Source of the DNA: Thermoproteota archaeon | GTDB taxonomy: Archaea; Thermoproteota; Bathyarchaeia; Bathyarchaeales; JAYEKF01 | Assembly (NCBI GenBank): GCA_034660895.1 | Contig: JAYEKF010000013.1 | Coordinates: 1 to 48,211, forward strand | Length of the DNA: 48,211 nt | Direction of reading: 5' to 3' | The notes under the pieces: model-generated | Databases searched by the model: none | What the model was told of the DNA's origin: nothing | The model's input: the letters and a program-made list of their open reading frames with translations, nothing else | Part shown: piece after piece, positions 1 through 48,211 of the stretch | How the letters are laid out: every line of letters begins with the position of its first letter | How positions within the stretch are numbered: position 1 is the first letter of the stretch | Made by a program: the position numbers and the translations under genes

Positions 1-1127
1 TGTACCGCCCTCTGCATGTCTAAGACGCCGTATTTTTTTCGGGTGTCCTCATCCAAAGCGTCAGTTACAGGCAGGAGACTGGTTAAAAGCCTGTGAACTG
101 CCCCTCGCACTCTTTGTCTGGATCTAAGATACTCTGAATAGTTCTTGTCTGGAAACTCAATGGATTTCAACCGTGTTGAGGAGAGGACATCTTCGTAGTA
201 GCTCGCAATTCTTTCTTTTTTTTCTTTATCTCTTAACCAACCGTCAAAAACCTGAAGAGCCTCGGCTTCCACTGCTTTACTCCATGAGGGACCTTGCTCG
301 GATGATTCTCCGCTTAAGACTGTTAAACATTTATTGAAGTTTTCTTTCACGCTGTCATCAGGTTGTAGTGAGTAGGGAGGAAAAACCATGCAGACACCTA
401 GACTTTCCGTGTTGGGAAGTGAGGGGGCCTCTAATACGGGGCCGTAGGGTTCAAGAACTTGATAAACCTTATCAACGGTTTTCAACAGAAGATCATCCGA
501 CTTTTCTCTCTTTTCGGTGAAGAAAATTAACATCTTATCTTTCAAATGTTCCAGTTTCTTCACTACCTCATCAATTGTTTTCTGCTCTTCCCCCTCCACA
601 GTGCCTTTCAGCTCGCCTAAAATGGTCTTACACAGCACTCCGCTCATAACTCGGGTGGCGGGATTCCAAATCTTTTCGAGGGGTTTCATTCTTTTCATCG
701 CGAGAGCATTGGCGAAAGCGATGTCTAGAACCGCGTCTCGATGTTGAGCTAAAATGTAAGCATTAACTCTTACATCTTCTACTAAAGATTCTGAAAACTT
801 GGCAAGACGAGGGTTCTGTTCTTTCTCCCACTCCCTGTATAATTCAAGGTTTGTTATCTCCGCATGCGCACTGAGGTGATAGACACAGGCTTTGAACAGC
901 TTGGCAACTTTCACCTTCCCCGTTGAATCTGCGGGAACTTGATACCCCAAAAACTGTATTGGTTCATCCTCCTTCATGGACGATAATGTGGGGAGTGGAA
1001 GCACGATGACAGAGCCAACTTTGTCGTAAGATAGGGTTGGCTGCTTAAGCTTCGAGTTAACCAATATTTGTGTGTTTAACTGGTCTTTCTGGAAAGCTAG
1101 AGACCAAGCATATTCTAGGTAGCCCAC
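1..1127 (-). CDS. NorD/CbbO-like partner of the adjacent CbbQ/MoxR-type ATPase (5' part only; the gene continues past the left window edge)
   Basis: Absent from the ORF track because it has no in-window stop. By hand translation, the minus-strand frame with codons starting at plus positions divisible by 3 is open from 1142 down to position 3 (VGYLEYAWSLAF...KACVYHLSAHAEITNLELYREWEKEQNPRLAKFSESLVEDVRVNAYILAQHRD...). First possible start is GTG 1127; first ATG is 977. The HLSAH...EDxRV pattern and the position just downstream of a CbbQ/NorQ-type ATPase resemble NorD/CbbO N-terminal regions. The diagnostic VWA domain would lie outside the window. Confidence 0.5.
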   Translation of the reverse strand, partial: MGYLEYAWSLAFQKDQLNTQILVNSKLKQPTLSYDKVGSVIVLPLPTLSSMKEDEPIQFLGYQVPADSTGKVKVAKLFKACVYHLSAHAEITNLELYREWEKEQNPRLAKFSESLVEDVRVNAYILAQHRDAVLDIAFANALAMKRMKPLEKIWNPATRVMSGVLCKTILGELKGTVEGEEQKTIDEVVKKLEHLKDKMLIFFTEKREKSDDLLLKTVDKVYQVLEPYGPVLEAPSLPNTESLGVCMVFPPYSLQPDDSVKENFNKCLTVLSGESSEQGPSWSKAVEAEALQVFDGWLRDKEKKERIASYYEDVLSSTRLKSIEFPDKNYSEYLRSRQRVRGAVHRLLTSLLPVTDALDEDTRKKYGVLDMQRAV

Positions 1128-1163
1128 GGGAACAACCGCGCATTACATGGATATCCAATAAGC

Positions 1164-2177
1164 TCACGTTTTTTCAAAGACAGATTTGACAACTCTCCTT
1201 ACATCCGCCTGAACTTCTGGGTTATCACTTGTTAACATAATTATTGTTTCCTCCGCAGCGTCCAAAGGGTTAAGACCGTCACTAATCAAAACCGCCCAGT
1301 GCATTAAATCTCCAAGGGAAGGCCCGTAAGGGAGATCTCCCGCTTTATACTGCCTCCGCATTTCAGCTCCCACTCGGAGAACCCGGTAAGCCATATCCGT
1401 ATCGACGCCCTTTTTGGCTATCAAATCTGCTTCTTCAGGAACAATTCTTTCTCCAACGCTGGGGTAGTCAAAATCTATCCATACGCTCATACGTCTTCTG
1501 AACGCTGCGTTCAACGGTTTAGTTCCCGCGAACTCAGCGGAGTAAGGGTTCATTGTGATAATGAGGTATCCATATTTTTGACGTTGAACGATTTCTGAAT
1601 CTTTCTCGGTTATCACCATGTGGCCCCTTGTGTCAAGAACAGGGTTTAGTCTTGTGGCGACGTCTTGTTTCATCATGTTAGCTTCGTCTAGGTACATTAA
1701 ACCTCCATTTCGAAGCCAAGAAACTAAGGGACCGTCAATCCAGTTTTCTTTACCAAGCCCTATGTATCTTCCAATGAGGTCGTAAGAGGAAGTTTGTAGA
1801 CCGCAGTTAACCTCATACATTGGCAGACCAGTAACCTCGGCAACTAGGTAAGCAATGTGTGTTTTTCCTGTTCCGGAAGGACCGATCAATGCGCACTGTT
1901 TGAAATAGTAGAGGGCTCTTATTATGCGCTTCACGTAGTTGTGGCCGCTATCAATGAAGTAAGGTGTGCCCTCAGGGATCAGCGCTTTAACTTTTTTAGG
2001 AAACTCGTAATTTGGGTGAAGGTTATATTTTTCATAATCTATATCGTACATTTCACGGAGAGGTGACTTGGACAGCGATTTCTCCTTAGTCATTTGGATT
2101 GTAACTTTAGTACCATCTCGTTGGACGGCGATAACTTCTTCATTTTCTGCGCTGTCACCTCGCACACGGAGCGACAA
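1164..2177 (-). CDS. AAA+ ATPase, CbbQ/NirQ/NorQ/GvpN (MoxR-like, AAA_5) family
   Basis: 337-aa ORF. Walker A GPSGTGKTH, Walker B LMYLDEANM, and ITMNPYSAEFAGTKPLNAAFRRRM are typical of CbbQ/NorQ-type MoxR ATPases. Confidence 0.85.
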   Translation of the reverse strand: MSLRVRGDSAENEEVIAVQRDGTKVTIQMTKEKSLSKSPLREMYDIDYEKYNLHPNYEFPKKVKALIPEGTPYFIDSGHNYVKRIIRALYYFKQCALIGPSGTGKTHIAYLVAEVTGLPMYEVNCGLQTSSYDLIGRYIGLGKENWIDGPLVSWLRNGGLMYLDEANMMKQDVATRLNPVLDTRGHMVITEKDSEIVQRQKYGYLIITMNPYSAEFAGTKPLNAAFRRRMSVWIDFDYPSVGERIVPEEADLIAKKGVDTDMAYRVLRVGAEMRRQYKAGDLPYGPSLGDLMHWAVLISDGLNPLDAAEETIIMLTSDNPEVQADVRRVVKSVFEKT

Positions 2178-2370
2178 AAGTGTTAGTCTCCATAAAGAAA
2201 GTAGTGTTTAAAATGATATAAATGTTATGTCCTACGACTTACGATATCCCATCATCCACCCCAGTTCATCATTTCATATCCAAAAGTCCACACACCCTTG
2301 TATATAGAGCTACACGACAGACTAAGCCTTTTATTCACTGTACATCCCAACTCCTAACGGCATAGAGCTC

Positions 2371-2910
2371 ATGAGCCAAGACACCATTCTTGAGGAAGAG
2401 GATACTGTGGAAAAGCTTCAAGAGGAAAAAAAAGGAGAGGAAATTAATCTCGAAGAGGCTCTCAGCTCTCTGGATAGCATACGCGAAGAAGCCGGGCAAA
2501 TTTCCGAGCTGACCATGGAACAAAAAAGACTTACCGCCGAATTCCTCCAAAACCTCTCCCAAGTTATGCGCTGTCTTTCTAAAAATCTACCAGTTTCCAC
2601 TTCCATACTACCAAGGGAATGGGGCGACATTCGCCAAGCAAACCTCGACCTCACCGGTCAACTTCTGATTTTGTACGAAGATGGAAAAATTGAATCCAAA
2701 AACTTGAGAGATGAGAAGAATCATGAGGTTCTTATCAACATCATGAGCGACATCATGCCAAAACTCCGAGAGCTTACTATGTCCCATCGCCGGAAAATCG
2801 AAAAACGCGTTCGATTCATATCATCCATCGTAAAAGAGTTTCAGAAGATAGCGAAATCATTTAGATCCAACGATAGACCATCCGTTGCAAATTCGGATAC
2901 AACGGAATAG
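2371..2910 (+). CDS. hypothetical acidic protein, probably coiled-coil
   Basis: 179-aa ORF with a Glu/Lys-rich N-terminus (EEEDTVEKLQEEKKGEEINLEE). No motif I recognise. Its frame is longer than the overlapping antisense ORFs. Confidence 0.45.
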   Translation: MSQDTILEEEDTVEKLQEEKKGEEINLEEALSSLDSIREEAGQISELTMEQKRLTAEFLQNLSQVMRCLSKNLPVSTSILPREWGDIRQANLDLTGQLLILYEDGKIESKNLRDEKNHEVLINIMSDIMPKLRELTMSHRRKIEKRVRFISSIVKEFQKIAKSFRSNDRPSVANSDTTE

Positions 2911-3125
2911 AACCAAACTCAATTAACAGTTTCATCGTCACATGCTTCCAAGTCGTGCGTAGTATATAGCTACACACAAAAACTAGAAAATTCCATAATC
3001 CAACACCTTCACATAGAGATCAGAAAATAACGTACGTTGCATTTATGAATTAATAAAGTGGGGAATCAATCATCTCATCCACGAAACCACTCGGAGTTTC
3101 TACTGCTGTCAAAATTCAAAGTATC

Positions 3126-3698
3126 GTGGGTGCTAAACTGGGAGGGGGGAAAGAATACGAGTCAGTGAATTTTGATGTAAACGTAAAACTGGAGGAAAAG
3201 GAACGAAAAACAAGGGAAAGAGAAATATACTTTGTACTTTCCGTCCAAACGAAACCCAGCGTTGCCAAATTCAAGGTTGAAGGAACCGCAATGCTAGCTG
3301 GAGCAGACCCCGAAATCGAAAAAATGTTGGAGACGGACCCCGAAACCAAGATTCCCAGAATACTGCATAAAATATATCAACATGTTTTCACCGCTCTCTT
3401 CCTATCTGCCTCTATTATTCAAACACCTCATCCACCACCTAACCTCCTATTTTCCGCGGAACAAAACAAACCAGCCTCACCTACCTTGGAGCCCACGGTG
3501 GAGGTTGAAACGCCAACAACACCCGTGCAAGCGGAAACCAGCCCCACTGTACAAAATGAAAAAACTGCAGAGACGGTAACAACACCGGAAGCGGAGAGCC
3601 AATCTCAACAAAACGAGCAGAAGCCACGTCTGACCGCGCTGGAACACTCAAAAGCAACAACCGCAAATGAAACAACATCACCAAAAGCTGAAACTTAA
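3126..3698 (+). CDS. hypothetical protein with a Pro/Thr/Glu/Gln-rich low-complexity C-terminal tail
   Basis: 190-aa ORF with a GTG start. A ~100-aa globular N-terminal part is followed by PTLEPTVEVETPTTPVQAETSPTVQNEKTAETVTTPEAESQSQQNEQ. An in-frame stop at 3054 excludes a longer N-terminus. Confidence 0.45.
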   Translation: MGAKLGGGKEYESVNFDVNVKLEEKERKTREREIYFVLSVQTKPSVAKFKVEGTAMLAGADPEIEKMLETDPETKIPRILHKIYQHVFTALFLSASIIQTPHPPPNLLFSAEQNKPASPTLEPTVEVETPTTPVQAETSPTVQNEKTAETVTTPEAESQSQQNEQKPRLTALEHSKATTANETTSPKAET

Positions 3699-3798
3699 AT
3701 CACTACTACTTGGTCTTGCATCCTAGTTTTAGCTCTCTTCCGAACTTTTTATTTAGAGATGTTCAGTTCTTCTTCAACTTTGTTGCAGGTTCAAATAC

Positions 3799-4656
3799 TT
3801 AAGTGAAGTCTTCTAATCCGCACTGTTTTCCCTCTGCAGGTTCTTGCGTTTGAACTTTCTCAGCCACTGTTATGCGCATTCCGTCCATAGCCGCCGTTGT
3901 GGGGACACCCGTTTCTTGTTGGATAAGTTTCGCCTGTTTTGCTGGGGATCCTTTGAAGATCATTTGGATCCCAAAATGGGTGATGATCACTCTTTCGGGT
4001 TCTGCTTCCCTTACGATTTTTATGGCATCGTTGGTTGTCATGTGCCCCTTCCAAGGTTTTCCAGCAGGTCTCATGACGCATAATATGAGAAGCCTAACAC
4101 CTCGGTAACGTTTTCCTATTCCTTCAAAGTATTCTGTGTCGCTGGTGTAGGCGATATCTCCTACATCGGGGGTTTCGAATCGGAAGCCAACGGTGTCCGG
4201 GTCGGTGTGTTTTGCTTCGGTGGTAACTACTTTTATGTTGCCTATTTGGAATATAATGCCTGGTTTGGCTTCGATTAGTTGGTTTGGCATTTTTTGGTGG
4301 TATTGCGAGATAGCGGGACCACAGGTTTCATTGCCTTTTAGCACGCTGGTTGATGCGGCTAGGATTCCCCGTTTCTTGATAGTTCCTTGCGTCATAGCTT
4401 CAATTAGTATTTCAGCGTCGTTGTAATGGTCTAGGTGGCAATGTGAGACAAGTATAGCATTGATTTTTTGCGGGTTTAACCCTGCGTTGACGGAGTGTAT
4501 GAGCGCTCCTGGGCCTGGGTCTAGGTGTATGTTGGCGTCCTTGTTGAGTATGCGAATTCCGGCGGTTTTTCTTTTTTGGGTGATTGTGGTGAATCTTCCG
4601 CCTCCGGTTCCGAGGAATATGAGTTGGAGTGGAAACATGGGTTTTCTCTTCTTCAT
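3799..4656 (-). CDS. MBL-fold metallo-hydrolase
   Basis: 285 aa with LIFLGTGGG near the N-terminus and an HCHLDHYND (HxHxDH) zinc-binding motif. Confidence 0.8.
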   Translation of the reverse strand: MKKRKPMFPLQLIFLGTGGGRFTTITQKRKTAGIRILNKDANIHLDPGPGALIHSVNAGLNPQKINAILVSHCHLDHYNDAEILIEAMTQGTIKKRGILAASTSVLKGNETCGPAISQYHQKMPNQLIEAKPGIIFQIGNIKVVTTEAKHTDPDTVGFRFETPDVGDIAYTSDTEYFEGIGKRYRGVRLLILCVMRPAGKPWKGHMTTNDAIKIVREAEPERVIITHFGIQMIFKGSPAKQAKLIQQETGVPTTAAMDGMRITVAEKVQTQEPAEGKQCGLEDFT

Positions 4657-4806
4657 CGGTGAGTATGAGGGTTGGTTGGATTTTTGTTTTCTGTTTTGGC
4701 TACGCAGGAGTGCGTATGCGGAGAGACGGAGACGGATAGAACCGCGTCTAGAGGGGTGGTTTTATTTTGTTGTAAAGATGAATTATGGTAGAGTGAGGTT
4801 GCAGGG

Positions 4807-5481
4807 TTGAAGTTGGTTGTTCGTGTTGGTGGTTCGGTGGTGGCTTCCCCAGTTGACCCGGTTAGGATAGAGCAGTTTGTAAGTGTGTTAAAGGAGTTGA
4901 AGAAGCAGGGTCATAGGGTGGTGGCGGTTGTGGGTGGTGGCGGTTTAGCCAGGGATTTCATTGAGATTGGGCGACGGTTGGGTTTAGATGAGGCTACTCA
5001 AGATGAGGCTGCAATTTTGGTTTCTAGGCTTTTGGCCGAGTTGTTTGTAAAAAAGTTGGGTGATTTTGGCTGTGGGTTTGTCCCAATTTCCATCGAGGAT
5101 GCTACGAATTGTTTGCAGAAAAATAAAGTGGTGGTGATGGGCGGTTTGAAGCCTGGCATGACTACGGATACTGTGGCGGCGATGGTTGCTGAGCGTGTTA
5201 ACGCGGGTTTGTTGGTGAAAGCAACAGATCAAGAAGGCATTTACACTAAGGATCCGAAGAAGCATGAGGACGCAGAGAAAATTGATCGTTTGAGTTTTGA
5301 TGATTTGTTTAGATTGTTTGGGGAGGAGGGGCATAAAGTTGGGGTTCATCAGGTTCTTGATTCTGAGGCTGTGAAGATTCTTCGGAGAAGTGGAGTTAAG
5401 GTGGTTGTTGTGAGTGGTTTTAGACCTGAGAATGTTTTGTTGGCTGTCAGAGGTGTAAGGGTTGGTACTTTGGTTGAGTAG
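4807..5481 (+). CDS. pyrH: UMP kinase (archaeal type)
   Basis: 224 aa with a TTG start. Motifs: KLVVRVGGSV, VVAVVGGGGLARDFIE, GGLKPGMTTDTVAAMVAE, KATDQEGIYTKDPKK. Confidence 0.9.
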   Translation: MKLVVRVGGSVVASPVDPVRIEQFVSVLKELKKQGHRVVAVVGGGGLARDFIEIGRRLGLDEATQDEAAILVSRLLAELFVKKLGDFGCGFVPISIEDATNCLQKNKVVVMGGLKPGMTTDTVAAMVAERVNAGLLVKATDQEGIYTKDPKKHEDAEKIDRLSFDDLFRLFGEEGHKVGVHQVLDSEAVKILRRSGVKVVVVSGFRPENVLLAVRGVRVGTLVE

Positions 5482-5498
5482 TGTTTGTGTGTCTAGTC

Positions 5499-5529
5499 TC
5501 CGGAGGGCGAGGGAACCGCCCTATCCGGA
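5499..5529 (+). other. GC-rich bulged hairpin 18 nt downstream of the pyrH stop
   Basis: TCCGGAGGGCG-AGGGAAC-CGCCC-TA-TCCGGA: 11 paired positions, a 2-nt bulge and a 7-nt loop. Read directly from the sequence. Confidence 0.4.
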
Positions 5530-5737
5530 TTGTCATTCTCTAAATTCCTGTGGAAATCAAACTAAACACGCCGTTCCACTACTAAAAAGTAGTCATAGTA
5601 AAAGTCACAGCAGTTAAAGTCGCATTAACCTCGTTCTTCGCCCTTTTCTCTATTCTTAAACATACACGAAGAACCAGTTTTGGCACGTGACAAAAGTTTT
5701 TATAATTTCATAAAAGTAAAAGCCATTTTGGGTAGGT

Positions 5738-6169
5738 GTGATGATTAAAAAAATTGGTTGCATAGAAATTCCAGTGTCAGACATGGAGAAGGCTGTTGCC
5801 TTTTACGAGGGGGTGTTGGGACTTAAGAAAACTTATGAACATCCTGTATGGACGTCTTTCGATGTCGGAGGGGTAACGTTTGCTCTTGCGGCTAGTGGAA
5901 CAAAGAAGAGCAAAAAGGGCGCAAAAGTATGTACGAGCTGTTCATTATGTGTGCTTAGATTTGCAGCTGGTAAGATGAAGCAAGAAAAAGAGGCGCCTAC
6001 CGCAACTTCTGTCATCTATTTTGAGGTTGAAAATCTCGATGAGGTCTACAAAAAGTTAAAAGAACAAGGCGTAAGGTTCATCACGGAACCAAAAGAGCAA
6101 GGTTGGGGCGGTAGAACAGCCGTGATGCTTGACCCTGATAATAACATACTTGTTCTCTCCGGAGTCTGA
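5738..6169 (+). CDS. VOC (glyoxalase/bleomycin-resistance/dioxygenase) family protein
   Basis: 143 aa. N-terminal IGCIEIPVSDMEKAVAFYEGVLGL and C-terminal VIYFEVENLDEVYKKLKEQGVRF...AVMLDPDNNILVL fit the paired beta-alpha-beta-beta-beta VOC fold. It carries a Lys/Cys-rich internal insert. Confidence 0.7.
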   Translation: MMIKKIGCIEIPVSDMEKAVAFYEGVLGLKKTYEHPVWTSFDVGGVTFALAASGTKKSKKGAKVCTSCSLCVLRFAAGKMKQEKEAPTATSVIYFEVENLDEVYKKLKEQGVRFITEPKEQGWGGRTAVMLDPDNNILVLSGV

Positions 6170-6359
6170 ATTAAAATGTGTTAAGGTCGGCCTCCAAAAA
6201 CTGTAGCCACTCTTTTTTTGTTTTAGGGACGTCACCACATTTCTTCAATAAGTACGTTTCCGACGAGGACTACACCGATTAACGCTAGGGAGAATCCGAT
6301 GTTTAAGTAGAATAACAAGTACGGGTAACGAATGTTCTTGGTGCAGTTGGTTATATCTC

Positions 6360-6938
6360 TTAACTTTGAGAAATTTCTGTCACCTTGTCGGGAAGGACTT
6401 CGCGAATAAGTTCATTACACAAATCAAACTCTTTTCGACTGAGAATGAACACACATGTTTCCGTTGCCGTAACAAGCTCGACTGTGTAACTATAACTGGG
6501 CAGTGGAGGAAGCAAATAGCCAGGACCGGCATAACGTTCAATCCGCTTGTTTCCGATCCTCACGATACTCGAATAAAAAATCTCAAAATTTTCCTTATTC
6601 ATTGCCAAAATTTGGTGAGGAGCAAGCTTCTTGAGCCTAGCTAGGCTTCTGCGTCCTATGACAAAGCTGATCAGGCCGAACAAAAAAGCAACACCGATTC
6701 CCGCGGACAAGCCAGCAAGGAACAAAAATAAATGTCTTAAGAACAAGCCGATAAGACCGATAATCATTCCAGCCGCCGCTGGAATCGCAATCCAAACGGT
6801 CTGGCGCGTAATCACCGCAACAACAACACGGTCGCCGGTGAAGAACAACACACACGGTTTCTCATGTCCTCCACCCAGTAATTGACGGGCGTCAAACACA
6901 CCTGCAACTTTTTCTTGCGTCAACTTATTTGCCAACAT
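6360..6938 (-). CDS. hypothetical membrane protein
   Basis: 192 aa with two adjacent hydrophobic helices (WIAIPAAAGMIIGLIGLFL / LAGLSAGIGVAFLFGLISFVIG) flanked by soluble segments. Confidence 0.5.
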   Translation of the reverse strand: MLANKLTQEKVAGVFDARQLLGGGHEKPCVLFFTGDRVVVAVITRQTVWIAIPAAAGMIIGLIGLFLRHLFLFLAGLSAGIGVAFLFGLISFVIGRRSLARLKKLAPHQILAMNKENFEIFYSSIVRIGNKRIERYAGPGYLLPPLPSYSYTVELVTATETCVFILSRKEFDLCNELIREVLPDKVTEISQS

Positions 6939-7049
6939 AAATTAATGATGGAACAGAATATAGATTTTTGTCAAACAATACTTTAGCGACAGAATTCACT
7001 AGGAAATTTATTATTAACCGTTTATTGTGTTTATGGTTGGTGTTATGCC

Positions 7050-8084
7050 ATGGGCGTTAACCTGAGAGATTTAGTTCCCAAAACCACGGTTGACCTGCAA
7101 AATCTCAGCGGTAAGTCCATCGCCATCGACGCCTACAACGCCCTGTATCAGTTTCTTGCAATTATTCGTCAACCGGATGGCACGCCCCTTAAAGATCACA
7201 CTGGTCGTGTAACAAGCCATCTAAGCGGATTACTTTACCGCACAGCTAATCTTGTGGAGATGGGTGTGAAAGTTGTCTATGTTTTCGACGGTATCCCACC
7301 CGCCCTCAAAGAAGTGGAAATCAAGCGTCGAGCCAAACTGAAAAAGGAAGCCGTCATCAAGTACGAACGAGCTGTAAAGGAAGGAAAAATCGAAGAAGCC
7401 CGCACCTACGCTCAAGCCACAAGCCGCCTAAAAAACTACATGGCTGAAGACTCCAAACGCCTCCTCAAATTGATGGGCGTCCCATGGGTGCAGGCGCCAA
7501 GCGAAGGAGAAGCACAAGCCGCCTACCTCGCCAAGAAAGGCGACACAAACTATTGCGCGAGCCAAGACTACGATAGCCTACTATTCGGAGCACCACTGCT
7601 CGCACGAAACGTAACCATTTCGGGAAGAAGAAAGCTTCCAAGAAAACAAGTCTACATCGAAGTCACCCCTGAAATAGTTAATCTCCAAAACGTCCTTGAA
7701 GAGCTAGGTATCACTCACCAACAACTCGTCGATATCGGAATCCTCGTCGGCACCGACTACAACCCAGACGGCGTTAAAGGCGTTGGACCGAAAACAGCTC
7801 TTAAACTCATCAAAGAACATGGAAGCCTCGAAAAAGTTTTACCTCACCTCAAAGAAGCTAAGTTTCCCGTCGACCCACAAAGAATACGAGACATCTTTCT
7901 CCATCCAAAGGTTACGGACAACTACCGGCTTCCGTGGCGAGAACCTGACGTGGAGGGTGTTGTCGGCTTCCTCTGTGGAGAACGAGACTTCTCCGAAGAC
8001 CGGGTGAGAAAAGCCCTTCAGAAAATGATGAAAGGACTACGAGAGGAAAGGGAAAAAACCACACTCGAAAAATGGTTCAGCTAA
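7050..8084 (+). CDS. fen: flap endonuclease 1
   Basis: 344 aa. MGVNLRDLVP...IAIDAYNALYQFL, VYVFDGIPPALK, VQAPSEGEAQAAYL, GTDYNPDGVKGVGPKTALKLI. Confidence 0.95.
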   Translation: MGVNLRDLVPKTTVDLQNLSGKSIAIDAYNALYQFLAIIRQPDGTPLKDHTGRVTSHLSGLLYRTANLVEMGVKVVYVFDGIPPALKEVEIKRRAKLKKEAVIKYERAVKEGKIEEARTYAQATSRLKNYMAEDSKRLLKLMGVPWVQAPSEGEAQAAYLAKKGDTNYCASQDYDSLLFGAPLLARNVTISGRRKLPRKQVYIEVTPEIVNLQNVLEELGITHQQLVDIGILVGTDYNPDGVKGVGPKTALKLIKEHGSLEKVLPHLKEAKFPVDPQRIRDIFLHPKVTDNYRLPWREPDVEGVVGFLCGERDFSEDRVRKALQKMMKGLREEREKTTLEKWFS

Positions 8085-8093
8085 ACTGTACGG

Positions 8094-8802
8094 CTATACT
8101 CGATGCCCATACTTTCCAGTCAATGGTACAAACGCCACTCCACCCAAATTCTCCTGACTAATTTTCCCACTCTCCCCCTTCCTCACCCGCACCAGACTTT
8201 GAAAAAAGTAGCTTCCACCCACCGGAATAACCAAAACCCCGCCTTTTTTCAGTTGCTCTATCAAAGGCTTAGGAACCTCAGGAGCCGCAGCAGTCACAAG
8301 AATCCGGTCAAAAGGGGCTTCCTCCACATAGCCCATTGAACCGTCTCCGCAAATCACAGTCACACGGTCTTCGAAACCCGCCTGAGCAATGTTTTCCCTA
8401 GCCCGCTCCGCCAACCTAGAAACAATTTCCACTGTGTGCACGTGACCCCACTTCATTCTAGGCACGTCGGTAGGCGCCACAATCTCCGCCACCGTGCAAG
8501 CGTGCCAACCTGAACCTGCTCCTACTTCTAAAACGCGATGTCCCACCTCCAATTCTAAGGCTTCATTCATGATTGAAACCATGTTTCGCCCGGCTAGTCG
8601 CTTTGGATTAGCCGTGAGGCGCAGAAACTGTTTGTCCATAGCCTATTGGAAGCGGGGAATCCACTGTTGCATAAGACTTCGCGTGTTTCGGAACAAACAG
8701 GTCGCGGCGAACCAAACGCATACCCCGAATCACACTGGGAGAACGAAGAATTCCCCCACGGACTAGTCTGTCAACTAAACGTTTCCAAGCCTGTTCATTC
8801 AC
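8094..8802 (-). CDS. pcm: protein-L-isoaspartate O-methyltransferase; reading frame interrupted by a 31-nt insert (about 8584-8615)
   Basis: Two track ORFs in different frames. 8608..8802 ends ...PLPIGYGQTVSAPHG*. 8094..8639 continues ...MVSIMNEALELEVGHRVLEVGAGSGW...VTAAAPEVPKPLIEQLKKGGVLVIPVG. The conserved PIMT block GQT(V/I)SAPHMVAIM is cut exactly between SAPH and MV. Removing 31 nt gives one 225-codon ORF. Confidence 0.85.
8584..8615 (-). other. candidate bulge-helix-bulge (BHB) intron inside pcm
   Basis: Minus-strand RNA reads CUG-CGCC-UCA-CGGCUA-AUCCAAAGCGAC-UAGCCG-GGCG-AAA-CAUGG. This is a 4-bp central helix CGCC/GGCG flanked by the 3-nt bulges UCA and AAA, with a 6-bp inner helix CGGCUA/UAGCCG. 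Cleavage after bulge nt 2 (or 3) removes 31 nt and gives GCG CCU CAC AUG GUU = APHMV. Confidence 0.45.
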
Positions 8803-8891
8803 CCCATTTACCTCAACAAAATACTATAAACTTGGCAGTTTAAGAGTTTACAGCCGAACATGGAGAAGGGAGAGGGGAAGGAGAAAGGAGA

Positions 8892-10715
8892 CTATTTGAC
8901 CGTCACCGACTTCGCCAGGTTCCTCGGTTTATCTGGGTCGCACCCCCTCTCCACCGCCATGTAATACGCAAACAACTGCAGCGGAATCACATATGGAATT
9001 GGACACAAAACCTCCGGTATCCCGCTTGGAACTTCTACGTAGTCGTCTACCAACGTTTTAATTTCTTCATCACCCTCCTCCACAACAGCTATTGTAGCCG
9101 CACCGCGAGCCTTCATCTCCATAATGTTTCCTATAATTGTATTCCGAGTTCCATCCCGGGGGCAAATAAACACGACTGGAAAGCCCTTTACAACTAAACT
9201 GATTGGGCCGTGCTTGCTTTCTCCCGCTGGAAAAGCGATTGAAGGAACATAGGCAATCTCCATAAGCTTCAGCCTTCCTTCCAAAGCCGTAGCGTAGCTT
9301 ATTCCACGTCCCAAAAAGGAGAAGTATTGAGCGTCGCGGTATTTCTTAGCTAACGCACGAATCTTACTTTCCTGAGTTTCGATGATGGTTTCCACGATGT
9401 CCGGAATCTCCTTCACTTTCTCCTTCACCACATCCATCTCATCCTGAGAAATTTTGCCCCTTTTCTTGGCTACCCTCAACGCCAACTGAGACAATACCGA
9501 GAGCTGGGAGGTAAACGTTTTAGTGGCAGCCACCCCGATTTCTGGTCCTGACTGCTGAGCCGAATACATACGGGAAACACGTGTCAATGTGGAACCAACC
9601 GCGTTGGTTAGCCCCAGAATTGTCGCGGCGCGATTACGAGACTGCTCAACCGCTTCCAAAGTGTCCGCTGTTTCACCGGACTGACTCACAGCTAATATGG
9701 TGCTGTCGATGTTGACGGATTTTCCATGCTGTTCAACAAACTCCGAAGCAATCACTGGATGGGTGGAAAGCAACGCTAACTTGGAGAACATGTAAGAAGC
9801 TGCAAGGCAGGCGTGGTAAGATGTTCCGCAAGCTACTAGAAACACTTCGTGAGCTCGGTCTAGGAAAGTTGCCATTAAATCAAGATATTGTTCTTGCAGT
9901 CGCAGGGTGTTTCGTAGACAAAACGGCTGCTCATGAATCTCCTTAAGCATAAAATGGGGGTAACCCTGCTTCCCAGCCATCTCCGGAGTCCAATCAACAA
10001 GTTTCGGCTCTCTTGCTACAGGGCTCCAATCAACGATTTTTCGAATTTCATACCCGCCGCCGTTCAGAATGACGAGTTCTCCGTCGTTAACAATCACTGA
10101 TTTGTTGGTTAGAGGTAGAAAAGCGGGGATGTCAGATGCGCAGTAGACGGCGTCTTCAGCCACGCCGAGAACGAGGGGGCTTTCTTTTCGAGCGCAGACG
10201 ATTTTGTCGGGTTCTCTGGAAGATAGAACCGCCACGGCGTAGGAGCCGTTTAACCGTTTTACAGTTTCACCCACCGCCTGTGGCAGGGATAATCCTTGTT
10301 TTAAGTTTTCCTCGATGAGATGGCCAATTACTTCTGTGTCGGTTTTAGATTCAAAAATGTGTCCTCGCTCTTGCAGTTCTGTTTTCAACTCTGCGAAGTT
10401 TTCAATTATTCCGTTGTGAACCACAGCTACTTCTTTGTTACAATCTGTATGAGGGTGAGCGTTCACTTGCAGGGGCGCTCCATGCGTAGCCCATCTTGTA
10501 TGTCCGATGCCTATTTTGCCCGGCAAGCCGTCTAGATTAAGGATTTTGTGAACTTCGTCTATTTTCCCCGCATCTTTTTTTATGAAAATCTTTCCATCGT
10601 TGACGGTGGCTTCGCCTACTGAGTCGTAGCCCCGATACTCAAGCCTCTTTAGAGCAGCATGGATAACTGGCGCGGCATCCCCGTCTTTGAGGATGCAGCC
10701 GAATATTCCGCACAT
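8892..10715 (-). CDS. glmS: glutamine--fructose-6-phosphate aminotransferase (isomerizing)
   Basis: 607 aa with an N-terminal MCGIFG nucleophile, two SIS domains (ACGTSYHA, SQSGETADT) and C-terminal PRNLAKSVTV. Confidence 0.95.
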   Translation of the reverse strand: MCGIFGCILKDGDAAPVIHAALKRLEYRGYDSVGEATVNDGKIFIKKDAGKIDEVHKILNLDGLPGKIGIGHTRWATHGAPLQVNAHPHTDCNKEVAVVHNGIIENFAELKTELQERGHIFESKTDTEVIGHLIEENLKQGLSLPQAVGETVKRLNGSYAVAVLSSREPDKIVCARKESPLVLGVAEDAVYCASDIPAFLPLTNKSVIVNDGELVILNGGGYEIRKIVDWSPVAREPKLVDWTPEMAGKQGYPHFMLKEIHEQPFCLRNTLRLQEQYLDLMATFLDRAHEVFLVACGTSYHACLAASYMFSKLALLSTHPVIASEFVEQHGKSVNIDSTILAVSQSGETADTLEAVEQSRNRAATILGLTNAVGSTLTRVSRMYSAQQSGPEIGVAATKTFTSQLSVLSQLALRVAKKRGKISQDEMDVVKEKVKEIPDIVETIIETQESKIRALAKKYRDAQYFSFLGRGISYATALEGRLKLMEIAYVPSIAFPAGESKHGPISLVVKGFPVVFICPRDGTRNTIIGNIMEMKARGAATIAVVEEGDEEIKTLVDDYVEVPSGIPEVLCPIPYVIPLQLFAYYMAVERGCDPDKPRNLAKSVTVK

Positions 10716-10922
10716 GTTGAAACCTCAAGCACTGCTGGTTACGTTTGAATCCGCTGCAGCATGCTTATTTTAGAGTTTGGCGCCTTCTATAAGCTTTTTT
10801 AGGAAAACGGTTTCAGTTCTAAAACTAAATTTTTAACGGGTTCCATAGTTTTGGATTTAGATCAGGCGAACCTTTAATAAAATATTTATAATGGAGGCTG
10901 TCTTTATCTACCGAGAAGATTT

Positions 10923-11888
10923 ATGAAGAAAAGAAAGTTGCTCAGCGACGAAGAAGAACAGCTAAACGTAAAGGAAATCGCTGTTTTCGAAAACCCCGAA
11001 AAGTTGAAGACTGTTCTTAACAAGCTTACTTGGAAAATTCTACGGTTATTAAGCGAGAAGGAAATGTATCCAATGGAAATCGCTAGGATGTTAAACGTGC
11101 ACGAACAAAAGATTTACTACCACATCCGCAAATTAGCTAAAGCCGGCGTGCTGAAGGTAGTAAGAGAGGAGGAGAAAAAAGGAGCCGTCGCCAAATACTA
11201 CAAAGCGGCTTTCCCAGCACTTGGAATTGAACTCCCCTTCGGCTACCGGAAAATTAAGGCGATTTCGACTCCAGCCCTCGACGAAAAACTGAAAAACTTT
11301 TTCACGCCGTTTCTGAAAGAAGACAGCTGTTTTGAAGGAAAAATTGTGGTAGGCAGCCCTGAACCGCACGGTCCATTCAAAACAAGCGCAAGAGACGGAC
11401 ATTATGCTTCTTATCTGACTTTCTTTCTCGGACAATTCGCGGAGTTGCCGAAGGACTTCGTCATACAACTAGACGTAGATGTCAAAGCGGAAAGAAGAGA
11501 AGGAAACAACTTAATCTTGGTGGGGGGGCCTGGAACCAACCTAATCACTCAAGAGGTTAACGATTTTCTACCCATACAATTTAACATGAAGAGCTCCGAA
11601 CGTGGATTCTTGTTCGGGGGTTTAGTCTCCGAGAAAACTGGAAACGTTTACACCAAGGACACTGTAGGATTGATTTCTAAAATTGTGAACCCTTGGAACC
11701 TAGAAAAAAACATTATTGTTTTGGCGGGAAACAAAGCTGTGGGAACCAAAGCCTGCGTGATCGCTATCGCCAAATTCTGGAAAGAAACGCTGAAAAACTA
11801 TAGCGACGAAGAAAACTTTGCCACCGTGATTCAGGGATTCGATTTAGACGGGGATGGAAAAGTAGATTCAATTGAAGTTCTAGAATAG
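10923..11888 (+). CDS. ArsR-type winged-helix protein with a ~220-aa C-terminal domain of unknown function
   Basis: 321 aa. The N-terminus KILRLLSEKEMYPMEIARMLNVHEQKIYYHIRKLAKAGVLKV is a typical ArsR-like wHTH. The C-terminal part (LILVGGPGTNLITQEV, IIVLAGNKAVGT) loosely resembles archaeal S-layer-associated domains. Confidence 0.6.
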   Translation: MKKRKLLSDEEEQLNVKEIAVFENPEKLKTVLNKLTWKILRLLSEKEMYPMEIARMLNVHEQKIYYHIRKLAKAGVLKVVREEEKKGAVAKYYKAAFPALGIELPFGYRKIKAISTPALDEKLKNFFTPFLKEDSCFEGKIVVGSPEPHGPFKTSARDGHYASYLTFFLGQFAELPKDFVIQLDVDVKAERREGNNLILVGGPGTNLITQEVNDFLPIQFNMKSSERGFLFGGLVSEKTGNVYTKDTVGLISKIVNPWNLEKNIIVLAGNKAVGTKACVIAIAKFWKETLKNYSDEENFATVIQGFDLDGDGKVDSIEVLE

Positions 11889-11922
11889 AAAGAGGCCTAA
11901 TTATTAACATTCGTGAAATGAA

Positions 11923-12351
11923 ATGGGAGTAGTCGAAATCGTCGAAGGCCATGGGGACAAAAATGTAAAATCCACCCACAAAACAACATTTGAACTCACA
12001 AAAGAAACCGCTCTAACAAAGCGTGGTAACTGCGTGATTGTGGTTGGCGCAAACAAAGGTGCGGCGGACTTAAGTTCAGATTTCAAGGAAGCCATGAAAA
12101 AAGAACGTGCGCAATTAACTATTATAATTGAAACTGGTGAAACTAAGGAAATTGTGGAGGCGAGAGGAAGCCCTCAACTGTCGTTCACGCATCCAACGGA
12201 TTTAGTGGTGAGAAAAAGCAACTACATTTGCAGCCGAACCCTAGCGATAAAAGCAGACAAGGCAGCCAACAATCTTTCAAGAAAACTCGTGAAAAACCTG
12301 CAGAACCCCAATCAAAAAGTCAAGATTACATTGAAAGTGAAAAATTACTGA
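11923..12351 (+). CDS. DUF371-like small protein
   Basis: 142 aa. STHKTTFELTKETALTKRGNCVIVVGANKGAADL and VVRKSNYICSRTLAIKADKAA match my recollection of the archaeal DUF371 family. Not verifiable here. Confidence 0.55.
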   Translation: MGVVEIVEGHGDKNVKSTHKTTFELTKETALTKRGNCVIVVGANKGAADLSSDFKEAMKKERAQLTIIIETGETKEIVEARGSPQLSFTHPTDLVVRKSNYICSRTLAIKADKAANNLSRKLVKNLQNPNQKVKITLKVKNY

Positions 12352-13523
12352 ATTTCAGCATCCACCACAACTTGCCAAGCATAAGGTGCAATTCCACGAA
12401 CAACTCGCGCCAACAAAACTTTCTCAACTTCACGGCCAGCTTGTTTTACGGCTTCGGTTAATCGAACCTTCGCAGTTTCCAGCGGCTTCGATTCGTGAGT
12501 GAATTCATAATAGTGTATAATACCGCCTTCTGGCTTCAAGGCTTCACACGTCGCATCCACGAACTCTATCGCCCTCTCCGGCAAATTCATAATCACTCGG
12601 TCGGCAATCCCTCTTAAACGTTCTTGAACAATTTGTTTTGCGTCGCCTAGAATGGGTGTAACCTTTTCCGCCACATGGTTCACGGCGAGGTTCTTCTCTA
12701 AGAGTTGTACGGCGTTTGGGTTCATGTCCACGGCGTACACTTGTACATCCCTACGCCTCTTTGCTATCAAAATGGAGAAGGGGCCGACACCAGCAAACAT
12801 GTCAACCACGGTTTCGCCCTCCCGAACTTGCTGAGCCACACGGTTATGCTCATGGGAAAGTCTTGGAGAAAAGTACACCTTCGCTAAGTCCACATGATAA
12901 ACGCATTTGTGCTCCCTATGAACCGCCTTAGTCTTCTCCTCACCCGCAATCACTTCGAACTCTCTAATACGATAAACGCCTTCCACAGCACCCGCCTTAG
13001 CGAGAACCGTCCGCAACCGCTTATGCACTGTTAACAACGCCTTTCCAATAACCTCCTCATATTCTTTCAACTCCGGCGGAACCTGTAAAACAGCGATGTC
13101 GCCAACAAAATCAACAGACTGAGGAAGACTAGCCAAAAGATGGGGAGGCAAACGGTTCTCAAGCGCATCCACAATATTTAGGGGACGTTTGCTACGTTCA
13201 GAGAAAACGTGGGTTGCGACCTCAAATTCAGAAAGGTTTTTTCTAAGCGTTTCAAGGTCGGATGGGAGCAATTTGCGAACTAAAGGTACATGTAGATAAT
13301 TGTTCACTCGGTCGATTTTTAAGTCTCGATTCAGAAGGTTAAGCTGGCTGAGAAGCAAAATGGCTTTTTCGCCTAGAACTTTAGGAACTTGCAGGCAAAC
13401 CGCCTCCGACGTTGCCAAAGCACTCAAACCTTCTAAGAAACAGATGGGTAACAATAAATAAAGCGTTACTAGCGAAGCCTCAGCCTGGAGGCCATACCGA
13501 ACGGAAACTAGACCACCAGTCAT
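12345..13523 (-). CDS. trm5: tRNA (guanine37-N1)-methyltransferase, Trm5 family (Met-10+ like)
   Basis: SAM-binding VVDMFAGVGPFSILIAKR and VYAVDMNPNAVQLLEKNLAVNHV. The track ORF (to 13646) overlaps the upstream gene. A realistic start is ATG 13523 or, more likely, in-frame TTG 13427, which would avoid any overlap. Confidence 0.8.
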   Translation of the reverse strand: MTGGLVSVRYGLQAEASLVTLYLLLPICFLEGLSALATSEAVCLQVPKVLGEKAILLLSQLNLLNRDLKIDRVNNYLHVPLVRKLLPSDLETLRKNLSEFEVATHVFSERSKRPLNIVDALENRLPPHLLASLPQSVDFVGDIAVLQVPPELKEYEEVIGKALLTVHKRLRTVLAKAGAVEGVYRIREFEVIAGEEKTKAVHREHKCVYHVDLAKVYFSPRLSHEHNRVAQQVREGETVVDMFAGVGPFSILIAKRRRDVQVYAVDMNPNAVQLLEKNLAVNHVAEKVTPILGDAKQIVQERLRGIADRVIMNLPERAIEFVDATCEALKPEGGIIHYYEFTHESKPLETAKVRLTEAVKQAGREVEKVLLARVVRGIAPYAWQVVVDAEIQ

Positions 13524-14445
13524 CAGATTTAGCTTGAAGCAGGGACTTAGCAGTTTTGTAGGCGACTTTGTAGTCGAAAATGCCCTTCTTAGCTTCCACA
13601 GCTTTTTTAAACAACTCGGCTTCCACCTTATTTTTGAAAGTTCCAATAGTTAACCCGCCGATACCCCAAACACCCGGCAAAACTTCAACACCGTCGTCTT
13701 TAGGTTTAACCCCTTCCACACCAACCGGGGGAATAGCATTCACATCCGCTACAACCTTACATCGTCCACCATATTTCTTAAGCACATCTAAAGGCAACAT
13801 CTGAATTCCGGCAGCACCGGCGGATAAAACAATCTCCATGTTTTGTACAGCTTCGCCGAACTGTTCGAATGCAGAAGCCTCCACACCTTTCACTCTTTCC
13901 TTTCCAATTTCCTCGTTAATTTTCTCCGCAACCGCCGTGGACTTTGCTAGTTTCCGTGAAGTAACAATCACGTTTGCGCCTTCAGAAGCGTACAAACGAG
14001 CGGCTGTTCGACCCACAGGTCCAGTGCCCGCCAGAACAGCGATTTTTTTTCCTTCGAAACCGCCGAACCCTTTCTGGATGGATAACACAAGGGTTTTAGC
14101 CACAGCGGCGGAGGCGGTGGTATACGCACCTTTCGGGTCAACGATGGTGGCGAGTTCGAATGGTGGAAACATCACTTCCTCAGCGACTTCCAAGATTCGC
14201 TGAGCTTTTTCAACATCATGCCCCCCAATGAAAAGTTTTGTATATTTTGCTCCTTTTGGGCCGCGGGGAAACATTGCGTCTTGAACAATCTTTCTTGTAT
14301 CTTCGGCAGTAACGTTACTGTACGTGAGAATTTTTGCTTCCGGAAAAAGGTTGATGGCGGTTAACATGTCAAAGGGACTGACATGCTTATTTGTGTCCAG
14401 AAAAATGAATACGGTTTTTTTCACCCCTTCAGACAAAGATGTCAC
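13480..14445 (-). CDS. NAD(P)-dependent methylene-tetrahydromethanopterin/tetrahydrofolate dehydrogenase, MtdA/MtdB family
   Basis: 321 aa. FLDTNKHVSPFDML, KLFIGGHDVEKAQ, KKIAVLAGTGPVGRTAARLYASEGANVIVTSRKLAKS and VVADVNAIPPVGVEG are colinear with methylotroph MtdA as I recall it. Confidence 0.7.
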   Translation of the reverse strand: MTSLSEGVKKTVFIFLDTNKHVSPFDMLTAINLFPEAKILTYSNVTAEDTRKIVQDAMFPRGPKGAKYTKLFIGGHDVEKAQRILEVAEEVMFPPFELATIVDPKGAYTTASAAVAKTLVLSIQKGFGGFEGKKIAVLAGTGPVGRTAARLYASEGANVIVTSRKLAKSTAVAEKINEEIGKERVKGVEASAFEQFGEAVQNMEIVLSAGAAGIQMLPLDVLKKYGGRCKVVADVNAIPPVGVEGVKPKDDGVEVLPGVWGIGGLTIGTFKNKVEAELFKKAVEAKKGIFDYKVAYKTAKSLLQAKSDDWWSSFRSVWPPG

Positions 14446-14501
14446 CAGAAATTACGTTACTTTCAGTAAGAACCCTGCGTGTTTTAAAACTTACGTGTTT
14501 G

Positions 14502-14598
14502 CGGGCCCGAGGGGAATTGAACCCCTGACCTGCGGGTTAAGAGCCTCAACCTAGCTGTGCAGCTAGTCCGCCGCTCTACCTTGCTAAGCTACGGGCCC
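14502..14598 (-). tRNA. tRNA-Lys(CUU) with a 23-nt intron at non-canonical position 30/31
   Basis: Hand-folded from GGGCCCG-UA-GCUU-AGCAAGGUA-GAGC-G-GCGG[ACUAGCUGCACAGCUAGGUUGAG]G-CUCUUAA-CCCGC-AGGUC-AGGGG-UUCAAUU-CCCCU-CGGGCCC-G. The intron forms a BHB: central helix CGGC/GUUG, bulges GGA and AGG, inner helix CUAGCU/AGCUAG. CCA is not encoded. Confidence 0.9.
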
Positions 14599-14677
14599 AT
14601 CACATAATTTTGAGAACAGCCACCCTAATATGTTTCGTTACGTAATCCTATTTAAATTACGGTAGAAGGGACACAGT

Positions 14678-15478
14678 TTGGGCGAACTCGTGTTCATAGG
14701 CTTAGGATTGCACGATGAGAAAGATGTTTCACTTCGAGGAATACAAGAAATGAAAACTGCAGACCAGATTTTCGCGGAAGTTTACACAAGTCTAATGCCT
14801 GCATTATCAATTGAAAAACTGGAAAAAAAAGTTGAAAAGAAGATTTTGGTAGTTTCAAGACGGTTTTTAGAAGAAGAAGGCGGACAGCCAATTCTACAAG
14901 AAGCAAAGGAAGGAAAAGCGGTTTTTTTGGTTCCAGGCGACCCGTTGATTGCTACCACTCATGTGGATTTACGGATTCGCGCAGAAAAAGAAGGAATAAA
15001 AACGCGTGTTGTGCATGGAGCGTCTATCCTTTCAGCCGTCATCGGTTTGTCAGGTTTACAAAACTACAAGTATGGCAGAAGCGTAACTATACCGTTCCCC
15101 ACAAACGGGTTCATCCCTGAAACGCCTTACTCGGTGATTAAACAAAACAAGAAACTGGGGCTTCACACCCTATGCTTCTTGGACATCAAAGTCGAGGAAA
15201 AACGGTGCATGACTATTAAACAAGGATTACAAACGCTTTTACAAGTAGAAAAAAGGAAAAAACAAAAAATACTCACATCAGACACTCTGGTTGTAGGGGT
15301 TGCCCGAGCTGGGTCGGACAATCCAGTGGTCAAAGCTGGTTACTTAGAAAAACTGGTAAACTACGACTTCGGCGCTCCCCCTCACACGCTGGTTTTCCCC
15401 GGTAAACTTCACTTTATGGAGGCTGAGGCGCTTGTCGGTTTGGCGGGGGCTCCGAAAGAAATCGTAGAGACACCTTGA
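14678..15478 (+). CDS. dph5: diphthine synthase
   Basis: 266 aa. FIGLGLHDEKDVSLRG, FLVPGDPLIATTH and a tetrapyrrole-methylase-like fold. The start is TTG 14678 or GTG 14690. Confidence 0.92.
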   Translation: MGELVFIGLGLHDEKDVSLRGIQEMKTADQIFAEVYTSLMPALSIEKLEKKVEKKILVVSRRFLEEEGGQPILQEAKEGKAVFLVPGDPLIATTHVDLRIRAEKEGIKTRVVHGASILSAVIGLSGLQNYKYGRSVTIPFPTNGFIPETPYSVIKQNKKLGLHTLCFLDIKVEEKRCMTIKQGLQTLLQVEKRKKQKILTSDTLVVGVARAGSDNPVVKAGYLEKLVNYDFGAPPHTLVFPGKLHFMEAEALVGLAGAPKEIVETP

Positions 15479-15530
15479 TATCGCGAAACTGCCAGAATTC
15501 TTATTTGGAAGGTTCCTTCAATATTATGTT

Positions 15531-15840
15531 GGGTTGGTGAGCTGGCGGACGGCTCCGAGCCGCAAGGCTTGAGGAAACTCCGCCCACAACGCAGACTTGC
15601 AACGTCGCAAGACGTAGGATGAGAATTCTGGCTCCGGAACAGAAACGAAACGTCCATCCAGCGTGTGAAGATGATGCATGCTAAGTTGCTGAAGATGCTG
15701 AATGTGAAACGGTGAAACGGCCGACCTGCAAGGTGAAAGGGCAAATAGACGCCGGTGATGTTTCTGCACGAGGCGTGGGTAGCCCGTTTAGCTGAATGCC
15801 GTCTTGAACAGAAGGCGGGTTACGACCAGCACACCAGCCC
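15531..15840 (+). ncRNA. rnpB: RNase P RNA (archaeal type A-like)
   Basis: P4 5' strand GAGGAAACUCCGCCC, conserved ACAGAAGGCGGGUUAC near the 3' end, and GUGAAA motifs. P1 pairs GGGUUGGUGAGCUGG (15531-15545) with CCAGCACACCAGCCC (15826-15840). It fills the dph5-tsr3 gap. Confidence 0.85.
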
Positions 15841-16362
15841 CTAGCTAAACATGAACTGTTTTTGTAACTTTACCACTTCAGTACTGTCTTTTGCTTTCGC
15901 ATAAGCATCTAACCGTTCACGGTTTAATTCAATAAAGTGGGGGCCCCATTTGAAAATCGAAAGCAAACGTTTAGCTTCATCCTGAAAACCCGCGATGTAC
16001 AAGGCTGCGGCTAACGCTTCCACCGTGCTCAACTTGGTGGGCACACCGTAATTCACTGGATTCGCCGCCACAAGATACGGTAGACAGCGAGAAGCACCGT
16101 GCATGTGAACGTGTAGTATTTCGTTGCTGTGAACCCAACTGCAGTCTAAAGCCGCTAACCCTTTTTGTTTCAATCGCTCACGGTCCGCTGGAGAAAAAGC
16201 CTTTCCTGAAAAGGGGTTTAGAACCACTGCTTCGTGAGGCAGCCGCTTAATCTTGTACACCAATCGAACAAGGTTGTGATGTCCCAGTTTCAGCGCCGTA
16301 CATTTTTTCGGGTCACATTGCCTTGCATGATAAACAGTGATTTCAACGTTTTTATAGTGCAC
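15841..16362 (-). CDS. tsr3: 16S rRNA aminocarboxypropyltransferase Tsr3 (DUF367)
   Basis: 173 aa. VYHARQCDPKKCTALKL, LDCSW and YGVPTKLSTVEALAAALYIAG are typical of Tsr3. Confidence 0.85.
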   Translation of the reverse strand: MHYKNVEITVYHARQCDPKKCTALKLGHHNLVRLVYKIKRLPHEAVVLNPFSGKAFSPADRERLKQKGLAALDCSWVHSNEILHVHMHGASRCLPYLVAANPVNYGVPTKLSTVEALAAALYIAGFQDEAKRLLSIFKWGPHFIELNRERLDAYAKAKDSTEVVKLQKQFMFS

Positions 16363-17896
16363 GGTTCAGCACACTTCTATGAGCCATCGGATTCTCCATA
16401 ACCTTGGGAATCCAGTCAAGAAGATCTGTGGGAACCATGTGACACCCTTTCTCGTTTTGCACAAAATCCCCGCAAGCGCCGTTGATGAAGGCCCCCGCCG
16501 CAGCAGCCTCGAAAGGGTCGGCTTTTTGCGCTAAAAACGTACCTACGACGCCCGATAAGACGTCGCCGGTTCCGCCTACCGTCATCCCAGGGTTGCCTGT
16601 GAAGTTAAGTTTCACCCTTTTTCCGTCGGAAATTACGTCCACCGGTCCTTTCAGCAAAACGACGGCCCCAAGTTCAGTGGCGGTTTTTTGCACCTCTACT
16701 ACTCTTTCCTCCAGGTCCTTGGGGGGCGCTGTCCCCGTGAGTTTTTGGTATTCACCGGCATGAGGCGTCAACACCAACGGTGACCTTAGCTGCCGCTTAA
16801 CCTCAGCGAACGCCTTTAATCCATCTGCGTCCAACAACAACGGTGTCCTTGCATCCTCCACTATCTTCACAATTTCTTCCACCGCATCCTCAGTTTCCTT
16901 GTGCAGTCCCAACCCTGGACCCAAAATTACGGCCGTCACCGTGGCTAAATAACGTTTAATCACAGGTGTGTTATGACGGTTAAGATGCTCCCCTTCCAAC
17001 TTCACTGTGATTAGGTTGGGAGACATGGCTGAGATCACGCGGCTGGTTTTTTCTGGAGCTGCAACGTAAACTAAATCCACGCCGGTGTGTAAAGCCGCTA
17101 AGGCGGCCAAGGTGGGGGCGCCTGAAAAGACCTCGCTTCCCCCCACCACGAGAAGGCGACCGAAATCTCCTTTATGCGATTGTGTTGGACGAGGTTTCCT
17201 TATTAATGAAACGTCGCCTGGACCCGCAAGCCGCTCCACCTCAGAGGGGATTCCGATATCCTTCACCACAACCTCGCCAACGTATTCCTCTGCTTTCCGT
17301 AGTCCCGGCTTCATCTTATGAAACGTAACTGTTAAGTTTGCTTTCACCGCCTCGCTTGGCACATCACCGGAATCGGAGTTCACACCCGTCGGCACATCCA
17401 CAGCGACACAAAACGCGTTGGCGTCGTTAATTTTTCTAACCAGCTGCAAAATCGGCGGACGAGGTGGGCCTTTCAAACCGGTTCCTAACAAAGCGTCAAC
17501 TAAAACCTCTGCTTCCACGGGGGGAATAAGTGTAGAATCACAAATCTCATGTATATTTACGCTGTTTTTCAACGGTTGCAAGGCAATCCAGTTCTTACGG
17601 ACGGCTTCATCTGTAATATTTGAAGGTTTGCCTGCAAGCAACACTTCCACTTTGAAGCCTATACTCGCTAAATGACGTGCAACAACGAATCCGTCGCCTC
17701 CATTCCCTCCTAACCCGCAGAAGACTGCAACTTTAGCTTCTTCGGGTTTAAAACGGAATGAAATTTCTGTGGCAACGTTCCGTCCAGCGTTTTCCATCAA
17801 CTGCAACAGTGAAACACCGAAATATTCGGAGTTAATTTCAAGAGCGTGCATTTCCCTACTTGTTATGACATCCGTTTCCATATAGTTCATCTCCAA
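16352..17896 (-). CDS. nnr: bifunctional NAD(P)H-hydrate epimerase / ADP-dependent NAD(P)H-hydrate dehydratase
   Basis: 514 aa. YjeF N-terminal domain (VFCGLGGNGGDGFVVARHL) plus a C-terminal carbohydrate-kinase-like domain (HKGDFGRLLVVGGS, GNPGMTVGGTGDVLSG). Confidence 0.9.
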   Translation of the reverse strand: MEMNYMETDVITSREMHALEINSEYFGVSLLQLMENAGRNVATEISFRFKPEEAKVAVFCGLGGNGGDGFVVARHLASIGFKVEVLLAGKPSNITDEAVRKNWIALQPLKNSVNIHEICDSTLIPPVEAEVLVDALLGTGLKGPPRPPILQLVRKINDANAFCVAVDVPTGVNSDSGDVPSEAVKANLTVTFHKMKPGLRKAEEYVGEVVVKDIGIPSEVERLAGPGDVSLIRKPRPTQSHKGDFGRLLVVGGSEVFSGAPTLAALAALHTGVDLVYVAAPEKTSRVISAMSPNLITVKLEGEHLNRHNTPVIKRYLATVTAVILGPGLGLHKETEDAVEEIVKIVEDARTPLLLDADGLKAFAEVKRQLRSPLVLTPHAGEYQKLTGTAPPKDLEERVVEVQKTATELGAVVLLKGPVDVISDGKRVKLNFTGNPGMTVGGTGDVLSGVVGTFLAQKADPFEAAAAGAFINGACGDFVQNEKGCHMVPTDLLDWIPKVMENPMAHRSVLNRAL

Positions 17897-18118
17897 TTAT
17901 AAGCAGGGCACTTCACCATATAATTGTTAGTGGAAAAGCATAACAACTTTTTGACTTGCTGAATGTACAGCTTGAAAGCGTTTTTGATGTACAAAAGGAA
18001 TTTGACTTAAATGGGGTTAGAAGCACTATAAGAAATGCCGAACGTCTAATGGAAAAAATTAGGGTAAAGTATTTTAAGAGAACAAGCCAACAATAAGACT
18101 CTTAAGAGGAAAATAAGT

Positions 18119-18358
18119 ATGCCCACCGCCTTTGTGCTAATCAACACCGAAATTGGTTCAGAAGAAGATGTGCTAGCAGAACTCAAAAAAGTAGGAGGGG
18201 TAAAAGAAGCCTACTTGGTTTACGGCGTTTACGACATCGTAGCTACAATAGAAGCTGAAACCATGGACAAACTTAAAGAAATCGTAACGTGGAACGTGCG
18301 ACGGCTTGACAAAGTCCGGTCCACCCTAACCATGATTGTGGTTGAAGAAGCAAAATAA
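18119..18358 (+). CDS. stand-alone Lrp/AsnC ligand-binding (RAM) domain protein
   Basis: 79 aa. AFVLINTEIGSEEDVLAELKKVGGVKEAYLVYGVYDIVATIEAE. Confidence 0.7.
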   Translation: MPTAFVLINTEIGSEEDVLAELKKVGGVKEAYLVYGVYDIVATIEAETMDKLKEIVTWNVRRLDKVRSTLTMIVVEEAK

Positions 18359-18432
18359 CTTCCCCTTTTATTTGCTAACCCGAAACACAAGTTCTTATCA
18401 GAGAGATAATTTTCTAAAATAGAACAGATGAA

Positions 18433-19776
18433 ATGGTTTCCTTCATGCTTAGCATGCACATCGGATTTGACGACACAGACTCCCCTCAAGCTGGATGTAC
18501 TACCTACATAGCGGCGCTTCTCGTAGAGAAACTGGACAAGCTGGGCGTTTCATTCATTGACTACCCAAACCTTATCCGACTTAACCCTAATGTTCCATGG
18601 AAAACCCGCGGCAACGGCGCCCTTTGCCTACGAATTCAATGCAACGAAAACTTCAAACAGAAAATAAAAGAAATTGTAGTTGAAGCTGTAGAGAAAAACG
18701 CTGACATGAGTTGCCCAAACACTAACCCTGGCGCTGTCCTCTTTTACGAACGTAACATCCCAGAACAAATCAAAGTTTTCGCTCAAAAAACCATAAAAGG
18801 CGTCGTAAAAATCGGGGAAGCTTTAAAGCTCATCAAAAAGTTTAATGCAGATGCAGTTCGCTTTAAAAAAGGCAGAGGAATCATCGGAGGCTTAGCTGCC
18901 ATCGGTGAAACCTTAGAACGAGACCACACCTATGAAATTATCGCGTATCGAACCCCAGAAAACCGCGGTGAACCACGGAAAATAAATTCTTCATCCATCA
19001 AGGAAATGAATCAAAAAACAGCTCCTCTCACTTTCAACAACATTGACCCGGAAACTGATCGCATCCTTATCACACCGAGAGGGGCAGATCCAATTCTTTA
19101 CGGCATCCGAGGGGAAACCCCTGAAGCTGTTAAACAGGCACATCAAACGGTTGTCTCTGAGGAAATTGTAGAAAGGTGGGTTATTTTCCGCACCAACCAT
19201 GGAACTGACGCTCATTTAAAAAAAATTAAAGCAATCAACGAGGTCCAACCATTCCAACCAGTAATCGCTCGCGGAGTTGTAGCTGAAAAACCGTACATAG
19301 TTCCGAGAAGACACGTTATTTTTTCCATTCATGATGAAACAGCTAAAATAGACTGCGCTGCTTACGAGCCTACAGGAGCGCTTAGAAAAAACGCCAAAAA
19401 ACTGGTTGTCGGCGACTTTGTGCAGGTGTACGGTGGCGTTCGCCCTGCTTCCTCAGAACATCCTTTAACTGTTAACTTGGAAAAAATAAGAATTTTAGAA
19501 TTAGCTTCAAAAACCATTTTCCGTAATCCTTTGTGTCCTAAATGTGGCAGACGAATGAAATCGATGGGAATAGAAAAAGGGTTCAGATGCAAAAGATGCG
19601 GGTTTCGCTCTTCTGAAATGGAAAAAATAAGTGTTCAAGAAACTCGTGGCGTCGAAAAAAGGCTTTACGTTACTTCTCCTCGGTCGCAGAGACATCTAAC
19701 GAAGCCGCTTTGCAGATATGGAAAAGAGAAGGCTGATGCGCCTAAAACTCTGATTGATGGTTGGCATGGTCCATAA
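18433..19776 (+). CDS. tiaS: tRNA(Ile2) 2-agmatinylcytidine synthetase
   Basis: 447 aa with MHIGFDDTDSPQAGCTTYIAALL at the N-terminus and a C-terminal Zn ribbon CPKCGRRMKSMGIEKGFRCKRCG. The likely real start is ATG 18454. Confidence 0.85.
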   Translation: MVSFMLSMHIGFDDTDSPQAGCTTYIAALLVEKLDKLGVSFIDYPNLIRLNPNVPWKTRGNGALCLRIQCNENFKQKIKEIVVEAVEKNADMSCPNTNPGAVLFYERNIPEQIKVFAQKTIKGVVKIGEALKLIKKFNADAVRFKKGRGIIGGLAAIGETLERDHTYEIIAYRTPENRGEPRKINSSSIKEMNQKTAPLTFNNIDPETDRILITPRGADPILYGIRGETPEAVKQAHQTVVSEEIVERWVIFRTNHGTDAHLKKIKAINEVQPFQPVIARGVVAEKPYIVPRRHVIFSIHDETAKIDCAAYEPTGALRKNAKKLVVGDFVQVYGGVRPASSEHPLTVNLEKIRILELASKTIFRNPLCPKCGRRMKSMGIEKGFRCKRCGFRSSEMEKISVQETRGVEKRLYVTSPRSQRHLTKPLCRYGKEKADAPKTLIDGWHGP

Positions 19777-19787
19777 ACTCGTAGCTG

Positions 19788-20057
19788 TTAGTCTTCGTTT
19801 GCTTCTGAAACTTTGAACATTTCACAGAGAAGTCGATAGAGTTCCTTTCCCTCTTCAACCTTAGTGAACAATTCCTTCTCAGCCTTTAACACTTGCCTCG
19901 CCACTTTGTAGGTTTCTCTCCACTCCAGCTCCTTCCACATTAGCTTGTAGTTCTTCAGTTCAACCCATGCTCGAAAAACCAGCACTACAAACATACCTAA
20001 AGTTAGGAGCAGATTTAACAGGTATATGTACCACACGTCTAACGGCATCGTTTTCAC
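19788..20057 (-). CDS. hypothetical small membrane-anchored protein
   Basis: 89 aa with one N-terminal TM helix (VWYIYLLNLLLTLGMFVVLVF) and a charged helical tail. Confidence 0.4.
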   Translation of the reverse strand: MKTMPLDVWYIYLLNLLLTLGMFVVLVFRAWVELKNYKLMWKELEWRETYKVARQVLKAEKELFTKVEEGKELYRLLCEMFKVSEANED

Positions 20058-20243
20058 CTCTCTTATTATGTTACCAGCTAACGAGACAAAAAATTAGCTG
20101 ATAGACATTTAAATCATTCCATTTCACCGGTGGATGTGTATGATATGTGCGGTGGAGCAGAAAAGGACTTAACAACCAGTTCATCTCAGTAAACAAAAAT
20201 AAAGGGTGCCCCCGTTAAATCATAAAAGAAGGTTTAAACTTTC

Positions 20244-20552
20244 ATGAACGGCGTATTAACCTCTATCATTTACCAGCTTGGACTCGGCGGATTAGGCGGT
20301 TTCATAATTGGATACGCGGTTAAGAAGCTCACTAAGCTCCTAGCCATTCTCACAGGTCTTTTCTTCCTAGCTCTAGCGTATTTAGGTTATAAAGGCGTAA
20401 TCACCATAAAATATGAGGAATTAACTGAAGCAGTAAAAACTTTAATAGGTGCCACAGGAAAGGCGGTGGAATGGCTTGTTCCAATCATAGCCAGTCTACC
20501 GTTCACAGGAAGCTTGATAGTAGGTTTCCTACTTGGATTAAAAACCGGTTAG
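20244..20552 (+). CDS. FUN14-like small membrane protein
   Basis: 102 aa. GLGGLGGFIIGYAVKKLTK followed by further TM segments. Confidence 0.55.
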   Translation: MNGVLTSIIYQLGLGGLGGFIIGYAVKKLTKLLAILTGLFFLALAYLGYKGVITIKYEELTEAVKTLIGATGKAVEWLVPIIASLPFTGSLIVGFLLGLKTG

Positions 20553-20635
20553 GATGTGAACCATATTAATGTTTAAATGCTTCCAATCTTTAATTTTGAA
20601 GGTTAGCTTTCCACAGTGATTGGAGATACTTAGAG

Positions 20636-23428
20636 TTGCGTTTTCCTGAAAGCGAGTATCACGTCCCATTCTTTGACGAGTACGGGTACGTTAGAAAGTT
20701 GTGTCCGAAGTGCGGAGGATATTTTTGGACGCAAAACCCGGAGCAGAAGACTTGTGGAGAATCTACCTCGCATGGCTGCGCACCACTAACTTTTATTAAT
20801 AATTCCCCTACACATCGCCGCTATACTTTACAGGAGATGCGGGAGGCGTTTCTATCTTTTTTTGAAAAGCACGGACATGAAAGAATTCAACCGTATCCTG
20901 TGGTGGCTCGGTGGAGAGGTGACTTGTACTTAACCCACGCCAGCATCATCAACTTTCAACCGTACGTTACGAACGGAATTATTCCTCCACCGGCTAATCC
21001 TTTGGTGATAAGTCAACCCTGCATACGACTAGTGGACGTGGATGATGTGGGGCCCACATTTGGTCGACACTTAACTATTTTTGAGATGGGCGGTCATCAC
21101 GCCTTCAACTATCCGGATAAAGAGGTTTACTGGAAGGACCAAACTGTCCGCTATCATCACCAGTTTATCACAGAAGAGTTAGGGGTAAAATCTGAACAAG
21201 TTGTTTACAAGGAGGATGTATGGTCTGGAGGGGGAAACGCTGGACCAGATTTGGAGACCGTGGTTCGAGGGCTGGAACTTGCCACACTCGTGTTTATGAA
21301 GTTTAAGGTGGTTAACAGCGAGTTTATTGAGTTGCCCATACGAACCGTGGACACAGGCTACGGAATAGAACGGTACACTTGGCTCTCACAAGGCTCGGTG
21401 AGTTGTTTCCACACGCTGTACAGCCCAATTTTAGATAAGATTTCCAAGATGGCGGGAATCAGCCAAGTTGAAGACGATTTGTTGGCGAAAGCGGCGGAAC
21501 TATCGGGTGTGATGGAGTTAGAGAAAACGGCGGACCGCAGGGAAGCTCGGAGGAAAGTTGCAGAGCAAATGGGAATGGAAGTGAAGGAGTTAACCAAGTT
21601 GTTGTCGCCCATAGAAAACGTGTTTGCCGTTGCCGACCACACTAAATGTTTAACGTTTATGCTCGCTGAGGGAGTGGTGCCTTCCAACATGGGTGAAGGA
21701 TATCTGGCGCGGCTGATGATTCGACGAACCCACCGACTGCTTCGGCTGCTCGGCGTTGAGGAAAAACTGCTGGACATTATTGACATGCAAATCGGCTTTT
21801 GGTCTCCAGATTTTCCACGTTTAAAGAAAATGCGCGAGGAAATCTTAGAGATTCTTTCCGTGGAACAGGACAAGTTTCAGGAAACTCTGAAGCGTGGGCG
21901 TTCTCTGGTTAAACGAATCATCGGAAAATCAAAAGAGAAAGGTGCACCTCAAATTTTGAATGAAAGATTGGTTGAACTTTACGACTCGCATGGGCTTCCA
22001 CCCGAATTTGTTCAGGAAACAGCGGAACAGGAAAATGTGAAAGTGATTGTGCCTGAAAACTTCTATCGGATGGTAGCTGAACGGCACATGCAGGCGCCCT
22101 CGCAACGAGAAGACGAAACCGTGAAGACATTGGAAAACCAAGTTTACGACCTCCCACAAACAAAAATGCTCTATTACGAAAATCCCTACCTTTCCAAGTT
22201 TGAAGCAAAAGTTCTGCAAGTTTTAGATGAGCAGATGATGGTTTTAGAAAAAACCGCGTTTTACCCAGAGGGGGGAGGACAACCCGCAGACAAAGGCTAC
22301 TTCACGTTTGATGGAAATCGGTCGGAAGTGGTGAATGTCCAAAAAGTTGGGAAAGTGATTGTTCACAAGCTGAAGGGTGAGATGCCAAAAAAAGGAGATA
22401 AAGTGGAGGGAAAAATTGATTGGAGGCAACGCAGTATTCTAATGAAACAGCACACTGCAACTCATGTTTTAATGGGCGCCGCACGCCGCGTGCTAGGCGA
22501 ACACGTTTGGCAAGCCGGCGCACAGAAAGGAGTAGAACACTCAAGATTAGACATCTCACACTTTCGAAGATTGACACTTGAGGAAACACAAAAGATTGAA
22601 ACCTTAGCAAATCAAGCCGTAACGCGGAACATACCAGTAGAAACATCTTGGATGCCGCGGGGAGAAGCTGAAAAACGGTATGGTTTCCGACTTTATCAGG
22701 GAGGAGCGGTACCCGGCAAGGAAATTCGCGTTGTAAAAATAGGCGACTGGGATGTGGAAGCTTGTGCAGGAACCCACGTGCGGAACACTGGAGAAATCGG
22801 GTTCATCAAAGTTGTCCACACCGAAAGAGTGCAAGACGGTGTAGAGCGACTCATTTTCAGCGCAGGTCTTCCAGCTCTGAAATCCGTGCAGGAAAGTGAC
22901 CGGTTACTTTGGAAGCTTTCGGAAGCTTTGAATGCCCCGCGAGAAAAGATTGTTAAAACTGCAGAACGACTCGTGAGGGAGTGGAAAGAAGCACGAAAAG
23001 AAAAGGAACGTCTTATCAAAAAAATTGCTCAGGAAAGTTTGAAGCATACAGACATGATGAAAGCTGTGGCAACAAAGCTGATTGACAATGTGAATTTTTC
23101 GGAGGGAGAGTTCAAGCCCGCCGATGTTGACCTTATGATTCAAACAGCCAACGAGCTGGTAAAAAAAGACTCTACAGTTGTCGCTGTATTTTACGGAATT
23201 AAAGACAAAACTGTTAGATTTGTGGTCGTGGCTGGGGCGGATGCAGTAAACCGTGGCGTTAACGCTGGCAAAATCGCTGAACAAATGGCATCCATAGTTG
23301 GTGGTGGAGGCGGTGGGAGACCAGATTTCGCTCAAGGAGGCGGAACAAAAACCGATAAGGTGCCCAAGGCATTGCAGAAGGCGGAACAAACGATAAGAAA
23401 GCAGGTTGGAACAAGCGCAAGAAATTAA
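20636..23428 (+). CDS. alaS: alanine--tRNA ligase (archaeal type)
   Basis: 930 aa with a TTG start. N-terminal Zn-binding CPKCGGYFWT, an editing-domain HTATH...CAGTHV motif and a C-terminal DHHA1-like GGGGGGRPDFAQGGG. Confidence 0.95.
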   Translation: MRFPESEYHVPFFDEYGYVRKLCPKCGGYFWTQNPEQKTCGESTSHGCAPLTFINNSPTHRRYTLQEMREAFLSFFEKHGHERIQPYPVVARWRGDLYLTHASIINFQPYVTNGIIPPPANPLVISQPCIRLVDVDDVGPTFGRHLTIFEMGGHHAFNYPDKEVYWKDQTVRYHHQFITEELGVKSEQVVYKEDVWSGGGNAGPDLETVVRGLELATLVFMKFKVVNSEFIELPIRTVDTGYGIERYTWLSQGSVSCFHTLYSPILDKISKMAGISQVEDDLLAKAAELSGVMELEKTADRREARRKVAEQMGMEVKELTKLLSPIENVFAVADHTKCLTFMLAEGVVPSNMGEGYLARLMIRRTHRLLRLLGVEEKLLDIIDMQIGFWSPDFPRLKKMREEILEILSVEQDKFQETLKRGRSLVKRIIGKSKEKGAPQILNERLVELYDSHGLPPEFVQETAEQENVKVIVPENFYRMVAERHMQAPSQREDETVKTLENQVYDLPQTKMLYYENPYLSKFEAKVLQVLDEQMMVLEKTAFYPEGGGQPADKGYFTFDGNRSEVVNVQKVGKVIVHKLKGEMPKKGDKVEGKIDWRQRSILMKQHTATHVLMGAARRVLGEHVWQAGAQKGVEHSRLDISHFRRLTLEETQKIETLANQAVTRNIPVETSWMPRGEAEKRYGFRLYQGGAVPGKEIRVVKIGDWDVEACAGTHVRNTGEIGFIKVVHTERVQDGVERLIFSAGLPALKSVQESDRLLWKLSEALNAPREKIVKTAERLVREWKEARKEKERLIKKIAQESLKHTDMMKAVATKLIDNVNFSEGEFKPADVDLMIQTANELVKKDSTVVAVFYGIKDKTVRFVVVAGADAVNRGVNAGKIAEQMASIVGGGGGGRPDFAQGGGTKTDKVPKALQKAEQTIRKQVGTSARN

Positions 23429-23534
23429 AGCAACCCTTTACAACTATACTATGTGGTGCGAAAATTGAGGAATCGTTTCCTCTTCAAAGAATAACCAAAC
23501 CGTTAATAAGTACCAGAATAGTTCAGAATTTTTC

Positions 23535-26414
23535 ATGAAGTTCTTAACGCATATCGAGGAAAAATGGCAGAAAAAATGGGAAAACAAGAAGATTTTTGAG
23601 GCAGACCCAGACCCAAACCGCAAGAAATGTTTTGTTACGTTCCCATATTCATACGCGAATGGCCCACTCCACGTTGGACATGGCTTCACCGCCACCCGCG
23701 TTGACGTGTACGCAAGGTTTAAGCGGATGCAAGGCTACAACGTTTTGTTTCCTTGGGCCTGGCATTGGACGGGTGAAACCATCGCCGGAGCAAGTGAACG
23801 GATTAAACAAGGAGACAAGTCGTTCATACGAGCGTTAACAGAAATCGATGGTGTACCCGAAGAGGAATTAGAGAAGCTTGTCAACCCAGTGTACATGGCT
23901 TCTTACTACACTAACGAAAACCGTGAAACTGTTAAACGCGCTGGCTTTTCCATTGACTGGAGAAGAGAGTTTCACACAACCAGCCCAACATTCAACAAGT
24001 TCATTGAGTGGCAATACAAGCATCTGAGGGAAAAGGGTTATGTGGTTAAGGGAACCCACCCAGTTGTGTGGTGTCCACATTGCCAAAGCCCAACTGGAGA
24101 CGCAGACCGACAAGAAGGAGAAGGAGTTTCGCCTGAAGAATACACGCTTATAAAATTCGAGTTCGAAAACAGCTACTTACCCGCCGCAACCTTCCGACCT
24201 GAAACCATCTACGCTGTCACTAACATGTGGATACACCCAGACGCCCATTATGTTGAAGCACAAGTTGACGACGAAAAATGGATTGTCAGTAAAGTCGCCG
24301 CTGAAAAACTGAAAGAACAAAAACGAAACGTAAAAATCATTCGCGAATTTAAGGGCAGAGAAATCGTTGGAAAAAATTTTGTAAATCCAATTAACAAACA
24401 AAGTTTGCCTATTCTGCCAGGATGGTTCGTTAACCCAAAGAACGGTACAGGCGTTGTTTACAGCGTTCCAGCTCACGCACCATACGATTGGCTAGCGTTA
24501 AGAGACTTGCAAAGGAATCCAGAATCGTTACGTGAGTTCGGCGTAGACGCCTCTGCGGTAAAAAGTATAGAGCCAATTTCTATGATTCAAGTAGAAGGTT
24601 TCGGAGAATACCCAGCGGTTGAAATTGTGGAACAATTAGAGGTGAAATATCAGAACGACCCAAAAGCGGAAGAAGCGACAAAAACTCTTTACAAGAAGGA
24701 GTTTCACGGAGGCGTCTTGAAGCAAATCTGCGGGGAATACGCTGGGAAGATGGTGCGTGAAGTTAAGGAACCGCTGATTCAAAACTTCAAACGAAAAAAC
24801 ATCGCTGACTCCATGTACGACTTACCTCAACCAGTTGTTTGCCGGTGCCTAACACCATGCATCGTTAAGGTGCTGGAAGGTCAATGGTTCCTGAAATACT
24901 CTGATAACGCATGGAAAGAAAAAACCAAAGAGGCGTTGACACAAATTTCCATTTACCCGAAAACAGCGGAACAATGGTTCATCACAATCATAGATTGGTT
25001 AAGGGAGTGGGCTTGCGCAAGGAAAACCGGTTTGGGAACCCCGCTTCCATGGAGCCCAGACTGGGTTGTGGAAACATTAAGCGACTCCACCGTTTACATG
25101 GCCTTCTACACCATTAACAAACATGTCACGCAACATGACTTAACATCGGAGCAATTAACTCCAGAAGTGCTTGACTACATTTTCCAAGGTGAAGGAAACA
25201 TTAACAATGTGGCTGAAAACTCCCGCATCAGTCCAGAAATTTTGGAATCAATGCGAAACGAGTTCCTCTACTGGTATCCAGTAGACTTGAGAGTTTCAGG
25301 CAAGGAGCTTGTGCCAAACCATTTAACATTCTACATTTTCCACCATGTGGCGCTATTTCCACCAGAACATTGGCCAAAAGCAATCGGCGTCAACGGAATG
25401 CTGATGAGTGAGGGAAACAAAATGTCTAAGTCCAAAGGAAACTTCGTCACGCTGAAAAGCGCCATAGAACAGTATGGAGCAGACCCTACACGATGCGCAC
25501 TGCTACTCGGCGCAGAAGAAATGGATGACCCGGACTGGAGAAAAGAAAACGTCCGAGACGTGAGAAACAAAATTGAATCCTTCTACAAACTAGCTGAAAA
25601 CATTGTAAAAACTGCAGAAGAAGAAAAAACTGGACATTTAGAAAAGTGGCTAACCAGCAGACTGCAACATCAAATCAAAACAGTAACTGAAAGCCTTGAA
25701 GAAATGAAAACCCGAACAGCCGTGGAAACCGCTTTATTCGAGGTGTGGAAAGACATCCGTTGGTACACACGAAGAAAAGGAACAGCAAACACAAAGACGC
25801 TGAAAAAAACCTTGAACACTTGGGTGCGACTGCTCGCTCCGTTCATACCCCACATCTGCGAGGAAATATGGAATAAAATGCATGAAGAAGAACTTGTTTC
25901 ATCAGCCGACTGGCCTAAATACAACGACAAAAAAGTGAACATTCAAGCTGAGGAAAACGAGCTTCTAATTAAAAACGTGTTCAGCGACACTCAAAACATC
26001 ATCCAAGCAACAAAAATCAAACCAAAAAAAATATGCTACTACGTCGCAACCCCATGGAAATGGAAAGCCTACCTAACATCATTAAAGAAAGCCATTAACA
26101 AACGGGCGACCGTGAGTAGCTTAATGAAAGAATTAACGGCTGACCCCGAGTTAAAAAAGAAGGTGAAAGACATTGCAAAATTCATCCCCAAAATTCTCAA
26201 CGACGTCAACCAAGCCTCAGACGACAAAAAACAAAGGAGAGTTGAAATAGGCATCTTGGATGAAAACATGGTCCTGAAAGAGGCGAAGAGTTTCTTCCAA
26301 CGAGAATTTGATGCAGAAATCTACGTTTACCAAGAAGCCAACCCGCAACGTTACGACCCAAAACAGAGAAGCCGAATAGCTAGACCGTACAGACCCGCCA
26401 TCTACATAGAATAA
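23535..26414 (+). CDS. leuS: leucine--tRNA ligase (archaeal type)
   Basis: 959 aa with a HIGH-type motif (PLHVGHGFT) and KMSKS (KMSKSKGN). Confidence 0.95.
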   Translation: MKFLTHIEEKWQKKWENKKIFEADPDPNRKKCFVTFPYSYANGPLHVGHGFTATRVDVYARFKRMQGYNVLFPWAWHWTGETIAGASERIKQGDKSFIRALTEIDGVPEEELEKLVNPVYMASYYTNENRETVKRAGFSIDWRREFHTTSPTFNKFIEWQYKHLREKGYVVKGTHPVVWCPHCQSPTGDADRQEGEGVSPEEYTLIKFEFENSYLPAATFRPETIYAVTNMWIHPDAHYVEAQVDDEKWIVSKVAAEKLKEQKRNVKIIREFKGREIVGKNFVNPINKQSLPILPGWFVNPKNGTGVVYSVPAHAPYDWLALRDLQRNPESLREFGVDASAVKSIEPISMIQVEGFGEYPAVEIVEQLEVKYQNDPKAEEATKTLYKKEFHGGVLKQICGEYAGKMVREVKEPLIQNFKRKNIADSMYDLPQPVVCRCLTPCIVKVLEGQWFLKYSDNAWKEKTKEALTQISIYPKTAEQWFITIIDWLREWACARKTGLGTPLPWSPDWVVETLSDSTVYMAFYTINKHVTQHDLTSEQLTPEVLDYIFQGEGNINNVAENSRISPEILESMRNEFLYWYPVDLRVSGKELVPNHLTFYIFHHVALFPPEHWPKAIGVNGMLMSEGNKMSKSKGNFVTLKSAIEQYGADPTRCALLLGAEEMDDPDWRKENVRDVRNKIESFYKLAENIVKTAEEEKTGHLEKWLTSRLQHQIKTVTESLEEMKTRTAVETALFEVWKDIRWYTRRKGTANTKTLKKTLNTWVRLLAPFIPHICEEIWNKMHEEELVSSADWPKYNDKKVNIQAEENELLIKNVFSDTQNIIQATKIKPKKICYYVATPWKWKAYLTSLKKAINKRATVSSLMKELTADPELKKKVKDIAKFIPKILNDVNQASDDKKQRRVEIGILDENMVLKEAKSFFQREFDAEIYVYQEANPQRYDPKQRSRIARPYRPAIYIE

Positions 26415-26511
26415 AAATAAACTTAACCATAAAGGAAAACGCAAAACCATCCGAAACAACAGTGAATGAAAGAATTATATCAAAGAAAACCAAAGACTAT
26501 GCCCGTTAAAT

Positions 26512-26622
26512 GGGCCCGTGGCGCAGCATGGATTTCTCCCACCAGAAAGCGCGTCGGCCTTCTAATTGGATGACAAAGGGGATAGCCGAAGATCCGGGGT
26601 TCAAATCCCCGCGGGCCCGCCA
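26512..26622 (+). tRNA. tRNA-Arg(UCU) with a canonical 19-nt anticodon-loop intron (37/38), a 16-nt D-loop insert, and encoded CCA
   Basis: GGGCCCG-UG-GCGC-AGCAUGGA[UUUCUCCCACCAGAAA]GCGC-G-UCGGC-CUUCUA[AUUGGAUGACAAAGGGGAU]A-GCCGA-AGAUC-CGGGG-UUCAAAU-CCCCG-CGGGCCC-G-CCA. The anticodon intron shows a BHB (CUUC/GGGG helix, bulges UAA and AUA). The D-loop insert is a hairpin for which I could not find a clean BHB. Confidence 0.85.
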
Positions 26623-26830
26623 AGAAGGTTAATTCCAAAGATTTGTTTCTCCCTTGAGTTTATGAAGCTGGAACATGAAGCAAAAATCTCCATTTTCTCA
26701 TGTGAAGAAGATGCTTGCTGAGGCTAAAGTTCCCTAGACTGAAAACATAGGAGAAAATAACGATTAACAGAAACGTTTAAGCACTCAAAGGAGAAAAGTT
26801 AAACGGTTAAGCCAACGCTGAACTTGTGTT

Positions 26831-26876
26831 GGAGGCGTGTCACCGCCTAGCCCATAATGAGGGGTAGAAAGAGAAC
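26831..26876 (+). repeat. leader-module copy A (degenerate)
   Basis: GGAGGCGTGTCACCGCCTAGCCCATAATGAGGGGTAGAAAGAGAAC, upstream of the 26950 membrane-protein gene. Confidence 0.8.
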
Positions 26877-26949
26877 AACAATTGGAGGCAAAAATAGTGT
26901 GGAAACTGACAAAGGGTAACGTTGGAATTGTGTTGGGCTTTCTGGGGGA

Positions 26950-27309
26950 GTGATGTCTATTCTAGAATCTGGTGTTATCTTAGCTTACGCCTATGAGATG
27001 GGTCGTATCGGTGAGGGTTGGGGGCTGGTGGGTCTCGGAGTGGGCATCCTAGCAACGATAGGAGTCGTGATGGTGTACAAGGGCATCAGACTTGCTGGTG
27101 CACTGATAACATTCTTCTCAACCCTGGTAGGTCAGCTGAGCGGCGGAGCTATCGGGCTTGCCCTATGGGTGCTAATTGGTGGTCCAACAGCTCGCGCAAT
27201 ATTCAACACGGGCTTGAGATTTGCTGTTCCCAGCGGGACGATACTCAGTTTAATCGGCAGCGTTACTATACTGGCTGCCATCTGGAAAAGCAGAAGGGAG
27301 GTGGCCTAG
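26950..27309 (+). CDS. hypothetical Gly-rich integral membrane protein (about 4 TM)
   Basis: 119 aa (ATG at 26953). GWGLVGLGVGILATIGVVMV, GALITFFSTLVGQL, GLALWVLIGG, ILSLIGSVTILAAIW. Confidence 0.5.
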   Translation: MMSILESGVILAYAYEMGRIGEGWGLVGLGVGILATIGVVMVYKGIRLAGALITFFSTLVGQLSGGAIGLALWVLIGGPTARAIFNTGLRFAVPSGTILSLIGSVTILAAIWKSRREVA

Positions 27310-27426
27310 CCCTAATTGAAGGGTAGAAAGAGAACCATGAAAAATAAAATTGGGAAAGAAAATGAGAAAAGTTGAATGGAACCGGAAAACGATATCAGTT
27401 GTTTTGTTAGCAGTGGTTTTATCAAT
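27297..27426 (+). repeat. leader-module copy B (extends into the signal-peptide coding region of 27362)
   Basis: From CCTAGCCCTAATTGAAGGGTAGAAAGAGAACCATGAAAAATAAAATTGGGAAAGAAAATGAGAAAAGTTGAATGGAACCGGAAAAC... it is near-identical to copy C over ~120 nt. The 5' hairpin part is shortened and overlaps the stop of the preceding gene. Confidence 0.85.
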
Positions 27427-28348
27427 AAGTCTTCTGATTGGATTCCAATTAACTAATACTGGGATGAATCCAGAACTCGAAACCGTTACGGTGGAGGCGG
27501 TCCGTTGGCAGATTGATAGACCTTCAGATGATGTTCACTTTAACGAGAGAATCGAAAAAGCTAGTACTAACGATTGGGCGTCAGTGGGTATTGGTGTGGA
27601 GATATGCACCTACCATGAAGATGAGAGCAATTACCCGTATGAACATAGAGATGGCGTTGGCCTTAATGTTGATTTCAACGCAACGGTGCTTCCGGGTTTC
27701 ACCGCTTCCACCACGGTTAGGTTCCGTCCGGACGAGAAAGCCAGCACATACGCTTCTTCGACGTATATGGTGAAACACAACCTCACAGTTAAAAGAATGA
27801 AGCGGTTTGGCACCAATACCAGCGAAGCATACATCTTAGCCACAGCCACAAACTCATCCTGCTCTCTCAAGACACGGAGTGACTGGGTGTTCATGGATCA
27901 AGATTTGGAGGAGCATCAACTGAAAGTGGTGTTCGAGTTCACCTATCGAAACGCCACTGTACACAGGAAAATCATACTTCCCATAATATTGAATATGGTG
28001 CAGGATGTGGGGGAAACCTTTGACGCAGCGAAGAATATGACGGTTGGTGAACATCGAGGATGCCTTGACGGGGTGGATTACATCGACATGTACGCCATAA
28101 ACGTGCAGAACGGGGAAACCATAAACCTCACTATGACCCCGCCGGAGGACGTCAATTACGACCTGTACCTCTACAACCCCGATCGACAAGAGGTAGCCAA
28201 CTCCACGCAAAACGGAAACGCAGCCGAATCCATCACTTACCAAGCCAACCAAACTGGAACATGGTACGTAAGGGTAAAGCTAACCGAGCGCATGGGGTAC
28301 CCGAACAAGGGAATCTATGATCTCAATCTGCAGGTGCGGGCGCCATGA
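27362..28348 (+). CDS. secreted or membrane-anchored protein with a C-terminal PPC-like (pre-peptidase C-terminal) domain
   Basis: Real start is probably ATG 27362 (MRKVEWNRKTISVVLLAVVLSISLL, signal/anchor). The C-terminus DGVDYIDMYAINVQNGETINLTMTPPEDVNYDLYLYNPDRQEVANS...GTWYVRVKL fits the PPC pattern. Many NxS/T sequons. Confidence 0.6.
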   Translation: MRKVEWNRKTISVVLLAVVLSISLLIGFQLTNTGMNPELETVTVEAVRWQIDRPSDDVHFNERIEKASTNDWASVGIGVEICTYHEDESNYPYEHRDGVGLNVDFNATVLPGFTASTTVRFRPDEKASTYASSTYMVKHNLTVKRMKRFGTNTSEAYILATATNSSCSLKTRSDWVFMDQDLEEHQLKVVFEFTYRNATVHRKIILPIILNMVQDVGETFDAAKNMTVGEHRGCLDGVDYIDMYAINVQNGETINLTMTPPEDVNYDLYLYNPDRQEVANSTQNGNAAESITYQANQTGTWYVRVKLTERMGYPNKGIYDLNLQVRAP

Positions 28349-28833
28349 AAAAGATGAAAAAACTTTGGAAAATACTCTCTGTCGTTCTAGTGATTGCTTT
28401 AATTAGTGTAGCTGGCATAGCCGTTTACGCCTTCTACGGACCACCACCAATAACGTTTAACCTGTTAACCGATAAAGAAACTTACCAACTTGGGGAACCA
28501 GTAAACATAACTATCACGCTGAAAAATCAGGCTCCTTGGCCTATCACAGTAAGTTGTTCTCTGTGGTGCGATTTCCACATCAAAGATGAAAGTGGTGACG
28601 TTTATTCACCGGGTTTTCTATATTATCCTGGATGGCACAGTTTCACCTTATCGTCTCTAGAACTAAAAAGCAACCGGTTCACGTGGAAACAAGTAAATAA
28701 CCTTAAGTTAGATGGTAACGAAATACCTGTTACCGCTGGAACTTACAAAATCGTGGCTTCCCCCACTTTCGAATACAACGGACGAGAATACCGCTTCGAA
28801 CGTGAAGTAATAATAATCATTCAGGGAGGGTGA
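28345..28833 (+). CDS. secreted Ig-like protein, possibly a BsuPI-type proteinase-inhibitor fold
   Basis: 162 aa. ATGA start/stop overlap with the upstream gene and an N-terminal anchor ILSVVLVIALISVAGIAVYAF. TDKETYQLGEPVNITITLKNQAPWPITV...DFHIKDESGDVY...FTWKQV...GTYKIVAS resembles the BsuPI (intracellular proteinase inhibitor) pattern as I recall it. Confidence 0.45.
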   Translation: MKKMKKLWKILSVVLVIALISVAGIAVYAFYGPPPITFNLLTDKETYQLGEPVNITITLKNQAPWPITVSCSLWCDFHIKDESGDVYSPGFLYYPGWHSFTLSSLELKSNRFTWKQVNNLKLDGNEIPVTAGTYKIVASPTFEYNGREYRFEREVIIIIQGG

Positions 28834-28839
28834 GAAACG

Positions 28840-28893
28840 ATGAAAAGCCAGCAGTATTCTGCTGGAGGCGTGTCATCGCCTAGCCCTAATTGA
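28840..28893 (+). other. 17-codon upstream ORF inside leader-module copy C (MKSQQYSAGGVSSPSPN)
   Basis: ATG 28840 lies 6 nt after the stop of the preceding gene and behind GGAGGGTGA. The stop TGA 28891-28893 is inside the conserved AATTGAAGGG core. Confidence 0.3.
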
Positions 28894-29000
28894 AGGGCAG
28901 AAAGAGAACCATGAAAAAATAAAATTGGAAAGAAAATGAGAAAAGTTGAATGGAACCGGAAAACAGTTTCAGTTGTTTTGTTAGCAGTGGTTTTACCAAT
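28864..29000 (+). repeat. leader-module copy C (hairpin + core + signal-peptide coding region of 28936)
   Basis: GGAGGCGTGTCATCGCCTAGCCCTAATTGAAGGGCAGAAAGAGAACCATGAAAAAATAAAATTGGAAAGAAAATGAGAAAAGTTGAATGGAACCGGAAAAC...TTGTTTTGTTAGCAGTGGTTTTA. Confidence 0.9.
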
Positions 29001-29715
29001 CAGCTTGGTGGCCGCGTTTGGATTAACTGGCATGTTTGCAGGCTCAAACGGTTCTCAGTGGCCTCTAACCATCACGTTAGACAAAGATGTGTACTATGTA
29101 GATGATAGAATGCACATCACCATAACGAACGTTTCAAACAAGACGTTAGAGTTTAGGAACACCAATTACGACATGACTTACTTCCGATGGACCTTTGAGG
29201 GGTGGAAGTGGCACGATTCAGTTCCCGGTGGTGCTATGCTTACATATCTTAAACCGGGAGAGACAGCGCATGTTACCTGGCAGTTAGACGGTTACAAGCT
29301 TTTTCCACCCGGAAGATACCGTGTGGGAAACCAATACTATGAAGTGTACACCGGGTTCGTAGTCATTGCAGGTTCAAAATCTCAGTGGCCTCTAACCATC
29401 AAGCTGGATAAGTACGAGTATTATCCAGGAGAGACGATGCACATCACCATAACGAACGTTTCAAACAAGACGTTAAAGTTTAACAACACCAGTTACAACA
29501 TGACTTACTTCCAATTTACCTTTGAGGGGTGGAAGTGGTACGATGCAGTTCCAGGAGAGGCAGTAATTGTGGATCTTAAACCGGGAGAGACAGCGCATGT
29601 TACATATACGTTAGGCGGTCATGTACACGCGCCTTTCCCGCCAGGAAGATACCGTGTGGGAAACCAATACTATGAAGTGTACACCGGGTTCGTAGTCAAA
29701 GAGAAACCCAGCTAG
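28936..29715 (+). CDS. secreted protein made of two tandem ~109-aa Ig-like (BsuPI-like) repeats
   Basis: 259 aa. Signal/anchor MRKVEWNRKTVSVVLLAVVLPISLV is nearly identical to that of 27362. Two copies of SQWPLTIxLDK..YY....MHITITNVSNKTLxF.NT.Y.MTYF..TFEGWKW.D.VPG......LKPGETAHVT..L.G....PPGRYRVGNQYYEVYTGFVV. Confidence 0.6.
   Translation: MRKVEWNRKTVSVVLLAVVLPISLVAAFGLTGMFAGSNGSQWPLTITLDKDVYYVDDRMHITITNVSNKTLEFRNTNYDMTYFRWTFEGWKWHDSVPGGAMLTYLKPGETAHVTWQLDGYKLFPPGRYRVGNQYYEVYTGFVVIAGSKSQWPLTIKLDKYEYYPGETMHITITNVSNKTLKFNNTSYNMTYFQFTFEGWKWYDAVPGEAVIVDLKPGETAHVTYTLGGHVHAPFPPGRYRVGNQYYEVYTGFVVKEKPS
29053..29703 (+). repeat. intragenic tandem duplication, period 327 nt
   Basis: TCTCAGTGGCCTCTAACCATCA starts at 29053 and again at 29380. 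One identical block is at least 52 nt: AGATACCGTGTGGGAAACCAATACTATGAAGTGTACACCGGGTTCGTAGTCA at 29314-29365 and 29647-29698. A 39-nt identical block ATGCACATCACCATAACGAACGTTTCAAACAAGACGTTA occurs in both units. Confidence 0.9.
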
Positions 29716-29726
29716 GTGAATCAACA

Positions 29727-32276
29727 ATGAAAAAAAGTTTTCTAGCGATATTTGTTTCCTTGATACTCAGCATGCCTGTGTGCATGGTGGCGGTTAATTC
29801 AGTAGTTGCTGAGGAGACGCTAAGTTATTCTGAAAAAGCCCTACATCACATCAGTCAAAAATATGCCGTGCCACCAGAATCTCTGATGTTGGTCAACGGG
29901 AGATACGCAAACTATCCGCTTTCTGGTCGACAAATTTGGAGAGGCAAGGTGTTAGACCTTGAAAGTCACAGGGTGTTCGGAGTGAACTTTGACGAAGCCG
30001 GGGACATCCTTGACGACTTGAGTTCTATCGAGGAAAACGAGAAGCTGGAGTATCTAACTAGATATGGAAAGTTGACGAAAGACCTACACGAACGACTCCT
30101 GAACATGGCCAAGCAAGACACGTTAAAGGTAGGATTATGGTTAAAACGTACTGACGAGTTGGTGGCTATGCCTTATCGCTCAGCGAACCAAACACAATTT
30201 AAGGAGTACATGGCCAAGCAAGTAAATGCGTGTCGTTTGGCGGAGAAAAGTGTTATAAAAGCTATCAGAGCGAGGGGGTTCAACATTCTTTACGCCTCCA
30301 AGTTTGCGCCCGTAGTGTTTTCTGAACTGTCCAAGCAGGCAATCCTAGAAATAGAAAATAGGTTGGATGTGGAGAAGGTGTTTCTGTCAAGAACGTATAA
30401 GCCTCAGATAAACACCGCAGCCGATACTGAAAGAGCTAATTTGGTGTGGCCTTACGGAATTGATGGAAGCGGAGTTAAAATCGCCGTTGTAGAGGATGAT
30501 GGGGTCGCGTTCGCAAACCCACATCTTGCTGACGGAAGTTACTTTGATTCAGATAACAAAAGGATAGATGGTCACGCGACTGCTGTTGCAGGCGTGATCG
30601 CAAGCACCAATAACACTTACCGAGGAATCGCACACGGCGCGCCAGGAATACTAAGCGCAAACGCAGAGACTTACGACTCTTTCGACATCATGGACGCCAC
30701 TGACTGGGCTTTGAATAATAGTACTAGAATCATAAACAACAGTTGGGGGAAGGATACCGGTTTAGAAATGGACATTTTAGACGAATACTTCGATTACGTA
30801 GTAAGGAACTATAGGGTGACCGTGACCGTTGCAGCTGGTAACAACAGAGACCCCCATCGGACAAAAACTGGTAACGTCCAATCTCCTGGTCTGGGATGGA
30901 ATGTTATCACTGTGGGTGCGATAGATGACAAGGATACTTCAAGTTGGCTGGATGATGACATGGCGCCATATTCAAGCTTCAAAGACCCCGTATCTACTAA
31001 TGGCGACCGAGAGAAACCTGAAGTTGTTGCAGTGGGTAACAACAAAGGCAACACTCCAATGTATAGTACTTTAACATCTGACCCGTGGGTTGGAAAGACT
31101 GGTAATGGAACAAGTCTCGCTGCCCCAGCTGTTGCCGGTGAGGCTGCTTTACTGATGCAGACGAAAGAGTGGCTAAGCTGGTGGCCGGAGACAGTTAAGG
31201 CAACGATTATGGCAACTGCTTGGCATAACATAGAAGGCTTCAGTAGATTAAGCATGTTTGACGGAGCTGGAGCGATAGATTCATGGAGTGCGTACCGAAC
31301 AGTAAAGAATAACCAAATTGTTGGTGAAATCATCGGCTCAGAAGATTTACCAAAGAGCTACACGTTTGATGCCTCCGAGGGCGGCAGGGTTAGAGTGGCC
31401 ATCGCATGGGATTCGCATGATGATGTTGCAGACGAGTTGTTGGCAGACCTCGACCTGTTCATATGGGATTCGCCAAAAACCCACATTATTACTGCCTCAG
31501 CTAGCTACGATAACAGTTATGAGATAGTCGAGTTTACAGCTCCGTACACCGGAACTTATATGGCGGAAGTGTATCCCAGCAGGTTCGACGGAGACTACGA
31601 ATACCTCGGATTTGCATGGAACCAACGAGAACACCGTTTAACCATCAAAGCTGGTTTAGGTGGAACAACCGACCCTGCACCTAGAACCTACACGCACGTG
31701 GAAGGAACTGATGTGAAGGTTACAGCCACTCCAACATGGAACGGTTTCAGCTTTAGCTATTGGGTATTAGATGGAAAAGTGAAGTACGCCAACCCGATAA
31801 CTGTTACCATAGACTCCGACCACACGTTGAAAGCATGGTTTTCTCCCAACGGCGGAGGCTCCGAACCGTGTCCCACATTGTTCTCTTGGAACGGCACGGA
31901 CTACGTGGACTACGGAGTCGTAGACATTCACAATCCAACGGGTGAAGACGTTGTTAGAGAAGTTCCAATTCTAGCGGAAGATGTGGGCGTAAGCAATTGT
32001 AAGGCAACATTTAGGCTTAGGGAAGGCTGGGAAGGCTTAAACTACTCAGAGTCAGTTATTGACCAAGTGAAACTGTACGCAGATGGAGAACTATGTCCGC
32101 TAATAAAAGCTGTATACAGCGAACAAGGAAACGTTCTGCCACAACTTTTAGCTAGCGACGATGTTAGAGTGCAAATGCTCCTCCTAGAAACAACGGACTT
32201 AACTTTTATTGTGCCGTACCAAAACGTTCAAAGCTTCACATTCGTAATCGAAGGATGCAACATGATTAAACTGTAA
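29727..32276 (+). CDS. secreted subtilisin-like serine protease (peptidase S8) with C-terminal accessory domains
   Basis: 849 aa with signal MKKSFLAIFVSLILSMPVCMVAVNSVVA. Catalytic Asp region IAVVEDDGV, His GHATAVAGVIAS, Asn IINNSWG, Ser GTSLAAPAVAGEAALL. Downstream are a PPC/P-domain-like segment (LADLDLFIWDSP...GTYMAEVY) and two further beta-rich domains. SD-like GGTGA lies 4 nt (positions -8 to -4) upstream of the ATG. Confidence 0.9.
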   Translation: MKKSFLAIFVSLILSMPVCMVAVNSVVAEETLSYSEKALHHISQKYAVPPESLMLVNGRYANYPLSGRQIWRGKVLDLESHRVFGVNFDEAGDILDDLSSIEENEKLEYLTRYGKLTKDLHERLLNMAKQDTLKVGLWLKRTDELVAMPYRSANQTQFKEYMAKQVNACRLAEKSVIKAIRARGFNILYASKFAPVVFSELSKQAILEIENRLDVEKVFLSRTYKPQINTAADTERANLVWPYGIDGSGVKIAVVEDDGVAFANPHLADGSYFDSDNKRIDGHATAVAGVIASTNNTYRGIAHGAPGILSANAETYDSFDIMDATDWALNNSTRIINNSWGKDTGLEMDILDEYFDYVVRNYRVTVTVAAGNNRDPHRTKTGNVQSPGLGWNVITVGAIDDKDTSSWLDDDMAPYSSFKDPVSTNGDREKPEVVAVGNNKGNTPMYSTLTSDPWVGKTGNGTSLAAPAVAGEAALLMQTKEWLSWWPETVKATIMATAWHNIEGFSRLSMFDGAGAIDSWSAYRTVKNNQIVGEIIGSEDLPKSYTFDASEGGRVRVAIAWDSHDDVADELLADLDLFIWDSPKTHIITASASYDNSYEIVEFTAPYTGTYMAEVYPSRFDGDYEYLGFAWNQREHRLTIKAGLGGTTDPAPRTYTHVEGTDVKVTATPTWNGFSFSYWVLDGKVKYANPITVTIDSDHTLKAWFSPNGGGSEPCPTLFSWNGTDYVDYGVVDIHNPTGEDVVREVPILAEDVGVSNCKATFRLREGWEGLNYSESVIDQVKLYADGELCPLIKAVYSEQGNVLPQLLASDDVRVQMLLLETTDLTFIVPYQNVQSFTFVIEGCNMIKL

Positions 32277-32373
32277 ACCTCTAAACTTCCCCAATTTCCT
32301 CTTTTTTTTGTTGTTTGAAGTTTAAGTGATCAGAAAACCATTCTAGAAGACACTTCCAAAACCCTTAAAATAA

Positions 32374-32381
32374 TTTAAATA
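32374..32381 (+). promoter_or_regulatory. TATA-like box TTTAAATA about 25 nt upstream of the uORF ATG 32403
   Basis: AT-rich box with spacing appropriate for an archaeal promoter that would start transcription at or near the uORF. An analogous AATAATAATCATT lies ~27 nt upstream of uORF ATG 28840. Confidence 0.3.
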
Positions 32382-32402
32382 GTAAAGTTGAATGGGGAAA
32401 CC

Positions 32403-32465
32403 ATGAAGCATACGCAAACCAACGGTAAATCCTTTGGAGGCGTGTCACCGCCTAGCCCATATTGA
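32403..32465 (+). other. 20-codon upstream ORF inside leader-module copy D (MKHTQTNGKSFGGVSPPSPY)
   Basis: It ends at the TGA of the conserved ATTGAAGGG core, in the same relative frame as uORF 28840..28893, and shares the C-terminus GGVS(S/P)PSP(N/Y). Confidence 0.3.
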
Positions 32466-32508
32466 AGGGTAGAAAGAGAACCTAAGTAAAATTGGAAAGA
32501 AAATGAGA
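32436..32508 (+). repeat. leader-module copy D
   Basis: GGAGGCGTGTCACCGCCTAGCCCATATTGAAGGGTAGAAAGAGAACCTAAGTAAAATTGGAAAGAAAATGAGA, directly upstream of the 32503 gene. Confidence 0.9.
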
Positions 32509-32742
32509 GAAATACCAGAAGCTGAGAAGACGAGGTATAAGTGGATAGCGTGGATAGGGCTTCCTTTAGGGATTATCTTGTTGTTGCTGACGATAAATAT
32601 GGAATACCACACGTATGTGATAGATGCAATTGGAATTTTAGGGTTTGTAGCGATAGTATTTGGGGTGGTAAGTGCCTTCGCGTTAGCCTATGCCCACTGT
32701 TCTTCCTCTAAAAAGGAGAGACTTGTGAAGATTCACAATTGA
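32503..32742 (+). CDS. hypothetical small membrane protein (2 TM)
   Basis: 79 aa. WIAWIGLPLGIILLLLTI and IDAIGILGFVAIVFGVVSAFALAY. Its stop codon is the TGA of core copy E. Confidence 0.45.
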   Translation: MREIPEAEKTRYKWIAWIGLPLGIILLLLTINMEYHTYVIDAIGILGFVAIVFGVVSAFALAYAHCSSSKKERLVKIHN

Positions 32743-32759
32743 AGGGTAGAAAGAGAACC
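32737..32759 (+). repeat. leader-module copy E (core only)
   Basis: AATTGAAGGGTAGAAAGAGAACC, identical to the core in copy B and, from ATTGAAGGG onward, to that in copy D. It lies upstream of the 32837 gene. Confidence 0.8.
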
Positions 32760-32836
32760 TAAAAAAGGATGGAGGGAAACAACGCGGTTAAATCAACGGT
32801 GAATTATGTCGAAGTTGGGTACTTATCTTAGCGGTT

Positions 32837-33304
32837 GTGTTCCCAGTGTCCTTCTTCCTTGGTTTGAATGTAACCTTAGATTTAAGTTGGCGTATTGTCG
32901 TCACACTCGAAGCGAATCCACACCGCTACTTGGGTTACATACGGGATGCATTTCTTTATTTGATTTCGCCTCCAGCCGTGGGCTTAGCGTTCAGCATCAT
33001 CGGATTCATAAGGGAGAGAAAATCTCCAACCGGAATTTTTGATAATTGGCGGCTTCACCTAACGGTTATTGGCGCCTTTTTCTTCTTTTGGGGCGCCCTC
33101 CAACTTCGGTGGACGTACAACAGATATTGTGGTGTTACATGTCCTGTAGACATTACGAACCTCATTCCAGCAGTTTATGCAACGGTAGCGGTAGGGCATA
33201 TTCTTTGGCTATTTGCTGGTATCCTCTTTATGCTTCCACCCGTATTTAAAATACTGCAGAATAAAAACATTGTAAGCCAGAAAGGTGGAATAAATGGAAG
33301 ATAA
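32837..33304 (+). CDS. hypothetical integral membrane protein (about 4 TM)
   Basis: 155 aa with a GTG start (start uncertain; an in-frame stop is at 32789). It has several hydrophobic helices. Confidence 0.45.
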   Translation: MFPVSFFLGLNVTLDLSWRIVVTLEANPHRYLGYIRDAFLYLISPPAVGLAFSIIGFIRERKSPTGIFDNWRLHLTVIGAFFFFWGALQLRWTYNRYCGVTCPVDITNLIPAVYATVAVGHILWLFAGILFMLPPVFKILQNKNIVSQKGGINGR

Positions 33305-33693
33305 AAACTTTCTTGGAAAATGCGATCGGTGGAAAGTAAAACTGGCGTCAATTAACCCCTATTACAGAACTCCGTGAAAAATACGAGAGTCTAATGCAAT
33401 CACCTGAACGGGTGGGTCTGTCCACTTCCAAATCTCCGTGTTAACCCAGAATTTTCCGTTGCCCTTAACCACATCGCCTAGTTTGTAACACTGAACGCCG
33501 CTGCGTCGCTAAAACTTATGGTGAATCAACATACACTATCCCATTTGTAACATAGAAACTTAAGAAACAAAACATTTTTTGGAAAGTAAACTTTACGGAA
33601 CTTTGGTTGTATGTGGTTAAAGCGTTTAGGCAAATGCTGGAGAAGTTATATCTTTAAAATGGAAACTGTAAACATGAGGATGAGGTGAAGTAA

Positions 33694-34179
33694 TTGGAGC
33701 TCAGCGTCTTAAAGATTGAGGTTCCAAAAGAATGCAACGTTGTGTTAGGTATGGCACATTTCATCAAAACCGTAGAGGATCTTTACGAAGCGTTGATAAA
33801 TTCAGTTCCCAACATCCGATTCGGCTTAGGCTTCTGCGAAAGTTCAGGGCCGTGCCTAGTGAGGGGGGAAGGCAACGATGAAGGATTAAAGAAGTTGGCT
33901 TCTGAATACGCGTTAAAATTGGGTTGCGGCCACTCCTTCATCATCTTCATGAAAAACGCTTATCCCCTCAACGTCTTAGACAAAATTAAGCAGGTGCCAG
34001 AAGTTTGCACTGTTTACGCTGCAACCGCCAATCCCTTGGAGGTGGTTATTACCGAAACTGAGCAAGGCCGCGGGATACTTGGAGTGGTGGACGGTATGAA
34101 AAGCAAGGGAATTGAAGGCGAAAAGGACAGGGAGGAGAGAAAGAAGTTTCTAAGGAAAATCGGCTACAAACTTTGGTAA
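33694..34179 (+). CDS. adenosine-specific kinase family protein (PF04008-like)
   Basis: 161 aa. [66 protein letters not shown]. Confidence 0.7.
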
Positions 34180-34204
34180 CATCATCCGTTTAGGAGATGA
34201 AAGG

Positions 34205-35089
34205 TTGAAGTTAATCCGCTTCCGCTACCAAAATGGCGAATCCTTCGGCGTCCTACGCAATCAGGAAAAAGTGTTGCGTTTACCCGCTTTAGCCAAAGCG
34301 CAGAAACGTCTTTTCCCCTTCACTCTTGAAGGATTGATTTTGCTGGGTGAAAAGGGCGTCAAACTGACGGAGGAGTTAGTATTGGGGTCAACGGAAAAGG
34401 AAAGAGGGGAAGCAACTTGCAAACTGGACGATGTGGTTCTGTTGGCGCCAGTGGCTTCTCCTCCTAAAATTGTTTGTTTAGGCTTGAATTATCGGGACCA
34501 CGCGGAAGAACAGGGTGCCGACTTGCCTGATGAGCCGATTCTTTTTATGAAGCCCAGAACTGCCATCATCGGCCCGAATGAACTCATAATTAAACCAGAT
34601 TTTGTGAAACAGTTGGATTACGAAGCTGAGTTAGTCATCGTGGTAGGCAGGAAGGGAAAGAACATTCCAGCTTCAGAGGCGAAAAACTACATTTTTGGGT
34701 ATACTGCGTTCAATGATGTTTCGGCGCGTGACATCCAATTCAAAGACAAACAGTGGACTAGAGGGAAAAGCTTCGACACTTTTGCACCGGTTGGTCCCTG
34801 CATTGCCACAGTTAACCAGATGAAGAACCCAAATGATCTGTGTATTTGTGCCAGAGTGAATGAGGAGTTAAGGCAGAACTCATCTACTAAGAATATGGTT
34901 TTCAATGTTTACGAGGTGATACATCATATTAGCCGTGTGATGACTTTAGAACCAGGTGACATCATCGCCACAGGAACACCAGCCGGTGTAGGTGTGTTCA
35001 TGAAACCTAAACCCAAGTTTTTAAAGGCGGGCGATTTGGTTGAAGTGGAAATCGAAAACATTGGAACCTTAAGAAACAAAATTATGTAG
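34205..35089 (+). CDS. fumarylacetoacetate hydrolase (FAH) family protein
   Basis: 294 aa. KIVCLGLNYRDHAEE, DYEAELVIVVGRKG, FNDVSARDIQ, GDIIATGTPAGVG. Confidence 0.88.
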   Translation: MKLIRFRYQNGESFGVLRNQEKVLRLPALAKAQKRLFPFTLEGLILLGEKGVKLTEELVLGSTEKERGEATCKLDDVVLLAPVASPPKIVCLGLNYRDHAEEQGADLPDEPILFMKPRTAIIGPNELIIKPDFVKQLDYEAELVIVVGRKGKNIPASEAKNYIFGYTAFNDVSARDIQFKDKQWTRGKSFDTFAPVGPCIATVNQMKNPNDLCICARVNEELRQNSSTKNMVFNVYEVIHHISRVMTLEPGDIIATGTPAGVGVFMKPKPKFLKAGDLVEVEIENIGTLRNKIM

Positions 35090-35749
35090 TATAAAAAAGG
35101 CTACAATCATCATTGTTCCGACAAGCCTGAGTTCTCTTTTCATTTGCAGTTCAATTTAATGTAGCTATTCTGCAATCTTTTTAAAAACGTAGGAAAAAGA
35201 GGCTAGATAGGCGAGACGGATCAGCGAGATTTTTGACATCCGCAGCCTCCGCGTCACTGCAGTTCTTGTAGTCCATACTCAGTCCGGTTTCCAGTTGGAT
35301 GGTTGCAGTAGCGTCCACACCGTGTCGGCTGTAACGTTCACCAACTTTTTCAACTCGCCTTTTCCTTGAACTACTTGTTGAAATAAGCTGTATTTAAGGA
35401 GTTTTTAACGAAAAACGGTTAGAGAAAGTTGCTAACGAAAAACCAATGTGGTTAATCAGTATCCGTCGACGGATTTCAGATATTTCTCTGTTATGTATCC
35501 GCAGAGAGATGAAACAAAACTGGTCATTATAAAGGTGTCTATAGTAAACCAGCTGGGAAGGATTTTATCAACCTACCAGTCACAAGACCTTGTTTGAGTT
35601 ACGTGGATAACCAAAATTTCATGTTCAACGCTGATAAGCCCGTAAATGACTAGGGCCTAGGCGATTGAAGTAAGCAATTTCGAGCGTTCGTAACCGAACC
35701 ACGCTTTTGTTTCTACATTGAAGTTAAGGGTTATAGAAGTTGCTATGCT

Positions 35750-36942
35750 TCAATCCTTTTCGGTTCCTTGCGAGAATTGTTTTGTCAGAACTAAGATGGC
35801 TAGTAACGGCGTTGTTGCGATTGCTACCAGGAATGGGTTGTAGGGCGAAATTCCATAAAGTGCTCCTCCTAAGTACGGGGCGAGAAACGAGGCTAGCATG
35901 CTTGCTGTTTGCGGGATGGATATCCAACGTGCCCGTGAGCCTTCAGGGGCAATTGAACCTATCACTGCACCTAACAACGACCAAGTGATATACGAGGCTC
36001 CCATCAGAAAAGAGGCTGCGGCTAACACAAAGAAGTTGCTGAACGAAATAAGCATACCAGTTGAAATGCAGCACAAAATCATAGAAACGGATACGGCGCC
36101 TGCTTTCGTCCACTTATCTCCAACTCTGCCCAAACAGACTCCCAGCAATGCTGAGCCGAGAAAAGTGATAGACCCTAAGATGCCAATTTTAAAGTTGTTA
36201 AGAGAGTATACGTCTCCGAGAAACGGAGGAATAAACGGTCCCATCAGAAGCGTGACGAACATAGCTGCTGAAAAGAGAAGCGACCAAACGAGAATTTTCT
36301 TACTTTTGAACGAAACAGAAGGCAATGAACGTTGCGAGGGGCGGATTGCCGCGTGTTGGCTGCTGACAAAGGAAAGATGATGGCTGTCAAAGCATAGAAA
36401 ATAAATGCCAAGTAAAACACTAAACTCATTCCAACCACTGTGGAGAGATAACCTCCTAAGGCTGGAGAGAAGACGTAACCGACCGACCAAGCCGCTGAAA
36501 GAATGGTGAAAGTTAACGTCACCTTGTCACGGTCCGCCGCAGTTGCAATATACGCGCTAGAAGTAGGTCCGCCGAACCAGCAGCCATAAAAAATCATTCC
36601 CGGCAACAATTGAGTCCAATGTTTTGCTAAAGAAAAAATGATGGGAGCAGGCAGCCAAGCCACCCAACCAAGAACCATAATCTTTTTCCGATCGTATTTG
36701 TCCGCTAAGAGTCCCGCGAGGATCAACGTGAACACAGCGACTAAACATTGTGTAGAGAACAGCATCCCTACTTCCACTGAGGTTGCTCCAAGAGTTTCGA
36801 TGTAACGGGGTAGCAGGTAAGAGTAGAGGCCGTCTCCGAAGGCACCTATAAAATTGCATACAAAAATCAGCTTAAGGTCTCTGTTTAGCACTCCAAAGGG
36901 AAAGCCGAACGTTAAGAGTTTTCGATAGCTGAAACTAGTCAA
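35750..36942 (-). pseudogene. MFS transporter disrupted by a single frameshift near 36340-36390
   Basis: ORF 36244..36942 (TM1-6; LADKYDRKKIM loop motif) and ORF 35750..36490 (TM7-12) overlap in different frames. Joined, they give a normal 12-TM MFS protein. Confidence 0.75.
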
Positions 36943-37118
36943 CGAGGAACCCCGCTTCTAAGGATTTATTTACCATCCTATAGCTGGCTTTATACTTTTC
37001 CAGCTGCAAAAATTAACTAATCTCTTACATAAGACTCTATACTGGGAGCGTGCGTAACAGGCTCTAGACGATTTTCTTTATTAATCGGCTATGATGAATA
37101 CATAAGTTAGGTGGGAAC

Positions 37119-37799
37119 ATGAAAACGTTAGATTTGAAACTGATTGCCTTGTTAGAGGAGAAGTATAGTGCATTTTGGTGGCCAGCCGGCATGTACCCAG
37201 ACTTGTCTAAGGACGCCTTCAAGCACATAGTTATGACGGTTCTTTCACAAAACACCAGCGAAATAAATTGCATCCGAGCGTACAAGGGACTAGCTGCTAA
37301 GTTTGAGATTACACCTGAGGCTATAGCACGGGCTGACGAAGCGGAAATAAGAGAAGCCATACGAAGCGGTGGGCTCTACAACGTTAAGGCTAGAAGAATC
37401 AAGGAATTAGCTAAAACAGTTCTAGAAAAGTTTGGCGGTGACCTAAGAGAGGTTCTCGCTCTTCCAAAAGAACAAGCGAGGGAGAAGTTGATGCAACTGC
37501 CGGGAATCGGTAATAAAACCGCTGATGTACTCCTTACGGACCGTTACTCCTATAAAGAGGTTATTCCTGTTGACACCCATTTTGACAGGATCGCAAAAAG
37601 AATTGGCTTAATCAAACAAGACGCAAAATACGATGAAGTTCAAAGGGCGCTCATAGAGTTCCTACCCGAAGAGAAAAGGGACAGAACGTCCGGTTTACTC
37701 TGGCTGCTCGCCAAACACACTTGCAACGCGAAAAATCCAAAATGCAGTGAATGCCCGCTTATCAGCCTCTGCGACTATGGAAATAAACGCTTATCATAA
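37119..37799 (+). CDS. nth: endonuclease III / HhH-GPD DNA glycosylase with a 4Fe-4S cluster
   Basis: 226 aa. HhH LMQLPGIGNKTADVLL, catalytic-region VDTH and C-terminal CNAKNPKCSECPLISLC. Confidence 0.88.
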   Translation: MKTLDLKLIALLEEKYSAFWWPAGMYPDLSKDAFKHIVMTVLSQNTSEINCIRAYKGLAAKFEITPEAIARADEAEIREAIRSGGLYNVKARRIKELAKTVLEKFGGDLREVLALPKEQAREKLMQLPGIGNKTADVLLTDRYSYKEVIPVDTHFDRIAKRIGLIKQDAKYDEVQRALIEFLPEEKRDRTSGLLWLLAKHTCNAKNPKCSECPLISLCDYGNKRLS

Positions 37800-37804
37800 A
37801 CATC

Positions 37805-38725
37805 TTAAGGAGACACAACGCCGGGAACCCTCGGAAACGGCACAGCATCCCAAACATTTTCTAAGCCACAAACCCACCTGGTTAGGCGTTCCACCCCAAT
37901 TCCGAAGCCAGCTGAGGGAAGAACACCATCTTTAAGCATGCTCAGATACCAACTGTACTCCGCCGGGTCTTCACCTGTCAACCTCATTCGCTTAACCACA
38001 TCCTTGTAAGTGTGCTCCCTCTCGCCGCCTGAAACCGCCTCACCGAACCCCTCGGGATAGATAAGGTCGAAATCTCGTAGAACACCTGGCCGTTCTGGGT
38101 CTTCTCGGTCGTAAAATCCTCGGGCGGTGAGCGGATAATCGGTGATGAAGAAAGGTTCATGAAACATAGCGGATACAGCTTTTTCTTCCTCCCAAGAAAA
38201 CTCCTTTCCATGTTCCACGATGAATCCTTCGGAGTTTAACAGTTCCACAGCCTCTTGATAGGTCATCCGTTTGAACGGGGTCTTAGGCGCCTTCAACATT
38301 CTTTCCAGTTTTTCCAGTTCCACCCCGCACTTCCGCCTTATTTGCCTGCAAACGTGCTGAACCAGCCGTTCCACCAACTTCATCATGTCGTGGTAGATTA
38401 CATGAGTTTGCTCCACATCAACCTGCCGAAACTCCGCGAGGTGCCTCCTAGTGGTTAGAGACTCCACGGGCTCCAACCGTATGTTGGGTGAAAACGCAAA
38501 AATCTTTTCTAGGTTTGTAGCGGCCATTTGTTTGTAAAGTATGATGCTGCTCATGAGCTTAAACCGAGCGCCATAGTAGTTGATAGTGACCTGTCGTGCA
38601 CCACGTATCCCTGGATCAGTTACTGGTCCGATGATGGGTGGTAAGATTTCTATGAATCCTTCTCCTCGCAGGAATGTTTGGACGGCGGAGAGAATTTCAT
38701 CCTGAACCTTCAGAACGCTCTTCAT
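37805..38725 (-). CDS. asnA: class II aaRS-like catalytic core without an anticodon-binding domain (archaeal asparagine synthetase A-like)
   Basis: 306 aa with motif 2 RRHLAEFRQVDVE and motif 3 GFGIGVERLTRWVCG. The N-terminus starts right at the catalytic core (KVQDEILSAVQTFLRGEGFIEI). Confidence 0.7.
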   Translation of the reverse strand: MKSVLKVQDEILSAVQTFLRGEGFIEILPPIIGPVTDPGIRGARQVTINYYGARFKLMSSIILYKQMAATNLEKIFAFSPNIRLEPVESLTTRRHLAEFRQVDVEQTHVIYHDMMKLVERLVQHVCRQIRRKCGVELEKLERMLKAPKTPFKRMTYQEAVELLNSEGFIVEHGKEFSWEEEKAVSAMFHEPFFITDYPLTARGFYDREDPERPGVLRDFDLIYPEGFGEAVSGGEREHTYKDVVKRMRLTGEDPAEYSWYLSMLKDGVLPSAGFGIGVERLTRWVCGLENVWDAVPFPRVPGVVSP

Positions 38726-38915
38726 CTGCGGCTGTCTTAAAACTTGGTAACGTTTCCGCAGACACCAGCGTAGGCGGGCGTCAATTTTGGCGAACCCTCA
38801 TGGTTTCCACCACAAAAAATAGTTGCAGTCGAGCCATATAAACATATTTCAAAAAATTACGTAAAAAATCCAAAAAAGCTACTGTTATATACATCTTTTT
38901 CGTAATATTTTCAGT

Positions 38916-39395
38916 ATGCAACCCAAATTGGACGGAAAAGACCTTCAAATATTGAGGCTTCTGCAGGAAAACTGTAAAATCACGTTAAAACAGCTTGCGA
39001 AGGAAGTTCGCTCCCCGGTCACCACGGTTTATGCTAAAATTAAGAGAATGGAAAAATTGGGTGTGATAAAAGCGTACAAGACGGTTTTGGATTCAAAAAA
39101 ACTTGGGAAAGGAGCCACAGCATTCATTTTTGTTTCGTTCTCCTATCGAACGCCAGAAAGGGAGAAACCGCTGTCGCAGAGGGAACTAGCCCAACAGATT
39201 TCACATTTTCTAGAGGTTCAGGAAGTGCACATTATCACCGGAGACTGGGACCTTATAGTTAAGGTGAAAGCTCAAGATGTGGGTGCGGTTGGAAAATTTG
39301 TTATTGACAAGCTACGGTTGGTTGAAGGTGTAGAGAAAACACTAACTTGCATGGTTTTCGAAACTGAGAAAGAGTCAACCAGCATATCACTCTAA
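38916..39395 (+). CDS. Lrp/AsnC family transcriptional regulator
   Basis: 159 aa. LDGKDLQILRLLQENCKITLKQLAKEV HTH plus a RAM domain. Confidence 0.88.
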   Translation: MQPKLDGKDLQILRLLQENCKITLKQLAKEVRSPVTTVYAKIKRMEKLGVIKAYKTVLDSKKLGKGATAFIFVSFSYRTPEREKPLSQRELAQQISHFLEVQEVHIITGDWDLIVKVKAQDVGAVGKFVIDKLRLVEGVEKTLTCMVFETEKESTSISL

Positions 39396-39715
39396 AGAGC
39401 ATATACGGGGTAGCGTTGCTTGTAAAGTCGGATGCTTTCACCAAGCAACCGTAAGAACTTTTCCCCACGGGCGGTCAGCCGATATGTTTCGGTTGGTGCA
39501 CCCCATTTCTTGTTAACTTTCGCCAGCTCCACAAGATTATGCTTGAAACAGAAAATAAGTTGACGATAAAAGCTGTGAGGTTGTGGAAGCCGTAGTGGCC
39601 TTTTAGTTCACGGTGGATCGCCAACGCGTTCATGGGGTTTCTAGCTAACACTTTTAGGATTTGAGAACTTGTATGGTTTCGTGGTTTGGGAGTTGGATGG
39701 AGCTTGGGAAAACAT
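39392..39715 (-). pseudogene. small winged-helix regulator broken by frameshifts
   Basis: Hand translation finds three consecutive frame pieces: MFSQAPSNSQTTKPYK..., ...SSQILKVLARNPMNALAIHRELKGHYG..., and ...PHSFYRQLIFCFKHNLVELAKVNKKWGAPTETYRLTARGEKFLRLLGESIRLYKQRYPVYAL*. Together they make one complete wHTH. None reaches the 60-aa track cutoff. Confidence 0.4.
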
Positions 39716-39804
39716 TTGTGTTATTTGTTTTGTAGGTCAAAATTTGCGCCACCGTGAGGAAATGTATATTACGCGTACAAAAACTTGATGCGCCGTAGAT
39801 TCAG

Positions 39805-40806
39805 CTATTCTCTTCGGTCTATGATATCCATAGCTTCAGGTCCCGTACCGATCAAAACAACCGGAACTCCCACGCGCTGTTCTATTTTTGAGATAAAGTC
39901 TTGGGCTTCGCTTGGCAGCTGACCGTAGGATGTGGCGCCCTTGCACACAGGATAGAGTACGTCCAGTTTGGTCACCGCCAGTTCTGTGGCGCCGTTGATC
40001 ACAGCCGATCGTTTAGCGAGTTCAAAATTGAACGGAGCTGATCTTCTCTCCCGACCAGTTCCAGCTGCAATCTCGAACCATCCACGTTTTTTCGCTTCTT
40101 CTCTGGAAATTTCGTCGGGTAACGGTCCGCCTCCTACTCGTGTAACGAAGGCTTTGAAGACGACTAGGACATGGTTGACTTTGCTTGGGCCGACGCCAGC
40201 TTCTGAGCATATAGCTGAGGCGCTTGTATCCCGTCCTGTTACGTAGGGGTACGTTCCATAAAACAGTGACAGCATGAACCCTTGGGTTCCCTCCAACACC
40301 ACTTTTTCCTGGGCGTCAACGGCTTTGTTTACTTCTTCCGCTACATCTGTTAAGTACGGTTTCAGTTCTGGGACGTCACGAGCGAGTTTGGCTGTTCTGC
40401 TCACTCGTTCTTCTATGGCGGGGCCGACACCCCAACCTGTTGTTTTAACTACGCCCTTCAAGTGAGCCGCCGTCTTGTCCTTAATGGAATGCTTTTCTTC
40501 GATGATTGAACACTTACGGTCTACGCTGATTCTACCCTTAACTCCAGTTTTTTCAATCTCTTCGAGGAATAGGTTAACTAGGATGTTAGCGCCCGAGCCG
40601 ATAAGCAAGCGACATTTATCATATACGAAGCCGCCCGGCACCATATGCAATCGGAACTCTTTTCCGTTTTTGAAAACCGTGTGAGCAGCATTAACGGAGC
40701 CCGTTCTCACGCAAACGTCTAACTTGTCCTTTAAAGCTAAATACGAGATGATTTTTCCTTTTCCTTCGTCACCCCAAAATCCTCCGCATACAACAGTGCA
40801 ACCCAT
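39805..40806 (-). CDS. purA: adenylosuccinate synthetase (short archaeal form)
   Basis: 333 aa. VVCGGFWGDEGKGKIISYL and TTGWGVGPA. Confidence 0.92.
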   Translation of the reverse strand: MGCTVVCGGFWGDEGKGKIISYLALKDKLDVCVRTGSVNAAHTVFKNGKEFRLHMVPGGFVYDKCRLLIGSGANILVNLFLEEIEKTGVKGRISVDRKCSIIEEKHSIKDKTAAHLKGVVKTTGWGVGPAIEERVSRTAKLARDVPELKPYLTDVAEEVNKAVDAQEKVVLEGTQGFMLSLFYGTYPYVTGRDTSASAICSEAGVGPSKVNHVLVVFKAFVTRVGGGPLPDEISREEAKKRGWFEIAAGTGRERRSAPFNFELAKRSAVINGATELAVTKLDVLYPVCKGATSYGQLPSEAQDFISKIEQRVGVPVVLIGTGPEAMDIIDRRE

Positions 40807-41020
40807 GCATATTCACTTCCATTTTTCCTCTCTTTCAATCATGATATTTAAAAGTTTTTTGTCAACTTTGCATAAAATAGTCCCATTAATTTCAACGAAC
40901 ATGTTAATTTTCTCCATGCACATGTCAAATTTATCTCGGTGGTGTTTGCTTTCAACATGTCAATCAAACTTAAACGAACCGTCGAGTTTAGTGATGTTTC
41001 TTGATGGGAAAGGTATTCAT

Positions 41021-41749
41021 ATGCAGATTAGGGCGATACTCCTCGATTTCGGCGACACCGTGGTTCTGGCTGATCAGTTTGACTATGATGCTTGCTTGAG
41101 AAAGCTTCATCGGAGCCTTGCACGAGACGCTGTGAAGGTGCCCTACAAGGATTTTAAGGAGATCTACTTTGAAGTTCGAGGAAGACTTTACAGGGAAACC
41201 GAAGAAACGCTTAGAGAGGCACATTTTTGTATCCGCATATCAGAAACCCTAAGACATTTTGGATACTCGCTTAAGCCAACAGACCCGTTGATAATTCGGG
41301 CGGCGGATGCATTCGGCGAAGCTTTTGTACAGCATATACGTATGGAGAAATGTGTCCCTACAATTCTTAAACAACTACACAGCAACTACCTGCTGGGGTT
41401 AGTTTCAAACTTCGCCTACTCACCAGCCTTAAGAAAAACGCTGGAACGATTCGACATCACAAAGTTTTTCGACGCCATAATTATCTCCGGCGAGGTTGGA
41501 TGGCGTAAGCCAAGTTCCAAAATTTTTCAAAAAGCACTAGACGCTTTGAGTGCATCTGCGTCGGAAACCGTTTTCGTCGGCGACATGCTACACATGGACA
41601 TTGAAGGAGCGAAAAGGATGGGTATGAAAACGGTTTTGGTGAAAGAAACAGTGGAGAGACCTGAGCTTTTGGAAGAGATAGAAAAGGTCAAGCCCCAGTG
41701 GATAATATCCAAGCTGGACGAGTTACAAAAAATACTACAGAACATCTGA
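41021..41749 (+). CDS. HAD-superfamily hydrolase
   Basis: Motif I ILLDFGDT right after ATG 41021, motif II LVSNF, motif IV FVGDMLHMDIEGA. The track ORF start 40724 overlaps purA and is discounted. Confidence 0.8.
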   Translation: MQIRAILLDFGDTVVLADQFDYDACLRKLHRSLARDAVKVPYKDFKEIYFEVRGRLYRETEETLREAHFCIRISETLRHFGYSLKPTDPLIIRAADAFGEAFVQHIRMEKCVPTILKQLHSNYLLGLVSNFAYSPALRKTLERFDITKFFDAIIISGEVGWRKPSSKIFQKALDALSASASETVFVGDMLHMDIEGAKRMGMKTVLVKETVERPELLEEIEKVKPQWIISKLDELQKILQNI

Positions 41750-41799
41750 ATGTTCATTTTTGGAAGAAAAATTTTTAACCGATTAATCCCTTTAATAAT

Positions 41800-41969
41800 A
41801 TGGGGTTGTGGATCAGAAGAACTAGGAAGACATTGACTCTAGTTCAACCGTAAACACTCGTTAAGACAAAGCTCCCAAAAAACGGAAAATTCGGGCGATC
41901 CATTACTTGCTAGGGATGCAAAGTTTCATTAACGTTTACAAGTCACCTCCCATACGTCCACAACCCCAT
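41800..41969. repeat. perfect 13-nt inverted repeat pair bracketing a ~170-nt non-coding segment
   Basis: ATGGGGTTGTGGA at 41800-41812 and its exact reverse complement TCCACAACCCCAT at 41957-41969. Confidence 0.6.
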
Positions 41970-42230
41970 TTTTTACAGAACAAAAAATTTGGTAGCCTAG
42001 TTTCTGCGGTTCCGCCGAGAAAGATGGAGATTGGAGAGGTCTTGTTATTTTAGGGCGCCTATCATCTGTTTTATTTGGTCGAACTTGTGCTCTTTCACCA
42101 AATCAAGTAACATCGGATTCTTTTTATAGCGTCCTTTTTGGTTTTGACTTTTCCACCCCAAAAAGGCGGATTTCCAAAGAGCTCTCAAATCCTTTTTGGT
42201 AACTCATTTTCTCCTTTCTCCCTTCCTTTC

Positions 42231-42461
42231 TCATGAGAGCAGATGGGGGTTCAGCCTTTCCGCCCAAGCGATTTCTTTCAGCGAAATTTTCATAGCTTTT
42301 TTCCTTTTTGGGGTGGTTAAGCGGATGACAGCACCTCCGTTACGTCTGCTTGGAATCGCTTCGGTTACTAGCACGTTCACTATAACGGAGCCGTCTTTTA
42401 GGTGGAGATTCACGTTGCATCCCACGTAGCTTCGCGCCACATTTAAGTTGGATATTTCCAT
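42231..42461 (-). CDS. hypothetical 76-aa protein, possibly Sm-like fold
   Basis: YVGCNVNLHLKDGSVIVNVLVTE resembles the Sm1 strand pattern, followed by a basic tail PKRKKAMK. Confidence 0.35.
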   Translation of the reverse strand: MEISNLNVARSYVGCNVNLHLKDGSVIVNVLVTEAIPSRRNGGAVIRLTTPKRKKAMKISLKEIAWAERLNPHLLS

Positions 42462-42467
42462 GAAGGA

Positions 42468-42614
42468 TCACCATTGCAACTCTTTCTCTGCAATTTTAGC
42501 CCAGCAGCCTCGGCAGATTGGTCTCCGTTCGTCCTTATAGAGTATGTATAGCTCTATGTCGGTGTTTTTGCATTCGCTTTTCCAAGGGTTTCTACAACGT
42601 TCTTTACTTGACAT
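42468..42614 (-). CDS. hypothetical 48-aa zinc-ribbon-like protein
   Basis: Hand-translated as MSSKERCRNPWKSECKNTDIELYILYKDERRPICRGCWAKIAEKELQW. It has a CxxxxxxxC...CxxC arrangement and ends 6 nt upstream of the 42461 start. Below the track size cutoff. Confidence 0.3.
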   Translation of the reverse strand: MSSKERCRNPWKSECKNTDIELYILYKDERRPICRGCWAKIAEKELQW

Positions 42615-43232
42615 AGCGAAAACTATCCAATACTATTCTTTGGTTTGAGGTGGGTTTAAAAAAGCGTCGATGCAACGACAATCTACCAAGCGGGGAGAGA
42701 GGTAACTGAAACTAAACATAGGTTCACCCCGCAACATCGCGTCCAAACGTAATCTTCAGTTGAGTGAAACTCACTGCAAAAAACTTTCTTGGTTGAGTAA
42801 GGTGAACAAGATGAAAGGAGGTGAAGTCGGTGGGTTTTTGAGTTTAAACCAAAGCTGTCAGCTCTCTTGGCTGTTCTGCACGGTGCTTTTGTTACGTTGG
42901 CTTGCATCGTTACTGAGGGAAACATCACAGCGACCGTACTATGGTTTATCGTTTCAACTGGGGTGACGGGGGGACTAAGCTTCTGCAAAGAGGGAAAATA
43001 AGTTAACAGTGTCGTAGTGCCAAAATATTTAAGCTATTCATGCACCACCGCCATTCTGTGAAAATTGAATCTATTACAAAATGCTTAGGCGATTTTAGAA
43101 ATTCTTATCTCAAATTTCCTCACCGTGTCGTCCGTCTTCAAGGAATACTTGGAAAGAGTAAGGACAAAACCCCATTCTATGTTTCTTGCTATTAAAGAAC
43201 AGTCAAAGCGTACATGTCTTTAGCAAAAGCAA

Positions 43233-43634
43233 ATGTTCCCAGAAATTTTTATGTTTTGCCACATATTCAATAAAGGATTGAGGCGTTCAAGTTTGATTGA
43301 ATCCTACAGTTTCGGTCGAATCGTCGTCGATGGAAAACGCTACACTACAGACGTAATCATCTATCCAGACCATGTTAAGGACGGTTGGTGGAGAAAGGAG
43401 GGGCATCGGCTTCACATCGAAGACTTGAAAGATGTAATAGAAGCAAAGCCAGATGTGCTGGTTGTGGGCACCGGTTACTTTGGACTCATGAAAGTCCCTA
43501 CTGAAGTGAAACAGCGCCTGAAAGAAAAAGAAATTGAAGTTGTTGTTCAACCAACTAAAAAAGCGTGTGAAACCTTTAACCAACTCATTCAGTCGGGTGA
43601 AAAAGTGGTAGCAGCGTTCCATCTAACTTGTTAA
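43233..43634 (+). CDS. MTH938-like (DUF498/NDUFAF3-like) protein
   Basis: IESYSFGRIVVDGKRYTTDVIIYPD...WWRKEGHRLHIEDL...PDVLVVGTGYFGLMKV. The probable real start is the in-frame TTG 43293. Confidence 0.7.
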   Translation: MFPEIFMFCHIFNKGLRRSSLIESYSFGRIVVDGKRYTTDVIIYPDHVKDGWWRKEGHRLHIEDLKDVIEAKPDVLVVGTGYFGLMKVPTEVKQRLKEKEIEVVVQPTKKACETFNQLIQSGEKVVAAFHLTC

Positions 43635-44564
43635 ATTCGCACATTCCAAGATGGATTTTTCCAGAAGAGGTAAGTTTTCGTTTGAACAAGAACAGTTAAC
43701 ACACGTAAAGTTTTGGCGAGTTTTTCAGCACCGGCTTCTTCTAAGCTGGACGGTAAACTGGGTGTTTCCTTCTCGGCGGGCGATTTTTTGAATGCTGAAA
43801 GCAACGATTTTTGCCGTGCATCTGTCAAGTGTTGAGCAGAATTCGTTCATAACCCAGTATTGACGGTTGGCTTTAATGAGGTTGGCGATGCGGCAACGGT
43901 ATTTTTGTCCGTCGTTTAGTTGGTTGCAACGGCATACAAAAAGGAAGACGGCGTTTAATCTTATACGGCTGAACAGCTCTAATCCTTGTTGGAGGTTTTC
44001 GCCGATGTGTTGATTGATGATTTTTCGGTTCAACCTGCATGCCGCGTATGCTGATTACGTCTGGAGCCAACAATTGTTCTAAGTGTTTGAGTAGCCCGGT
44101 TTTTCCGCTGCTTGATTCGCCTGTTATGTAAACGATACTGTGTGGACCTATGCATAGCTCCACATAGTCGTAAAGTATGTGTTCTCTTTTTTGGTTTACG
44201 CCTAGCCGGAAGGCTTCGGCGACGGCTACGGTTCATGGGTGATTTGGGCGGCGGTTTGGTAGCTTGTGTTTATATGGAACTTGTCGGTAGTGCGGTTGAA
44301 TTTTTTGGCGATCTTGGTGATTTGGAAAAACTCGCGTTTTTTATTCAGCTCAGCAAGATGAAACTCGAATGCGGAATCTTTTAAGTTAAGATTGCAGAAG
44401 AGAGTAATATTATTGGTGGAAGGGTTAAACACGTAAAAATAGGAGAGGAAAAGGGATTTAGAATCAGATTGTTTCCGCTTTTTCTTTCCGCGTTCTTTTT
44501 CACCGATTTTCGGTTGTATAAGCATAAATTTTACCATGCAATGATATACGTAATTTATGTACAA
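43631..44564 (-). pseudogene. ABC/SMC-type P-loop ATPase, multiply frameshifted
   Basis: Pieces lie in three frames: ...AAQITHEP | VAVAEAFRLGVNQKREHILYDYVELCIGPHSIVYITGESSSGKTGLLKHL (Walker A) | KIINQHIGENL...LNDGQKYRCRIANL (signature-like) ...YWVMNEFCSTLD (Walker B) ...IQKIARREGNT | ...EEAGAEKLAKTLRV. Confidence 0.55.
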
Positions 44565-44639
44565 AAGGAGCTCTAACGTTCTGATTTTTTAGTAAATGTT
44601 CACCACACTTTAGCGAAGATTCTTCAGCTTTTTCTTATA

Positions 44640-44996
44640 TTATATCATTAGGAGTTCGACGGGTTTTAGTTGTTTTGTTGTGGGGTCGACTTGATAACCC
44701 AACGCTTCTAGGGCTGTAGCTCCGAGGACCGGGGTGTCCTCTTCTTCAGCGAATATTATAGTGACTCCGGCTTGTACGTCGCCGTACCGGATTATGGACG
44801 CTCCAACTTCTCTTTCAATCACCTCTCCTCCGTAGAGTCTTAGTTTGCGCTTGCCTATAGGTTTGATTTGTAGGGAATGAAGGATTTTTCTTGGAACGGA
44901 GGTGAGCGCCGCACCCGTGTCGACTAGAAGTTTGACGTCGCTTTTCTGGGCGGTGGCCTGGTTAATTATTGTTACTTTAACGTGGGTGAAGCCCAT
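44640..44996 (-). CDS. retropepsin-like (clan AA) aspartic protease
   Basis: 118 aa. VKLLVDTGAALTSVP active-site motif and the small single-domain size typical of archaeal and bacterial retropepsin-like proteins. Confidence 0.75.
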   Translation of the reverse strand: MGFTHVKVTIINQATAQKSDVKLLVDTGAALTSVPRKILHSLQIKPIGKRKLRLYGGEVIEREVGASIIRYGDVQAGVTIIFAEEEDTPVLGATALEALGYQVDPTTKQLKPVELLMI

Positions 44997-45154
44997 TTTT
45001 GCTCATCTTTCAATAACGTACTTCTCATGGCGAAATTTAAATTCACCCATTTCGGAAGAATGGCTCCTCGATTTTGAGAAGTAAGAATGAGGATTTAAGC
45101 AAAACAAATAGCTGTTGTGAGGGAAGTAAAGATTAGCATATTCGCACATTGTCT

Positions 45155-45830
45155 TTAACAGTTCCCTCTGATGGTATTATTAAAGGATTGGATGCTCGTC
45201 TTTTGCTGTATTTTTACCAAGAGTGCCCCTGATTCTTTTTCTTTCGTCGCCCACACCGAGGGCGCTAGTGCCCATAGTTGGTCGTCGTGTGTGTTCGGTG
45301 GGTGCCAGAATCTTAACTGTCCTGTCTTCGAGTATTCGTATTATCGGCTGTTCATCAGTTGGCAAAGCCTATGGTCGTAAGACATCTTGAACAGTCTTTG
45401 CTCTATCTTCACCCTTCAGGTAACTCAGCATTTCCGCCTTGCTCCCAGCTGTGAACTCAACGCCCTTCACGTTCCGAAGCCCTGCGCCATGACCCCCTCC
45501 ACAACCGCCTCGCCAACCCCACCCTTGTCCACTAAGACCCTGCGAAAACGAAACTTCTCACAATCAACATTCATCCCTTAGAATCCTCTTCTTCCTACGC
45601 TTCCCACCACCGCCCAAAACTACATCCGTACACTTCTTCGGAGCCCTCGCCAACAACTTCGCCATACTCTTCTTATCCATCCGCCCAACTCCCGCCTTCC
45701 ACATCAACTTATTCAACGTACCCGTCACCGTAGCCAAAACATCCCGAGCATAAACACGTACATCCTTAATCGCACCAACAGGAGTCGCATTCTAATGATA
45801 CGCCCCAGCCCCATCAACACATCCTTAGCA
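45155..45830 (-). pseudogene. remnant of a terminase large-subunit-like RNase H-fold nuclease domain
   Basis: Hand translation gives VDGAGAYH* / NATPVGAIKDVRVYARDVL... / RVLVDKGGVGEAVVEGVMAQGFGT* / NVKGVEFTAGSKAEMLSYLKG / KIEQRLFKMSYDHRLCQLMNSR*YEYSKTGQLRFWHPPNTHDDQLWALAPSVWA. The order and the terminal HDD...W.A block match the C-terminal nuclease half of tailed-virus terminases. There are at least two frameshifts and one in-frame TAA. No ATPase half is present. Confidence 0.45.
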
Positions 45831-45951
45831 ACAACCAAATGTTTAGTTCTCCCCCCTCCAAACCCAAAAAGAAAACAGAAATGGGGTGGGAAGAAAAGAT
45901 CCGAGACGTTTCGACAGTTAAAGAAGATTCTAACGTTCCTTTAAACGGTGG

Positions 45952-46203
45952 TTAACCCGCTTTTTCTTTTGCTGCAATTTTTTGGCTTATCTCTAAACGT
46001 TCCTTTTCGCGCATTTGTTCCGCTGTATACGCTATTAGCTCCTTAAACCGAGCGTTGGATAAGACGCAACTCGCCCTCGCCAAAATCTCTAAGCAAATCT
46101 CCTTAAAAACCAAGTCTGCGCAACCCAACTTGGCGTCGTCAACTAAATCTTTGCAAGATTGGAAAATCATTTCTTCCACTTTCCCACCCCGCAAAAGCAA
46201 CAT
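45952..46203 (-). CDS. hypothetical protein
   Basis: 83-aa ORF with no recognisable motif. It lies between the 16S 3' flank and the terminase remnant. Confidence 0.3.
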   Translation of the reverse strand: MLLLRGGKVEEMIFQSCKDLVDDAKLGCADLVFKEICLEILARASCVLSNARFKELIAYTAEQMREKERLEISQKIAAKEKAG

Positions 46204-46460
46204 CTGTGAACCGCACCATTAAAACTTATGACGTAAAAATCTGAATTCAAAATAAACCTTTTAACTTCATTTCCTACGCATCAAAACAAACACATGCGAA
46301 CTGTAAATCCGAAAATCGAGGCAAAAATTAAGAAAGTGACGTTTTTCTCGTTTGTTTATCCCTGCACCTGATAAAATCCATCCTAACCGTGTTATATTTT
46401 ATCGTTAATGTAACAGCCACTTAAAATTAGAAAACATTAGTCTTGACGCTAATTTCCCCT

Positions 46461-46470
46461 CCAACCAGCC
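46461..46470 (-). other. 3' half of the 16S rRNA processing stem
   Basis: Plus-strand CCAACCAGCC here is the exact complement of GGCTGGTTGG at 48015-48024. In the minus-strand precursor the two 10-mers bracket the 16S. Confidence 0.55.
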
Positions 46471-46488
46471 GCGCAAACCGTTTAACGT

Positions 46489-47987
<1,499 letters not shown>

Positions 47988-48014
47988 TTGTTGGTTTGGG
48001 AATGTACGGTATGT

Positions 48015-48024
48015 GGCTGGTTGG
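48015..48024 (-). other. 5' half of the 16S rRNA processing stem
   Basis: GGCTGGTTGG, the complement of 46461-46470, lies 28 nt upstream of the mature 5' end on the minus strand. Confidence 0.55.
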
Positions 48025-48211
48025 TTTTTGGGGTTAGCGCCAAGCCTTTGTTCGGACCTAACTTTTTTGGTTAGGTCTTCATATTTGTTTCCGTAGTTGG
48101 AGGTCAACCTTTTCATTCTTGGTGGACGTGTTTTCGTCTTTTTTTTGTCTGGGTTGACACGCCGTCGCAGGTGCTACGGATGTTTGTTTTTTGTGTTTTC
48201 TGCGTTTATAT

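Follow-up and report, generated by a model that had tools for sequence, protein, structure and literature searches.

The pcm gene in the window, the whole 48,211-nucleotide stretch of Bathyarchaeia DNA analysed here, is interrupted by 31 nucleotides that very likely represent an archaeal endonuclease-type (bulge-helix-bulge, BHB) intron within a coding sequence. On this comparative evidence, pcm would very probably be only the second archaeal coding sequence known to need the tRNA-splicing enzymes before translation. A preliminary description had proposed an endonuclease-spliced BHB intron at this position; comparison with related genes supports that reading, from which we infer splicing itself.

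Removal of 31 nucleotides restores a full-length PIMT

The interrupted gene is organized as follows:

8616..8802, minus strand: pcm exon 1, with a GTG start at 8802 and the end ...GCG CCU C, its last base being base 1 of a His codon
8585..8615, minus strand: the 31-nt insert (putative intron) between exon 1 and exon 2, ACGGCUAAUCCAAAGCGACUAGCCGGGCGAA
8094..8584, minus strand: pcm exon 2, opening with AC AUG GUU and including the stop codon

Read without splicing, exon 1 ends in ...GQTVSAPHG* and exon 2 is translated as MVSIMNEAL.... The break at SAPH|MV between two frames, separated by 31 nt, is thus present in the minus-strand sequence as first described. NCBI annotates part of exon 2 as a 158-amino acid "methyltransferase domain-containing protein" (P0011). 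Without the insert, pcm has 678 nt encoding 225 amino acids, and this product matches the Pfam PCMT profile (PF01135) in one stretch from position 4 to 208 of 210 with an E-value of 5.5e-61. Its alignment to the P. furiosus PIMT (1JG1) is gap-free, and both proteins have GQTVSAPHMV where the exons meet. The 31 nucleotides had been predicted from a rule of cutting after bulge nucleotide 2, and the rule holds up, restoring 225 residues that cover the PCMT profile end to end. Due to an AC repeat at the junction, removal of positions 8613..8583 instead leads to an identical spliced product. In silico, cuts following the BHB rule would yield a functional mature RNA that encodes a full-length PCMT domain and carries a junction like that of intronless genes.

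The insert and its exon flanks form a bulge-helix-bulge motif

The elements of the motif are:

8618..8621, minus strand: central helix H, 5' strand CGCC, formed by the last two bases of the Ala codon and the first two of the Pro codon
8587..8590, minus strand: central helix H, 3' strand GGCG, intronic; C8621-C8618 pair with G8590-G8587 (4 bp)
8615..8617, minus strand: 5' bulge UCA (U8617 C8616 A8615), predicted cut C8616|A8615
8584..8586, minus strand: 3' bulge AAA (A8586-A8584), predicted cut A8585|A8584
8591..8614, minus strand: inner intron hairpin h', CGGCUA 8614-8609 and UAGCCG 8596-8591, a perfect 6-bp helix with a 12-nt loop

Two 3-nt bulges on opposite strands accompany the 4-bp central helix, and the 5' bulge is closed by the inner flanking helix h'. 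The shape originally described, a 6-bp inner helix next to a 4-bp helix bearing a 3-nt bulge on either strand, is therefore present, and the RNAfold centroid, with H, a 3-nt bulge and the inner helix, agrees with it.

Because loosely defined BHB shapes occur ca. 140 times on both strands of the window, one sequence proves little. Motifs of the quality seen in pcm, defined as four Watson-Crick pairs in H, an inner helix of at least 6 and an outer helix of at least 2 pairs, have 30 matches in the window or 2.6e-6 per (position, length) pair. Given the three equivalent registers allowed by the AC repeat, this frequency corresponds to a chance of about 1e-5 of hitting the exact frame-repairing register. 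It is the comparative evidence outlined below, rather than the shape of a single sequence, that decides the case as we read it. A window-only scan for other interrupted genes at relaxed settings returned 127 candidates and was too noisy. One strong BHB-like match at 38154-38218 (minus strand) lies within an uninterrupted aaRS-like ORF, shows no BHB fold and was rejected. A candidate AlaRS-LeuRS fusion across 23389-23482 likewise turned out to be two complete genes with an ordinary intergenic spacer.

The insert recurs at the same codon in Bathyarchaeia pcm genes

An insert at the same codon is found in at least 125 further pcm genes from 8 Bathyarchaeia species genomes and at least 117 metagenome contigs. 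Among the species-representative genomes of the clade, 8 of 38 carry it. In the 126 sequences among the matches listed, the inserts are 28-36 nt long and distribute over the three frame classes as 23/53/50, and the unspliced reading reaches a stop in all 126, each insert containing or causing a stop codon. Stops in every unspliced reading combined with all three frame classes indicate that the insert is untranslatable and that no fixed frameshift can skip it. A group I or group II intron or an intein was rejected as a candidate given this short length, the two thirds of inserts whose length is not divisible by three and the stops found with all of them.

Approximately 30 close intronless orthologues read continuously through the site as GCN CCN CAY AUG (SAPHMV), and the predicted junction of the intron-bearing genes, GCG CCN C|AC AUG, equals this continuous sequence. 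Splicing in silico produced at least 105 complete ORFs, most of them 223-232 amino acids long. When 1.2 Mb of related contigs were scanned blindly for ORF-fusing inserts with a BHB shape, pcm emerged in 91 loci, while no other site recurred in three or more loci of this set. When orthologous pcm genes are aligned, relatives are either insert-bearing with covarying helices or intronless; neither an in-frame translated insertion nor decayed helices, named in the preliminary description as signs against an intron, were found in them. In a neighbor-joining tree of the 225-amino acid protein, used for this purpose alone and not for counting intron losses, intron-bearing and intronless genes interleave and internal branches are very short. 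A single gain close to the base of a large Bathyarchaeia clade, followed by several precise losses, is the probable history of the intron.

An invariant central helix and a covarying inner helix

The 5' strand of H, CGCC, is invariant in 126/126 listed sequences. All four pairs of H are formed in 121/121 distinct sequences, three of the four 3'-strand bases being preset by the metagenome search pattern, and H is conserved without covariation. The inner helix, on which the search pattern put no constraint, displays two-sided changes at 9/9 tested pairs (121 distinct sequences). Its compensatory cells number 295 compared with 96±13 in shuffled alignments, and none of 500 shuffles reaches 295. 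Overall, 81% of inner helix cells are paired as opposed to 20-47% with slid partners. In a fixed register, pairing is 90-98% at the first six positions of the helix, which begins exactly 3 nt past CGCC and ends directly at GGCG. The RNAalifold consensus recovers the same arrangement of H, 3-nt bulge and inner helix. In the 126 listed sequences, the 5' bulge is ACA, ACU, UCU, UCA or ACG and the 3' bulge is A-N-A with a free middle base (A 71, G 25, C 21, U 9). Three sequences (L151, L152 and L199) have an irregular register beside the bulge.

Codon choice within the motif is constrained as well. The Ala codon is always GCG in intron-bearing genes, whereas its third base can be A, G, T or C in intronless relatives, and the Pro codon is only CCA or CCU compared with all four codons in intronless orthologues. 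These synonymous positions are frozen in intron-bearing genes. Both exons evolve under purifying selection, as judged from dN/dS over 224 intron-bearing gene pairs (exon 1, 0.16; exon 2, 0.09).

The combined evidence bears on three readings in which no intron is spliced. Based on a single contig, a pseudogene, a sequencing error or an assembly artefact could not be excluded, and the preliminary description had accordingly left this possibility standing. It is now scarcely conceivable. The insert occupies one site in all 126 listed sequences, which stem from many independent projects and comprise 117 different inner sequences, the flanking ORFs are intact with dN/dS of 0.09-0.16 and the helices covary; purifying selection and recurrence in independent assemblies exclude an artefact or decayed gene.

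Alternatively, pcm could be a split gene in which the insert is a spacer and an N-terminal fragment of ca. 64-75 amino acids and a 158-amino acid C-terminal fragment are translated separately and assemble non-covalently. Every insert does give or cause a stop for the upstream frame, exon 2 opens with AUG and the downstream ORF is the one annotated as a separate protein by NCBI (P0011). However, the exon 2 Met is the invariant SAPHM Met of intronless PIMTs and no newly acquired start, and no conserved Shine-Dalgarno-like sequence precedes it, the upstream sequence being GGCG followed by the bulge with its variable middle base. A spacer would require neither an invariant 4-bp helix and exact 3-nt bulges nor a covarying hairpin and frozen synonymous sites, and the break would fall in the backbone of the fold's most conserved motif. 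We consider a split gene very unlikely.

The mRNA might also never be cut, with ribosomes bypassing the insert, as in phage T4 gene 60, or shifting frame. The stable hairpin and the early stop past the break resemble a bypass element, and in the subset combining a 5' bulge ACA followed by U with a 3' bulge ACA, CAU (His) stands before the gap and CAC before AUG. Across the listed sequences, however, the triplet preceding AUG is His in 21/126 and otherwise AAC (71, including the window), GAC (25) or UAC (9), varying with the free middle base of the 3' bulge. Translational bypass was rejected on the grounds of this variable would-be landing codon. Inserts in all three frame classes are incompatible with a fixed +1 or -1 shift, and the set of conserved features coincides exactly with that of an endonuclease substrate, making recoding in any form highly improbable.

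The outer helix is weak and the motif is of the relaxed type

Of the outer helix, one G-C pair is invariant, the next U-A pair is present in 40/121 sequences, and a mismatch and two G·U pairs follow, leaving 1-2 bp adjoining the 3' cut. No adjacent exon-exon helix appears in the RNAalifold consensus fold. The weak outer helix was noted in the initial description and is confirmed, but it is not peculiar to the window and is systematic in all 126 listed sequences. Consequently, the motif lacks the outer helix of a canonical hBHBh' structure and belongs to the relaxed HBh' or bulge-helix-loop type. Narrow-specificity endonucleases are expected to cut poorly at such a weakly paired 3' site. Relaxed HBh' and bulge-helix-loop motifs are substrates only of broad-specificity endonucleases (PMC12397907, PMC5829648).

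The MFE fold of the window sequence contains a putative distal helix between the two exons:

8640..8656, minus strand: putative 5'-exon arm, CCCGCUUCCAAUAGGCU
8542..8562, minus strand: putative 3'-exon arm, AGCCUUAGAAUUGGAGGUGGG

Pairing at its core positions is 80-97% among 117 genes with the intron and 40-83% among 30 without it, with a duplex ΔG of -32.3 and -25.1 kcal/mol, respectively. This predicted distal exon-exon helix, located ca. 20 nt away, may compensate for the weak outer helix by holding the exons together.

tRNA introns on the contig share the geometry of the pcm insert

The contig carries two tRNA genes with BHB introns. tRNA-Lys(CUU) contains a 23-nt intron at the non-canonical position 30/31, where cutting past bulge nucleotide 2 results in a perfect anticodon stem, and tRNA-Arg(UCU) contains a 19-nt intron at 37/38 whose junction follows from the same rule. 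The comparison drawn earlier between these tRNA introns and the pcm insert thus stands, both in geometry and in cutting rule. ARAGORN in default mode reports no tRNAs in the window; with -i it finds tRNA-Lys at a junction that leaves an A·C mismatch, and the BHB-rule junction is the better one.

Neither EndA nor RtcB was found in the 48-kb window by Pfam scans of 30 ORFs, and a tblastn search over 1.2 Mb of related loci, using a provisional M. jannaschii EndA sequence as query, likewise found nothing. BHB tRNA introns on the contig, one of them at 30/31, point indirectly to an EndA in the host. This bears on a further reading in which the insert is removed from the RNA by enzymes besides EndA and RtcB, or is a structured element with another role in an inactive pcm. 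The lack of identified EndA and RtcB genes in the window and the 1.2 Mb as well as the 3' site without a proper outer helix would fit such a reading. However, two bulges at a 4-bp spacing are specific to EndA substrates and common to the tRNA introns of the contig, inserts of 28-36 nt are far below the size of group I or group II ribozymes, and purifying selection on both exons speaks against an inactive gene. We assign this reading a very low probability.

Rfam returned no match at the pcm insert site. Comparison of the spliced proteins with protein-search matches (BLAST) and a second large search with one spliced protein (L096) revealed no full-length protein above 88% identity, meaning that no cDNA-like contig was found, and an exact look-up of nine spliced proteins in a 15-billion-sequence collection found none of them. 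The missing cDNA-like match carries no information and is no argument against splicing.

Proposed mechanism of pcm splicing

For the endonuclease-type intron, we propose that the pcm pre-mRNA folds locally, with exonic CGCC, part of the Ala-Pro codons, and intronic GGCG forming the 4-bp central helix flanked by one 3-nt bulge per strand and closed by the 6-bp intron hairpin. EndA, the tRNA-splicing endonuclease, would cut past bulge nucleotide 2 on both sides (C8616|A8615 and A8585|A8584). An RtcB-type ligase would then join ...GCG CCU C to AC AUG GUU..., remaking the His codon, and the resulting mRNA would encode a normal 225-amino acid protein-L-isoaspartate O-methyltransferase. Excised archaeal BHB introns are circularised, and the 31-mer would probably share this fate.

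Relation to known endonuclease-spliced introns

Since 2002, cbf5 has reportedly been the sole archaeal coding sequence known to contain an endonuclease-type intron; its splicing is reported to have been shown by RT-PCR and EndA cleavage. EndA-dependent splicing of the cbf5 pre-mRNA intron is described for Desulfurococcales and Sulfolobales (Watanabe 2002; Yoshinari 2006; Yokobori 2009, PMC2738675), and EndA-dependent splicing also removes a BHB intron in the 5' UTR of Haloferax volcanii HVO_1309 (PMC7714728, PMC10485636). In the literature searched, endonuclease-spliced archaeal mRNA introns are limited to these two. The earlier statement that only cbf5 introns are known consequently holds for interrupted coding sequences but overlooked the HVO_1309 leader.

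The pcm insert resembles the cbf5 intron in being a short frame-breaking insert in an archaeal coding sequence with a relaxed BHB-like boundary, in its host lineage also having non-canonical tRNA introns and in a patchy distribution that suggests a single gain and several precise losses. In both cases, gene callers mis-annotate the gene as two ORFs or a frameshift. In contrast to cbf5, which encodes a pseudouridine synthase, pcm encodes a protein-repair methyltransferase; the two introns are unrelated in sequence and do not occupy homologous sites, and the pcm intron is found in the uncultured class Bathyarchaeia. Evidence differs as well, consisting of RT-PCR and EndA cleavage for cbf5 and of covariation among more than 100 natural variants, known from sequence, for pcm. 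HVO_1309 is an mRNA substrate of the archaeal splicing endonuclease, as pcm is predicted to be, but its intron lies in an untranslated leader with the frame uninterrupted. The host is a euryarchaeon whose enzyme is of the α2 type, and splicing of HVO_1309 was demonstrated both in vivo and in vitro.

Archaeal tRNA and rRNA BHB introns have the same 4-bp central helix, two opposite 3-nt bulges and cuts past bulge nucleotide 2, and the tRNA introns of the contig (19-23 nt) are in a similar size range as the pcm introns (28-36 nt). Unlike in these systems, the pcm host RNA is an mRNA whose exonic H strand must encode Ala-Pro, and the adjacent outer helix, which in tRNAs is the anticodon stem, is nearly absent. 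A more distant parallel is the 26-nt XBP1 intron, excised by the nuclease IRE1 at a twin stem-loop motif as part of the regulated stress switch of XBP1/HAC1 splicing. By analogy only, both are spliceosome-independent, very short introns in coding sequences that change the reading frame, and an RtcB-type ligase is presumably involved in pcm as well as IRE1-type splicing. Nuclease and recognition motif are different, and nothing shows that the pcm intron is regulated.

Implications for archaeal mRNA introns

According to a 2023 review, further examples of archaeal mRNA introns are probably still to be found (PMC10485636). The pcm gene would extend interrupted archaeal coding sequences to a different gene and to the Bathyarchaeia, which are abundant, globally distributed and uncultured, and would provide a second system, independent of cbf5, in which to study how archaeal mRNAs gain introns and precisely lose them. 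Its natural variants, more than 100 in number, amount to a mutational dataset from which the needs of a relaxed BHB can be read, namely an invariant 4-bp helix, A or U as first bulge base, a free middle base and a covarying hairpin. Intron-bearing pcm genes, now filed as truncated "methyltransferase domain-containing" ORFs, could be corrected in annotation. Combining BHB shape, ORF fusion and recurrence makes for a simple scan applicable to all archaeal genomes.

More speculatively, and at rather long odds, the intron might serve as a control point tying PIMT output to EndA/RtcB activity, an archaeal counterpart of XBP1/HAC1, or the distal helix, with selection at synonymous sites, might be a new recognition or exon-tethering element replacing the outer helix. 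Bathyarchaeia may also harbour further mRNA introns beyond the small gene set sampled. The proposed role of the distal helix, if true, would widen the substrate rules known for archaeal splicing endonucleases.

The pcm gene is interrupted by a 31-nt insert within a conserved motif

The best protein matches of the window are to Bathyarchaeia (protein search), and the 48,211-nt contig of the 'Thermoproteota archaeon' MAG also carries archaeal 16S rRNA, RNase P RNA and housekeeping genes. The protein-L-isoaspartate O-methyltransferase (PIMT) gene pcm is read in two frames, laid out exactly as the preliminary description had it. From a GTG start at 8802 on the minus strand the unspliced frame reads ...PLPIGYGQTVSAPHG* and stops, a second frame resumes MVSIMNEALELEVG... 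and runs to a stop codon at 8094, and 31 nt separate the two (8615..8585 (-), ACGGCUAAUCCAAAGCGACUAGCCGGGCGAA). In silico deletion of the insert restores the ORF that had been proposed (678 nt, 225 aa). Its product covers positions 4-208 of 210 of Pfam PCMT in a single stretch (E 5.5e-61) and aligns without gaps to P. furiosus PIMT 1JG1, with GQTVSAPHMV identical over the junction. Public annotation has pcm split, with a 158-aa protein covering part of exon 2 (P0011) named 'methyltransferase domain-containing protein'. None of nine joined PIMT proteins was present by exact look-up in a 15-billion-sequence collection.

The insert has bulge-helix-bulge geometry and the contig encodes tRNA introns of the same type

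8621-8618 with 8590-8587, minus strand: central helix, CGCC paired with GGCG
8617-8615, minus strand: 5' bulge UCA
within the insert, minus strand: perfect inner helix CGGCUA/UAGCCG with a 12-nt loop
8586-8584, minus strand: 3' bulge AAA
14502-14598, minus strand: tRNA-Lys(CUU), central helix CGGC/GUUG, inner helix 6 bp, outer helix 4 bp
26512-26622, plus strand: tRNA-Arg(UCU), intron 26565-26583, 19 nt at 37/38, central helix CUUC/GGGG

The bulge-helix-bulge (BHB) geometry noted previously (4-bp helix, 3-nt bulges, 6-bp inner helix) is reproduced by the RNAfold centroid, which contains the central helix, a 3-nt bulge and the inner helix. The z-score of this fold is only -1.6, and a custom scanner counts some 140 BHB shapes under a loose definition on both strands of the window and 30 of pcm quality, the latter corresponding to 2.6e-6 per (position, length) pair. 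The probability of a BHB motif of this quality in the sole register repairing a broken, highly conserved gene is ~1e-5. BHB shape by itself is weak evidence, and the comparative evidence is decisive.

The two tRNA introns do share this geometry and the rule of cutting after bulge nucleotide 2, which excises 19 nt from tRNA-Arg(UCU) and 23 nt (14545-14567) from tRNA-Lys(CUU), the latter at the non-canonical position 30/31 in the anticodon stem. The resulting tRNA-Lys junction gives a perfect GCGGG/CCCGC anticodon stem; ARAGORN misses this gene by default and with -i leaves an A·C mismatch at the junction. These introns indicate that the organism uses BHB splicing, non-canonical position included. 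In characterised archaea, introns at such positions accompany broad-specificity endonucleases (PMC5829648, PMC12397907).

The tRNA-Arg(UCU) gene falls below the Rfam gathering threshold and is also missed by ARAGORN. Its 24-nt D-loop (26525..26548 (+)) suggests a second very short intron. A BHB-like hairpin at 14641..14717 (+), with a 9-bp inner helix and 77 nt between predicted cuts, overlaps the start predicted for a tetrapyrrole-methylase ORF (14678..15478) and could be a chance match or a leader element. A 306-aa class-II aaRS catalytic-domain ORF without an anticodon-binding domain (37805..38725 (-)) may be an AsnA-like paralogue; the strong BHB-like palindrome within it (38154..38218) is not an intron, the ORF being uninterrupted.

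The insert recurs at the same codon in Bathyarchaeia

One genome per GTDB species was scanned for pcm, and the 80 best loci reached down to bacterial matches at 44% identity. Among these, the identical codon is interrupted by an insert in eight Bathyarchaeia species (L029, L031, L033, L034, L035, L037, L039 and L040), and 30 close relatives with the SAPHMVSIMNE context are uninterrupted. The pattern used to scan metagenome contigs fixed just two elements, the 3' strand of the central helix and the beginning of exon 2, leaving the other insert bases and the length unconstrained. It matched at least 120 stretches; 118 of 120 among the matches listed are pcm genes carrying the insert. At least 126 intron-bearing sequences were parsed in all, with 117 distinct inner sequences.

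Among the 126 listed, insert lengths are 28 nt (2 sequences), 29 (10), 30 (16), 31 (51), 32 (37), 33 (6), 35 (3) and 36 (1), giving 23/53/50 for remainders 0/1/2 modulo 3. The unspliced reading meets a stop in every one of them, even in the 23 whose length is a multiple of three, so that none of these relatives carries a translated in-frame insertion. Lengths in all three classes together with the stops are unlike a translated element or one skipped by a fixed frameshift, and are expected if RNA is removed at structure-defined points. Translational bypass of the insert, a form of recoding, is highly improbable: a His codon precedes the AUG in just 21 of the 126 sequences. Insert size and stops rule out group I/II introns and inteins.

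Among the matches listed, 105 complete spliced ORFs could be rebuilt, mostly of 223-232 aa. In pairwise comparisons among intron-bearing genes, dN/dS comes to 0.16 in exon 1 and 0.09 in exon 2, values that are approximate because dS is near saturation. The intact ORFs, these ratios and the recurrence of the insert across independent assemblies exclude the pseudogene or assembly artefact that had been considered initially. No second pcm locus from the eight intron-bearing assemblies occurs among the 80 best loci, and the interrupted pcm thus appears to be the sole copy in its genome, within the limits of MAG completeness. An intronless Bathyarchaeia-type pcm in an 'uncultured Nitrospira sp.' MAG (L045, CAWDEY010000014.1) has a 1-nt frameshift that precedes the intron site by ~20 nt (about 3140-3185), and probably reflects mis-binning of the contig or a sequencing error.

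The RNA structure is conserved and constrains synonymous sites

Pairs were counted on a fixed-register alignment (A1, loops N-padded) of 121 distinct sequences among the matches listed. The relatives' helices have not decayed: the central helix is paired in 121/121, and both-sided changes occur at 9/9 pairs of the inner helix, with 295 compensatory cells compared to 96±13 after shuffling (0/500 shuffles reach 295). Paired cells amount to 81% overall vs 20-47% with partners slid by 1-3 columns, and pairing reaches 90-98% over the first six positions of the inner helix, where as many as six pair types occur. The inner helix was absent from the metagenome search pattern, making its covariation independent of the search. 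RNAalifold independently recovers the central helix, 3-nt bulge and inner helix. No covariation is seen in the central helix among these 121 sequences; its exon strand is bound by Ala-Pro codons, and three intron-strand bases were fixed by the search pattern.

The single unconstrained pair of the central helix is nevertheless telling: the Ala codon is GCG in all 126 intron-bearing genes listed, whereas intronless orthologues use GCA, GCG, GCT and GCC. Likewise, at the first bulge base (third position of the Pro codon) the intron-bearing genes listed have only A or U, and intronless ones any of the four bases. Both restrictions indicate that the RNA motif limits synonymous sites.

The anatomy of the intron and the constraints on it are direct observations, from which we infer the enzymes and the reaction. 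The tRNA-splicing endonuclease EndA would cut the pcm pre-mRNA at C8616|A8615 and A8585|A8584 and the ligase RtcB would join the exons; this is the best explanation, and a very probable one. A split gene encoding two polypeptides is very unlikely, as it leaves the invariant helix, exact bulges, covarying hairpin and frozen synonymous sites unaccounted for, and its putative 'start' Met is the Met conserved in all PIMTs.

In three metagenome introns (L151, L152, L199) the register beside the 5' bulge is irregular, the first inner pairs being replaced by an internal loop or the bulge measuring 2 nt; these could be variant forms of the substrate, copies undergoing decay or the result of sequencing errors.

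A weak outer helix may be compensated by distal exon pairing

The suspected weakness of the outer helix proved to be a trait of the whole family. Among the 121 distinct sequences listed, the helix closing the 3' bulge is nearly missing, with one invariant G-C followed by U-A in 40/121, then a mismatch and two G·U pairs. The motif consequently belongs to the relaxed HBh' or bulge-helix-loop type, as likewise described for the cbf5 intron (PMC10485636).

In the window MFE structure, 8656-8640 pairs with 8562-8542 (-), enclosing the BHB motif. Median exon-flank duplex ΔG is -32.3 kcal/mol for the 121 intron-bearing sequences listed vs -25.1 for 30 intronless ones (Mann-Whitney p ~3e-7, ignoring kinship between sequences). 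Core pairs of the distal helix GCUUCCAAUUGG/CCAAUUGGAAGU, together with a GGGC/GCCC helix, are 80-97% paired in intron-bearing vs 40-83% in intronless genes, the differences falling at synonymous positions; this signal is conservation rather than true covariation and partly a consequence of conserved peptides. These sequence comparisons are only suggestive of a distal exon-exon helix compensating for the nearly absent outer helix, and long-range exon complementarity around the intron may act as an exon tether.

The pcm intron is a candidate for the second endonuclease-type intron in an archaeal coding sequence

A blind scan searched 1.2 Mb of related contigs for inserts that have the BHB shape and that fuse two ORFs when deleted. 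It picked up pcm at 91 loci, which works as a specificity control. Across the 1.2 Mb no other such site recurs in three or more loci, and pcm-neighbouring genes hold no second example. Full-text literature searches found no paper tying isoaspartyl methyltransferase or Bathyarchaeia to mRNA BHB introns. The preliminary description had cbf5 as the only precedent, which holds for coding sequences; before the Haloferax HVO_1309 5'UTR case, no BHB intron in mRNA was known apart from that of cbf5 (PMC7714728). A review puts the spliced set at 'at least two archaeal genes', with more probably awaiting discovery (PMC10485636). Judged from sequence, the pcm intron would be the second coding-sequence case, both the gene and the lineage being new. 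Its comparative support is unusually rich.

An NJ tree of 154 PIMTs, whose internal branches are too short for event counting, places intron-bearing genes basally in the 'MVSIMNEAL' Bathyarchaeia clade, with 22 intronless genes dispersed among them. PIMTs of remoter Bathyarchaeia, Asgard archaea and euryarchaea in this tree are all intronless. The distribution fits one intron gain followed by several precise losses, resembling the history proposed for the cbf5 intron (PMC2738675).

Follow-up and report, generated by a model that had tools for sequence, protein, structure and literature searches.

The window, the whole 48,211-nucleotide stretch of Bathyarchaeia DNA analysed here, contains an island of genes for secreted and membrane proteins on its + strand. 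Gene 1 (26898–27309) encodes a membrane protein; in tblastn it matched a homolog from locus L029 in two frames, with the switch at a G-run near 26941–26945. Genes 2 and 3 (27362–28833) encode a PPC-domain secreted protein (27362–28348) and a 162-amino-acid protein with a weak BsuPI-like match (28345–28833). Genes 4 and 5 (28936–32276) encode a double Big_14 Ig-like protein (28936–29715) and an S8 subtilase with PPC and Flg_new_2 domains (29727–32276). Genes 6 and 7 (32503–33304) were delineated from open reading frames and from tblastn with a homolog from L050; they encode a 79-amino-acid membrane protein (32503–32742) and a last membrane protein (32768–33304) with a frameshift at a G-run near 32817–32819. 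The first and last genes thus both appear to be split by frameshifts at G-runs. Pfam assignments bore out the gene content given in a preliminary description of this DNA.

That description had also reported five copies of a repeated element, with a core that was exact or near-exact in four and degenerate in one. A search with the core, ATTGAAGGGTAGAAAGAGAACC, located it on the + strand at 26856 (three mismatches), 27315 (none), 28889 (one), 32461 (none) and 32738 (none), so that the five co-oriented copies are real; none was expected by chance in 100 shuffles. Neither this search nor a covariance-model scan detected further copies in the 48 kb, in agreement with the description, which had seen none elsewhere. 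The complete element, hereafter the leader, is about 75 nucleotides long and consists of three hairpins (P1, P2 and P3) and a purine tail, from which a linker rich in purines and bearing an SD-like motif leads on to the start codon. P1 is a 7-bp hairpin of free sequence in which pairing and a URANU loop are kept. P2 (AGGCG-UGUCAC-CGCCU) and P3 (GCCC-UAANNGAA-GGGC) are short and G+C-rich and form an almost invariant block, and the tail, AGAAAGAGAAC, comprises 11 invariant nucleotides, all but one of them purines. The hairpin AGGCG-TGTCA(C/T)-CGCCT was found in copies A, C and D, and the extension AAAATTGG(G)AAAGAAAATGAGA in copies B, C and D, three copies each as described. The copy starts given earlier, however, mark P2 only; the complete A, C and D extend some 20–25 nucleotides further 5′, through P1.

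Copy A (26805–26881; 81.3 bits with covariance model R1 and 80.5 bits with R2) is full length, with P1 at 26812–26832, P2 at 26833–26848, a P3 with a degenerate loop (ATAATGAG) at 26850–26865 and the tail at 26866–26876. It precedes gene 1, with the SD sequence GGAGG at 26884–26888 and a GTG start at 26898. Copy B (27284–27340; 43.2 bits) is truncated at its 5′ end: P1 is absent, P2 lacks 7 nucleotides (GGAGGTGGCCT), and P3 (27309–27324) is the sole hairpin retained on folding. Its tail lies at 27325–27335; the copy contains the stop codon of gene 1 (TAG, 27307–27309) and precedes the PPC-protein gene (ATG 27362). Copy C (28841–28914; 89.6 bits) is full length and intercistronic, with P1 at 28848–28865, P2 at 28866–28881, P3 at 28883–28898 and the tail at 28899–28909. 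Its minimum free energy structure is exactly P1-P2-P3 (z = -4.6), and it precedes the double Ig-like gene (ATG 28936), which is followed by the S8 protease gene. Between copies B and C, identity over the stretch that begins with the core and includes the signal peptide is 92.9% (104/112), in line with the 93% reported. Copy D (32412–32486; 85.1 bits), recognized also by its fold, is full length, with P1 at 32419–32437 (one mismatch), P2 at 32438–32453, P3 at 32455–32470 and the tail at 32471–32481, and precedes the 79-amino-acid membrane-protein gene (ATG 32503). Copy E (32738–32759) scores just 18.6 bits and consists of the exact 3′ core alone (AATTGAAGGGTAGAAAGAGAACC), the last 22 nucleotides of the element, with the tail at 32748–32758. 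It contains the stop codon of the 79-amino-acid gene (TGA, 32740–32742) and precedes the last membrane-protein gene (ATG 32768); tail-only counterparts are also present in other contigs. Because the corrected starts of gene 1 and of the last gene are GTG 26898 and ATG 32768, all five copies end 9–26 nucleotides before a start codon.

Each copy had been thought to head a transcription unit of its own. By position, however, three of the five (B, C and E) are intercistronic, and only two units are separated by an oligo-T run and a TATA-like box. This putative boundary (32302–32381, + strand), read from sequence only, comprises a T8 run at 32302–32309, which resembles an oligo-T terminator of the archaeal type, followed at 32374–32381 by a TATA-like TTTAAATA, about 40 nucleotides upstream of P1 of copy D.

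Distribution and genomic context of the leader

Searches of public data yielded about 170 copies, from sediment metagenomes and from MAGs of Bathyarchaeia. Among the latter, 14 carry the core, at 16 loci in all; it is also present in at least 120 metagenome contigs, and model R1 detected at least 146 copies in the metagenome contigs with the core; among the copies listed, 161 bear the tail, 152 of them unique. On the reading that we favour, the leader is restricted to the Bathyarchaeia lineage. It is apparently undescribed so far: Rfam 15 gave no match at E <= 1 over 26300–33400, the best matches to copy C alone (E = 1.7 and 9.4; 12.3 and 10.7 bits) fell short of the respective gathering scores of 33 and 42, and the literature searched contained no matching element.

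The tail mostly lies 10–35 nucleotides before a start codon, with no frame bias (51/43/41). An N-terminal hydrophobic segment is encoded by 89% of the ORFs behind a leader and by 32% of background ORFs (p = 8e-37), and the protein families concerned are diverse. Leaders are co-oriented in all 27 multi-copy contigs. Outside full-length elements the tail was found in truncated copies only (14/14), most of them before same-strand ORFs, and truncated and tail-only copies still sit before SD sequences and start codons of exported proteins. Among the 161 tail-bearing copies, 43 immediately follow an ORF of 60 or more amino acids, and in 25 of these 43 the upstream stop codon falls within the element. 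In position and orientation, and in the sense-strand compensatory pairing of P1 alone (see below), the element has the properties of a structured cis-acting mRNA leader.

Repeats of other kinds were considered. A dispersed genome-wide repeat, which would have undercut the link with secreted proteins, is not what was found: there are one or two loci per species-representative MAG, and every copy is oriented in the sense of the gene that follows, which rejects an element of the REP, MITE or IS200 type. The consensus reads GGTTAAGCC... at one end and ...GAGAAC at the other, unrelated as inverted repeats, and no terminal inverted repeats were seen. A CRISPR repeat or repeat-like regulatory RNA was rejected on the spacing of the copies in the window (277–3572 nucleotides, with genes in between); no cas domains occur among the scanned neighbours.

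P1 pairs in the sense transcript

Compensatory changes were observed at all seven P1 pairs, with 173 double-change cells where shuffles gave 54 +/- 6. P1 cells are 96% paired, and the covariation signal collapses once the register is slid. Watson–Crick pairs account for 625 cells, G·U for 91 and A·C for 8; G·U is far commoner than A·C (binomial p = 6e-19), and P1 therefore forms in the sense transcript. AGGCG/CGCCT had been proposed as the site to examine for covariation. None was found there: P2 and P3 are conserved in sequence and show no compensatory changes, in a test limited by search patterns that fixed one arm of each. No covarying pairs were found outside P1, and the three hairpins are independent. 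Across MAGs, P1 and the flanks have fully diverged while the P2-P3-tail block is near-invariant, a family-wide conservation that is overstated because the conserved sequence was itself the means by which every fetched locus was found.

The linkers are 87% purine, compared with 58% for ordinary genes, and 59% carry SD-like motifs, compared with 33%. The ribosome-binding region has a predicted unpaired probability of 0.66 against a background of 0.44 (p = 6e-29), a gap that largely follows from purine content and is measured against background start codons that may be mis-called.

As perfect inverted repeats without compensatory change, P2 (AGGCG N6 CGCCT) and P3 (GCCC N8 GGGC), both arms of which are invariant, could equally be protein-binding sites in duplex DNA. 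They would then be palindromic operators of a dimeric transcription factor, forming with a BRE/TATA-like box a mobile promoter/operator before unrelated genes. Such a box (CAGAAAYGTTTAAAC) does lie about 13 nucleotides before P1 in some 30% of copies and about 38 nucleotides before it in some 17%; it may well be a promoter, and where the distance is about 13 nucleotides, transcription would start inside or just after P1. We nevertheless consider a DNA-level module improbable. P1 pairs strand-specifically, and the region is therefore transcribed and selected as RNA; many copies are intercistronic, overlap the ORF before them and are without a TATA-like box; and conservation is highest in the tail, which is not palindromic. 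The core itself was rejected as an archaeal BRE/TATA promoter: its sole A/T-rich stretch is the P3 loop, which accepts a central G/C (TAAGCGAA) and is therefore not a TATA box. Putative mobile promoters likewise place homologous upstream sequence before non-homologous genes, but the part common to the Bathyarchaeia genes is transcribed, as its strand-specific RNA pairing and intercistronic copies show.

Gene order breaks at the leader

Synteny between loci is lost at the element, the breaks falling at several positions inside it. In pairs of loci that share their upstream context, 57 of 90 break within 15 nucleotides after the tail, while for pairs with a downstream gene in common the break is at the 5′ edge of the element in 50 of 64. 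Exchange points were located at AAGCC|P1, at P1|P2 and 3–4 nucleotides after the tail. The leader marks joints of reshuffled secreted- and membrane-protein genes. In relatives, it is present upstream of distant homologs (L031, L083 and L109), whereas the closest homologs of the window's PPC protein, with 58% and 50% identity (L158 and L159), are without it. The preliminary description had left the choice between a shared cis element and a spread cassette; both find support, the former as an element transcribed with exported-protein genes and the latter as a module reassorted by recombination.

Site-specific recombination would offer one route to such breaks, the leader being an attC-like or other recombination site and the island a cassette array. 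Integron attC sites, such as the Vibrio cholerae repeats, resemble the leader in their co-oriented short, mostly uncharacterized ORFs, in the single conserved element between them, in the synteny breaks and in integrases that are often not nearby (PMC9668308). An 'empty' terminal copy in L010 adjoins a tyrosine recombinase. Such an enzyme was found in only 2 of 136 loci, although many contigs are short and archaeal integron arrays usually have no nearby integrase (6 IntI per 539 attC sites; PMC9668308). Against a recombination site, RYYYAAC...GTTRRRY core sites (R′′/R′) were found in 0 of 144 copies on either strand; the leader has three short hairpins, not a single long one; and exchange is spread over several positions with no single crossover point. 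Copy number per genome is low, and attC lies at the 3′ end of its cassette whereas the leader lies 5′ of start codons at a short, fixed distance of 9–35 nucleotides, which with the purine/SD linker points to a role in expression. We regard a recombination site as very unlikely. That the repeats are functionless leftovers of local gene duplication is scarcely credible: the leader and signal peptide common to B and C would fit, but more than 100 contigs have this block in front of non-homologous genes, and it stays near-invariant while P1 and the flanks diverge.

The variable surface lipoprotein families of Mycoplasma (vsp, vlp and vsa) offer another likeness, with a near-identical 5′ non-coding region that sometimes extends into the signal peptide (compare B and C), clustered divergent surface genes and recombination through the common part. 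They differ in being single families with phase or antigenic variation, whereas the Bathyarchaeia genes are non-homologous and the common part is a structured RNA.

A probable role in the expression of exported proteins

The explanation that we favour, and hold to be somewhat better than evenly probable, is a portable mRNA leader module of about 75 nucleotides for exported proteins, which acts as a 5′ UTR and between cistrons and reassorts by homologous exchange. Its function would most likely be post-transcriptional, setting exported-protein expression; we infer an effect on mRNA stability or translation and the involvement of a trans-acting factor. Transcribed in the sense of its downstream gene, the module would form part of the 5′ UTR (A, D) or lie between cistrons (B, C, E). 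The 5′ hairpins may provide a defined structure that is nuclease-resistant or processable, and the ribosome-binding site would stay free of pairing owing to the purine tail and linker. A conserved trans-acting factor probably recognizes the invariant P2-P3-tail block; it might be an RNA-binding protein, possibly the 47-amino-acid protein X described below, or else a nuclease that processes the transcript. The conservation of this block would allow copies to recombine with one another, reassorting upstream contexts and downstream genes into the mosaic five-copy island of the window.

The aprE leader of B. subtilis, the 5′ hairpin of E. coli ompA and STAB-SD of cryIIIA are bacterial 5′-UTR stabilizer or translation leaders. 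They too have 5′ hairpins followed by an open, purine- or SD-rich ribosome-binding region ahead of highly expressed exported proteins, and aprE encodes a subtilisin, as the window encodes an S8 subtilase. These bacterial leaders are gene-specific, whereas the archaeal one is an invariant module before unrelated genes and is also found between cistrons.

Alternatively, a sequence-specific endonuclease might recognize P3 (and P2) and cut at the hairpin base, converting polycistronic transcripts into mRNAs with a uniform purine leader at the 5′ end and a protective hairpin at the 3′ end. Co-oriented arrays, the frequent intercistronic position and upstream stop codons within the element would suit such a processing site, as would an invariant hairpin with an invariant single-stranded 'handle' behind it, an arrangement similar to that of the Cas6 sites of CRISPR repeats. 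The idea is drawn from analogy alone, the arrays have no linked nuclease gene, and tail-only copies offer no hairpin for recognition; we consider it rather unlikely.

Linkage with a small gene

Gene X is a conserved 47-amino-acid gene that heads many leader arrays. In five of five loci chosen by the protein alone, a leader lies 2–27 nucleotides behind X. No family or structure match was found for X, and its predicted model is poor.

This tight linkage is one argument for a regulatory switch, in which P2-P3-tail would be an aptamer or operator RNA and binding of a small molecule, a second messenger or a protein such as X would toggle translation of the secretome. Others are the invariance of loops and stems at the nucleotide level across MAGs with diverged P1 and flanks, and the functional diversity of the exported proteins, which genes headed by second-messenger riboswitches such as c-di-GMP-I likewise encode. 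Guanidine-II provides a precedent for tandem small invariant hairpins. The c-di-GMP-I (GEMM) and guanidine-II (mini-ykkC) RNAs also resemble the leader in lying as structured leaders directly 5′ of the start. Unlike them, however, it has no multi-helix junction, no pseudoknot, no covariation beyond P1, long-range pairs included, and no evident expression platform: no alternative pairing sequesters the SD sequence, the region past the tail being purine-only and the linker predicted open, and no oligo-U terminator follows. These features speak against a riboswitch in the usual sense. Moreover, in truncated copies without P1, P2 or even P3 the single-stranded tail is still 100% identical and a gene still follows; an aptamer is therefore not what is best conserved. 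We view a regulatory switch as possible but doubtful.

A broader and equally tentative proposal is that the leader, X and possibly a 36-amino-acid protein Y together make up a post-transcriptional control system dedicated to the exported-protein set of Bathyarchaeia. X or another ligand would bind the P2-P3-tail block and gate translation or processing, and the block would serve as a handle for plugging new secreted-protein genes into the regulon. If this is true, no riboregulatory system specific to a secretome will have been described in archaea before.

To our knowledge, archaea have few conserved cis-acting RNA elements, and we know of essentially nothing on gene regulation in the abundant, barely cultivated Bathyarchaeia, whose extracellular peptidases are thought to be important for protein degradation in sediments. 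The leader marks, and probably governs, a set of mostly uncharacterized secreted and membrane proteins. Since it is easily found by sequence, it is a handle for defining this gene set across genomes. It likewise gives access to stabilization, processing and translation of archaeal exported-protein mRNAs and to modular gene reassortment driven by a common leader, and could be tried as a portable expression part.

In the window, X is represented by a decayed remnant (26703–26782, + strand), which was identified by reference to the intact X genes that precede the element in relatives. It carries TAG at 26735–26737 where relatives have TGG, and terminates in a conserved box, CAGAAACGTTTAAGC (26768–26782), which looks like an archaeal BRE/TATA sequence and lies about 30 nucleotides upstream of copy A.

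The leader within the window

The preliminary description had reported five copies of one repeat ahead of the exported-protein genes, and this was borne out. The 22-nt core occurs on the + strand at 26856, 27315, 28889, 32461 and 32738, with 3, 0, 1, 0 and 0 mismatches, respectively, where shuffled sequences gave an expectation of 0. As had also been stated, there is no sixth core match within the window; a repeat finder recovered the same repeat families, and the covariance model R1 returned the five known copies and no others. These are copies A (26805-26881), B (27284-27340), C (28841-28914), D (32412-32486) and E (32738-32759). The finer claims likewise stood: the P2 hairpin is present in A, C and D, the 3' extension is present in B, C and D, and B and C share 92.9% identity over the stretch that runs from the core to the end of the signal peptide. 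So did the gene content (a membrane protein, a PPC protein, a weak BsuPI-like protein, a double Big_14 protein, an S8 subtilase and two small membrane proteins). Copy C folds as exactly P1-P2-P3 (z = -4.6) and D folds in the same way with lower stability; B retains P3 alone and E retains no hairpin. A search within the window for an antisense partner of the leader found none.

Two units, A-gene1-B-genes2,3-C-genes4,5 and D-gene6-E-gene7, are suggested by an oligo-T run at 32302-32309 and a TATA-like box at 32374-32381, both on the + strand. Gene 1 (26898-27309) matches its homolog at locus L029 in two frames, with the switch at a G-run at ~26941-26945, and the last gene (32768-33304) matches its homolog at L050 in two frames, switching at a G-run at ~32817-32819; each shift is either a homopolymer assembly error or genuine, in an island that is decaying. 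The 259-aa protein owes its two Big_14 Ig-like domains to an internal tandem duplication (29053-29292 versus 29380-29619, 82% over 240 nt), and exact look-up of the window proteins in other assemblies returned nothing for this protein.

A leader family in Bathyarchaeia

A one-genome-per-species scan located the core at 16 loci belonging to 14 Bathyarchaeia MAGs; matches in bacteria were unrelated sequence. In the flanks of these loci conservation extends ~45 nt further 5' of the core and includes an extra 5' hairpin, whose arms vary between loci yet remain complementary. RNAalifold gave three hairpins in succession. A gapped metagenome scan yielded at least 120 contigs with the element, and R1 found at least 146 copies in the contigs listed; tail-bearing copies among the matches listed numbered 161, of which 152 were unique. 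A second covariance model added no new strong copies, its additions all being truncated. The consensus reads (GG)UUAAGCC, P1 (7 bp, loop URANU), P2 (AGGCG UGUCAC CGCCU), A, P3 (GCCC UAANNGAA GGGC), AGAAAGAGAAC and an A-rich stretch.

As a kind of element, structured mRNA leaders are already known. The present family matches none in Rfam 15, even with permissive settings, a full-text literature search found no description of it, and within the data examined its range is restricted to Bathyarchaeia. It is distinguished by its tie to exported proteins, by being common to non-homologous genes and by its coupling to a conserved micro-protein gene. A viral origin was rejected, a search of a viral collection having given one genuine copy. 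Nine Caldilineaceae genomes (L007-L009, L012, L013, L017, L022, L026, L030) also contain a conserved stretch to which the 20-nt core matches; this appears to be unrelated conserved sequence, since its flanks bear no relation to the archaeal element.

Pairing evidence

Both-sided changes were found at 7/7 pairs of P1, with 173 double-change cells where shuffles gave 54 +/- 6; among P1 cells, 96% are paired, and the signal vanishes on sliding the register. These cells comprise 625 Watson-Crick, 91 G·U and 8 A·C combinations (binomial p = 6e-19). An excess of G·U over A·C is expected only with folding of the sense strand; the region and the downstream gene therefore share a transcript, and P1 pairing operates at the RNA level. 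A DNA operator or promoter module would explain part of the data, but is weakened by this bias.

P2, P3 and the tail are nearly invariant. The covariation test that had been proposed for AGGCG/CGCCT (P2) gave no compensatory change, and neither did P3, although the scan patterns fixed one arm of each hairpin, making this a weak test. The invariance is seen likewise in copies reached via the P3/tail side or via protein X, and where copies have decayed, P2 shows a 5' arm that is no longer complementary. A true regulatory switch accounts for part of the data and is weakened by specific results, such as the lack of long-range covariation. On the favoured reading as a sense-strand leader, a conserved factor would probably recognise the invariant block.

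Two other kinds of contact were considered. Loop-loop or closing-helix contacts were rejected, covariation being confined to P1, as was 16S rRNA pairing with the tail or core (a translation-enhancer model), whose duplex energies were no better than those of shuffled sequences. Separately, within window 26831-26848, and likewise in C and D, the sequence at the P1/P2 junction is an SD-like GGAGG, and the loop of P2 together with its 3' arm (UCACCGCCU) is similar to the host 16S rRNA at its 3' end (AUCACCUCCU). P2 thus looks like an internal SD:anti-SD mimic, a resemblance that may be coincidental.

Arrangement and truncation of leader copies

Among the matches listed, all 27 of 27 multi-copy contigs carry every copy on one strand, with one to three genes behind each copy. 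Of the 161 copies listed, 43 immediately follow an ORF of 60 aa or more, and in 25 of those 43 the upstream stop codon falls within the element; the leader thus serves both in 5' UTRs and at intercistronic positions. Truncation always starts from the 5' end. Thirteen unique copies shortened in this way, some tail-only, still stand 5' of an SD and mostly of exported-protein start codons, which marks the tail as the most indispensable part. An endonuclease processing site would explain part of the data and is weakened by specific results, such as copies that head genes with the tail alone.

Short upstream ORFs run through P1-P3 of C (28841-28894) and D (32403-32465), encoding MKSQQYSAGGVSSPSPN and MKHTQTNGKSFGGVSPPSPY, and terminate at UGA in the P3 loop; that of C carries a strong SD (GGGAGGGTGA). 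Long upstream ORFs in other contigs use the same stop codons, with C-termini such as ...GGVSPPSPN. The idea that the conserved block encodes the end of such a peptide was rejected, as loop-length variants change the frame and the copies at the head of arrays have no ORF.

Linker, start codon and cargo

Among the matches listed, the start codon falls mostly 10-35 nt 3' of the tail. This linker is 87% purine (60% A), compared with 58% at ordinary genes; SD-like motifs occur in 59% of linkers versus 33% of ordinary genes, and the ribosome-binding region is predicted to be unpaired at 0.66 versus 0.44 (p = 6e-29). The tail as coding sequence (a basic N-terminal extension from UUG in the P3 loop) was rejected, the frames (51/43/41) showing no bias.

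A hydrophobic N-terminal segment is present in 89% of leader-headed ORFs and in 32% of background ORFs (p = 8e-37); the leader-headed ORFs that lack it look mostly like wrong ORF calls. The proteins are diverse and the majority have no Pfam family; those assigned include peptidases A4, M28 and M12, PKD, NosD/beta-helix and Ig-like domains, and zinc-ribbon DUF6487. The best-supported reading is that the element is a portable leader formed in the sense-strand mRNAs of exported proteins, whose hairpins and open purine tract would govern stability, processing and/or the initiation of translation. The data show the family, P1 pairing in RNA, the element's position, the kind of cargo, the mosaic junctions and the link with X; the molecular effect and a trans factor are inferred.

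A C-terminal motif, ...F(V/Q)IEG(C/N)N(M/I)..., stands just before the stop codon in the window S8 protease (32200-32276) and in several large secreted proteins of leader-headed units at L031, L065, L107 and L131, pointing to a shared C-terminal domain or sorting signal.

Exchange between leader copies

In 90 pairs sharing at least 130 nt upstream, homology ends no more than 15 nt past the tail in 57 and no more than 60 nt past it in a further 21; in 50/64 pairs sharing the downstream gene, homology stops at the element's 5' edge. Near-identical pairs exchange at the AAGCC/P1 boundary (L098/L132, L067/L145), at P1/P2 (L072/L104, L064/L131) or 3-4 nt past the tail (L020/L048). With exchange spread over several points of a single conserved block, homologous exchange is indicated in place of one site-specific crossover. 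A site-specific cassette system, which explains part of the data, is weakened by these multiple points and by the attC core sites, found in 0/144 copies tested. A tyrosine recombinase lies near the element at 2/136 loci among the matches listed. Recombination between leader copies would reassort cargo. The closest homologs of the window PPC protein (58% and 50% identity) lack the leader and have housekeeping neighbours and ordinary TATA-like boxes upstream; more distant homologs (L031, L083, L109) have it.

L010 carries a full leader copy (4235-4308) with no gene behind it and an opposite-strand tyrosine recombinase at 5164-6021 (Phage_integrase, E = 6e-13), to which a recombinase ~1.8 kb from the leader in L045 is homologous. 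Integration at tRNA genes was rejected, 11 tRNAs in 737 kb of element-bearing loci being no more than background.

Genes X and Y and promoter-like boxes

A 47-aa gene, X (MKKAVIIVKLVPES...KIEKVTVSRNV), lies upstream of many first leader copies; a 36-aa gene, Y (...EGYSERAIREIVRWYE), often precedes and overlaps it. The X family is narrow and unannotated (47 clusters, all at least 68% identical). In 5/5 independent loci, chosen by protein alone and with unrelated neighbourhoods, the leader begins 2-27 nt past the X stop codon. X is intact in L020, L058, L064, L067, L132 and L160-L165, and is a pseudogene in the window (26703-26782, +); in L161 it lacks a stop codon and reads into the leader. Its last ~15 nt (CAGAAAYGTTTAAAC) resemble a BRE/TATA box and are retained where the remainder is lost, including in the window (26768-26782). 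Among the matches listed, TATA-like boxes peak ~13 nt (~30% of copies) and ~38 nt (~17%) before P1; the former would put the transcription start around the P1/P2 junction.

Searches of Pfam, NCBIfam and PDB sequences with X and Y gave no match except a weak RecX_HTH1 for Y, and the AlphaFold model of X is one helix (pLDDT 75). For neither protein was a family, structure or model informative.

Other features of the contig

The window is archaeal, carrying a complete 16S rRNA gene (46489-47988, - strand) and archaeal RNase P RNA (15537-15834, +). A 97-nt tRNA (14502-14598, -) probably contains an intron. An unannotated tRNA-Arg(UCU) at 26512-26622 (+) has two inserted segments, one of ~14-16 nt within the D-loop and one of 19 nt following the anticodon loop; intact, it is missed by ARAGORN and Rfam, and ARAGORN calls it with both segments removed by hand.
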